Below are positions 1 to 64,000 of a stretch of DNA of 64,000 nt, in pieces. Location: contig NC_086108.1 of assembly GCF_963921235.1 (NCBI RefSeq), positions 71,054,001 through 71,118,000 of the forward strand, read 5' to 3'. The position numbers and the translations under genes were made by a program. The notes under the pieces were generated by a model that was given only the letters and a program-made list of their open reading frames with translations, did not search any database and was not told where the DNA came from. How positions within the stretch are numbered: the first letter of the stretch is position 1; every line of letters starts with the position of its first letter. Origin of the DNA: Mobula hypostoma (taxonomy: Eukaryota).

Positions 1-212
1 TCAACAAAAATCATTAGTTTCTGAAGTATTTCCCCTTGCATTTATTTTAAATGAATGAATTACAATTTCAGATGTGTACTAATTATCCTTGAAAAGTGAA
101 GGGGAACCTGCATGTTGTGCTGAAGATTCATTAGCATTGTTTCATTTCATTCCAATTCATACTTTTTAGAAGTTATTAATTCAAGTATATCTTTTTCTTG
201 TCTGACATGTAG

Positions 213-379
213 GATGATATAATGTCATTTGAAGCTGAGAAGCAGGTTGTGTATCTACAAGTTTATCGTCCTGTGTACTTTCAATTAGTTGATGTTCTGC
301 TCCACAAAGCTCAGTTCCCTTCAGATGAAGAATATTCCTCTTGGTCTTCTGATGAAAAAGAACAATTTAGAATATACAG
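213..379 (+). CDS. IPO13: Importin-13 internal coding exon (1st in window): DDIMSFEAEKQVVYLQVYRPVYFQLVDVLLHKAQFPSDEEYSSWSSDEKEQFRIYR
   Basis: AG at 211-212 and GTAAG at 380; 167 nt, ends in phase 2; translation matches the recalled vertebrate importin-13 sequence. Confidence 0.96.
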
Positions 380-553
380 GTAAGAAAGTAATGCTCCACA
401 GGAAAAATATTTAGGTGTTTGCAGTCCAGCAAGTGTCTTGTTCTTTTTTTCTGCTTACTAATTGTTGAAACTTGATGTTGAATAGATGGTAATGACACAT
501 TACAGATTATTAATCACATGCAGTTTATTTTGTCACTTTGCTCAAAGGAAGGA

Positions 554-1087
554 ACTGTGCTCAGTTCTGGTCACCTCACTATAGGAAGGACATGGAAACC
601 ATAGAAAGGGTGCAGAGGAAATTTACAAGGATGTTGCCTGAATTGGGGAGCATGCCTTATGAGAATAGGTTGAGTGAACTCGGCCTTTTCTCCTTGGAGT
701 GACGGAGGATGAGAGGTGACCTGATAGAGGTGTATAAGATGATGAGAGGCATTGATCGTGTGGATAGTCAGAGGCTTTTCCCCAGGGCTGAAATAGCTAG
801 CACAAGAGGGCATAGTTTTAAGGTGCTTAGAAGTAGGTACAGGGGAGATGTCAGGGGTATGTTTTTTACACAGAGATTGGTGAGTGTGTGGAATGGGCTG
901 CCGGCGGCAGCGGTGGAGGCGGAAACGATGGGGTCTTTTAAGAGTCTCCTGGATGGCTACATGGAGCTTAGAAAAATAGAGGGCTATGGGTAAAGCCTAA
1001 GTAGTTCCAAGGTAGGGACATGTTTGGCCCAGCTTTGTGGGCCGAAGGGCCTTTATTGTGCTGTAGGTTTTCTATGTTTCTATGTTT
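554..1087 (+). mobile_element. CR1-type LINE 3' fragment
   Basis: ORF2 C-terminus (RGDLIEVYK...TRGHSFK...FFTQR.V..WN.LP); 3' tail of TCTATGTT repeats. Confidence 0.9.
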
Positions 1088-1384
1088 TTCTGTGTTTTTG
1101 CAGCTGGCTGTTCTGCTATATGCTTCTGATTTTGTGAATTCCCAAATTCACTAGTTTTTACGTATTCATTCAAGGGCACAATATAATGTAGTCTTGAACA
1201 GAGGACAGATTTTTAGTTTCTATTTATCAATAACTTGCAATGTTCACCATTCACTTGGTAGATATAGAATGCAGTGTGATTTGGAACTCCATTCTAAGTG
1301 GACTGATTGTATTTGGAGGGTTGATCATTCTAGTGAATGCTATAATTGGACTTATCACAAGGATAGGTAAGAGATTTTTCACAT

Positions 1385-1570
1385 TTTGCACTTCTGGACA
1401 TTATGGATTAACCCCATTCCACCCCCCCCCCCGCAACACTCCGCTTCCCGCACTGATCACTCCCTCTGCGATTCCCTTATCCATGCGTTCCTCTCCACTA
1501 GTTGCCCTCCTGGCACTTATCCCTGCAAATGGAAGAAGTGTTACATCTGCCCATCCGTCTCTCTCATCTC
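1385..1570 (+). mobile_element. Penelope-like element fragment (region just before the GIY-YIG domain)
   Basis: DHSLCDSLIH...PGTYPCKWKKCYICP is paralogous to 39230-39350 of the large Penelope copy. Confidence 0.7.
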
Positions 1571-1681
1571 CATTGCTTTTAGAACTTTAATGCAGTACCA
1601 AAACAAATACAAAATTATTGCCAGAGGTGTTGTCTTATGAAGAGAATTTAAACTGGTACACTCAGCTTTCTGAGGTGGATT

Positions 1682-2818
1682 CATAGAACATAGAATAGTA
1701 CAGCACAGTACAGGCCCTTCGGCCCACAATGTTGTGCCGACCCTCAAACCCTGCCTCCCATATAAGCCCCCACCTTAGATTCCTCCATATACTTGTCTAG
1801 TAGTCTCTTAAACTTCACTAGTGTATCTGCCTCCACCACTGACTCAGGCAGTGCATTCCACGCACCAACCACTCTCTGAGTAAAAAACTTTCCTCTAATA
1901 TCCCCCTTGAACTTTACATACCTTACCTTAAAGCCATGTCCTCTTGTATTGAGCAGTGGTGCCCTGGGGAAGAGGCGCTGGCTATCCACTCTATCTATTC
2001 CTCTTATTATCTTGTACATCTCTATCATGTCTCCTCTCATCCTCCTTCTCTCCAAAGAGTAAAGCCCTAGCTCCCTTAATCTCTGATCATAATGCATACT
2101 TTCTAAACCAGGCAGCATCCTGGTAAATCTCCTCTGTACCCTTTCCAATGCTTCCACATCCTTCCTATAGTGAGGTGACCAGAACTGGACACAGTACTCC
2201 AAGTGTGGCCTAACCAGAGTTTTATAGAGCTGCATCATTACATCGCGACTCTTAAACTCTATCCCTCGACTTATGAAAGCTAGCACCCCATAAGCTTTCT
2301 TAACTACCCTATCCACCTGTGAGGCAACTTTCAGGGATCTGTGGACATGTACCCCGAGATCCCTCTGCTCCTCCACACTACCAAGTATCCTGCTATTTAC
2401 TTTGTACTCTGCCTTGGAGTTTGTCCTTCCAAAGTGTACCACCTCACACTTCTCCGGGTTGAACTCCATCTGCCACTTCTCAGCCCACTTCTGCATCCTA
2501 TCAATGTCTCTCTGGAATCTTTGACAATCCTCTACACTATCCACAACACCACCAACCTTTATGTCGTCTGCAAACTTGCCAACCCACCCTTCTACCCCCA
2601 CATCCAGGTCGTTAATAAAAATCATGAAAAGTAGAGGTCCCAGAACAGATCCTTGTGGGACACCACTAGTCACAATCCTCCAATCTGAATGTACTCCCTC
2701 CACCACCACCCTCTGCCTTCTGTAGGCAAGCCAATTCTGAATCCACCTGGCCAAACTTCCCTGGATCCCATGCCTTCTAACTTTCTGAATAAGCCTACCG
2801 TGTGGAAACTTGTCAAAG
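1682..2818 (-). mobile_element. CR1 LINE, 5'-truncated, with an open RT C-terminal ORF (1744..2754)
   Basis: GVPQGSVLGP and FADD RT motifs, RPHLEYCVQFWSP; TTCTATG-type tail at ~1682-1693. Confidence 0.95.
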
Positions 2819-3074
2819 GTTCAACCCCATGATACTATTTGAGGAGCAGATATTTTAATTGAAATGTTGCTCAGTGAATATTGCAAAATTATCTTGTCAG
2901 TTATCTCTTATTTATCTGTGATGTTTATGTTACAACAAAAACTACATTCTGATAGCAATTCATTGACTTAAAGAGCTTTTGTGCTGTTAGGATATCAGCA
3001 TTATTTAAACATTTATAAATCCCTAACCTCAGAGTTACTGAAACACTGTTCAATCACTTAAGTTGATAAATCTA

Positions 3075-5490
3075 TTATCAAAGTTTCTTTGCAGGCATAC
3101 TCTTTGAATCCATGATAGAGAAACTATAATAGAATCAATGAAAGACTGCACCAATTTGGGCATTCAGCCAATGTGCAAAACACAACAAACTGTGCAAATA
3201 CAAAAAGAAAAAGAATAATAATAATACATATCAAGATCATGAGATGAAGTCCTTGAAATTGAGTTCATAGGTTGTGGAAATGTATTTCAATGCTGGAGTT
3301 TGAGTGAAGTTATTCCTAAAAGCCTGATGGTTAAGGGCTGATAACTATTCCTGAACCTGGTGGTGTGAGTCTTGAGGCTCCTGTACTACCTTCTTAATTG
3401 CAGTGGCGAGAAGAGAGCATGACCTGGGTGGTGGGGGTCCCTGATGATGGATGCTGCTTTCCTGCAACAATTTCCTGTAGATGTACTCAATGGTGGGGAG
3501 AGCTTTATCTGTGATGGATGGGGCTGTATCCACTACTTCTTGTAGGATTTTCCGTTTTATGTATATTGGTGTTTCTATACCAGGCTGTGATGCAACCAGT
3601 CAATATACTGTCCACCACACATCTGAAGAAGTTTGTCTGAATTTTAGATGTCATGCTGAATGTTTGCAAACTCCTAGGGAAGTAGAGGTGCTACTGTGCT
3701 TCCTTCGTAATTGCACTTGCATGCTGGGCCCAGGCCAGGATCTCTGAAATAATGGTGCTGAGGAATTTAAATTTGCTAACCCACTCCACCTCTGATCTTC
3801 CATTGAGGACTGGACCATGGACCTCTGGTTTCCTCCTCCTGAAGTCAATAATCAGCTCTTTGGTCTTGCTGACATTGAGTAAAAGGTTGTTTTGTAGTGA
3901 CAGCACTCAGCCAGATTTTCAGTCTCCCTCCTATATGCTGACTCATCACCACCTTTGACTCGGTTTACGACAGTGGTGTCATTAGTTAATGTGTCATTGG
4001 AGCTGTGCTTAGTCACACAGTCATAAGTGTAAAGCAAGTAGAGTCAGGGGCTAAACACACCGTCTTGTGGTGGCTCCTGTGCTGATAGAGATTGTGGAGG
4101 AGATGTGGCCAAACTGAACTGACTGTGGTCTGCAAGAGAGGAAATCGCGGATCTGATTGCACAAGGAGGTATTGAGGCCAATGTCTTGAAGCTTATTGAT
4201 TAGTTTTGAGAGGGTGATGGTGTTGAATGCCAAGCTGTAGTTGGCAAAGAGCATCCTGATGTATGTATCTTCGCTGTCATGATGTTCCAGGGTTGAGTGA
4301 AGAGCCAGTGAATTAGCACCTGCTGGGACCTGTTGTTCCAGTAAGCAAGTTGAAACAGATCCAAGTTGTTTCTCAGGCAGGAGTTGATGTTTCATCACTG
4401 ACCTCTCAAAACACTTCATCACAGAGGATGTAAGTGCTACTGGACAATAGTCATTGAGTTAGGTTACCATAATGTGTGGGCAAGTGGCCAAGTGGTTAAG
4501 GAGTTCGACTAGCGAGCTGAAGGTTGTGAGTTCGAGCCCCAGCTGAGGCAGCGTGTTGTCTCCTTGAGCAAGGCACTTAATCACACAGTGCTCTGTGACG
4601 ACACTGGTGCCAAGCTGTATGGGTCCTAATGGGCCCTTGGACATCGGTGTCGTGGAGAGGGGAGACTTGCAGCATGGGCAAGTGCCGGTCTTCCATACAA
4701 CCTTGCCCCGGTGAAGACTTTCCAGGTGCAGATCCATGGTCTGGCAAGACTAACGGATGCCTTTACTTAGGTTACCATGTTCTTGTTAGTCACTGGTATA
4801 AGTGAAGTCTGATTGAAGCAAGTGGGTACCTCAGAATGCCAAAACGAGAGGTTAAAGATCTCAGTGAACACACCAGCCAGTGATCAGCACAGATCTTTAA
4901 TACCTTGCCAGCTACCTAGTCTGGGCCGGATGCTTTTTGTCATTTTACCCTCCTGAAGGTTGTTAGTAGAAAGTATTGAGCTCATCTGGAAGTAAGTAGG
5001 TCGCTTGATATTACTTTATAAGAGGTGATAGCATTCAAGCCCAGCCACAACTGTTGAACATCCTCCTTGATTCAAGTTTAGTTCTGGGATTGCCACCTTG
5101 CCCACAAGATGGTTTTCTGGAGATTGTATCTGGACCTTTTGTAACTTTTTTGGACACCTGATTTTGGTGCCTTTGATCTGGCCATCAGCAGATTGCAGAT
5201 CTCATAGTTCACGCAGGGCATCAGGTATCTCAAGTGCTTGATTATAGTGGGCTGCTGGTGGTATATAATCTGCGGTCAGGATTATGGAGAAGAACTCCCT
5301 ATGTAAATAGAACGGACAGCATTTAATCATTAGGTGTTCCAGGTCAGGGGAACATGAGTTTGACAAAACTGCCACATTGGAACACAATCTAGAGTTGATC
5401 ATGAAACACAAACCTTCATCTATTGCCTTTTCCAAATCAGCAGTTCAGTTCATCCTGTGAATTGAGAAGCTTTTGGGTGTGATCGCTGTA
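3075..5490 (-). mobile_element. Decayed Rex1/Babar-clade LINE, interrupted by a SINE
   Basis: Frameshifted motifs MMKCFER, RMLF..YSLAFNTI, NNLLLNVSKTKELIIDFR; APE-region remnant at 5202..5435; boundaries approximate. Confidence 0.85.
4471..4766 (+). mobile_element. tRNA-derived SINE with a CORE-like centre and a 12-bp TSD
   Basis: A box TGGCCAAGTGG, B box GTTCGAGCC, CCTTGAGCAAGGCACTTAA core; TTAGGTTACCAT at 4459-4470 and 4767-4778. Confidence 0.9.
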
Positions 5491-5866
5491 TAGTTAAAAT
5501 CTAATAGAAATTTAGATTCCTGGTAAATCTACAGGTTTGTTTACAAAATGGAGTTGAGATTATGGATTAGCCATGATGTTAATAAATGTTAGAATTGGGT
5601 GTCATGGTACCTTTGGCATTATCCTGCTTCTATTGTGGAATCTTCAGTTCCTTCATTATAGCTTCTTCCATTGTGGATTATATACCTGTAAATAGTGCTA
5701 TATCAATGCTCTATTCCATTTGATGAAACAAAGAAATCTGATACTCTTTTCAAGTGTTAGAGGGGTGGATTTTCAATTGTATATTTTAAATGTTTGAGTA
5801 ATTTTGATGTAAATGCATTTATAATTTTGCTTAATTATTTTAACAAATTGTATCTGTCCTTGGCAG

Positions 5867-5987
5867 AGTTGATATCTCTGACACTCTGATGTATGTATAC
5901 GAAATGCTGGGAGCTGAACTGCTAAGTAATCTGTATGATAAATTAGGAAGACTTTTAACTAACTCTGAGCAACCAACGTCATGGCAG
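5867..5987 (+). CDS. IPO13: Importin-13 exon: (R)VDISDTLMYVYEMLGAELLSNLYDKLGRLLTNSEQPTSWQ
   Basis: CAG acceptor and GTGAA donor; 121 nt; completes the phase-2 codon of the previous exon. Confidence 0.96.
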
Positions 5988-6153
5988 GTGAATACAAGTT
6001 TGTTGTACTACAACTAAAGATTTATTTATGTTCAGTTTATTGTAAGTGTAATTTTTGATCTTCATTTTAGAAGTAATTATATCCTCATTAATTTATAAAT
6101 GCAGAAATTCTAGACCTGATGTATTGCATCACTTTTCTCCTCTTTCTGTTTAG

Positions 6154-6301
6154 CACATTGAAGCCTGTTTGTATGGGTTTCAATCAATTGCGGAAACCAA
6201 TGATGTCAACTATTCTGACGTAATTCCAGGATTGATTGGTCTTATCCCACGGATAAACATCAGCAATGTGCAGTTAGCTGACACAGTAATGTTTACAATA
6301 G
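6154..6301 (+). CDS. IPO13: Importin-13 exon: HIEACLYGFQSIAETNDVNYSDVIPGLIGLIPRINISNVQLADTVMFTI(G)
   Basis: Polypyrimidine tract + TAG; GTATG donor; 148 nt, ends in phase 1. Confidence 0.96.
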
Positions 6302-6389
6302 GTATGCATTATAACTTTTGAGTATATTTATTAATGAGGCAGCTATTCCTAGTAACTATGGTTTGCTTGCTCTTGGTCTGAGAACCTCA

Positions 6390-7125
6390 GTCATATTCAT
6401 ACAGCACAGAAACAGTCTTTTCAGCCTATCGTACCGATGCTGATCATTAAGTACCCTTGTACACTAATCCCACTTATCAGCACTAATGCTTAGCCATCTA
6501 TGTATTTGTGACTCAAATCCTCGTGTTGATATTTTATTGAAGTTGAGAATACACACCTCCACCACCACTCATTCAGGCAGTGCTTTCCAGGTCCCAGCTC
6601 CTTCAGGGTATACCACATGCTGCTTTCACCACCTTACCTACCACTTTAAACATCCATGGATTTGTACACTGAGGTCCCTCTGTTCTTTAAAATTGCCTTA
6701 GGTTCTGCCAGTCATTTTGCGTGGCCTATCCTTATTCCTTATATCCAAGTGCGCGGTCTTGTACTGATCAGGATTAAATTCCGATTGCTATTACTCTGCA
6801 CATTATATCAACTGATAAATACTCCTTTTGGATGAGGGGTTCATCCAAAACCCAATCTGCTCTTGTAAGCTATTGCCAGTACTTTAGAATAAGTGCTTAA
6901 GGGCACATAGCACAGAAACAGGCTCTTTGGCCCATCATTTACTTGTCAGGACAGATTTTAGGTATTGTGTCATCCACTTGGGCAATGTGTTTAAATTCCA
7001 TCTGCCCCCTGCATGAAAAGCTTCTTCCTCAAATCCCTTTAATTCTCTTTTAATCCCTCTGACCCTAGTTTTGTACCCTTTAGATTTTGCCATCCATGTT
7101 TTGAGGGGAAAATCCTCACTTACCA
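6390..7125 (-). mobile_element. Old CR1 3' fragments (two, degenerate)
   Basis: CATAGCACAGAAACAGGC-type CR1 3' ends near 6400 and 6905; degenerate WN.LP motif. Confidence 0.6.
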
Positions 7126-7514
7126 AGGGAGTAATCGCCGGCTAATATTTATATTTCCATTAAGACCACGTAAAGCAGATTATCCTGAAATATGAATTTC
7201 TTTCTCATAAACACTGCTTGCTATTCTGAGTATTTCTGGTATTTTTTTTAAATTTCCAGTTAGCAGCAGCTGTTCTATTGATTTTCTGTAATATGTTGAT
7301 TTTTGTCAGAGCTGGCTACATGCAAACTGCATGCCAAGTCACTTGAATTACAATCACTTAGTAACATACAGCAAAATAAAATCAGATACCTAAAGCTCCT
7401 TCAAACCATTTGTACTTAAAATATGGAAATTCATATTCTTTTGATGATTGCTCTGATCGTCATTGCAGTTTGAGTGTCCTTTTTGTTCTAAATTTATTCT
7501 AATTTCTATTGTAG

Positions 7515-7696
7515 GTGCACTAGCCGAATGGCTGGCTGACCACCCTGTGATGATCAACAGTGTATTACCACTGGTACTGCATGCTTTGGGCAACCCAGAG
7601 CTTTCCATATCCAGTGTTTCCACGCTGAAGAAGATCTGTAGAGAATGCAAGTATGACCTACCTCCCTATGCTGCTAATATTGTGGCTGTTTCTCAG
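7515..7696 (+). CDS. IPO13: Importin-13 exon: (G)ALAEWLADHPVMINSVLPLVLHALGNPELSISSVSTLKKICRECKYDLPPYAANIVAVSQ
   Basis: TAG acceptor and GTAAT donor; 182 nt; lies inside ORF 7463..7717. Confidence 0.97.
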
Positions 7697-8511
7697 GTAA
7701 TGATCATTGAGACTTAATAACTATATTTGCAGTAGTGAGTAATTGTATCTTCTTACATTTAGGAGACTGAACTAAAAATTTTGCTGATACTTTAGAAGTA
7801 ATGAGCTTATACTTTAGTTATTATAGAAATTTAATTTCTCAGTTATGAGTACATACTGTGAACAACATCACTTATTTAGAAAAATAAATATTTTTTTAAG
7901 TTACTGGTAAAATAGCTGATAATATTTTGTGTCTCAGGATGAAAATTCATTGAGAGGTACAACATGTTTGTATGGAAAAGGGTTCTTCTAAAAGTCCTTT
8001 GTTAACAATGGTCAAGTGGGTTTTTGTCTGGATGGATTTTGCATATTATGCTCATAGATAAAGAGAAATTTGGACATACGGCAATCTTAGATAATTTGCA
8101 GTGCAAGCACAGATTATTCTGATGATAAGGTTGAGGTGCACTTTGATATATTTTTAATCTGACATTCCTGTTATATTACAAACTGAAATAAATAAATATA
8201 GAATTGGAAACAAGTAAAAGTTGGCTATGTGCTGTTGAAAGTTGTATTTGAAATTCAGTTTTGGAGAAGTTGAAGTTTTACTGAAATAGATTAAATGAGT
8301 ATAGTTTTTTTGTGAACAGTTCATATCCATTTCCCGCCTTGACATCTTTAACAGTAAAATGAAATAATGAAATATTTTTATTTAGTTAAAGAATTGAAAT
8401 TTTCATGAGACTTATCAGGGTTGAGGTTAAAGGATAGGCAGTTGTTGTGTATTGTGTTGCAATTTAACAGATGATAATTGGTATTTTCTGTTTTATTGTT
8501 GTTTTCCACAG

Positions 8512-8538
8512 GAAGTTTTAATGAAACAAATTCATAAG
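8512..8538 (+). CDS. IPO13: Importin-13 27-nt micro-exon: EVLMKQIHK
   Basis: ttttccacag acceptor and GTCAGT donor; supplies the 9 residues between VAVSQ and TSQCMW in the recalled protein (DVLMKQIHK). Confidence 0.93.
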
Positions 8539-8679
8539 GTCAGTTGATTAAAATTTATTGATATTAAAACAAATATATCAATGAAGTACTTGTATTCACG
8601 TCTATAAAATTTTTTTTCACTCTTCATAAAACTAGTACTGAACTGCTTCAAATTTTAATTGGAATTGCCTTAAACAACT

Positions 8680-9760
8680 GCGCTACATATATCGACCATA
8701 AGATATTGGAGTGGAATTTGGCCGTTCGGTCCATTGGCTTTGCTCTGCCATTCAATAATGGGTAGTTTTTTTTCAACTTCATTCTCTGCATCTTCCCTGT
8801 AACCCTTAACCCCCTTACCAATTGCAAACCTGTCAATCTGTGCCTTAAATATCATACCAGAGGATCTGTTCTGGGATTAGCATGTAAGTGCCATAATAAA
8901 GAAGGCGCGGCAGCACTTGTACTTTCTTAGAAGTTTGCTCAGATTTGACGTCATCTAAAAATTTGACAAACTTCTGTTGTTGCACAATGAGGAGTGTCCT
9001 GATTGGTTGCCTCACTACCCATTATGGAACCACCACTGCCCGAGAATGGAAGGTCTTCTAAAAGTGGTGAATACAACCTAGTCCATCATGGGCAATGCTC
9101 TCCCCCACCACTGAGTGCATCTGCAAGGTGCATTGCCTCAAGAAAGCGGCATTCACCATCTATTCCCTCCACCATTCAGCCCATGCTCTACCATCGAGAA
9201 GGAGGTACAGGAGCCTTAAGTCCCACACCACCAGGTTCAGAAACAGTTATTACCCTTCAACCATCAGAATCCTGAGCCAGCATGATAACTTCAGTCACCT
9301 CAACTCTGAAATGCTTCCACATCTTATGGATTCATGGCACAATCTATGGACATGCTTTCAAGACTCTACAACTTATGTTCTCAGCATTATTTTATCTATC
9401 TATGTACCTACTCTTTCTACGTATCTCTGTGTATCTACTGTTATCTATCTGTCATCTTTTTGCACGTTGGTTGTCAGTCTTTGTGTGTAGTTTTGTATTG
9501 ATTCTATTGTACTTCTCTGTTCTATTGTGAATGCCTGCAAGAAAATGAATCACAAGGTAATATATAGTGACATACATACTTTGATCATTTGCTTTGAACT
9601 TCGAACTCAATGACTTGTCCGCTACAGCCCCCTGTGGGAAAGAATTCCACAGATTCACCACCCTCTGGGTGAAGAAATTCTTCCTGATCTCAATTTTAAA
9701 GGGATAGTTCTTTATTCTATGGCTCTGCCCTCATATCCTAGACTCTCCTACTATTGGAAA
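8680..9760 (-). mobile_element. CR1 3' fragment split by a Rex/Babar insertion
   Basis: CR1 sequence ...tgccttaaata (~8851) resumes as actcaatgacttg (~9605); VNLWNS.P motif. Confidence 0.8.
8852..9604 (+). mobile_element. Rex1/Babar LINE 3' fragment
   Basis: LPS.RRYRSLKSHTTRFRNSYYPSTIR motif; TTGAAC-type tail at 9594-9606. Confidence 0.85.
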
Positions 9761-10087
9761 TGTACCTGTATATGGATTCTAACATTTGTATACATTTAGT
9801 TTTAATGCAAAAAAAGTGTAAAGTTTATACTTTATACAACGTAAATAATGCCACTGGATATGGAATGAGCTGTTAGAAATTGCATAAAATATAGAGTAAA
9901 ATTCTATCTGCAAATATATTTTTGGTCACTGTTGCTGGTGAATAAAAAATGAATGACAATGTAATTTCAGCAAGATACACACTGATTAGACTGGAGATAC
10001 AACTGATAGGAAGGAAAAGAGTAATCTAACTGAAAATCACAAACACCTTATAAATGTTTAGTATGTGTTATTCAAAGCTCCCACAAA

Positions 10088-10682
10088 AACATAGGAACAT
10101 AAGAAATAAGGAATAGTCCATCTGGCGCTTCGAGCCTGCTCTGCCATTCAATAAGATCATGGCTGATCTGACCTTGGACTCCTCTCCACTTACCTGCCTT
10201 TTCCCCTTAACCCTTAATTTCCCTACTAGGCAAAAATCTATCCAACACTGTCTTAAATATATATACATTGAGATTGCCTCCCCTGCTTCATTGGGCAGAA
10301 AATTCCACAGATTCACCACTCTGGGAAAAGCATCTTTCCTGCCTCTAACTTATCTATCCTTTTCATAGTTTTGTGTATTTCTGTAAGATCTCCTGTCATT
10401 CTTCTGAATTACGGTGAGTACAGCCCCATGTGAATCAATCAACCTCCTCATCTCTGGAATCAACCTGGTGAACCTCCTCTGTACCACCTCCAAGGCCGGT
10501 ATATTCTTCCTCAAGTAAGGATACCAGAATTGCACGCAGTACTTCAGGTGCAGCCTCACCAATACCCCGTACAATTGCAGCATAACCTCCTTACTCTTAA
10601 ATTCAGTCCCTCTAGCAATGAAGTCCAAGATTCCATTTGCCTTCTTGATAGCTTGCTGCACCTTCAAACCAACCTTTTGTGA
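10088..10682 (-). mobile_element. CR1 3' fragment
   Basis: KKANGILDFIARG...LVRLHLKYCVQFW; CR1 3' UTR and tail at ~10090. Confidence 0.88.
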
Positions 10683-13452
10683 TAACCATATAACAATTAC
10701 AGCATGGAAACAGGCCATATTAGCCCTTCTAGTCCGAGCCGAACTTTTACTCTCACCTAGTCCCACCGACCTGCACTCAGCCCATAACCCTCCATTCCTT
10801 TCCTGTCCATATAGCTGTCCCATTTAACTTTAAATGACAACATCGAACCTGCTTCAACCACTTCTGCTGGAAGCTCATTCCACACAGCTACTACTCTCCG
10901 AGTAAAGAAGTTCCCTTTTTAATCATTTTACTACTTCAATATTAATACCTAACGCTTGAATCTTCCTAACTAACCTTCCATGTGGAACCTTGTCAAAGCC
11001 CTTACTGAAGTCCATATAGACAACATCCACTGCTTTACCCTCGTCAGCTTTCTAAGTAACCCCTTCAAAGAATTCAATAAGATTTGTCAAACATGACCTT
11101 CCACGCACAAATCCATGTTGACTGTTCCTAATCAGACCCTGTCTATCCAGATAATTATATATACCATCTCTAAGAATACTCTCCATCAATTTACCCACCA
11201 CTGATGTCAAACTCACAGGCCGATAATTGTTAGGTTTACTCTTAGAACCCTTTTTAAACAATGGAACAACATAAGCAATACGCCAATCCTCTGGCACCAT
11301 CCCTGTTTCTAATGACATTTGAAATATTTCTGTCAGAGCCCCTGCTACTTCCACACTAACTACCCTCAAGGTCCTAGGGAATATCCTGTCGGGACCCGGA
11401 GACCATTCTACTTTTATATTCCTTAAACGCGCCAGTACTTCCTCTTCTTTAATCATCATAGTTTCCAAAACCTCCCTACCTGTTTCCCTTATCTTACACA
11501 ATTCAATATCCTTCTCCTTAGTGAATACCGAAGAAAAGAAATTGTTCAGAATCTCCCCCATCTCTTTTGGCTCCACGTGTAGCTGTCCACTCTGATTCTC
11601 TAAGGAACCAATTTTATCCCTCACTATCCTTTTGCTATTAATATAACTGTAGAAACCCTTGGGGTTTATTTTCACCTTACTTGCCAAAGCAACCTCATAT
11701 CTTCTTTTAGCTTTTCTAATTTCATTCTTAAGATTCTTTTTACATTCTTTATATTCCTCAAGCACCTCAGTTACTCCATGGTGCCTACATTTATTGTAGA
11801 TATCTCTCTCTTTCCAAACCAAGTTTCCAATACCCCTTGAAAACCATGGCTCTCTCAAACTTTTAACCTTTCCTTTCAACCTAACAGGAACATAAAGATT
11901 CTGTACCCTCAAAATTTCACCTTTAAATGACCTCCATTTCTCTTTTACATCCTTCCCATGAAACAACTTGTCCCAATCCACTCCTTCTAAATCCTTTCGC
12001 ATCACCTCAAAGTTAGCCTTTCTCCAATCAAAAATCTCAACCCTGGGTCCAGACCTATCCTTCTCCATAATTATATTGAAACTAATGACATTGTGATCAG
12101 TGGACCTGAAGTGCTGCTCAACACAAACCTCCGTCACCTGACCTATCTCATTCCGTAACAGGAGATCCAACACTGCCCCTTCTCTAGTTGGTACCTCTAT
12201 GTATTGCTGCAAAAAACTATCCTGTCCATATTTTACAATCTCCAAACCATCCAGCCCTTTTACAGTATGGTCTTCCCAGTCTATGTGTGGAAAATTAAAA
12301 TCTCCCACAATCACAACCTTGTACTTACTACAAATATCTGCTATCTCCCTACAAATTTGCTCCTCCAATTCTCGCTCCCCATTTGCTGGTCTATAATACA
12401 CCCCCATAAGTGTTACTACACCTTTCCCATTCCTCAATTCCACCCAAATAGCCTCTCTAGACGAGCCCTCTAATCTATCCTGCCAGAGCACCACTGTAAT
12501 ATTTTCTCTGACAAGCAATGCAACACCTCCCCCTCTTGTTTCTCCGATTCTATCACACCTGAAGCAATGAAATCCAGGAATATTTAGTTGCCAATCACAC
12601 CCCTCCTGTAACCATGTTTCACTAATAGCTACCACATCATACTTCCAGGTATCAATCCATGCTTTAAGCTCATCCACCTTTCTTGTAATGCTCCTAGCAT
12701 TAAAATAAATGCTTTAAAGAAATTTTCTACCTCTTACTCTTAATGTTTTATCACTAGTGGTGCAAACAACTTTACTATTTTCTTTTTCTTCCTTCTCCCC
12801 TACATCTGTTCCTACGCTCTGGTTCCCCTCCTCCCTTGTATCTAGTTTAAATCCACTGGAGCCTCTCTATACCTGCAAGAATATTTGTTCCCTTCCAGTT
12901 CAGATGTAAACCGTCCCGCTGGAACAGGTCACACCTTCCCTTTAAAACTGCCGAATTATCTATAAATCTGAAGCCTCCCTCCTGCACCATGTCTTCAGCC
13001 ATGTGTTGATCTGCGCTATCTTACTATTTCTAAACCCCCCTGCACGTGGCACTGGTAGCAATCCTGAGTTTGCTATCCTAGAGGTCCTGTCCTTTAACTT
13101 GGCACCTAACTCCCTAAACTCACCTTTCAGGACCTCCTCACTCTTTCTACCCACGTCATTGGTCCCTACATGGACCACAACATCCGGCTGCTCACCTTCC
13201 CTCTTGAGAATACCGAGAACCCGATCTGAGATATCGTGGACCTTGCAACCAGGGAGGCAACAGACCATCCGGGATTCTTGATCTCTTCCACAGAACCTCT
13301 TATCTGTCCCCTTAACTATCGAATCCCCTATCACTACTGCTCTCCTCTTTTCCCTCCTTCTCTTCTGAGCTGAGGGTCCTGTCGCGGTGCCAGAGACGCA
13401 ATCGCTGCAACTTGACCCTGGTAGGTCGTCCCCATCAACAGTATCCAAAATG
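10683..13452 (-). mobile_element. CR1 LINE with ORF1 esterase and APE endonuclease, RT core deleted
   Basis: ORF 12960..13448 has SGNH esterase motifs (GDSIV, HVGTND); ORF 11052..12677 has APE motifs (ISETW, GDFN, DH) and the RT N-terminus; joins the 3' end at ~10915. Confidence 0.93.
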
Positions 13453-13732
13453 ATTCATACACAAGCATTCCCAAGTCCTTCTGCACAGTTTCTGAAGTTT
13501 CAGAATGTGATTGTTTATGAACATTTATATATATATTCCAAAATCCGGTAGGGTTGCCCAGATTACACAACGTTATTTCTTGTCTAATTTTTACAGGTCT
13601 TGTTCTGATGTTTTTTGTTTTAAAACAATTTTGTTTTCCTTGGTGTGCAAAAATGTGATAAATTTTCATTACTTCTATTTTCAAATATAAAAGCTTTATT
13701 TTCACCTAAGCTTTTTTTCTCTTTTTTTTTAG

Positions 13733-13867
13733 ACAAGTCAGTGTATGTGGCTGATGCAGGCACTGGGATTCCTGCTCTCTGCTCTTCAGGTGGAGGAAAT
13801 CCTTAGGAACCTGCACTCCCTCATCAGCCCTTACATCCAGCAACTGGAGAAACTTGCTGAAGAGCCG
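13733..13867 (+). CDS. IPO13: Importin-13 exon: TSQCMWLMQALGFLLSALQVEEILRNLHSLISPYIQQLEKLAEEP
   Basis: Long T tract + AG; GTATGT donor; 135 nt, phase 0-0. Confidence 0.97.
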
Positions 13868-14974
13868 GTATGTACAATGAAAAGCCAGCATCTTTACAAC
13901 AAGATGCATATAATCCTGAAACCAAGATTTCAAGATTATATGCAACTATTTTAGTTGAACTCTTGTTCGTGTCATTCCTCTAGCAGTTTTATTTTCATCT
14001 TTGATCTTTTCTTTGTAGTAAGGTGTTTTATGCAGTTTTCTTATATCCTAAATCTCAAAACATTGCTTCTCTATGTCAATTTCTTTAATTCTAAGAATTA
14101 TAAGTACCATAGAAATACAAGGGCATGGATAAACGACTTCTTGGCACAGTATTCATTTGTATTCAAGCACATACATTAAAAAGTTATTTGATTTTTAAAG
14201 TGTGCGATTAAATTTTGACCGCAATTTAATTATTGGCACTGATTAAAATATTTGAATTCCCTGCACCAATATGTATGCAAATAATATTTCCTGAAAGTCA
14301 ACACTTCCAATCTTAGCAAGCACTTTCAAAAGAATAAATAAATGGTTAATGTTTCCTGAAATATGATAAAATCAAAGGCAAGGAAAGCAGATTTAATCAA
14401 CTGAAACTCTTCACAGTTAATGTTCAAGATCTCTCCCTTGAGCAACCTACTGAATTTTAAACATGTCAGTTATTTTTCTTGATCACAAGTGTATGTGGTA
14501 TATTATACCAAAGATTTATCCTTCAGTAAAAATATCCTATCATTCTCATAAGACTTTTTTGCAAGTTTTATTATGTACTTCTATCTTTTTCTTTTGTATT
14601 ATTTTCAGTATAATTTAATACATAGCATTTAATTCTCTTTAAGTCATTTCTTTCTTCCTCCTCTCATTATTTAGCTTGCTGCTTGATTTTATTTTCATAG
14701 TTCAGCTACTTTTCATTGAGAAATAAGCCTAAATCGATTTTTCCACACCTTATCCAACACCTACCTAATTTTAGCACATGTACTTTCTAAAGCCTGCAAG
14801 ACTGTCTTTTTGGTGTGATTTGCGAAACACAGAGGACCATTGGATTCGAAAAAGGAAAAAGATGTGTTGAACATGTACAAATGCTGGTTAGCCACAATTG
14901 GAGTAATGTGTCCGGTTCTGGCTGCACACTTTAGAAAGAGTGCGAAGCTTTTTTACAAGAATATTATCAGGAAT

Positions 14975-15207
14975 ACTTACTTACTTTTACTTGGGCCCTT
15001 AGCTCCTAAGTGGAACATAGGCCATTGATAATCTTCCGTCTCCATCGTCCTCTGAGGTTGATGGTATGATTGGAGTTCATCAATGATTCTTGCAATCCAT
15101 TGCATCTACTGTACAGGGCTTAGGGCTTTGGCCTTTACAGCTTCACCACAGCTCTTTTCCATCTCTCACAACGGGGATGTAGGGTTGGACTTCTGAGAGG
15201 CATTTTT
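14975..15207 (-). mobile_element. RTE-clade 3' fragment inserted in an old CR1 remnant
   Basis: Minus strand ends GGCCTATGTTCCAC...AAGTAAGTAAGT, an RTE-type tail; possible AGGAAT TSD (14969-14974 / 15208-15213). Confidence 0.6.
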
Positions 15208-15572
15208 AGGAATGAGCATCTATAAAGATGGGGAAGTTGAGATTGTTGTCTTGGAGCATAGAAAACCTTGAAAAGACTTAGTAAGGAATGTACAAGTTTG
15301 TGATTGGTGTAGGTCTGGTAAATAAAGGGAAGCTATTCTCATTGGTTAATTGTGTGACGGCACACAAGAGAAAACTTTTCTGAGGAATGGTTAGGAACTA
15401 AAATTCAATATGTGTAAAGGTAGTGGAAATGCAGTCAGTTAATGCTTCAAAAGGGAGTTGATTAGTGTGATGAGACAGATGGGAAGCTGGAATTTCTAAT
15501 ACCTGAAATTAGATACTATTAGTTAGATATCTGAAATAAAAACTGACTAAAATCTCAGAATGCTTAGCTGAA

Positions 15573-15665
15573 CTGATGATAAGGCTTGAACCTGAAATGT
15601 TAACAGGTTCTGTCTCTAAAGAGGTTGCCTGCCTTCCTGAGTATTTTCAGCATTCCAGCATTTTT
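15573..15665 (+). mobile_element. Old Penelope-type terminal-repeat remnant with a hammerhead-like core
   Basis: CTGATGA-taAGGcttgaaCCT-GAAA-tgtta, followed by the gctgcctg..ctgagtatttccagca-type tail. Confidence 0.55.
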
Positions 15666-15855
15666 GAGACTGATGGGGATGCTCTTCTAGGAGCTGACAT
15701 GGACCTAATGGTGATCAGATAAGAAAACGGTGCCCTATCCATTACACTACGCTACCGTGCTGTCCCAAATGATTTCATTTATTTTTTACTTGAATGTACT
15801 GCATGGGCTGGAAAGGCCTGTTCTGCGCTGTATTTCTAAATCGAAAAAAAAATTT

Positions 15856-16110
15856 GGGATGACGCGGTAGTGTTGTGGTTAGCCCTGTGTTTTACAGTAT
15901 CAGCGACTCGGATTCAGTTCCCGTTGCTGTCTGTAAGGAGTTTGTATGTTCTCCCCATGACAGCGTGGGTGCCCTCCCACAATCCAAAGACGTACCAGTT
16001 GGTTGGTTAATTGGTCATTGTAAATTGTCCTGTGATTAGGCTAGGGTTGCTCGGTGGTGCAGCTCAAAGGGCCAGAAGGATCTATTCTGCACTGTATCTC
16101 CATAAATAAA
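15856..16110 (+). mobile_element. V-SINE (HE1-like tRNA SINE with a CR1-like tail)
   Basis: tRNA-like head; V-domain GTCTGTAAGGAGTTTGTATGTTCTCCCC...CTCCCACAATCCAAAGAC; tail GGGCCAGAAGG...CTGTATCTC. Confidence 0.85.
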
Positions 16111-19100
16111 CAAAACATCTTTAAAACCTTAACGCCTCATCAATATTACTTTTTGAATTATGTTTCCCAGTATATTATCAGTCCAGACATTAAAATTCAA
16201 AAGTCTTGTTGCTGCTTTCTGATCCTCATCTGTGTTTCTCATTAATTCCACTTTTCAAATTGCTGTATTTTATCCACAGAAGGTATTACATAATTGTCTA
16301 AATGCTGATTATCTGCCAGTCTCTATGCTTTCTTTTCCCACATCCATTTTAAAATTGGATATCTTCATCACTTCTTAGAAGACTGGTAATAAATTTTACC
16401 TTTGGTGCTGATCTTAGTGTCCAAATAAGCCAACACGATTTAAAAAAAAATTAACTCCTTATTCCTTTTTGATCTCTATGCAGACTTTAAGGACTTTGCA
16501 ATATTTTGTATTTATCAGTCTTAAATTTATCCTCTGCAATTTCTTTTCAATTTCCTTTACTCCCTGTTATAATCAGAAGTCTGGCAGGCTTATATTTAGC
16601 TTTAAGTCATTGAACATATTAGATGAGACATAAAAACTCTTTACCCAAGTGAAATCATATGTCAGGTGACCCATGATTCAGATTTTTAATGAAACTGGAT
16701 TCACATACGATTTCTTTTTGGCAGCTTATAGTTTATAATGAAGTATTCCATGTAGACCTCCAAGGTCTCTTACAAGTTCTTGCAGTTGGCACCCTAAAAT
16801 TCTCCAATCCATTTACAAAGTCACAGAACATTTTTAATGTTATCAAAAAATAAATTTGTCTCCCTGTCTTCCCTTTCTATGTTCATGCTCTTTATGTTTT
16901 ATTAAAAGCCATAATTAATATAATACTTTAAAGTAGTGGCTTTTAAAGTGGGGATTTGCAACTGGGTATTTAGAATAAAATCCATTAAATAGGTTCGGAG
17001 AAGATCAGTAATACGTGGCGCAATGAGTACAAGTAATAAGTAGGAGCAATGTGCAAGGGAGAACAAAGAAAAAGTAAGGTTGGGGAACTGCATGCCCTGT
17101 GTAAAACTTGGTTGTGCTCAATACACAACAAAAATGATATGTGATATTGAAATAAACATGAAGGATCATTTTTTTAATAACACTGCCTTTTAAGGTTTAA
17201 CCAAAGTGGTTTAGTTATATCTCCGGTTAGATTTATAGTTGATTTTTTTATTGTTATCGAGTCACATGGGTGAATGAATTGGTTAAGGTCGGTCACCGGA
17301 AAAAAAATTTATAACTAGTTCTTTAAGCAGTGTTATTTTATTCATTGTTAATTGACTATTGAACTGGTCATACCATTTTTTAAACATGAGTACTATATTT
17401 TCTTCTAATACTGCAGAGCTAAAAAGATACTTCCATAAAAATATATAAAGAAACTCACTGACTTTCTCCAAATTATTTCCAAATTATTCTAGGATGATAT
17501 AATTAAGGTAGAATAATTTGTTAATTTTTAGTCCTGTTAGCTGCTTCAGAATTCATCCTATTGACTCTAAAATCTTCTAAGATATTGACAACTTAAAAAT
17601 AGTGTGGCAAATAGCAAATTTCTAACCAATGAATAATGAATATTCTGTCACAATGGTTATTACCTGAGTTAAAGTCTTGTACTTGTGAAAGCACCTTTAA
17701 TGTAGTGCAATGGTTTAAAATGATTCACTAAAGCATTCCTGAACAAAGTTTGCACTGTCTTTGTGAAGAGATTGGCTTTAAAATAAATCTTGCAGGAAGA
17801 AAAGCCGAAGGAGATGTGGTGAATTTTGTTTGGTTTTGGGCTGATGTTGGAAGGAGTTACTGAAATTCAAAGCCTGAGAAGCTTAAGACAAAGCAAGTAA
17901 TGGTGGAGTGATTAAAATGATGACTGCTTACAATTTTGAAATTGGATAAGTACAAATATCTTTGGAGGCGATCTTTATAAAGCCACCTTCAAATTGTAAA
18001 ATCCAGCTTGCTTAATATCTCCCTCCTAATGGACGAATTTTAGTATTGGGATTAGCAGGTTTTTCATTACTCTTTTCCCTAATTCATTTTGGTACATTTT
18101 TACGCTCCTAAACTGTAGTTAATTCCTGTCTTCCAGGAGGTTTCGCTACATTACTTTTTAATTTTCATTTTCTTATTGATCCATTTTGGTTTATTTGGAT
18201 TTCTATTTTGCAAATTTTATCTTGCATTCTACAGAACTCTTGTGACCCACTGGTTTAATAAGCTAAAGTCTATGTAATCAGAAAATATAACAACAGTTTT
18301 TAAATTGGAGGAGAAAATGTTTTCACTGGCTGCTTTATCATTAACTGGAGGCCATAGAAATAAAATAAATTTCAACAGATTGGAGGGGAAGGCAAGGATG
18401 ATAAAAAAAAATCTTAATGCGTTTCCTGAAAGGATGCCAGTAGTGGATTCATTTGTATTTTTCAAAAGAACTCCAGTATGTAATTCGATGGGTGGGGGTT
18501 ACAAAGCTATAGGGGAAAAATATGGATAATTAAGAATTGCATAGAGTAAAATGGCTGAGTATGCTCCTTATGTATATGAGTCAGTCTGCAGTCAACTTGA
18601 GAACTTTTGTCCTCTTTTGACCCATAAAAAGCTCTGTTCTGTTAAAGGCTAGAAAATATCTAAGAACAAATTTATTTCCAGATTGTTGCATTGAGTATTC
18701 ATGGCCTCAATTTTCATAGTTTGCTTGCTACCCTTTATTCAAACAGTACCTTTGCATTGCAGTAGTGACTGTGCTGTATCTTGTGTTTTCCATTTGTTAA
18801 GTTGCTGTATCTTCCATTCACTCAGTCCTTTAGCAAAATAAAAAACATTTTTATTTAAGATGGTATTCCATTGTTGCTGTCTTGCAGTTCCTCCTTGCTA
18901 TCATGCATACTCTGTCCAACCTGGATGTATGGTTATCCTGTCTAACTTGCCAAACTGTTGAATGCTCTTCCTCTACTTAATTTCATTTTCTGCAGGCTTC
19001 AAGTCATTTATGACTTTTAAAATTCCTCCTTAACAGAATATGGATTTTTATTTAATTCGTGATCCTTGGGTTTAAGTTCTAAACTATCAATTACCTGTCC

Positions 19101-19989
19101 ATTTTGCCCACTAGAATTCTGCTTCTTTGTCTTATGGTCTAGAATTGAGTGAAAACTGAAGAAAATGGAAGGTAATATGAGAAATGTATGTGTGCTTTGA
19201 GGACCCGATCAAGTTGTATTTAGTAACTTTACAACCTTAAACTGTCCTTTTAAATGTTCCTAAAAATATTATGCAGTTAAAATTAATTGTTACTACTTAA
19301 ATTTAAACTTAAATTGCTTCCAAATTGAGGCTACTGTAAAATGAAGCTGAAATTCAAAAAGTGCGCGTATAATTGTTCATTTAAAACTTAGTCTCAAGTG
19401 TTTTGTATGTCTCAAATATTTCATATTTTGCAATCAAATTGCAGTGATTATTATCCGGAAAAATGCCCTAACTATTTTGTGGTAAACAGAATCAATCAAA
19501 ATTGGTTAACCAATTTGCAGGACATTGAGGAAATAGGTTTTTTTGTAGTCAAACAATGTCTTGAAATCTACAACTGGACATGCCTTTTAACATATCTCTG
19601 TAACAAGCCAGCACTATCTTTTTTCTGGATTAAAGTATCAGGATGGATTCTGCTCAGTGTGACTGAAAACTATATTCTGATTTAGCAGAAAATAGCCTAT
19701 GCAGTATCAGTAGAGAGAATAAACAAGTTATGTCAGCTGTTGTGTGATCACAGCATGATTTTTGTGGACAGTTGCTTCTGTATCAGATATGAAGTATTTT
19801 TTCCACAAGTGGTACATCCTGGATTTGGATACTGTGCAGGCAAAAATCTTAATGTCATGACCGATGGTGCAGAGTTCTATAATAGCGAATGTATTCTGTA
19901 CATTGTTATTGATGCTGTACTTAATATGTGCATGAAACGTGATTGAACTTGTACTTGTATTTTCTATGCATTAGATAGTTGGATGTATG

Positions 19990-20270
19990 GCTTATAACTT
20001 CACTCATCCCAACACTGAACTGACTCACTCTTAAGGACATTACAACTCGTGTTCTCAATATTTATTGCTTATTTACTATATTTATTATTGTATTTGTATT
20101 TTTGTTGTCTTTTACACATCGGTTGTTTGCCTGTCTGTGTCATGGGCGGTTTTTCATTGACTCTATTGTGTTTTGTTTGTATCTGCTGTGAGTGTTCACA
20201 AGGAAATGAATCTCAGGGTAGTATATAGTGACTATACTGTATATACTTTGATAAAGAAATTTACTTTCAA
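19990..20270 (+). mobile_element. Rex/Babar 3' UTR fragment
   Basis: Same 3' UTR as 9290-9604 and 44245-44435 (GAAAATGAATCTCAGGGTAGTATA...TACTTTGATAA). Confidence 0.75.
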
Positions 20271-23200
20271 CGTAGTTCAACTGCTTTGAATACTTGATGT
20301 AAATTTATGTCAATAAGCCTTGCTGTCTCTGCTTCTGATAGGGTCTTTGCTTTATTTTCAATTCTGCTTATGAAAATATAGCCTTTGTTAAAGTATCTTG
20401 TCATGCAATTGCATGCTTTCAAGTTCAAACGAATACTTCTGCCAGCCAGCTTCAAGAAAGCTTGGTAGGCTCCTCATCTTTTCAAATAATTTTAACTATT
20501 ATGTTGCTCTAACACAGGTCACTTGCTGATAAGTACCCAGCTAATAGGGTTTAATTGCAAGTATCTTGTAACTGCTTTGGTGAAATTTTGTTTTGATGTG
20601 CTGGGAAAATTAAAAAGAATTACTACCCACAGCTCCAGTGTCCTGGGTTCAGCCTTGACCTGCTGGACCTGCTGTGTGATCTATGTGGAGTTTGTACTTT
20701 CTCTCTGTAACTGCATTGGTGTTCCATTTTCCTCCCATGTGTCAATGCTCAGCGCCATGTTGGTGGGCAGAAGAACTTGTTTCTGTGCTTTGAGTTTAAT
20801 TCTACTAGGTTCCCATTGAACCTGCAAACTGGATTTCGATCATCACTTTCTTGAAATCTGTTATTGTTATAATACTCAGTAATTTCTGATGTCAGTTTGA
20901 TCTAATTAATTTTCATAAATTACAAACAAAGTAACTTGAATTGCTTTTATTGTTGTTCATTTGTAGATGTGTATTTAGAAAATTATTTATTCAGATTGCA
21001 AAATCAATTATGTTTGTTGGTTAAAACTTAAATTAATTATGAGTGATTTTTGGATGTTTTTAAGCAAGTGTGCAGGAGGAAGTAGAAGAGATTATTGGCG
21101 CTGTGGTGCGATTTTAATGTTCTATGTTCATTTAGAGGAAATACTGACTCAACAATGAATAAGTTCAAGTTCCAGTTTAATTGCCATTCAAACAGATACA
21201 AGAATATGGCCAAGTGAAACAGTGTTCTTTTGGAGCCAAGGTGCAAAAACACAATACCAACAGTTAAATACAGCACATATAATTATGATAACCGAAAAAC
21301 ATAATTACAAGAAATAATAATACAGCCCATCCCTGAGTATTATGTCTGTAGATGATTGTGCATGGATGTTGTCTTAGAGCCACATTTCTGCAAGAACAAG
21401 TAAATGTCGTAGACCATTCTGTGACAGCTTTAGTATTCCTAGCATTGAGAAAGTACTGAGCTGTTGTTGGTTAGATTTTCTAATGCACAGTGAGCAGTTG
21501 CTCCAGAATTTGATGCTAATATTCCCTAGAAACTGGGCATTCCAACAGCAAAAGTTAAAGCACTGTCACTGCAGCTCACCACATTCATTTCCCGAGGGGC
21601 AGTGCTGGTGTGCTGAGGTCTTGGTCATTAATAGACAGTGGAAGACCAACAGAGTGGAAAAGTCTCCAAATTCTGGATGTGTTGTTACCCTCTAGAAGAT
21701 TAGTGAGTGATAATTTTGAATAAACTGTCAATTGCTCTTTTACAGTAAATGGTATTGTTGCTGGCCCCACTGCATCTGTTAGAATCATAGGCTCCCGTAT
21801 AATATAAACCAGATCTCTATGCAAGATCTTCACAGAACCTCCCTTTATGTATATTAACGAAATTGTGACATTGTTTGGTTCATCTATAAGTCAAGTCACT
21901 TTCTGTTGTCATTTCAACCGTAACTGCTGGTACAATACACGGTAAAAACGAGACAACGTTTTTCAGGACCATGGTGCTACATGAAACAATACAAAAACTC
22001 CACTGAACTACGTAAAACAACACAAAACTACACTAGACTACAGACCTACCCAGGTCTGCATAAAGTGCACATTAGTTCGCTGCATTCCACAGAAGAATGT
22101 TAAATTTGACACAAGACTTTTGGTACAATGGTACCTCTTCTGTGCATACTGATCCAAGGTAAATATATACACATTGTCCACTTAAGTGAGTCCTTTACTC
22201 AAGTTTAGCAAGAGGGAGTGGAATTGCTTTAGGACATGTTTCATGTTTTGAATGGGTATTAGGGACAGAGTATGTGCTACAGTTGATATGCCCAAGGCAG
22301 GGTAAAAATGCATCCTTTTTAGAGTGAGCTGTTGCTGCTTACTGACATTTCAAAAGTTGCAGGCTTGACTTAAAATGTTAACTTTCGTTTGCCACTTGAA
22401 GACAAATTGCAAGTCTCAGGGTAAGTTAACGGGGAAAAAAATTAGTGGCAAAATTTATCCCCTTTGACATCTGATAAAGTTGCAGGTATTAATAGTACCA
22501 GCTATTAAGGCGATTCAGGAGTGGAATTAGCCAGAGGCCTGGAAAGGTTCTCTGCTCAGCTAGGCGTTGTGATTCTGATGGCAGTTGAACATGGACTGGG
22601 GAACCTGGCCTCCAAACCAGTTCAAATCTGTGGCAAGTAAAACAAATAAATGAAAGAAAGTGGCTGCTGGGAGGGAGGTAGTAGTTGCACTTTTTATAAT
22701 TATTGGTTGAAATGGCTTTCATTTATTTTAGTGCTTTTAAACTTTTTGAAAAAGTTCACAGGCTTTCAATAACATTGATAGTTTTGACAATGAGTGAATT
22801 TAGTGGCAGCTCCCTCCGGCTGTCAAAACCATCCTATGACATCAGCAAACTGTCTGCTGGGTATGCCTTGGCCTCTGCTGAATAAACTGCAGTTCAGGAC
22901 AGGCGCAGGGGGAAATCTTTTGCATAATTATAAATTGTAAATGGCTGAAGACCCAGGATAATCCATGGGGCCTTCCAATAGTAATAATATGCCAACCTTA
23001 AGCTGATCCATTTCTATTCTTTCCTTTAGCATTACATAAATGAATAGTTAATTTTGTGCAAGGGAGAAATGCTTTGAGATTTGTCAGTTGTGGTATTGAG
23101 ATCATTGGGAGTACCAGTTTGAAAGTTGGGGAGACCACAGGATCGTTAGGGAAAGTCGAGTCATAAAATGATGGATGTTAGAATTAGGACCAGGGGAAAT

Positions 23201-23789
23201 GTTGTAGGGAGATGGTGGGAGCCACTGTTGGGGTTAAGCACTACTGACATTGGTTCCCAGTACCAGACTAAATCTACAAGGAGCTACTCAGTAAGTTAAC
23301 TCCTATGAAGACCCGACTCTACGTGCCTGCCCCCCATGTCATTCAAATGCGTGCCTGTAAGTAAGAGGGCATGTATGAAATTTATGAAAGTTGCACCCAG
23401 ATATGCGATGCATGCTATTGAATGTAACTATGGATGTCTGAGTTCCTAATGCATTGATGTATTTGTTCAACATGTATTTGGTAGATTGAGAAGGAAAGTC
23501 AATGTAATGTGGCACAGCATAAACTTGAACTACTTTACCTTATTGCACAGACTGAGTTTCTAGGCCAAGGACTTTATGAATGCTTTTGATAAAGTATTAC
23601 ATGGAGACTGAGTGCAGAAAAAGGAATGAGGAACTTTAGAAATTATAACAAAGCATTTATTGCCATTTCAGAGTTAGGTGAGTTTTACAGTGTGGTTGAG
23701 AGGATTGGAGATGATTGCTTATCTGGCTGTGTTAGATAGAGTTGTTTAGGCGTAATGGTGGCTCCAAAAATAAAAGTAAAAATAAAGTA

Positions 23790-24150
23790 AGACTTGAGAC
23801 CTGAGTTGTAGGGAAAGATTGAACAGGTTTGGACTTTATTCCCTGAGGCACAGGAGAATGAGGGGACATTTGATGGAGCTATACAGAATTATGAGGGATA
23901 TAGACAACAGTAAATACAAGCAGGCTTTTCACTGAGGTTGGGTGAGAATAGGACTAGAAACCATGTTAAGGGTGAAAGACAAAATTTTAAGGAGAACCTG
24001 AGGTTGGATGCCAGTGGATGGGTGGATGCAGGTTTGATTTCAACATTTGAGAGAAATTTGGGTAAGTACGTGGATAGTTGCGGTCTGGGGAGCTAGGGTC
24101 CAGTTTCAGGTTGATAGGACAAGGCAGAATAACAGTTTAGGATGGACTGT
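23790..24150 (+). mobile_element. CR1 3' fragment
   Basis: Degenerate LGLYSL..RRMRG.L.E.Y.IMRG.D motif and CR1 3' UTR. Confidence 0.75.
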
Positions 24151-24154
24151 TTCT

Positions 24155-25465
24155 ACATAGAAACATCCTACAGCACAATACAGGCCCTTCGTCCCACAAT
24201 GCTGTGCTGAACATGCACTTACTTTAGAAATTACCTAGTGTTACCCGTAGCCCGCAATTTTTTCTAAGCTCCATGTGTCTGTTGTATCCGCCTCCAGCAC
24301 TGACACCGGCAGCCCATTCCACACACTTGCCACTCACTGCGTAAAAAAACTTACCCCTGACATCTCCTCTGTACCTACTTCCAAGCTCCTTAAAACTGTG
24401 CCCTCTTGTGTTAGCCATTTCAGCCTTGACTATCCACAGGATCAATGTCTCTCATCATCTTATACACCTCTATCAGGTCACCTCTCATCCTCCATCGCTC
24501 CAAGGAGAAAAGGCCAAATTCACTTAACCTATTCTCATAAGGCATACTCCCCAATCCAGGCAACATCCCTGTAAGTCTTCTCTGCACCATTTCTATAGTT
24601 TACACATCCTTCCTGTAGTGAGATGACCAGAACTGAGCACAGTATTCCAAGTGGGGTCTGACCAGGATCCTATATAGCTGCAACATTACCTCTTTGCTCC
24701 TAAACTCAATCCCACAATTAATGTAGGCCAAAGCACCGTATGCCTTCTTAACCACACAGTCAACCTGTGCAGCAGCTTTGAGTATCCTATGAACTCGGAT
24801 CCCAAGATCCTTCTGATCCTCCACACTGCCACGAGTATTACCATTAGTACTATATTCTGCCATCATATTTGACCTACCAAAATGAACCACCTCCTACTTA
24901 TCTGGGTTGAACTCCATCTGCCACTTCTCAGCCCAGTTTTGCAATCTATTGATGTCCTGCTGTAACCTCTGACAGCCCTCCACACTATGCACAATACCCC
25001 CAACTCTTGTGTCATCAGCACACTTATTAAGCCATCCCTCCACTTCCTCATCCGGGTCATTTATAAAAATCACAAAGAGAAGGGGGTCCCAGAACAGATC
25101 CCTGAGGCACACCACTGGTGACCGGCCTCCATGCAGGATATGACCCGTCTACAACCACTCTTTGCCTTCTGTGGTCAAGCCAATTCTGGATCCAGAAAGC
25201 AAGGTTCCCTTGGACCCCATGCCTCCTTACTTTCTCAACAAGCCTTGCATGGGGTATCTTATCAAATGCCTTGCTGAAATCCATATACACTACATCTACT
25301 GCTCTACCTTCATCGATGTGTTTAGTCACATCAAAAAATTCAGTCAGGCTCATAAGGCACAACCTGTCTTTGACAAAGCCATGCTGTCTCTTCCTAATCA
25401 TATTATGTCTCTCCAAATGTTCATAAATGCTGTCTCTCAGGATCTTCTTCATCAACTTAGCCACT
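24155..25465 (-). mobile_element. CR1 LINE RT and 3' fragment (frameshifted)
   Basis: QHGF, YMDFSKAFD, GVPQGSVLGP, ADDT and RPHLEYCAQFW in successive frames. Confidence 0.92.
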
Positions 25466-26199
25466 AACCACTGTAGCTGTAGTTCCCTTTGACTCTAATT
25501 AGAAGACCAAAGGAAACTAAAAACGTTTCCATAACACGGTGAAATCTGATTTAAAAAAAAATAATGTAAGGTGGGTGTCAGATATCAAAAATAAAGCAGC
25601 ATTTGAGTCAGTGCTGCAAAAGAACAAAGTGACTTGGGAGAATATATTTACAGAGTTTTAAAGACAACACCTCCTCTTGATGAGACTATATAAAACACTA
25701 ATAGAATTGTTTTTTTGCTTCCAGTGATATAGTGGTATTATTGAATATACTAATAGTCTCCATAGCAGGACAGATTTTAGAAAGGGTATAACATAATAGG
25801 ATGTTTGATAAAGTTTTTAAAAAACCCATAAGAATAAAAAGAATCTTCTTTTATTCATTGATGCAGATTATGGGGTGATTTAGAGATCTGATAGAAATAA
25901 TGCAACCGTCAGACCAACAGATAAAAGTAGACCACTTCTAGTGATTGGAAAGCATCAAGAAAACAATGTGAGACTGGAATTCACTGCCGTGTTTAAGGGG
26001 TAAGGAAGAAAATTGATGTCCATGGTTACTTTGGATAGTGTTCTGGGTTGAAGGGACTTGGACCTGCTGGATTAACTATAACACAAACTGTTTGCTTGCC
26101 TGCAGGTAAATAGTGATGTTGGCTGAGCATATGGTTTAATTCTATGTAACATCAGTGTTCACTTGTACATTCAACAATGAATGCTCTCACTGTAAGGGG

Positions 26200-28698
26200 A
26201 TCTCATTTCTGTAGCGAATGAAGCAAAGTATCTGTTGCTAACAGATCATGTTGAGTTCAAGCTGGAACTAGATGAAGTCTGGGTCATTCGGGAGGTTGAG
26301 GTATTGATAGACAGGACATACAGGGAGGTGGTTACACTCAAGCTGCAGGACGTAGTAACTAGGTGAGCATTAGGATGGAGAAAGGAGATAGACAGCCAAT
26401 GCAGAGTACCTGTATGGCCTTTCCCCTCAACAGTAGGTATACTGCTTTGGATATTGTTGGGTTGATGACCAAGCAGAGGAAAGCTACAGGCATCTGGTCT
26501 CTGGTACTTAGTCTGACTCTGTGGCTGAGAAGGGAAAGAGGAGAAGACACGAGCTGTAGTGATAGGAGATTTGTTGGTTAGGAAACAGAAAGGATGGTTT
26601 GTTGCCTCCCACGTGCCAGAGTCAGGGACATTTTGGATTGAGTCCAAGCCTTGTTAAGTGGGAAGATGAGCAGCCAGAGATCATGGTCCACATTGGTATC
26701 AATGACATGGGTTTGAGGGGTGACAAATCCTGCAAAGTGAGTTCAGGTGCTAATTTAAAGGATGGGATCTCCAGGGATGTGATCTCAGGGTTACTACCCA
26801 TGCAGGGGGATGGGAACCAGAGCACCAGAACAGTTAGCGAAGAGGTTGTAGAAAAAGATATTGTTAAGCCTACATACAAAGTCAGAAATGGAAAGGTTGA
26901 GCAGGTTGGTCTGAGCTGCATATCTTTCAATGCGAGTAGTATTGTAGGAAAGGCAGATGAACTTGGGGCATGGATCAGCATGTGGAATTATGACATTGTA
27001 GCCATTAGTGAGACTTGGTTGCAAGAGGGTCAAGACTGGTATTTCATTGTCTCAGGGTTCTGTTGTTTTAGATGTGATAGAGTGGGAGGGATTAAAGGAA
27101 GAGGGGTGGCATTGCTAATCAGGGAAAATGTCACAGCAGTTCCTAGTCAGGACAGACTAGTGAGCTTGCCTAGTGAGGCTTTATGTGTAGAACTGAGAAA
27201 TAAGAAATATATGACCACATTAATGGGATTATATTATATACCACTTACCAGTCCACAGGATTTAGAGGAGCAAATTTGTAGAGAGACCGCAGACTGTTGC
27301 AAAAAACATAAGGTTGTGGTAGTAGGTGATTTTACCTTTTCACATATTGATTGGGACTCCCATACTGTAAAAGGCCTGGATGAGAAAGAGTTAGTTAGGT
27401 GTGTTCAGGAAAGTTTCAATAATCAGTACATAGAAGCTCCAACTAAAGAGAGAGAGATACTAGATCTATTAAGAAATGAGACAGGGCAGGTGACAGAAGT
27501 TTGTGTAGGGGAACACTTTACATCTAGTGATCGTAATGCCATTAGATTCAAGGTAATTATTGAAAAGGTCATTGGGTTGAGGTTCTAAATTGGAGAAAGA
27601 CCAATTTTGATGGTATCAGAAAGAATCTGACAAGTGTGGATTGGGATAGGCTGTTTTGGCAAAATTGTACTTAGCAAGTGGGAGGCCTTCAAAAGTGGAA
27701 TTTTGAGATACAGAGTTTATATGTTCCTGTCAGAATAAAAGGCAAGGATATCAGGTTTAGAGAACCTTGGTTTTTGAGAGATTTTGAGGCCCTGGTTAAG
27801 AAAAAAGATGGAGGTGCATAGCAGGTACAGGCAGGCAAGAAAAAATGAAGTACTTGAGTATAGGAAATGCAAGAGAACATTTAAGAAGGAAATCAGAATG
27901 GCTAAAAGAAGGCATGAGGTTGCTCCAGCAGACAAGGTGAAGGAGAATCTTAAGGGGTTCTATAGATATGTTAAGAGTGAAAGAATTTCATGGGACAAAA
28001 TTGGTTCTCTGGAAGATCAGAGTATGGAGCCAAAAGTGATGGGGGAGGTCATAAATGGATTTTTTGCATGTGTATTTACTTGGGAGGCGGACACAGAGCC
28101 TACAGATGTGAGGCAATGCAGCAGCGAGGTCATGGCCCCTTAACAGATTACGGAGGAGAAGGTGCTTGTGTCTAGAGGTGAAGTAAGATGGATAAATCCC
28201 CAGGGCCTGATAATGTATTCCCTCAGGCCTTGTGGGAAGATTGTGCAGGAATTACAGGAGCACTAGCAGAGATACTTAAAACAACCTTGGCAACGGGTGA
28301 GGTACTGCAGGATTGGAGCATAGCTAATGTTGTTCTATTGATTAAGAAAAGCTCAAAGAATAAGCCAGGAAGTTATAGGCCAGTGAGCCTGACATCAGTA
28401 GTGACTAAGTATTGGAAGGTATTCTAAGAGACTGGATATAAAAGGACAGATTAGAGATAGTCAGTGTGGCTTTATGCATGTTAAGTCGTGTCTAACCAAT
28501 CTTAAAAAGTATTTTGAGGCGGTTACCAGGAAAGCTGATGAAGGCAAGGCAGAGGATGTTGTCTACATGGACCTTAGCAAAATGTTTGACAAGGTCCAGT
28601 AGGGGAGTTTGATCAAGAAGCTTCAGTCACTTGGCATTCAAGATGATGTAATAAATTGGATTAGCCAGTGGAAGAAGCCAGAAAGTGGTTGTAGATGG
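26200..28698 (+). mobile_element. CR1 LINE 5' part (ORF1 remnant, APE endonuclease, RT N-terminus), 3'-truncated
   Basis: HIGIND (ORF1), ISETW/GDF/SD (APE), KSPGPD and YRPVSLTS; ends abruptly at a Tc1 fragment. Confidence 0.9.
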
Positions 28699-30456
28699 TA
28701 TGTTTTTCTTCAGAATTTCCCCGTATTTTGCTGCACTCATTTTACCCTCTACCTTCCACAGCCTTGTAGGGCCTACTGCTGCATCAAGTATCCCCACAGC
28801 ATTATGCAGCCACCACTTGGGAGGGTAGGGTAAGGTAGGGATGGTGTGTTTTTGATGATGTGCAATGTTTGACTTATGACAAATGTAACGTTTAGTCTGA
28901 TGGCCAAAAAGTTCAATTTTCTGTAATCATGCCATAGAGCTGCCTTCCAGCTGACTTCAGAGTCTCCCACATGCCTTCTGGCAAATTCTAGCAGAGATTT
29001 CATTGAGTTTTTTTTTCAACAATGGTTTTCTCTTTGCCACGCTCCCATAAAGCTACAAATGGTGAAGCACCCGCTAATAGTTGTTCTATGCACAGTCTCT
29101 CCATCTCAGCCACTGAAGCTCATAACTCCTCCAGAGTTGTCATAGGTCTCTTGGTGGCCTCCCTCATTAGTTCCCTTCTTGCACAGTCACTCAGTTTTTG
29201 AGGATGGTCTGCTCTAGGCAGATTTATAATTGACATGTGACATATTTTTTCCATTTCTTGATGATTGACTTAACTGTACTCCAAGGGATGTTCCGTGACT
29301 TGGAAATTTTCTTGTATCCATCTCATGACTTTTGCTTTTCAATAACCTTTTCCTGGAGTTGGTTGGAGTGTTCTTTTGTCTTTGTGGTATAGCTTTTGCC
29401 AGCATACTGATTCACCAGCAGTTGGAACTTTCAGATACAGGTGTATTTTTACTACAGTCAATTGAAGCACATTGACTGCACACAGATCTCCAAAAACAGA
29501 TCTCTATTTAACTACAGTCAGCCCTTCGTATCTGCGGGTTCCACACCCGCGGATTCAACCAACTGTGGATCGAAAATATTCGAAAAAAATATTCCAGAAA
29601 GTTCCAAAAAGCAAAACTTGAATTTGCCGTGCACTGAGCACTACACTGAATCCACTCGAATGAAGTGATGTATAGGCTGTAGCCTCCCGCCATTTCACAG
29701 ATCCTCACTGTCTCGCCAGCACTCGTCGTTTGAGCATTGTTCGCCTCGCGTCTTGTTCGTTCGCTACTTGTGTTGCGAGCGAGAGGAAGGAGTTTGAGGC
29801 TAGTAAGGGATGGCTGGCTAGCTATGTAAGGCGCTACAGCCTCAAGAACTTAAAGATCACGGGAGAATCGGCATCGGCTGAACCAGCGTTCCCAGAAGAG
29901 CTACGATGGTTGTGTCTGTACTGAACATGTACAGACTTTTTTTTCTTGTTATTATTCCCTTAGCAATACAGTATAACAATTATTTACATAGCATTTACAT
30001 TGTATTAGGTATTATAAGTAATCTAGAGATGATTTAAAGTATACGGGAGGATGTGCGTAGGTTATATGCAAATACTACGCCATTTTATATAAGGGACTTG
30101 AGCATCGGCGGATTTTGGTATCCGCTGGGGGAGGGGGGGTCCTGGAACCAATCCCCCGCGGATACTGAAGGAGGACTGTAATTATGTGAATTTTAAAACC
30201 AGTTGGCTACATCAGTAATGATTTGGTGTGTCACATTAAAGGGGGGTGAATACTTTTGCAATCAATTATTTTGTGTTTTATATTTGTAATTAATTTAGAT
30301 CACTTTGTAGAAAGAGTCACTTTGACACAAAGGAGTCTTTTTCTGTTGATCAATGTCAAAAAAGCCAAATTAAATCCACTGTGATTTAATGCTGTAAAAC
30401 AATAAAACATGAAAACTTCAAGGGGGGTGGTGTTTGATTACTTTTGATAGGCACTG
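28699..30456 (-). mobile_element. Tc1-family (Passport-like, IR/DR) transposon, 3'-truncated and decayed
   Basis: TA at 30457-58, then a CAGTGCC terminus on the minus strand; inner DR GGGGTGAATACTTTTG near 30243; frameshifted KTKEHS.Q..EKVIEK...GYKKISK..NIPWSTVKSIIKKWK and GGCIMLWG motifs. Confidence 0.88.
29515..30178 (+). mobile_element. Tigger/pogo non-autonomous DNA transposon (MER2/Tigger3-like)
   Basis: TA TSD at 29513-14 and 30179-80; imperfect ~23-bp TIR CAGTCAGCCCTTCGTATCTGCGG / CAGTCCTCCTTCAGTATCCGCGG; CENP-B-type HTH remnant EFEASKGWLASYVRRYSLKNLKITGESASA. Confidence 0.92.
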
Positions 30457-31939
30457 TATGTCTCAGCATAAGTTTCTGCTGATGAATGCAATTCCTTTCA
30501 CTTTTGTGCCTGAAGTAGTTTGTATTTTGGAAAATAGATCTTTGTGTTGAATATTTATTAATATGATATTGTCTTTCTGTAATCTGTTAAAATTCAGATT
30601 GAATTGAAATCACCTTCCATTCATTAAACATCATGTGTAGTCATCAGGAGGGGGGGAAAAGATGAACACCAAAGCTGAATGTAGGTTGCATGCTGTTCAG
30701 AGGACAAGTTTGATAAATGCTAACTATAGCCTGGATTAGAAAATATAATTGCCAGTTACATCGTCATTCTTAGTATTTTCTTTCCCATTGTATTTAAAGT
30801 CTTTCCTTTATTCGTTGAAAGCTCTCTTTTTTTGATAGCTTTCTTTGATGACTCCTTAATTGTGCAGAAGAGTGTCAGTAATAAACTACTTGTCAGAGTG
30901 CCTTGTAATTTAGGGACAATAACAGATTTACAAAACCAAGAACTTGTCACTACGTTGAGAGTTTTATTATTAGTTGTGTTATACCAATTGGTTGCATGTG
31001 ACTTTTCTCTTTGCAGAAGCCTGACAAACTTCTGATTTTTCTTCAATTACCGGGTAAGTCCTTTTGAGAGCAGAGGGGCTGGAGTTAATTAATCTAACTA
31101 GAATATTCAAAAATGCTATTTATAATCTGGCTCCTAAATATTAAATCATTACATTCAGTAAATGGCAAATTTCAAATTGCATCTCAATTTTGAAATTAAT
31201 GCTCTTATTAAATAAGAATTGATTATAATTTTTTCATTGGTCTGAAGTTAACAATTTCTCAACCAGTATGCAAAAAGATTGAACCAGTGTACCAACTAGC
31301 TCAAAATACATTGAAAGAGTCCCATAGAATTCAAAGCTGTATTTTCTGCAACCATGAGCATCACTTTCAGCTCTTCCATTTGATTTATGCTTTCAACACT
31401 TTTAAGATGGGTGAATTGCCTTGATGAAACACCACTTTGCTGCTGCTTTTTTGGGAGGTTCCACCAATCATTCTTGCAGATAGATTTGTTCACCTTTTGT
31501 AACTCTGGACACAATGAAAATAAATAATCTGGTTTATATTAAAAGGCAAAAGGATTATGAGGATCTAATGCTTGGCAATTGAGTTGGGAAGAGTGAAAAT
31601 AGAGTCCAAAACAATTGAGTTGCCATGGAGTGATGCGTGGTCTCTGGCAATCACGTTGAATGTGTAAGCCTTGTATCTTCAGTTTCTTAGTTTCCTGATT
31701 GATTTGGGAATGCCTGATGAATTCCTTACCGTCATTGCACTATCATAAGGTGGTGAAGTCCAGTTGTAACATTCTGAATGTCTTCCTGCTAAAATTAGTT
31801 ACATTTAACAAATAGAGTAAATCTTTCTGAAATGGGAGAGGAAAGTAAGGCACTAGTTGCTTACATTGTAATAGTTGGAATAATTGTGCACGTTTATTCA
31901 TGTTTTTGCTATAGATTTATGTTTTAATTGGCCATTTCT

Positions 31940-32550
31940 TATGACCATAAGGCCATAAGACATAGGAGCAGAATTGGGCCATTTTTGACTTATCGCATCT
32001 GCTCCACTATTCCAACGTGGCTGATTTAGTGTCCTTCTCAATCCCATTTGCCTGTATTCTTCCCATTGATGGGCCTGATTAATCAAGAACCAATCAACCT
32101 TTGCTTTAAATATACTCAATGACTTGGCCTCCACAGTTGTCTGTGGCAATGAATTCCACAGACTCACTGTCCTCTTCCTCATCTCTGTTCTAAATGGACG
32201 TTCCTCTGTTCTGATGCTATGCCCTCTGGTCCTAGACTCCTCCAGTAAAGGAAACATCCTTGCACATCCACTCTATCTAGGCCTTTCAATATTTGATAAG
32301 CTTCAGTAAGATCCCTCCTCATTCTTCAAAATTCCAACAAGTACAGGGCCAGAGTCATCAAACGCTCTTCATAAGTTAACCTTTTCATTCCTGGAGTCAT
32401 TCTCACGAACCTCCTCCGGACTCTCTTCAGTGCCAGCACATCCTCTCTTAGGTAGGGTGCCCAAAACTGCTCACAATACTTCAAGTGCAGTCTGACCAGT
32501 GCCTTAAAGCTTAAACATCACATCCTTGCTCTTGTATTCTAGTATTTTCA
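31940..32550 (-). mobile_element. CR1 3' fragment
   Basis: ESRTRGHS...SLWNSLP motif; repeated CCATAAG tail. Confidence 0.88.
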
Positions 32551-33249
32551 GATGTATACTTTTGTTGTATATTGCAAATTTTATTGACAGCTCTCTGAGT
32601 CATATTGGCTTATCTATTTGTACTTATCTGACTTGATGTGTACAGAAGATTTGCAGTTAGTGATTGGTTAAACATGTCTCCCATGGTGGTTAATTGCATG
32701 TAAGAATCAGGTGAAATTATAAACCTGTTGTTCAAAAGTAGTAAGCCTTTAATGCTTTCAAGATTCATTTGCAATTTATTAGATTGAATGTTAAATTAAT
32801 ATCAGGGTAACAATTACGAATGTATAAATAAAATTTAAAAGATGTGTGAAATTGAAGGTGCTCTCCAACTTCGTGCCTGTATAAGTGAACATTTTTTTAA
32901 CTGATAGACAACAGTTCTTTGTAACTGAGAGCTTTTAAAGGTGAGTTGTATACACACTGAGACTAAGTGGTTGATACTAAGGGATCACTGTATGGAGCTG
33001 TATTTTTCATTTCATGTGAACAAGTGGAACTCCTGTTAGATGCATGTATTGGTGTGGTGGGATGTGAAATGGGAAGAATGCTCAGAGATAAATGGAAGGA
33101 AGTGATACCCAGTATGTGCACTTACAGTTTTCATTTGTAATTGTATGAAAATATCAATACATGCCATTAAAATTAATATTTATGTAGCCTGTAGTGGGAA
33201 AGATTAATTCTGCTGTATGGTAAACTAGGTTGAAGATTGTAAAACAAAA

Positions 33250-34400
33250 CACAAAATATTGGAAATACTCAGAAGGTCAGATAGCATCTCTGGGGAAAGG
33301 AAAAGGGTTAATGAATCATCCTTCATTAGAACTGGAAATGAGGATGTTTTAAGTTGCAGAGAGGTGGCGAGAACAGGGAATATTTGTGATAGAATGCTGA
33401 CTAAACTTAATACAATAATTACCTTAAAACTGGCTACTAAAGAAAAGAAGAAAAAGCTAAATAGAAACGATGGTTGAGTCACATCTGTGGATAGAAGAAA
33501 AGGGTGGTTATTTGAAACTGATAAACTTAGTATTAAGTCCTGAAGACTGCAACATATGCATATGGAGGAGAGGTGCCGTTACTTGTGCCTACATTGAGCA
33601 TTGTTGGGGAAGTGTAGGTTACTAAAAATCAAGAGGTCAGAGTAGGGATGAGGCAAAGAATTAAAATGACAGGTTAATTGGAAGCTTGGATACTCTTGTG
33701 GATCAAGCAGAGATGTTTTTCAAAGCATTTATCCAGTCTATATTTGGTCTGTCCACAGTAGAGGAAGCTGCGTGCCATTAAACTGGAAGAAGTTCAAGTT
33801 CATTTTTTCTTCACGTGGAAGGGCCATTTGGGTCTCTGGAGGGTGATTGTTGGCGATATAAAAGGAGAGTGGTGTATCTCCTCCTGTTGGTTACATAGAA
33901 TAGAGTTGTGAGGAAGGGCGTGTTTGGCGATGGAAGAAGGGATTAAGGATCCATGGAGGATATGAGCCCTTGGAATGCTGAAAGGGGAGGGGAAAATACT
34001 GTATATCTGTTTATGAGATCTTGTATAAGGTGATGGAAATTCTGAAGATGTCATCGAAGTTGTGGTTGTTAGAATGGAAAATAGGAACCAGGAGAACCCA
34101 ATCCTTGTCCTATCTAGGAGGAATGTGTGTGAGCAAAAGTGCAGGAAATAGACAAGGTGTGATTGAGAGTCTGGTCATCTGTGTTGGAGGGGAAGCTATG
34201 GTTAAAGTAAAAGGAAGAAATCTTAAGGGCACTAGAGTGGAAAGAATCATTGTGGGAGAAATACAAAGAAATGGCGAAATGGAATTCTTACAGACAGCAG
34301 GGTGACAATTGGTGCAGTAAAGATGGTCATGGGAGTCATTGGCTTATAAATAGATATTGGTCGCAACCTACTGAGGATGAGGTGGAAATGTCAAGAGAGG
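33250..34400 (-). mobile_element. Highly decayed Penelope-like element
   Basis: Terminal-repeat signature GGAAATACTCAG..GGTCAG..AGCATCT at 33260-33290, followed by purine-rich sequence loosely mirroring 39100-39800. Confidence 0.5.
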
Positions 34401-35420
34401 GAAAAAATTAGAATTATACCATATGAAAGTGGCTGCAGGCTGCAGTTTGGCAAAAAAGGTAAGAAAATTTTGATTATGAGTACAGAAAGAACCGCGAGTA
34501 CAGTGATTAATGTAAGAGAAATGAAAAGTGAGATCTCAGTAACTCTTGCTTTCCGGAGTACTCAGGAACTCTATTATCTAGCTCTTTTAAAAAAAAAAGG
34601 TCCCCTCAAGATTAAATATCTGATTGAAAGCGCTTGCATGTTAATTGTGGATTGCTTCCATCCTTGCCCACTTGCTAAATTTCCTGGTGTCACTCTGCAT
34701 AGGTTTGCTTTCAGTAGGATGGGTAATGGCTTGCTGCATATCCCTATCTTTGGCTGTGAATGCTCAAAGCAACTAAAATAATTTTTAATCTCCATCCACT
34801 GCACGCAATATTTTGAAATTTAAAATAAAAACTTCATTAAAAATTTGAGAAGCTGCTGGGGAAAGGTTCTTTACTTATGTCTATCCTTAAAACAAAAATA
34901 TCACTATCATTTTCCTTCACTATTTTGTCCGTTCCCCTTTTCTGCTTTTTCAGGGTCATGGACTTTCTTTGTGATTTTACTCAATTTATATTGTTTTCCT
35001 GTTATCTAGTTTTGTTTGCCACTGAGCAGGTATATTTTTTTAAATCTTTTTTATAATCAGTTTGAATATTTTTTCAGTAATTTGTATTCTTGTTGTGCAA
35101 TGTAAATTTGATACTACCTCTTGAAAATTTTAAGTCTTTTATGTAACTTGTGTAATGAGTATTGCTGATTTTGTTTTGTATAAAATTTGTTTCTAGTAAA
35201 AGTAATTATTTCAAGTTAATTACTATCATTTTTCTTTGTATTAGATTTATTTGTTTATGTACTTGCCGTGATACTTATACTCATATTAATTATTATGAAT
35301 TGTTATGGCCATTATGAACATACTTAAGTTTTGATGCTGTAAGTATCGATCATTTAAGTTGCTCATAATTCTGTTCTGTTTTCATGCAATTATAGCTTTG
35401 TTTTTGACCTTCCCTTGCAG

Positions 35421-35564
35421 CCAAATCCATCAAATAAACTAGCAATAATACATATTTTGGGTCTGTTGTCCAATTTGTTTACCACATTGGATATCAGTCA
35501 CCATGACGATGAGCCTGAAGGCAGTGAAGCAAAGAAAAAACCCACCTTGCAAGGACCTAACCCA
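35421..35564 (+). CDS. IPO13: Importin-13 exon: PNPSNKLAIIHILGLLSNLFTTLDISHHDDEPEGSEAKKKPTLQGPNP
   Basis: cccttgcag acceptor and GTAAGT donor; 144 nt. Confidence 0.97.
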
Positions 35565-35735
35565 GTAAGTACTAGCAGTGGTACTAACATGGGATTCTCA
35601 TGACTTGATCTTGCTCTTTTTTAGAAAAAAGAATGCTGTTTATGTAAACAGGGACTTGTTTGTGGGGAATTTTGTGTTTTATAAATTCAATCCAAGATTC
35701 AAAATAAACTACAAAATGTGATGATTTCCCCACAG

Positions 35736-35816
35736 GTTGTGGTGGTTCTCCAACAAGTCTTCCAACTAATACAGAAAGTTCTGTCTAAATGGCTGAATGA
35801 TGCTCAGGTTGTTGAG
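35736..35816 (+). CDS. IPO13: Importin-13 exon: VVVVLQQVFQLIQKVLSKWLNDAQVVE
   Basis: cccacag acceptor and GTAAG donor; 81 nt. Confidence 0.96.
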
Positions 35817-36189
35817 GTAAGATAAATCGTAGAGTAATGTTAGTTCTGTGATTTGTTTTCAATGTTGACTTAAGATTCATGTTTTTGTATATACAGCGTG
35901 GCTTTTAAAAGGAAAGGAAATATCAGTCAGCTGTGTTTCTAAGCTTGTAGCTTTTCTGTACATCAAGTAATTTTCAGTGTTAGGGTGTTATATTTGCAAG
36001 TCATGTCAGTGCATCAGCACAAAATGTAATTTGAATTTGTATTTAATTTTTTTTGTTTGTTGGAGTAGCAGTTTACATTTTTGTAGCACCTTTTTGCATT
36101 CAAAATATTGCTGGTATAATCAGTCAAAATGCATGTCAGATAAAGGACGTTGGAAGAGTGACCACCTTTGGTCAAAGTGTGAAGAGGAA

Positions 36190-36862
36190 AGTTGAATTGG
36201 AATTGGTTTATTATTGTCATATGTATTGAAGTACAGTGTTTTTTGTGTACTGATCATACAGATCAAACATTACACGGTGCATTGAGCTAGTACAAGGTAC
36301 CATTATAAAAGAATGGCAAATAGTACGTATTAGCTACAGAAAAAATGCAGCGCAGGTAAACAGTAAGATTGTGAAGTTAAGAGTCCATCTAATTGTACTA
36401 GGGAATCATTCAAAAGTCTTACAACAGTGGGGTGGAAGGTGTCCTTGAGCTTCCTGGTATGTGGTTTCAGGCTTTTGTATCCTCTGCCCAATGGATTGGG
36501 GTGAAGAGAGCATGTCTGGCATGGGTGGGGTCTTTGATTACGCTGTGTGCTGTACTGAGGCAGCAAGAGTTAACAAAGTCCATGGAGGAGAGGCAGGTTT
36601 CTGTGATGTGTTGGGCTATGTCCACAACTCTGCAGTTTCGTGTGGTCATGTGCAGAGCAGCAGCTGTACCAAGCCATGATGCATCCATGTAAGACTCTGT
36701 GTGGTGTAGCGATAAAAATTGGTAAGGGTCAACAGGGACATGCCAAATTTCTTTAACTCCCTGAGGAAATTGGAAGATTGCTGAACTTTCTTGGCTGTTG
36801 CGTCTAGGTGGTTGGGCCAGGACAGGCTATCAGTGATGTTCACTCCTTGGAACTTGAAGCTG
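36190..36862 (-). mobile_element. Rex1/Babar LINE 3' fragment
   Basis: SFKFQGVNITDSLSW...AKK.QQ...FLRELKKFGMS...LTNFYR motif; (CAATT)n-type tail on the minus strand. Confidence 0.85.
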
Positions 36863-37271
36863 AAAGGAAAGTGGGGAACTTCATGGCTAGATATCTTAAA
36901 CCATGACTTCCATGAGAAGGTGGGGAATTGCATTTGTGCTGTATGAGTACAGCATGAAGTTCAGGATTTGTACAGATGGAGGAGAATGTAGGTATAGAGT
37001 CACACTTTTGATTGCCTATCCAGACATTGCTTTCTTTGTCCAAATGGTTACTTAGTTTTCTACTTTACTTTATACTATGGGACTTCCATTTGCACGAACG
37101 ACTTTGTTACTGCAGGTTAACTTTCATGTTGATCTCTCAGAATTACCTTTAAAGGAAGATAGTATGCATTGATGAGCTAGTTACCTGGTAACAATCAATA
37201 TTAAATTACTGCTGGTCAACTTTGGTGTTGTCTGTTTATCTGCATTTACTGTAGCTATAGCCTTAGTTGGT

Positions 37272-37407
37272 GCAACACACACAAAATGCTGGTGGAACGC
37301 AGCAGGCCAGGCAGCATCTATAGGAAGAGGTACAGTTGACGTTTCGGGTCGGGACGAAGGGTCTCGGCCCGAAACGTCGATTTTACCTCTTCCTATAGAT
37401 GCTGCCT
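37272..37407. repeat. Palindromic Penelope terminal-repeat derivative (copy A)
   Basis: Inverted arms 37309-37348 and 37368-37407; homologous to the Penelope 3' end at 40030-40130. Confidence 0.85.
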
Positions 37408-37529
37408 ATGGGAAGTTGGAGAAGATCTTAAAAACCTCACTCTGCATAAAGCTCTGGATTGTTTAGAATGATGTTCTACATTTTAGCTAATGTTATTCAT
37501 CAATGCCTTAAAGTGAAGTTAGAATTTGA

Positions 37530-40130
37530 CCTCTCCGACATTTTGTTCTCTGCCGTATCCACGCCTTCCACTGCCGGTTCTTCATATCCCTTGTATTCAG
37601 TAAGGATCAGAAGATTGCCCGTCTCCAGACAGCAGATTCTACCGGCCCCGGACTGCGATCTCTGCTGCTTCCTGTTCTGCCCTCGATTACTTTGGACTCC
37701 CCCAGATTACGGATCTCGCCGACTCCATCCCCGACCCCGACCCCGACAGCCCAGTGACACCACTATTGCCAATGATCTCTGGGTTCCACTACCATCAATG
37801 CCGGTTCCTACGACCCCAGACACCTTCAGATGGCTAATTGTGCAGCCTTTAGCTCCGGCTCCAGCCTACTTCTTCAGCAAGTATTCCACACCCTGTGCTG
37901 AAGACTCCTCCTGCCTTCAACCCTCTTCTTCTTGTTAGTCACCCCACTCTGGTTCTTTTCATCTTGAATTGCCAAAGAGACATCAACTTTCTCGACTTCA
38001 GCACTCCTCTTTGCGTCTCCAGTCTTACCCCCACTGAACATACTGCTGTCCACTCCCTCTGCACCAATCCCAACCTTACCATCAAACCTGCAAACAAAGG
38101 GAGTGCTGTTGTAATGTGGCGCACTGACGTCTCCCTTCCTAAGGCCAGGCGACAACTCTCAGACATCTCCTCATTCCTACTCCTTGAAGAGGACCCCACT
38201 CTGGGCTATCAGAAGACCTGTCTCTGACACCATCACTGACCTCATCAACTCTGGAAAACTCCCATCTACTGCCACTAAATTCAGTTCCCTTACTCCACAC
38301 TGCTTGCTTCTAACTCCCATCCAAAATCTACAAACCTGACTGAGTAGGCCTATTGTCTCTGCATGCTCTTGCCCCACTGAACTCGTGTCCTCACATCTCA
38401 ATTCCATTTTATCCCACTTCATTCAATCCCTTCCCACCTACATCAGCGACACTTCTCATGCCCTCGATTGCCCAAATAACTTTCAATTCCCTGACCCTGA
38501 CCACTTCATCTTCACCATGGATGTTCAGTTACTATACACTTCTATCACCCATCAAGAAGTCCTCAAAGCTCTCTGCTTCTTTCTTGACAAAAGAACCAAC
38601 CAATCTCCCTTCTCCACCACCTTCCTCTGTTTGGCAGAATTGGTCCTCATTCTCAACAATTTTTCCTTCAGCATCTCCCACTTTCTCCAAAATCGAGGGG
38701 TAGCCATAGGCACTGGCATGGTGCCCAGCTGTACCAGCCTGTTCATTAACTATGTAGAACAGACAATGTTCGAAGCTTTCCCTGGTTATACTCCCCAACT
38801 CTTCCTCCACTACACTGATAACTGCATGGACGCTGCCTCATGCACTCATGCTGAACTCGTCAATTTTATCAACTGTGCTTCTAACTTCCACCCTGTCCTT
38901 AAATTCACTTGATCCATCTCTGACACCTCTCTCCCCTTTCTCAATTCTCTGTCTCTATCTCTGGAGAGAAACTGTTAACTGAAGTCTTTTATAAACCTAC
39001 TGATTCCCACAGTTATCTCAGCTATAGCTCTACCCATCCTCTCTTTCATGTACATCCGTGCTCACCCTATCTTCCCGCCATCTTAATAGTGATAGTTCCT
39101 CTTGTCCTTACTTACCCCCCCATCAGCCTCTGCATCCAATACGCTATCCTCCACAAATTCAGCCATCTCCAAAGGGATCCAACCACTAAATATATCTTTA
39201 CCTTACCCCACCTACCTGCTTTCAACAGGAATTGCTCCCTGTGCGATTCCCTTGTCCATTCATTGCTCCCCAGTAATCTCCCTCTTGGCATTTATCTCTG
39301 CAAGTGGCCCGTGCTACACCTGCCCATACATCTCCTCCCTCACCTCCATTCATGGCCCCAGTGAGGCAACACTTTACCTATGAATCTGCTGCAGTTGTTT
39401 ATGGTGTCCGGTGCTCCTAATGCGGCCTCCCTGACATTGGTGAGACCTGTCGTAAATTGGGGGACCGCTTCATCGTGCACCTTTGCATCATTTGCCACAA
39501 GTGGTACTTCCCGATGGCCAAACATTTTAACTCTGGTTCCCATGTCGGTCCATGGCCTCCTCTCGTGCCAAGATGAGGTCACTCTCAGGGTTGAGGCCAA
39601 CACCTTGTCTGGGTAGCCTTCAGCCTGATGGCATGAATATTGGTATTTCCTTTCAGTATCAAAAAACACCCTCCCTTTCCTATGTTCCCCTTTCTTACCT
39701 TTTACTTGTTTTCACCTGCCTATTACTTTCCACTGGATCCCCACCCCATTCCCTTTCTCCTACAGCCCACTCTCCTCTCCTATCAGATTATTTCTTCTCC
39801 AGACCTTGATCTTTTCCACCTACCTGGTTTCACCTATCACCTTCCAGCTAGCCTCCTTTCCCTCCTTTCCCTCCTTTCCCTCCTTTCCCTCCTTTCCCTC
39901 CTTTCCCTCCTTTCCCTCCTTTCCCTCCTTTCCCTCCTTTCCCTCCTTTCCCTCCTTTCCCTCCTTTCCCTCCTTTCCCTCCTTTCCCCTCCCCCCTCTC
40001 CTTTTTATTATGACATTTTCCCCCTTCCTTCTCAGTCCTTAAGAAGGATCTCGGCCTGAAACTTCAACCATCTATTCATTTCTATAGATGCTGCCCCAGC
40101 TGCTGAGTTCCCACAGCATTTTGTGTGTGC
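37530..40130 (+). mobile_element. Penelope-like retroelement (RT + GIY-YIG), decayed
   Basis: IKPANKGSAVV, FTMDVQLLYTSI, GVAIGT, FLHYTDN (YIDD equivalent); VVYGVRCS*CGLPDIGETCRKLGDRF (GIY-YIG) near 39390-39470; terminal repeat 40030-40130. Confidence 0.92.
39852..39986 (+). repeat. Perfect tandem repeat (CCTCCTTTC)x15
   Basis: Counted directly in the sequence; pure pyrimidine strand. Confidence 0.97.
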
Positions 40131-40502
40131 TATGTGTTGCTTTGAATTTGATGGTATAAAACTAGTACACAGTCTTTAATCTCAGGGTGAGTATTGTAAA
40201 TAAATGTGTGTCTAACACTGTACAAGTGCAATACTAAATGTTTCAATGAATGGTTGTTATAAGGGGGGATCTGTTGGAGTAGAGTAAGTAATAAAGGTGA
40301 AAGAGAAGAATAATTTCTCCTTGTTGATAAAAAGAAGGCTAACAAGTGAACAAAGGCATCATACTTGCATAGAGGCATGTTTAAGACAAAAATAGATCAA
40401 TATTTGAAATGATGCTTTTTGTAGGGAAAAATCAGGGCTGTTAATTAGTGGCAAGTGCAGAGAATTAGTGTTGCTGGGAGGAGCTATTTGGCCTCCAACC
40501 TA

Positions 40503-40880
40503 CCAGATGTTGAAAAGACTAGATAAAGTGGATGTAGAGAGGATGTTTCCTCTGGTGGGGGTATCCAGAACTGGAGGACACAGCCTCAAAATTGAGGGGT
40601 GACCTTTTAGAACAGAGGTAAGGAGGAACTTTTTTAACCAAAGCGTGGTGAATCTGTGGAATGTTCTGCCACAGGCTGCGGTGGAAGCCAAGCCCATGGG
40701 TGCATACAGAATAGAAGTTGATATGTTTCTGATTGGTTGGGGCATCAAGGGATATGGTGAGAGGGCTGGTGTATGGGGTTGAATGGGATCCAGGATCAGC
40801 CATGATGAAATGGTGGAGTGGGCTCGATGGACTGAATGGCCTAATTCTGCTCCTATGTCTTATAGTCTTGTGGTCTATTG
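40503..40880 (+). mobile_element. CR1 3' fragment
   Basis: LDKVDVERMFPLVGVSRTGGHSLK...NFFNQSVVNLWN motif and CR1 3' UTR. Confidence 0.88.
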
Positions 40881-42429
40881 TAAAGTTATTTTTTTCTACT
40901 ATAGGATGTACTTCAATTTCACCACATTGACCATTGCAGTTACACCCGAATGATCCAATGAATCCATTTGTAGAAAACTTTTTTCTCTGCCAGGTCTGTA
41001 AGTAACACTACAGGTCTGCAATGTCAGTGTTAGGGAAATTATTGGAAAACATTCTGAAAGACAGAAATCTGCACCTAGAAAGACGGGGACTAATTTAAGG
41101 TGGTCACCAAAGAGATTGAAATTTTTGATGAGCTAACCAAATGTTTTAGCTCATGGAGTTGATGTGAACTACGTGGACTTCATAAGGCCTGTGACAAGAT
41201 CTTGTGTGGGGAAACTAGCAGTTCATGGAATCCATGGTAAATTAGCAAATTGGATGCAAAATTTTCTCTGTGATAGGTGGGCATGTACACGGCAGGCTGA
41301 ACAGCCCATTTCTATGTGGTATGACTCTGTTTAGGGCTAACAAGCAATTCATAATATGTTTTATGAATGTTATGAGACATACTATATTTGAAAATTGATG
41401 ATTACACTGTTACTCAGTAATTGAACTTCGATATTTATGAATGATACAGAGGAAATGCTTTAAAACTGCCGGCCACAAAACTTAAAATTCTCATTGTGTT
41501 CATGTACCTTTGTGGGCTTGACCCCATCTTGGTAACTTTCTCTGGGCATCTTGAAACATCTATACGTCTTACTCACAATTTGCTCTGTCCTCTGGCTCTA
41601 TTTCATCGATTTTGATTGCCAGCATCCTGAGACACTGTTTCTTGTCCCTTTGGTTACAGCCCAGCAATTCAAAAATGACATGTCCATTGCTAATATTTTC
41701 TGTCCGTTAACCAGTCCTCAGTCCATATTGTCACAAGAACAATCTCTCACTCATTGTCAGCAAGACCAAGGAGCTGATTATTGACTTCAGAAGGAGGAAA
41801 CTGGAAATCCATGAGCCGGTCCTCCTTGGAGGATCAGAGGTGGAGAGGGTCAGCAACTTTAAATTCCTTGGTGTAATCATTTCAGGGGATCTGTCCTGGG
41901 TCCAGCATGTAAGTGCCATTACAAAGAAAGCACGGCAGTGCCTCTACTTTCTTGGAGTTTGTGACAATGCAGCATGTCATCTAAAACTTTGACAAACTTC
42001 TATAGATGTATGAGGGAGAGTATATTGACAGGTTACAACACATTTTGGTATGGAAACAGCAATGCCCTTGAATGGAAAACCCTCAAAAAGTAGTGGATAT
42101 GGCCCAGTTCATCATGGGTAAAGCCCTTCCCACAATTGCATACATCTGCACAGAGCACTGTCGCAGGAAAGCAGCGTCCATCATCAAGGACCCCTATCAT
42201 CCAGGCGACGCTCTCTTCTCGCTGCTGCCATCAGGAAGGAGGTACAGGAGCCTCAAGACCCACACCACCAGTTTCAGGAACAATTATTACCCCTCAGCCA
42301 TCAGGCTCTTGAACCAGGGGATAGATTCACTCACCCCATCATTGAACTGTTCCTACCACAACCTATGGACTCACTTTCAAGACCTGCACATCTCATGTTC
42401 TCAATACTTATTGCCTATTTGTTAATAAT

Positions 42430-42660
42430 AATAATAATAATAATAAGAAGAAGAAGAAAGCCCTTAACTCTGAGTGGAGTCATTGGGACGCTGTCATGAT
42501 GGCATTTTTTTAGCAGGCTTTCTTATTTTTACGAGGCTGAGTTTCTAGCTTGATGCTCAACCCAGCACGGATGGAAAGCGTGCAAGGGAGCTGGCTGGAT
42601 TCGAACTCGGGAGCCTTCGCTCCGAAGTCCGGTGCTGATACCACTTCGCCACCAGCTGGC
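42430..42660 (-). mobile_element. tRNA-derived SINE with a (TTC)n(TTA)n tail
   Basis: Minus strand A box TGGCGAAGTGG and B box GTTCGAATCC; TSD TATTT(G/A)TTAATAAT at 42416-42429 and 42661-42674. Confidence 0.88.
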
Positions 42661-42679
42661 TATTTATTAATAATTATTA

Positions 42680-44242
42680 CAGGTTTCCCCCGCCATCCGA
42701 AGGTAGAGCGTTCCTATGAAATGGTTCGTAAGCCGAAATATCGTGAAGCGAAGAAGCAATTACCATTTACTTATATGGGAAAATTTTGTGACCGTTCGTA
42801 GACCCAAAAATAACCTACCAAATCATGCCAAATAACACATAAAACCTAAAATAACAGTAACATATAGTAAAAGCAGGAATTATATGATAAATACACAGCC
42901 TATATAAAGTAGAAATACTTCTCTACAACGATTGCCTGCACAGATCTCCGTAGTGAAAATCTCAATGCAAGCGCTGTTGGCATAAACGCGCTCTCCAGTA
43001 ACCTTTAAACTATGAAGCTGCCAAATCTACCAAATAACATGTAAAAATACACAGCCTATATAAAGTGGAAATATTGTATGTACAGTGTAGTATCACTTAC
43101 CGGAATTGGGAAAACAGCGCCGAGCACACTGATGATGGTGTGTTAGACTGAGTCGTCGCAGGCTGGGTGGTGCAGTGGCCCCCACCCTCCGGGTGGCCGA
43201 CGCGATACATTGCTGCAAAGAACGCAGTGGTAGCTGGGAGGCACACAGCACATCGTTAAGAAAAAAGCCGAAATAAACATGCTAATTAATTAGGTGCTGC
43301 CCGGCAGGTAAATGTCGGCGCAGATCAGAGGCGATTGCTGATTGCATCGCCTGTGATCTGGGCGGATAATTATATGCTAGGCGGCACCTAATTAATTAGC
43401 ATGTTTATTTTGGCTTTTTTCTTAAAGGTGTGCTGTGTGCCTCCCGGCTACCGCTGCATTCTTCGCGAATCGGTACAGTATCTGTCCGGGGCCTGGGTGT
43501 TGGGGTGGTGGGGCACGGGGGTGTCATCTTGTCGTCTGTTTCCATTAGAACAGGCAGCTCATCTTCGATGCCCGCCTCGATGTCGAAGGTCGAGGTTCGT
43601 CGTCTGCTGTGGCTGATGTGGAAGGCTTGCTTGACTGCTGAGCCTCGCGCATTTTTCTATCATACAGTTGTTTGTAAGCACTCAATCCATCCTGCAAATG
43701 TCCCCTAAACCTACATACCCTTTCAAAATTAGAGTCGTACTTTATCATTGCAGCAAAAATCTCACGCAGTTGCTTCACTTTCTGCATTCGGTTGCATTCG
43801 GTTTCGATTGTTATCCTTTGCTCTTCCAATTGCATCAGCTCTTCATCTATCAGTTCTTGGTCATGGGATGCCAAAACCTCTTCGACATCATCTTCGTCAA
43901 CTTCCACAAGCCAAACTCACTTTGTCCTTACTTCGTTCACCACGATCGAAGCGCTTAATTATGTCTAGTTTTATGCTAAGTGTAACACCCTTACTCTTTC
44001 AGGCTTTTCCGATACCTTAGAGCTCATCTTGCTAACGGCTGCTCAATGCAACGTGTTTAAGCAATGCCATTCCGAATCCGGGGCAGAGCGGCTGCTTGGG
44101 GCGCGCGCTGATTTTTTATCGCGCGCTGCCTTTCTTCGTAACAGTGAAAACACTTTCTGAAAGCGAAAACAGGGTACTAATGTAGGTCTTTCGTAACAGT
44201 GAGGTTTCGTAGGGTGAACATACGAAAAGCGGGGGACACCTG
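42680..44242 (-). mobile_element. Tigger-family non-autonomous transposon (copy 1)
   Basis: TA TSDs at 42678-79 and 44243-44; TIR CAGGTTTCCCCCGC / CAGGTGTCCCCCGC; transposase remnants LSIKLDIIKRFDRGERSKD and EDDVEEVLASHDQELIDEELMQLEE. Confidence 0.92.
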
Positions 44243-44459
44243 TATTATTTTCTTTTTGTATTTGCACAGTTTGTTGTCTTTTGTATGTTGGTTGTTTGTC
44301 CATGCTGTTGCGTGCGGTGATTGATTCTTGTTGTGTTTCTTATATTTACTGTGAATGCCCACAAGAAAATGAATGTCAGGGTTGTATCTAGTTACATATA
44401 ACTACTTTGATAATACATTTACTTTGAACTTTTGATCTTCGATTTTTTTTTCAAATATG

Positions 44460-44525
44460 CCACACTATACTTTATTGTCGCCAAACAATTGATACTAGAA
44501 CGTATAATCATCACAGCGATATTTG
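44460..44525 (-). mobile_element. Extreme 3' tip of a Rex/Babar LINE
   Basis: Reverse complement of 53932-53995. Confidence 0.8.
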
Positions 44526-44918
44526 GTCCTTTATAATCTACTAGATGTAATGCTAAAAATCTCTTAAGAGATTTGTTAACGCAGGATGTCCCTTTATAAA
44601 TTATTAGTTTTAAGTGTTCTCTCATATCTTTCCTACTAAAGTCAGGTAAATGTTCGTAGTTCTCAATTTTGTCTCCCTTTCCTTTCTTAAAAAGAGATTT
44701 TATTTATTTTTCACTCTTTGCTCCAATATTGTATTTGCCTTGTTGGCTGGGAAGGTTCTCGGTTGTGTTTTTGTGCTTTAAAGCGATATTTATTAGTTGT
44801 AAAATATTTATTCTTTAAAGAAGGCTTCTATTTGGCTTTGTTTGTCAAGATCTTTATTGTAAGAAACATTCTAATTTATCCTTTGCTATTTTAATAATTG
44901 AGGCTTTATCATTTTTAG

Positions 44919-45056
44919 GCTGTTTGCGCAATCTTCGAAAAGTCTGTGAAAACTCTTCTGGATGATTTTGCTCCGATGATCCCACAGCTTTCAGAAATGC
45001 TGGGTCAGATGTACAGTACTATTCCACAGGCATCTGCATTGGAACTAACACGCCAG
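44919..45056 (+). CDS. IPO13: Importin-13 exon: AVCAIFEKSVKTLLDDFAPMIPQLSEMLGQMYSTIPQASALELTRQ
   Basis: tttttag acceptor and GTAGA donor; 138 nt. Confidence 0.96.
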
Positions 45057-46839
45057 GTAGAATCAAAGCTTTTTTTAAAAAATAAAATAACATATTCTTC
45101 CATTTAGATTTTTTTTCTTATTCTATGGAATTAGAGAAACATTTATGTTTTTTCTGATAAATACACTTTTCCATTCCTTTGGCTGGTTGCCTGTGCCATA
45201 TGTACAGGCAAACTTATTTCGATCATATAAGTGAATTAACACAAGCACATAATGAAATAACTAACCATTATGTGGACTAAAACAACTTTTATGCTATAAC
45301 ACCAGTTTGTTGTTCATGCAGATTTTAGAGGGGACAGAAGGAGTCACGAAAACCTGAACTATGATTTTAAGCACCAGGCTCTTGAGTATACTTCTGTTAA
45401 ATTCTTTTGGATTCACTACTGTTCAATACAAATTTTCACATCCAAAACATGGTGCTTCTTTGGTTCATCTCAAATATAGCCCAAAGTACTGAAAAAAGCA
45501 GAAAAAATATAAACGAACCAAGTATCACTGATGAAATTTGATTAATTTGAACTGAAGTTTTAAACTGAACCTTATGAGCAAAGATTGAGTTGGAGCTTTT
45601 TTCTTTGGAGTGAAGGAGAATGCGAGGTCACTTGTTAAAGGTGTATTAAGGTTATGAGAGGGATAGGTATGGACGTCCTGTGCCTTTCTCCCAGGGTGGC
45701 ATTGGTCAATACCAGAGGACATCTTTTTAAAGTGAAAGGACTAAAATTTAGAGAAGTCAGAGATAGGTGCTTGGAATTCTGCTATGTCCAGTGGTCTGTG
45801 GAGCACCCTGCCGGTAGTGCCGGTACAGACTGTTGTGCTGTGCATTCAGAGATGCTCTTCAACACACTACTATTGTAATGCATAGTTTATTTGAGTTACT
45901 GTCAGCTTGAACCAGTCTGGCCATTCTCCTCTAATCAATATGATTATATTCAAACAAAAAGATAACAGTTAACATATTAAAAACAAATTAAGGTGAAGAT
46001 TTTCTAGTAAAATGTAACTTAACTTTCTCTTTGCTTTCTCAAACCAAACTGTACAATCTCCTTTGAGATCAGTAGAATGACAGCTCTTCTGGTATAGGAT
46101 CCTACATCAGCTCCTGTGTTAGTGTAGGGTCTCAACTAAAAGCTCAATGTATCCCTGTTGCTTTCACAGGTATTGGTTGATCTGCTATTTTTTCCAGCAG
46201 GTTAATTTATGTTCCAGATTCCAGCAATTCCAGCCTTCTGTTTCTCAGTAAAATTTGTATCAGTAAACTGAATCTGTCACCTTTAGAATTTCTACATTTG
46301 ACAGTGGCTGAATGCTAATTGTTCCAACTGGAATCACAGATAGTAGCTTTTGAGATGGAGGCCGTTCACATTATTTCTGTTTTGATGTGCTATCTGAACC
46401 GCTGAATGTTTTCCAATTAACAATAATTTGTTTTTGTGTAGTCCAGACTTGGTGCAGGAACCTACTGCCCTAAACTAGCATGTAAAGTATAATGACTTAT
46501 TTCTACAGTAGTGTTTGTCATATCCTTTATGGAAATCTAAGTGTAGCATATGGATTAGTTCCCCTTATCAACAGCACATCTTTCTTCTTTTAAAAAAATC
46601 CTAATAATTTGTTCAGATGTAAATTGTGTCTTTTGCAAGTAGAATTCTTCACCCTCGTTTGAAGATGAATTTGGAAAGCACGGTTAAGTAAGGCCATATA
46701 TTAATCAAATAAGTGCATTGAACAAGCACTCAGAGCAGCATTTCTAAATGGCTGCACCCAATCATGGCAATGTCTGTAGCTATTTTTAAATTGATTTAAT
46801 TGTTCTTTGTGGCTCCATGGGATAGTTATTTATTAACAG

Positions 46840-47605
46840 AATCATGGTTATTATCACTAACGTATGTCATGAAACTTGTTGTTTTGTAGCAGCAGCACAG
46901 TGCAATACATTAAAAATTACTATTTTATATAAACTAAATAGTGAAAAAGAGGAATAGCGAGGTAGTGTTCATGGGTTCATGGACCATTCATAAAACAGAT
47001 GGCAGAGGTAACAGTCTATTCCTAACATATTGAATGTGGTTATTCATCTATATCTTCTCGATGGTAGTAATAAGAAGAGGGCATATACAAGGTGGTGAGC
47101 ATCCTTAATGATGAAATCTGCCCTTTTGAGGCATCGTCTTTTGAAGATGTCTGCAGTGGTGGGAAGGCTTATGCCAGACTGAGTCGACAACCCTCAGCAG
47201 CCTCTTTGATTCTGCACAATGGAGCCTCCATTTTAGGTGGTGATATAAGCAGTCAGAATGCTCTCCAGCATATATCTGTAGAAATTTGCTAGAGTCTTTG
47301 ATGACATACCAAATCTTTGTGATTTCATCAATTTGTTGGCCTAGGATGGATCCTCTGAGATATTGATGCCAGAAACTTGAAGCTGCTCTACTTTTCACCA
47401 CTGACCCCTGAATGAGGACTGGTGCGTGTTCTCCTGACTCTGCTTTCCTGAATTCCAGAATGAGTGCAACACCATCCAACCTGCTGATCCATCTCTACGT
47501 CTTCCCAATGCCATCTGAGATTCTGTCAACAACTGTGGTGTCATCGGTATATCTATAGATGGCGTTTGAGATGTGCCTAACCACGCAAGTCTTTAGTGTA
47601 GAGAG
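46840..47605 (-). mobile_element. Decayed Rex1/Babar LINE fragment
   Basis: DDTTVV (near 47530-47547), EFRK...HAPVLI.G.VV motifs; Rex-type 3' UTR. Confidence 0.75.
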
Positions 47606-47915
47606 AGAGAGAGGAGAGTGAGTAGTGGTCAAAGATACTTTTAGAAGGAATTATGAAGCCATGCTAGTGAAAAAGCAATTAAAAAGAATTAGAAGTGTAC
47701 CATTATCTTGGTGAGGTACTCACCGAATTGACATTCTTGATGCATTCTATTCTACTCCAGTCCCAATTTGCATAACGTGCAGGATGTGCTCCAGATTAAT
47801 ATTTTCAAGGTCACTGTTCATTAATGGTTTTTATTGATTTTCTGTTTGATCTAGCTCCTTTATTTTCCTTACGTGACTACAATGTATTGTTTACTTGGGT
47901 TATTCTCTTTTTCAG

Positions 47916-48012
47916 CTAGTGCACATATTTGCCACTGATTCAACTCATTTTGTCCCAGTAAAGGCTCTGTTCCTCCTTGTCACTTCTGTGACCCTCTCAA
48001 TCTTCCAACAAG
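47916..48012 (+). CDS. IPO13: Importin-13 exon: LVHIFATDSTHFVPVKALFLLVTSVTLSIFQQ(G)
   Basis: ctttttcag acceptor and GTAGG donor; 97 nt, ends in phase 1. Confidence 0.95.
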
Positions 48013-50380
48013 GTAGGTCATCATACTTTTAAATTTGAATCATTTTGACATACCTAATGTGTGCTGCTATGTTTTTTTTTGCTCAGCTTTCAACCATAGT
48101 GATCATGCTGGTGGTTTTCTTGTATGTTTCCTGGTTTCATTGCTATTCAGTGAGGTTTATGCAGCCACGTAATCCTCCCTGAATCTTAAAGTTACTTAAT
48201 ATTTACTGTAATTAGCAATGAAAAATTACCATTTTACATATATGATGCAAAAATAAAATGTTTGATTCTTGTAAAATCACGTCTGTTTGTCTCATGACCT
48301 TGGATTTCCAATAAAACAACCGAATGTGGATGAGAAGATGATTTACACTGTTGGCAATTTCCATATGTGCTGCATTAATGATTTGTGTACTCCCAATTGC
48401 ATGAAGGGAATATTTGTATTCTTTCTGGGATGATTAAAGCACAAACCACTCTGAGGTATTGTTCACTACTCTTACAGTGATTGTTTGCTGTGCAGTTTGT
48501 GAAATGGGTTGCCTATGGATGAAGAGTTAAATTCAGCCTTCACAAATTGCATATCAGCTTAGATAAGCATTTGAAAAATATATAAAATTTATTGGTGTTT
48601 GGTAGGTATGGAATTGAAAACTCAAGATAATAAGATTGAAGTGGAGAAAACAGATGGAGGTTTATTTTGGCTTCCTTATTACCTAAAAATGACTGTCTTA
48701 AAAAAATTCTTACTTATCTTATTTTTTTTAGGATATAGTTTACAACATAGGTGAGGGAAATTAGTAGATTCTAAAAAAACATTTGAGACTCATTCCCCTG
48801 GTATGTTATTAAGAGATCATAGTATTGGGATTAATGCAATAGTATGGTTCGAGGATTAGCTAAAGAGCAGAAAGTGAAACCAGGATAAGTGCATAACTTT
48901 CATATTGGTAGAAGTTTACTGTTGGGTACCACAGAATCAGTGCTAAGATGCTTTACTCTTTAGAATCGGGTATACTGATTTAAGGGACCAAATGTTATTT
49001 ACTCAGTTTGTTGATAATGTAGAGTATGGAAAGGAACTAATCTGCAAGGAAGATGCAGAATGCCTGGGAATATGTATGTACTTTCTTGAATAAGCAAACA
49101 TGAAGATGGAGGCTCAAGTGTAGCATAGAATGGTTTTTTTTTATTTTTGTAGTTGGTTAGAATATTGTGAATGGTGATAGTTTCTTACATATTTGTTTTT
49201 ACTGAGATTTGCATATCTGTGAGCACAAAACACAAATACAAATATTTATGGTGGCAAATTGGATGTTCATTGTTATTGCATAGGCTTTTGGAGTGGTAGA
49301 ATGAGAAAGTCTTGCAATAAATGTACAGGACTTGGAGACAAAACCTCAAGCATTCTATACAGATCTTATCTCTGAATCCAATGAAATATAAACCTAGTAT
49401 AACAAAAGTTTGCCAGTGATTCCTGGGAAGATGGTGCCGTCTAAAAAAGAGATTCAACCAAGCTCTGAAACCCTTAATATTGGCCCCAAGTTTCTTTATT
49501 TGATCAAATTGTTAAAAGAATATGAGGTGAAAATTGCACACACAAGGTTCAAAATCAATAATGAAGTATAATGTATACAACACAATATCTTGGAAATATC
49601 TAAGATTTAGGAAAGTCTTGATTTAGTTATTGAAAGAGCAAAAACAAAACAGTAAGCACGACACGTAGATCTGGAAGCCTTTAGCTGAACAATATTTTCA
49701 AAAAAGGAGCATGTCCTGTAGACCCCAAAGTAGGTTGAGCATAATCAGCTGACGATACTAAGTACAGAAGAAAATTCAAACTTCCATACAGAACCATGAA
49801 TTATCTTGGCATCAAAGCCATATTTGAACAGAATTAAGTGCTGGATGTGAATTAAAAGGTCATAAATTTAACATTGCTTTACATGGAATGCCGTCGCAGA
49901 GTCCAGAAAGGATTTCACAGCATAATAGTTCAAAGTACTATGCTAGGGGTACTATGCCAAGTCAGATCTGACAATAGGATTGTAGACCTAATCTACTTAA
50001 ATGGGAATGATGACTTTTTTAAAGGATATATTGTACTTCGGTTCTGTGTTTGTAATAAGTAACTTTCTTTTTTGTAATAATTTGCATAACTGTTAATAGT
50101 TTTTAATTGTCAGGAAAAATAGGTTTGACTAGAGGCAAGGTCACAACCCCAGGTTTGGCTTCTGTCAAAGACTGACAAGTATTTCAGAGCAGGGCCATCG
50201 CACTCCTCCATTTGATGACTACTTGCTTTGCTGGATGCTACAGGACCCGTTAATCCAGTTAAGATACATCAGTGCAGTTTAGAATGGCTATTGGGTAATC
50301 GTCTGGTTGGCAGATTGAATCCGACGCAATTTGACCCATTCATTTTAGAAATTAAAAATATGAGGAATAGAAGTAAAAGA

Positions 50381-50569
50381 CCAGGCAGCATCTCTAGGAA
50401 GAGGTACAGTCGACATTTGGAGCCAAGACCCTTCGTCAGGATGAAGAGTCTCGGCCCGAAACGTTGACTGTACCTCTTCCTAGAGATGCTGCCTGGCCTG
50501 CTGCGTTCACCAGCAACTTTGGTTTGTGTTGCTTGAATTTCCAGCATCTGCAGAATTCCTCGTGTTTAC
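50381..50569. repeat. Palindromic Penelope terminal-repeat derivative (copy B) with an 11-bp TSD
   Basis: GAAGTAAAAGA at 50370-50380 and 50570-50580; arms inverted around ~50440. Confidence 0.9.
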
Positions 50570-52879
50570 GAAGTAAAAGAAAATCAGTTTGCAGAATCTG
50601 GAAATCTGAGATAAAATCAGAAAGTGCTTAAACACTCAGTAGTTCAAACAACATCTGTGGAAAATACATATTTTTAGCAAAATACTTTTTAAAAATCTGT
50701 GTGAGGCTTTTCCTTAATTTTCCTTAAATCATAGGAACAGGCATAAGCCAACAAGCATTTAATGATTGTATAATCATTCACTATTTGATGGCTATATACC
50801 TGTAATTTCTCTTTTCCTCATTTCTTAATGCTTTTGACTGCAATAACTTAACAATGTTTGATTTTTAAAATTAGCACCAATGGCCAACTTGTTCAGAACA
50901 CCTATCTCCTATCTATTTTAATCTTATTCCACTAAACTTTGATCTTCTGATTTCCTTCTTGGCCCTTGTGAAACTTGTATTATCAATGATCTTTCAATTT
51001 TATCTTTATCTGTTTCACCTTTGCCATATATGCTATCCTATTCCATTTGCAGCTTTGTTTCAAATTCTCTCATCAGATTTCTGCCTTTGCTGCAGAACTT
51101 TTCAGTCAATAATCAGTTACATAAGTGATATGCGTTATAACAATGATCATGATGCATTATCGTTTATAGCCTTCTTTGTTTACCTATAATATTATTTAAA
51201 AAATCAGATTTTGAATGTTTGAATAATTATTTAGTGTCACATTACTCGTGTATTTTGAAGTTTAGCGCATTATACTGGACTTAAATGTTCTAGATTATCA
51301 TTATTTCATGATTGAGTGTAGGGAAATCTGTGCATGTGTCTGGACAAACTACCTGCATCAGGGAAGCTAAACCACTCATTGAGAGTTGAATCCTACCAGT
51401 TAAACATGGTTGTAAGTTGTAGTTTTCCTCTTGGTTTGTCAAGAAGATAAACCCTGTGAGTTATTTTGCTTCTACTTAAAAGTTTGAGATCAATGGAAAC
51501 TCTTGCTTCAATGAAATGCCAATCGATTTAGTTTGTTTGGCATAGGTATTTACTACAGTCTGTTGAAATATCGAAAATCTCTTCTAATGCAATTGTAATA
51601 AATACTTATTTAATGCATTGTGAGTATTATTCAGCAAGAAACTGTAGGTACTCTAAATCTGAAGGACAGGTAACACCTATGGAGAGAGAACAGTTAGCAT
51701 TTCAGGTTGATGACATACTGCCAGAATCTTTTGCCAAGTTGATGAGAGGTAGTCAGACTGGTAGTTTAACTCCTGTTTTACACTGCATAAATACACCTGA
51801 TCTGAATATTTCCAGAATTTTCTGACTCTAATATCAATATTATAGTATCTAGAACAAATGTGGGGAGTAAGTTTTTAAAATCTTTCCCCAGGTTGCTTTA
51901 CTTTTAAGGTAATCAATGGTTAATTTGAAATGGTGAAAATGATTGCTCATCTCCCCTGGTTTCCCTACTCTTTTTCTTTATCAATGTGTGGTGTTCAGGA
52001 GGTTCTAAGCTGGCAGTGGAGCTTCCAGTGACAAGGTGGAAATGACTCCGCTTGCTGCTCTTTTACACTGCTTTCAGATTTTCTTATGCTTTTGAGAAAT
52101 GTATGAAAATAAGGTGTGTCTGTTCACATTTTTCAAAAAACATTTGTGATATTACTACTACAATAGTAGTACCGGGTTTCCCCCGCCATCCGAAGGTAGA
52201 GTGTTCCTGTGAAACGGTTCGTAAGCCGGAATGTCATAAAGTGAAGAAGCAATTACCATTTATTTATATGGGAAAAATTTGTGAGCGTTTGCAGACCCAA
52301 AAATAACCTACCAAATCATGCCAAATAACACACAAAACCTAAAATAACAGTAACCTATAGTAAAAGCAGGAATGATATGATAAATACACAGCCGATATAA
52401 AGTACAAATACTTTTCTACAATCATTGCCTGCACTGTTATCCGTAGCAAAAATCTCACGCAAGCGCTCTTGGCAAAAACACGGCGCAAGCGTTTTCGGCA
52501 GAAAATCTCACGCAAGCGCTCTCAGCAAAAACACTCTCTCCAGTAACCTTTAAGCTATGAAGCTGCCAAATCATACCAAATAACACATAAAAATACACAG
52601 CATATATAAAGTAGAAATAATGTATGTACAGTGTAGTATCACTTACGGGAATTGGGAAGACAGCGCCGAGCACACTGATGATGGTGTGTTAGGCTGAGTC
52701 ATCGGAGGTTGGGGTGGTGCAGTGGCCCCCACCCTCCGGGCAGTGAACCGATATCGATCCGCGAAGAATGCAGCGGTACAGCGGTAGCCAGGACGCATCC
52801 AGCACATCTTTAAGAAAAAAGCCAAAATAAACAAGCTAATTAATTAGGTACTGCCCAGCATGTAAATGTTGGCCCAGAT

Positions 52880-54002
52880 AAACTGATTCCTAAGCTCCGG
52901 AACCTGGCCCTTAGCACTCAGATCTGCAGCTGGATCTTCAACTTCCTCACAGACAGGACCCAGGCTATAAAAATAGGGGACAAGCTCTCCTCTACAATCA
53001 CTCTGAGCACCGGTGCCCCACAAGGCTGTGTACTCAGCCCCCGGCTATACTCACTGTAAACCCATGATTGTGTAGCCAAGTTTCCATCAAACTCAATATA
53101 TAAGGTGGCACAACAATTGTATGCCGTATCTCGGGTAATGATGAGTTTGAGTACAAAGAGGAAATTAAGAACCTGGTGGCATGGTGCGAAGACAATAACC
53201 TATCCCTCAACATCAGCAAGGCGAAGGAATTGGTTGTTGACTTCAGAAGGAGTAGCGGACCACATGACCCAATTTACATGGGGGGTACGCAAGTGGAACA
53301 GGTCAAAAGCTTTAAGTTCCTCGGGGTCAATACCACAAATGACCTGACTTGGTCCAACCAAGCAGAGTTCACTGCCAAGAAGGCCCACCAGTGCCTTTAC
53401 TTCCTGAGAAAACTAAAGAAATTTGGCCTGTCCCCTAAAACCCTCACTAATTTTTATAGATGCACTGTAGAAAGCATTCTTCTAGGGTGCATCACAACCT
53501 CATATGGAAGTTGTCCTGTCCAAGACCGAAAGATGCTGCAGAAGATCGTGAACATGGCACAGCACATCACACAAACCAATCTTCCGTCCTTGGACTCACC
53601 TTACACCGCCCGCTGTCGGAGCAGTGCTACCAGGATAATCAAGGACACGACCCACCCAGCCAACACACTTTCCGTCCCTCTTCCCTCCGGGAGAAGGCTC
53701 AGGAGCTTGAAGACTCATACGGCCAGATTTGGGAACAGCTTCTTTCCAACTGTGATAAGACTGCTGAACGAATCCTGACCCGGATCTGGGCCGTACCCTC
53801 CAAATATTCGGACCTGCCTCTCGGTTTTTTTGCACTACCTTACTTTCCATTTTTCTATTTTCTATATATGATTTATAATTTAATTTTTTAATATTTAATA
53901 TTTGTAATCCAGGGAGTGGGAAGCGCAGAATCAAATATCGCTGTGATGATTGTACGTTCTAGTATCAATGGTTTGGCGACAATAAAGTAGAAAGTATAAG
54001 TA
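52880..54002 (+). mobile_element. Rex1/Babar LINE, 5'-truncated
   Basis: [36 protein letters not shown] 53176..53778; AAGTAT-type tail. Confidence 0.92.
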
Positions 54003-56271
54003 CAGGTGTCCCCCGCTTTTCGAACATTCGCTTTACGAAACCTCACTGTTACGAAAGACTTACATTAGTACCCTGTTTTCGCTTTCAGAAGGTGTTTTCA
54101 CTGTTACGAAAAAAACTCGGCGTGCGAAAAAGTCAGCGTGTGATAAAAAGCAGCACCGCTGTCCCCGGATTCGGAATGGCATTATCGCCAGCATTGCTTT
54201 AACACGAGCCTGTGAGCAGTTGTTTGCAAGATGAGTTCTATGGTGTCGGAAAAGCCTGAAAGAGCTCGTAAGGGTGTTACACTTAGCGTAAAATTAAGCG
54301 TTTTGATGGTGGTGAACGAAGTAAGGATAAAGTGAGTTTGGCTTGTGGAAGCTGACGAAGATGATGTTGAAGAGCTTATGGCATCCCATGACCAAAAACT
54401 GATAGATGAAGAGCTGATGCAATTGGAAGAGGAAAGGATAACAATCGAAACCGAATGAGTAATGATAAAGTATGACTTTAATTTATGAAAAGGTACGTAG
54501 GTTTAGGGGATATTTGCAAGATTCTTTGAGTCCTTACAAAGAACTGTATGATAGAAAAATACGCGAGGATCAGCAGTCAAGCAAGCCTTCCACATCAGCC
54601 ACAGCAGACGACGAACCTCGATCTTCGACATCGAGGCGGGCAGTCATGGGAGAAGATGAGCTACCTGCTCTAATGGAAACAGATGACGAGATGACACCCC
54701 AGTGTCCCACCACCCCAACACCCAGGCCGCGGACAGATACTGTACCGATTTGCGGAGAATGCAGCAGTAGCCGGGAGGCACACAGCACATCTTTAAGAAA
54801 AAAGCCGAAATAAACATGCTAATTAATTAGGTGCCGCCCCACATGTAAATGTCGGCCCAGATCAGAGACGACGCAATCGGCACTGATCTGGGCCGACAAT
54901 TATGTGTCGGGCAGCACATAATTAATTAGCATGTTTATTTCGGCTTTTTTCTTAAAGATGCGCTGTGTGCCTCCCGGCTACCGCTGGACCCCTGCGTGCT
55001 TCACGGCAATGTATCGGTTGGTGGCCCGGAGGGTGGGGGCCACTGCACTACCCCAACCTGCGACAACTCAGTCTAACACACCATCATCAGTGTGCTCTGC
55101 GCTGTCCCAATTCCGGTAAGTGATACTACACTGTACATACATTATTTCTACTTTATATCGGCTGTGTATTTTTACGTGTTATTTGGTATGATTTGGCAGC
55201 TTCATAGTTTAAATATTACTGGAGAGCGCTTGCACCGTGATTTTGCCAACAGCGCTTGCGTGAGATTTTCTGCTGACGGCGCTTGCGTGAGATTTTCGCT
55301 ACGGAGGTCTGTGCAGGCAATGATCGTGGAAAAGTATTTCTACTTTATATGGGCTCTGTATTTATAGTCATAGTCATACTTTATTGATCCCAGGGGGAAA
55401 TTGGTTTTCGTTACAGTTGCACCATAAATAATAAATAGTCATAGAACCATAAATAGTTAAATAGTAATATGTAAATTATGCCAGTAAATTATGAAATTAG
55501 ACCAGGACCAGCCTATCGGCACAGGGTGTCTGACCCGCCAAGGGAGGAGTTGTAAAGTTTGATGGCCACAGGCAGGAACGACTTCCTATGACGCTCTGTG
55601 CTGCATCTTGGAGGAATGAGTCTCTGGCTGAATGTACTCCTGTGCCCAACCAGTACATTATGTAGTGGATGGGAGACATTGACCAAGATGGCATGCAACT
55701 TAGACAGCATCCTCTTTTCAGACACCACCGTGAGAGAGTCCAGTTCCATCCCCACAACATCACTGGCCTTACGAATACGTTTGTTGATTCTGTTGGTGTC
55801 TGCCACCCTCAGCCTGCTGCCCCAGCACACAACAGCAAACATGATAGCACTGGCCACCGCAGACTCATAGAACATCCTCAGCATCGTCCGGCAGATGTTA
55901 AAGGACCTCAGTCTCCTCAGGAAGTAGAGATGGCTCTGACCCTCCTTGTAGACAGCCTCAGTGTTCTTTGACCAGTCCAGTTTAATGTCAATTCGTATCC
56001 CCAGGTATTTGTAATCCTCCACCATGTCCACACTGACCCCCTGGATGGAAAATATGATATTTATCATATCATTCCTGCTTTTACTATATGTTACTGTTAT
56101 TTTAGGTTTTATGTGTTATTTGGCATGATTTGGTAGGTTATTTTTGGGTCTGCGAACGCTCACAAAATTTTCCCATATAAATAGATGGTAATTGCTTCTT
56201 CGCTTTATGACATTTCGGCTTACGAAACGTTTCATAGGAATGCTGTACCTTCAGATGGCGGGGGAAACCTG
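54003..56271 (+). mobile_element. Tigger-family element (copy 3, inner, opposite orientation)
   Basis: TA at 54001-02 and 56272-73; begins CAGGTGTCCCCCGC and ends GCGGGGGAAACCTG; MSSMVSEKPERARKGVTLSVKL N-terminal remnant. Confidence 0.92.
55366..56050 (-). mobile_element. Rex1-type LINE 3' fragment
   Basis: YKYLGIRID.KLDWSKNTEAVYKEGQSHLYFLRRLRSF; (ATGACT)n tail; TSD TATTTAT at 55359-65 and 56058-64. Confidence 0.92.
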
Positions 56272-57654
56272 TATAAGATCAGAGGCAGAATCGGTATCTG
56301 TCCGCGGCCTGGGGGTTGGGACCACTGGGGTGGTGGGACACAGAGGTGTCATCTCATCGTCGATCAGTGTAGGCAGGTCATCTTCTCCTGTGTCTGCCTG
56401 CCTCGATGGCGAAGGTCGAGGTTCGTCATCTGCTGTGGCTGATGTGGAAGGCTTGAAAAACAACAGTATGCTTGACTGCTTAGCCTCGCATATTTTTCTA
56501 TCATACAGTTCTTTGTAAGCACTCAAACCATCCTGCAAATATGCCCTAAACCGACGTACCCTTTCAAAATTAAAGTCGTACTTTATCATTGCAGCGAAAA
56601 TCTCACACAGTTGCTTCACTTTCAGTTCCTGGATGACTTAACTTTCGGTCCGTTCGCTACTGCATTCGGTTTCAATTGTTATTCTTTCCTCTTCCAATTG
56701 CATCAGCTCTTCATCTATCAGTTCTTGGTCATGGGATGCCAAAACCTCTTCAACATCATCTTCATCAACTTCCACAAGCCAAACTCACTTCGGCCTTACT
56801 TCGTTGACCACGATCGAAACGCTTAATTATGTCCAGTTTTACACTAAGTGTAACACCCTTACAAGCTCTTTTAGGCTTTTCCGATACCTTAGAACTCACC
56901 TTGCTAACGGCTGCTCACAGGCACGTGTTTAAGCAATGCCGGCGAGATTGCAGTTCCGAACCCGGGGGAGAGCGGCTGCTTGGGGCGCGTGCTGCCTTTT
57001 ATCGCGCACCATTTTTTTCGCGCGCTGTCTTTTTTCGTAACAGTGAAAACACCTTCTGTTAGTGAAAACAGGTAACTAATGTAGGTCTTTCGTAACAGTG
57101 AGGTTTTGTAAAGCGAACGTTTGAAAAGCAGGGTACACCTGTACCAGATGCAGGGGCTCAGCATTTAATTGGTAACCAGTGGTTACTCCAGAATTAACAG
57201 TTCTGTCCTTGTTAGTTCCTTGGAGTTTGATCTGTCTCCAGGGGCTTGAGGCTTAGTTCTGAACATAAATTTTCCAGATTATTTGGATGAGTGATTTGTG
57301 TTCAGCACACAGCCAAATGTCTACACTACTAGAGAACCATAGGATCTGTGCATTGGAAAAATTGTAACCTCCATGGTATGATTTCATGAATGTAATTATT
57401 TTAGTATTTGCTACAGAATTTGTATTATCATTAATTTATTAAATTGTAAAAGTTAGTAATTTTCCTGCCTAGGGCATGATATGTAGGTGGCAATCACATT
57501 TTCGTTGCTATCTTTGCTAAAATCAGGTAATTCGGTATACTGTAATTTTCTGTCTTGGGTGGTAATTTTAAATATATAGTCATAGAAAAAGATAGCACAT
57601 GTTCTCTATGAATATGTTGGGTCTGTCTGTGTGTCTGTTATGCCTTTGTGAACC

Positions 57655-57945
57655 TTTGCCTCTGAATTAGAGGGTTGAAGGTTCAATCACACCCCAAAGA
57701 TACGAGCATATTATCTAGTTTGACATGGAGTGTTCAGCTGTTGGAGGTGCCATCTTTCAGGGGCCCTGTTCAATCTTGGCCAATAATTATCTTTCTGCCA
57801 GTAGTATTAAAATAAGTCCATCTGGTGTTGATCACATTTTGTTTGCTGAAGCTTGTTGTGCTGCTGTGTTTCTCACCTGACTACTGTGACTGCAATTCAA
57901 GAGTACTTTGGCTGAAAAGCACTTTGGGATATCCTGGAAGGCTTG
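57655..57945 (+). mobile_element. Ancient DeuSINE (SacSINE1/AmnSINE-like) remnant
   Basis: CTGTTGGAGGTGCCATCTTTCAG, CTTGGCCAATA, ATCTGG...ATCACATT, GTGACTGCA.TTCAA.AGTA.TTTGGCTG.AAAGCACTTTGGGA resemble the recalled Deu domain and tail. Confidence 0.65.
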
Positions 57946-58174
57946 GTAAAAAATTTATTTTGTAATATTATCAGTTAGCAACATACAGAATTTGTGATGT
58001 AGAAATCTGGTTCTTTTTTGGCACGTGATGCCATATTGAGTAATAATGTTGTTAGATTAGTAATTGGGAACACTGGGTTAATAATCTTGAAAATATTTGT
58101 TCTAACTTGCAAAAGCAATTTTAGCATTTGAATGCAACTGATGTGAAGCTGTCAGATTGTCACAAGTAATCAGA

Positions 58175-58345
58175 GCAACACACACAAAATGCTGGAGGAA
58201 CTCAGCAGGCCAGACTGCCTCTATGGAAAAAAAGTACAGTCAACGTTTCGGGCCGATAGATGCTGCTTGGCCTGCTGAATTCCTACAGCATTTTGTGTAT
58301 GTTGCTTGGATTTCCAGCTTCTACAGATTTTCTCTTGTTTGTGAT
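58175..58345. repeat. Palindromic Penelope terminal-repeat derivative (copy C)
   Basis: CAACACACACAAAATGCTGGAGGAACTCAGCAGGCC with its inverted partner; degenerate 13-bp TSD at 58162-74 and 58349-61. Confidence 0.85.
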
Positions 58346-58992
58346 TTGACAAATAATCTGACATTTTATTATTTGATAAGTTCATGTTTATTGTCCAAGT
58401 ATGCATGTACAATACAACTCTGACATTTGTCTACTCCAGATAGCCATGAAGCCCCCAACCCGCCAACCCCTTGGCACAAAAAAGAGAAGAAACAAAACTC
58501 CCAGAACCCAAAATTCCCCCTTCCCTGCAGCAAAAACAGCCACAATAACAATCACCGACCCTCTACACATAACAATCCCTGACCCCCTCATTCGCAGAAA
58601 AGAACAGTGATAGTAGCACCAAACCCCCAACCCCTCCCCCTTACATACAAAAATTAACAGACCACCCACCTGCCAATCATCCACAAGAAAGAAAGCACCG
58701 AAAAAACTGAAGGAAACCAATATAAATTACAGTCCAATAATAACAATAAATCTCAAAATATATCTTGTGATGGCTGCATTAACTCTTGCTCCACAGCAAT
58801 GTTCCCTTTACATTGCCCTTGGAAATGGTTTAACAAATCACGTATTCACATCAAACACCATGCAGAGTTAGACTTGGTCTCAGGGTAACAACAGGCAGTT
58901 AGGGCATGAGAATATGCGGTCATTGTGATCAATTGAATGGAACATTTGAGGCTTTGGCAGAGATAAAAATGATTGTGTAGAAGTTGTTTTTA

Positions 58993-59694
58993 TCATAGTC
59001 ATAGTCATACTTTATTGATCCTGGGAGAAACTGGTTTTCGTTACAGTTGCACCATAAATAATAAATAGTAATAGAACCATAAATAGTTAAATAGTAATAT
59101 GTAAATTATGCTAGTAAATTATGAAATAAGTCCAGGCCCAGCCTATTGGCTCAGGGTGTCTGACCCTCCAAGGGAGGAGTTGTAAAGTTTGATGACCACA
59201 GGCAGGAATGACTTCCTATGACACTCTGTGTTGCATCTCGGTGGAATGAGTCTCTGGCTGAATGTACTCCTGTGCCCTGGAAGACATTGTCCAAGATGGC
59301 ATGCAACTTAGACAGCATCCTCTTTTCAGACAGCACTGTGAGAGAGTCCAGTTCCATCCCCACAACATCACTGGCCTTACGAATGAGTTTGTTGATTCTG
59401 TTGGTGTCTGCTACCCTCAGCCTGCTGCCCCAGCACACAACAGCAAACATGATCGCACTGGCCACCACAGACTCGTAGAACATCCTCAGCATCGTCTGGC
59501 AGATGTTAAAGGACCTCAGTCTCCTCAGGAAATAGAGACGGCTCTGACCCTCCTTGTAGACAGCCTCAGTGTTCTTTGACCAGTTCAGTTTATTGTCAAT
59601 TCGTATCCCCAGGTATTTGTAACCCTCCACCATGTCCACACTGACCTCCTGGATGGAAACAGGGGTCACTGGTACCTTAGCTCTCCTCAGGTCT
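58993..59694 (-). mobile_element. Rex1-type LINE 3' fragment (same subfamily as 55366-56050)
   Basis: Near-identical to 55366-56050; ORF 59151..59765; (ATGACT)n tail. Confidence 0.92.
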
Positions 59695-60909
59695 AGTATT
59701 AAAGAGCTGTGATGTAGAATGGAGTCAGGAGCATGAATCCACAGTTTAGGCAGTAACTTAAGCAAGCAGGGTGTGATTCCATACCCCCCCCCCCACTAAA
59801 AAAGAAGCTTATTATTCCTAGTGGTCCATTTTATATAGTACTTTGAAGAATTTACCTTTTTAAAAAATTCTCGTCCTTTGTTGTTTATCTGTGATTTTAA
59901 AACATTTTTTGACATTTACACATGACTTATTAAACCTCCTGCTAATGATACTAAAGTTATTTGCATTTGTACCCTTTCTGGTCAAACGATGCAGAGTACT
60001 GATGTGTTATAGGATTCTTAGTTCTCGAAGAAATGCCACTCAGGGTCTGTGCTGTAAGGCCAGGATCCTCTGACTACTCTGCTAGGGGACCAATACTGGT
60101 TCCTGCCCTCCACTGGCATTCTTGCAACAGTCAGTTACCCATGACTTTGGAGAGGATGCCTGTGAAAGTACTGGGTGTGCAGGGTGAATGTTTCAGCTGT
60201 TCATTAATGAAATGCATGTCCCCGGGTTGTAGCATATCTTGCACAGTTAGTGCTGGTCGTAGCTGGCAACTAACAGCATTGTCCATGTGTTGGCATCCCT
60301 TTCTTAATGGTAACAAGCTCAATGACCAGTGAGCACTATCGAAATTACCTCTGAAATCTGTGAGCCGGGGAAGGGTTGTGCAGCCAAACGGAGAAGACAA
60401 TGGCTTCCATCCTATCCAACATGAGGCGATGAGAGAATCGAAAGTCTCAGGTGGACAGTCAATACATGGAGCAAGTATTCGCAGTCCCCAGCACTGGCTT
60501 ACTAGTCGTGTGTCTAAGGTGAATAACCTGACTACTTGTCCCAGTCATTGCTGGAGCACTGGCAGAGACCCAGGTGTGTGTGTGGGTCTCCTCTTCACAT
60601 AATGGATGATTTTCTGACTTGGCAACTGAACTGTCTTCCACAAGAAATTCTGTGTAGAAGCATCTAAGAAGAATACATTGTACCAGAACTCTGTAGTATC
60701 TTGTTAATTGATTTCTTTTGAAGGCTGCAATGTGCTGAATGCTGTTAGATCACAATAATATGAATGGAAGAATAATATAACATAATAGGGTCTCAGTATA
60801 TTTAAGGATTGGAGTAACTTGTATAAGCAAAATTAAGACACAAAGTTCTACATTAACGAGTATTATTATTATACTTCCTACATTTTAAAGACTTTTATTT
60901 TCATGACTT

Positions 60910-61108
60910 CACACACAAAATGCTGGAGGAACTCAGCAGGCCAGGCAGCATCTATGGAAAAAAAAAAGTACAGTCGATGTTTCAGGCTGAAACTCAGCCC
61001 AAAACATCAACTGTTCTTTCTTCCATAGATGCTGCCTGGCCTGCTGAGTTCCTCCAGCATTTTGTGTGTGTTGCTTGTATTTTCAGCATCTGTAGATTTT
61101 CTCGTTTG
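60910..61108. repeat. Palindromic Penelope terminal-repeat derivative (copy D) with a 15-bp TSD
   Basis: TTATTT(T/G)CATGACTT at 60895-60909 and 61109-61123; arms inverted around ~60992. Confidence 0.9.
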
Positions 61109-61788
61109 TTATTTGCATGACTTTGAAGTCTTTCAGAAATTCTGTGTGACAGTGACGAACAGCTACTTAATTTGTTGGACCTTGGCTGGTATTAGAAAAT
61201 AAAAACTAGTTCATAGGAGATGTGTAATTTTTTTTAAAGTTTAAAAGTGAATTTTGGATGTTATCTGTCTCGATCAGGGGCATACCAACAGAAATTAAAA
61301 CTTTAACTTTTTAAGATATCTGTGAATTTTTTGATGTTGAAATCTTCAAAAAAAAGTGTTTTTCTAACATTTTCAATAGTGCAGACCTGTTTCCAAAAAA
61401 GTCAGGTCAGACATCCTTAAGTGATATAATGTTTTAGGTTATAGCATTACCAACTTTTTCTCTTCAGTGGGAAGTAAAATTCAAAAATACGTATTGCACA
61501 GTCTATTAGAATTTCTGTTAAGTTTCCAGTTCTTTGAAAATTGCCTTGGGTTCTTGACAAAAAGCACATTTTTGATCGGTTATCTCTATACCTGGGTTTC
61601 AATCTTCTTTGCTGTTTATTTATTTTGGGTTCTGAAGTTTCATATTTCTGTACATTCTTTTGTTTAACTGCTTTAAGCTATTCATTGTACCCCCTCACTG
61701 TAACTGTTATGTAGAGTTCATGAGACAATAAGAATATTGATTTGTTGTTTGTATATTATTTCTTAAGTTACATCTTATTATATTTTAG

Positions 61789-61841
61789 GACCCAGGGATC
61801 ATCCTGATATTGTTGATTCATTTATGCAACTCCTGGCACAG
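61789..61841 (+). CDS. IPO13: Importin-13 exon: (G)PRDHPDIVDSFMQLLAQ
   Basis: ttttag acceptor and GTGTGT donor; 53 nt; phase matches the previous exon. Confidence 0.95.
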
Positions 61842-62969
61842 GTGTGTTTTTGTTTCTTATTTCATTCACTTTCTTTTTTTTGTTTAATTAAACCTGAAAT
61901 CAGCTTTTTTTTTTGTTTACAAGCTTGCAGAAATAAATTGTAGGTTAATTTGAGGTTCTTAAGGCATGTTGAATGACTGAACACAGCTGTTTTCTGGATT
62001 TGTAGTAGTCGGCATTGGGAGCAGTTTTGATCACTGTTTATCACTGACAGAATGTGTCTTCTGACAGAAAAGGTATCTTACATCAGCAATCAGACTGCTT
62101 TGTGAATTCCATGTCAAGATTTGGCGTGGTTTCATAATGTTTTGTGCTGTTTGTATTTTGTAGCCAGATGGAGTTTAAGCATGTGCCAAGTGACTAGAAG
62201 GTCATGAGGAAGTATTGGAAAGGACGTTATGGACAAGATCTAAACTGAATTAGTTTATGATCTTGTGCAGCTAAACTAATCATGCGACAGTGTGGACAGT
62301 GGTATTGCTTGGGGGGTTGTGTTTGCTACACCCATGAGTTAATTGTTTCCTTCAGAGTAATAATACTATTGAATATCAAACCAATCTGCCATAAAGATCA
62401 CAGTACTTTCAGAATATTGTTGTTTCTTTCTCATATACACAATTCACTTGTGCCTGATTGTTATTGGTCATGTATTCTACATTGAAGTCAGGGATGGCTT
62501 CATCAACTATTCTCTCAAACATTGATGACCTGTGATGTATTTCCATTTATGTGAAATTCCTGTTTTTTATCATTCATATTATGTAATATTTCATAAAATA
62601 TTTTGAAATTTGTAATCCCACTTCAATTTTATTTTGGGGAATAATTCTGATCTTTTTATTTTCTTCCAGCTCATTTGTTACTCTGTGCATAGTCCCTATC
62701 ATAAACAAAGATTTCACTCCTTTCCTGTGCAGAAATGTGTCCCTGGATTGGATTGATTGAGGACATGCTGCACAGGGCATCAAAGACAGGAGTTCAATAT
62801 TATCACTGCCAGACCTTTTGTAGCATGGCTCTCTAGTGCACTGCCAAGCTACCTGTGTGGAAACTGAGGCACCCAATGAAGAGCATTTTCGATATTGAGG
62901 ATTTGGTAATAACCTGGAGTTATTACCAATTTATGAATGATTTAATGAAGCTTTGTATCTAATTCTTAG

Positions 62970-63036
62970 GCTCTCAAAAGGAAGCCAGATTTATTTTTAG
63001 CAGAGAACTGTGATGTGAAGGCATTGTTTCAGTGCG
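62970..63036 (+). CDS. IPO13: Importin-13 exon (last in window): ALKRKPDLFLAENCDVKALFQC
   Basis: ttcttag acceptor and GTAAGT donor; 67 nt; the gene continues past the window. Confidence 0.95.
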
Positions 63037-64000
63037 GTAAGTAACAAAAATGTCTAGTACTAGCTTCATAGTTCTTAAGCTTTTTAATTTCTGTTCATAC
63101 TGTTAGTGTTGTTGAATAAGATTAAACTTAAGAAACCAAATTTTAACAAAAGTGAAACATGTCCTTCTGTATGTATAGTGTTGACATCCTGTTCTCTTTA
63201 TTTCCCCAAAATGCTTTTTTATTGTTTTGCATGTCTATGAGCAAAGCTTTCCAGAGTTCCCTGTGGCTTTTCAGACATCTCCAAGGAATAACTTAGAAAT
63301 TATTATCTCTGAATTATTAACCATTTATTGGATATGCACATTAAAAGTCCTTTTAAACAATATGATTTTAAGGTAACAAGATGACATGACAGGCTCACCA
63401 GTGATTTATAAACTTAATATATCCTTACTTGTAAGAACCATTTAATTTTCTCCTATTTTCTTATAACATTCTTTTTTCCATTTGCTTTCTTTCTCTTCCA
63501 GAAATGGTTTTGCTAGTATTTCTGTGAATTTCCACTTACAGGCAGGTTCATTAACCTCTGTGAGGGCAACATTCAGAACTTTGAAAGATAAGATGCCTGC
63601 CTTGAGAAAGAAAAGATAGTACCCAGCCCCTCTTTCAAAATGGAGGGATGGTAAAACGATGCTTTAAGCAGCAGTATGCTAAAGGCTTCCCAAAGGTGCT
63701 GCTCTAACTAAAAAAAACACTTTAAAAGTTAATATAGAAAATTAAGGATGTTAAATTGCTCAGTGGTGCGAAAAGAGTTGAAGTTGTATTGTGCTGGTGT
63801 CAGCTTTCACTTTCAGTGCCAATTTTGTTTCTGTATATCAAAGAACTAGTCACAATCATAAAGTAATTTAAATGTCCAGGTGAAATGAAATATTCTTCAG
63901 AACGCAAAGAAAGCTGCAGACCTCTATTGATAAGGTAATGGAACTAGATTGGTAAGTGATGTCTGGAAGGATTTAAGATTAGGTTTATTTGTCACATGTA

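Follow-up and report, generated by a model that had tools for sequence, protein, structure and literature searches.

The introns of importin-13 in the window that we analysed (the whole stretch of 64,000 nucleotides) carry mutated minimal type I hammerhead ribozymes (min-HHRs) that belong to an abundant Penelope-like retroelement (PLE), in whose terminal repeat (pLTR) they lie. When intact, the ribozyme likely acted as a dimer and cut the RNA of its own element; the present copies are predicted to be inactive. We give this reading as a whole a probability of about 0.88. Min-HHRs in the pLTRs of metazoan PLEs have been published (Cervera and De la Pena 2014, PMC4209133), and so have inverted insertions of these elements (PMC8557442, PMC3846280). 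What we add to this known pairing of ribozyme and retroelement is probably another member, in a very abundant family that is probably a ray's. The window holds four copies:

40033..40070, + strand: min-HHR remnant in the 3' pLTR of the element at 37530..40143; G5U, with helix I, helix II and palindrome damaged; R2 model rank 5, E 0.34.
37348..37383, + strand: min-HHR remnant without C3 and U4 (GGGACGA); helix II, GAAA and ACGUC intact; R2 model rank 1, E 1.3e-4.
50407..50441, - strand: min-HHR remnant in which CUGACGA is intact; has G12C, and the 5' strand of helix I is cut short; antisense to IPO13; R2 model rank 2, E 2.7e-4.
50440..50470, + strand: min-HHR remnant without C3 and U4; G10.2A and a GUU triplet; R2 model rank 3, E 0.032.

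The strings quoted in the preliminary description for 40033-40070 (+), 37353-37380 (+), 50407-50441 (-) and 50440-50470 (+) all match the sequence, as do CTTAAGA at 40038-44 and, for the minus copy, CAAATG. The plus cores at 37353 and 50440 indeed lack the leading CT; C3 and U4 are absent in both. The identification as a minimal type I hammerhead also stands, and the consensus agrees with the one published for min-HHRs (PMC4209133 suppl. Fig. S3). Helix II, described as 3 bp long, instead reads as 4 bp (GGGU/GCCC, with one U-G pair) closed by a 4-nt loop. That the copy at 40033 is damaged was right, but the extent was understated: 8 of its 38 letters differ from the earlier consensus, G5 is changed to U, the palindrome is lost (ACUU) and the first pair of helix I is broken. 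The Rfam search that had been proposed gave no support, as the covariance models, Hammerhead_1 included, returned 13 matches at E<=10 and no hammerhead family among them.

Each part of the ribozyme can be found, spread over different copies. The CUGANGA core with its one unpaired base is intact in the minus copy (50439-50432), where family contigs support it, and is broken in all three plus copies. Helix II, closed by G10.1-C11.1 and followed by GAAA, is intact at 37359-37374. The palindromic positions 15.2-16.2 without a loop 3, together with the NUH triplet, read ACGU-C at 37374-37378 and are lost in the 40033 copy. A helix I of at least 3 bp is seen at the level of the family only, as CAGUC at 40033, GACUG at 50466 and in the loose ends and joints of contigs. 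It occurs together with an intact core in none of the window copies, and in the minus copy helix I is down to 2 bp. Every one of the four copies lacks at least one catalytic letter. The core pattern with up to 3 mismatches matches three plus-strand sites in the window, versus none in 100 shuffles.

Most of the damaged letters are restored, by depth, in family contigs from three public runs (65,294 aligned from X1, 42,143 from X5 and 2,191 from X17). The restored shares are 74-79% at 50419, 95-99% at 50421, 51-74% at 50425, 95-98% at 50447 and 76-94% at 50465 (as C); contigs were sorted between two arms, so these shares are not allele frequencies. The letter at 50415 stays unrestored in the left-arm pile. 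Behind 50441, 373 and 276 contigs have loose ends, which begin with CT, and the joints CTG, CTA and CTAA give (C/U)AGUC before CUGA. No intact single copy was seen; the intact form is a majority over the contigs. Variation in the family falls mostly at CpG sites, and family depth drops at about 50567-50570. In run X21 no reads aligned, and scanning contigs from viruses, genomes and metagenomes for the pattern found nothing. None of the listed runs is recorded as RNA, although X17 may be.

The Penelope context given in the preliminary description is borne out by protein homology to RT-endonuclease elements. The 40033 copy sits at the 3' end of such a decayed body:

37530..40143, + strand: decayed, probably 5'-truncated PLE with RT, Cys linker, GIY-YIG-type end, 3' UTR with microsatellite and 3' pLTR (by tblastn and a candidate TSD).

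Pieces of this element between 37907 and 39650 match P0002, P0024, P0026 and P0009 in tblastn; P0026 carries RVT_1 and GIY-YIG, and the match to a Mobula protein reaches 66%. The boundaries are placed by a candidate 8-bp TSD (37522-37529 / 40144-40151; null share 1.3%). Pfam found no family in five ORFs of the window, and neither single-protein searches nor a viral alignment search found relatives. The linker suggests that the element probably belongs to the Neptune clade: LCKW and CYTC, which follow the published definition (PMC8557442), lie in adjacent frames near 39300, and CxRxxCxTC is present in the alignment of relatives. The same linker also occurs in Nematis (PMC8557442). A further pLTR, older, more decayed and absent from the preliminary description, lies on the minus strand near 33340-33246.

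The related elements carry the motif as well. A strict min-HHR descriptor hits 60-120 nt 3' of the ORF in 11 of 34 relative loci (those that have an endonuclease end and leave 400 nt of space) and finds nothing in the other 23, while shuffles give 0-1 hits in 20 rounds. In the window the distance from ORF to the 40033 motif is about 380 nt, with the microsatellite in between. When only the core and no pairing is required, there are 50 hits in 87 relative loci versus a shuffle mean of 2.8 (18-fold), and both helices reach at least 3 bp in 24 of these 50, versus 2% of shuffled hits. Compensatory changes affect helix I and helix II, and 7 of 8 pairs vary on both sides, where both covariation counts lean towards structure, alignment A4 having been fitted to the model and A2 hand-picked from descriptor hits. 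Catalytic letters are invariant in 13 divergent relatives, which were chosen for having the motif. A model built from the relatives places the four window copies at ranks 1, 2, 3 and 5 of 23 in the 64 kb; taken alone, the 40033 copy scores at chance level (E 0.34).

Apart from the 40033 locus, the copies lie in short palindromes, of which two go beyond the preliminary description:

37272..37407, no strand: head-to-head pLTR palindrome; TSD unclear; junction as in the 50381 unit; 13-nt gap in the left arm.
50381..50569, no strand: complete insertion unit of a short inverted arm and a pLTR with 3' tail; perfect 11-bp TSD (50370-50380 / 50570-50580).
58175..58348, no strand: third pLTR palindrome; weak 13-bp TSD with 2 mismatches, null share 5%.
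60910..61108, no strand: fourth pLTR palindrome; junction in helix II / loop II; 15-bp TSD with 1 mismatch.

These palindromes are head-to-head, 5'-truncated insertions. TSDs are clear at two of the four, and none of 300 null pairs scores as high as that of the 50381 unit. In the third palindrome the left arm reaches loop II, and the right arm, which bears the tail, begins 3' of the HHR. Each of the four inversion junctions meets the ribozyme on the 5' side of its cut site, and those of the 37272 and 50381 units are the same, GTC-(A/G)G-GAC; we found no published account of this detail. Wherever an arm reaches the motif, it retains sequence 5' of the cut site, and no arm begins at that site. 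The idea of copies that begin at the cut site is supported neither by arm ends nor by contig depth. The 37272 palindrome was also considered as the 5' partner of the adjacent element, but its pLTR letters match the 50381 subfamily and not 40033. There may also be a likeness to crocodilian Chompy elements.

How the intact ribozyme worked may be pictured from published PLEs. Two cores would pair through the 4-bp ACGU palindrome, perhaps aided by an element protein, and cut their RNA after GUC. Cleavage by published min-HHRs is weak, even when they form dimers (PMC4209133), and the HHR of a lizard PLE cut only with protein and was dispensable for insertion in vitro (PMC11167929). The junctions suggest that each palindrome is a single insertion event, in which reverse transcription would stop early, inside the ribozyme, and the cDNA would fold back and prime the second arm. 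The template RNA was likely uncleaved at the cut site, because the arms keep sequence 5' of it. The resulting insertion would lose either C3-U4 or helix I's 5' strand and fold as a long hairpin, so that the host pre-mRNA would stay uncut. One could go further and speculate, with the odds rather against it, that it is the hammerhead which decides at what point reverse transcription ends and turns back on itself. The GTC-CT-GAC mini inverted repeat and helix II would then seed self-priming, at a hotspot that mass-produces hairpin insertions of 140-200 bp, each of which would lose its catalytic core in the process and give host introns a long stem of double-stranded RNA. Junctions at the HHR in all related PLEs are not supported, since inverted copies in relative loci extend 2-805 nt 5' of C3 (13 of 14 minus-strand copies measured; lower bounds).

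The host gene was correctly named: importin-13 is confirmed on the plus strand by exons on either side of the 40033 locus.

35421..35564, + strand: IPO13 exon, importin-13 residues 629-676 (E 2e-19), upstream of the copies.
47916..48012, + strand: IPO13 exon, residues 750-781 of 963 (E 2.5e-8), between the 40033 and 50381 loci.

Remnants had been placed in the IPO13 pre-mRNA on both strands, which is true of the plus cores, whereas the minus copy is antisense. The doubt already voiced about their activity is strengthened, as none of the four passes the strict descriptor. On the plus strand the palindromes are predicted to fold as hairpins (-72 to -132 kcal/mol), with a pairing probability of 0.0 for the ribozyme helices. 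No window copy is predicted to cleave IPO13 pre-mRNA, because each lacks a catalytic letter and the palindromes form long hairpins. The intronic copies are therefore unlikely to harm the host transcript.

Three cores do lie in IPO13 introns in sense orientation, and domesticated intronic HHRs exist (PMC6155905), so one could argue that the copies were co-opted to cleave or regulate the pre-mRNA, in the manner of the hammerheads conserved in amniote introns. We regard this as very improbable. Each sense copy lacks C3-U4 or G5, the strict descriptor finds nothing in the window, folding predictions do not produce the ribozyme helices, and family variation lies mostly at CpG sites. Domesticated hammerheads have an intact core that can fold within the host's pre-mRNA; such a core is absent here. 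Even less credence is due to the idea that the hammerhead likeness is chance, produced by stitching damaged copies together. It could appeal to the lack of an intact single copy and of an Rfam hammerhead match. Against it stand the pattern matches that shuffles do not give, the letters restored by family contigs, the excess of hits and the covarying helix pairs among relatives, and a layout like that of the published coral Neptune min-HHR; the ranking of the window copies by the relative-built model largely refutes it.

A harder case is that of a true min-HHR by descent that serves here only as a structural or protein-binding signal, its cleavage having no part in the element's life cycle. The arms that keep sequence 5' of the cut site fit this, as does the lack of a depth step at 50465/50466, the cut site, for which contigs are a weak test. 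In addition, one study saw normal insertion in vitro by HHR mutants and found no RNA-seq ends that map to the cut site (PMC11167929), and Naiad PLEs spread without HHRs (PMC8557442). Invariant catalytic letters in the relatives picked for the motif and the 18-fold core enrichment speak against it, being the pattern expected under selection on catalysis; we hold a signal without cleavage to be possible, if clearly the less probable case. It is improbable that the short palindromes all stem from a single non-autonomous element that amplifies itself (MITE- or SINE-like) and are not separate interrupted insertions. The junction common to the 37272 and 50381 units, crossed by at least 81 (X1) and at least 76 (X5) contigs, is what such an element would predict. 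But the four palindromes have three different junctions, two pLTR subfamilies and varied arm ends, the 37272 and 50381 units have their long arm on opposite sides, and an inverted pLTR with tail and TSD is the standard PLE insertion product (PMC3846280, PMC8557442).

Inverted 5'-truncated pLTR units of endonuclease-positive PLEs likewise have head-to-head arms, a 30-40 nt tail on one arm, a TSD round the whole unit and a junction palindrome read as self-priming (PMC3846280, PMC8557442); the window units differ in being only about 140-200 bp long, without an ORF, and in having their junctions inside the hammerhead. Among listed PLE min-HHRs the closest is that of the Acropora digitifera Neptune PLE (PMC4209133), whose helix I has 3 bp compared with 4-5 in the window family. 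Common to PLE min-HHRs and ours are CUGANGA with one extra A, G10.1-C11.1, a 4-bp helix II with 4-nt loop, GAAA-CG-UC without loop 3, a short helix I, a pyrimidine-rich 5' flank and the location in the 3' pLTR (PMC4209133). The amniote intronic type I HHRs (RECK, CTCL, DTNB; PMC6155905) have core type, intron and sense strand in common with our copies, but they are intact and conserved, whereas ours are damaged repeats without helix III. The family might serve as a test bed for the role of PLE hammerheads (PMC8557442, PMC11167929): its tens of thousands of contigs allow counting of insertion starts relative to the cut site, and of the depletion of intact sense-strand copies from introns.

The text of two of the three supplementary files of PMC4209133 has no match for shark, Callorhinchus, Leucoraja or skate, and among the matches listed in our literature search none links hammerheads to cartilaginous fishes. 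Non-LTR retrozymes (PMC7229834; bioRxiv 10.64898/2026.07.22.740005) are likewise short, non-coding and pLTR-derived, with a type I HHR; they are head-to-tail tandem repeats with complete HHRs, whereas the window units are single head-to-head palindromes with broken cores. The retrozyme set of the bioRxiv study includes one chondrichthyan.

The hammerhead strings that the preliminary description placed in this stretch were all recovered at their positions. The core pattern has three plus-strand matches in the window with at most three mismatches, compared with none in 100 shuffles; a strict descriptor of the minimal type I hammerhead has no match in the 64 kb. The copies lie inside the importin-13 gene, because three exons match the human protein in order on the plus strand (213-377, 35421-35564 and 47916-48011). 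The Rfam search proposed earlier as a check did not identify the hammerhead: none of its 13 matches (E ≤ 10) is to a hammerhead family. The four copies are:

40033-40070, plus strand: G5U, ACGU changed to ACUU, helix I broken
37353-37380, plus strand: lacks C3-U4
50440-50470, plus strand: lacks C3-U4
50407-50441, minus strand: G12C, helix I of 2 bp

Damage to every copy had already been described, and the doubt it cast on activity is justified and can be strengthened. Cleavage is predicted for none of them: core letters are damaged, and the helix I and II pairs tested in context all have a probability of 0.0. The plus strands of the four palindromic loci fold into hairpins of -72 to -132 kcal/mol.

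The Penelope context holds, with reverse transcriptase homology over 37907-39650 and the 40033 motif in the 3' repeat of the element. A candidate 8-bp target-site duplication (TSD) flanks the element (37530-40143), to which relatives align in several frameshifted pieces. For its longest ORF the best match (66%) is to a protein of Mobula hypostoma, so a ray is the probable host. Each of the four relatives scanned has a match to RVT_1, in one case under the curated cut-off; P0026 has a match to GIY-YIG too. A CX2-5CxxC-type Cys linker near 39300, split by a frameshift, is also present in the relatives' alignment; PMC8557442 reports it for both Neptune and Nematis. The motif starts the 3' repeat about 380 nt downstream of the ORF. 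Immediately 5' of it, in the 3' UTR, is a (TTTCCCTCC)n microsatellite (39850-39990).

Is the motif intact in the family? We compared contigs of four public runs with 50330-50680, taking shares as summed depth, which does not equal copy number; 65,294, 42,143 and 2,191 contigs match in three runs and none in the fourth. The letters that the ribozyme requires at 50419, 50421, 50425, 50447 and 50465 are restored in 51–99% of the depth, shares that are not allele frequencies, the stretch being palindromic and its contigs split between arms. At 50415 the ribozyme letter is unrestored in the left-arm pile. Behind 50441, loose ends and joints of contigs read CTG, CTA or CTAA, and therefore (C/U)AGUC precedes CUGA; agreement along the loose-end consensus is just 0.39–0.41. 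CpG sites account for most of the residual variation, as C>T or G>A changes. A>G at 50482 and 50484 reaches 11.6% and 7.5% in X17, a run guessed to be RNA, versus 1.3–3.0% in two DNA runs; this could reflect hairpin editing or a differing subfamily mix.

Relatives carry the motif as well. In 87 loci (seven from genomes and the best 80 of 380 from metagenomes; the query was an alignment of 21 of 39 proteins), the strict descriptor finds 23 motifs, 17 on the plus and six on the minus strand, and 0–1 in shuffled plus strands. Of the 34 loci that include an endonuclease end and enough sequence behind it, 11 have this strict motif 60–120 nt past the ORF. In the same 87 loci, core letters alone give 50 matches against a mean of 2.8 when shuffled, and both helices are present in 24 of these 50 against 2% of shuffled ones. 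Two-sided changes occur at seven of eight pairs, both in 12 hand-picked relatives aligned by MAFFT with the four window copies and among 47 distinct model-aligned matches, both sets being biased towards the structure. The hammerhead model R2 ranks the window copies 1, 2, 3 and 5 of 23; its rows are relatives only, aligned by a model (R1) that included knowledge of the window copies. The published minimal consensus and the coral Neptune hammerhead in PMC4209133 have a layout identical to that of our family. In one metagenome locus (L066, 3326-3543), both arms of a short head-to-head palindrome contain a hammerhead remnant, a unit of this type in a different family. Seven Penelope-like loci (L081-L087) come from a single assembly labelled a bacterial MAG and are probably animal host DNA.

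The window contains four palindromes of the terminal repeat:

37272-37407: no TSD found at its flanks
50381-50569: perfect 11-bp TSD
58175-58348: weak TSD
60910-61108: 15-bp TSD with one mismatch

For the 50381 and 60910 units, none of 300 null pairs scores 10 or more. Three of the four palindromes have an extra tail of about 35–40 nt on a single arm. The palindromes are of the standard Penelope-like insertion type described in PMC3846280 and PMC8557442: an inverted 5'-truncated repeat, one-sided tail, TSD and a junction palindrome interpreted as self-priming. By manual reading of alignments, the start of seven of the eight arms falls within the motif at a point 5' of the cut site; no arm begins at the cut site itself. 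Both the 37272 unit and the 50381 unit have the junction GTC-(A/G)G-GAC, and one arm shows a 13-nt gap. At least 81 and at least 76 contigs in two runs span it with C at 50442; given this C, the centre of the junction forms a perfect stem closed by a 2-nt loop, the form that would be expected from cDNA fold-back. That the ribozyme is a hotspot for inversion junctions we offer only as a hypothesis, because there are four loci, the joint table is partial and inverted copies in relatives reach 2–805 nt 5' of C3 (lower bounds; metagenome loci the best 80 of 380).

Motif sequence and position, the family's majority letters, covariation and TSDs are direct observations. By analogy, an intact motif of this family would act like published minimal hammerheads, whose monomers are silent and whose dimers cleave weakly according to PMC4209133 (dimer cleavage is also reviewed in PMC6765202). 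The palindromes probably arose from uncleaved templates through early fold-back. For a lizard Penelope-like element, PMC11167929 describes a protein as required for cleavage and the hammerhead as unneeded for insertion in vitro.

Minimal hammerheads in Penelope-like elements are an already published class. The literature searched, which took in few subscription papers or repeat databases, yielded no account of this family. It may be listed in the supplements of a 2026 preprint that describes hammerhead-bearing retrozymes in one chondrichthyan (bioRxiv 10.64898/2026.07.22.740005).

The window holds other repeats. A second, older Penelope-like remnant (33246-34520, minus strand; 29–44% to relatives) has its own decayed terminal repeat with a core trace near 33335-33320 (minus strand), absent from the R2 listing. 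Further long palindromes (43215-43466 and 54762-54986) are part of another repeat family; its several copies lie at 42669-44244, 52162-52888 and 54000-57144. Long ORF remnants at 1744-2820, 11052-13454, 24600-25494, 26566-28143 and 53104-53778 resemble what we take to be non-LTR (CR1/L2/Rex-type) reverse transcriptases.
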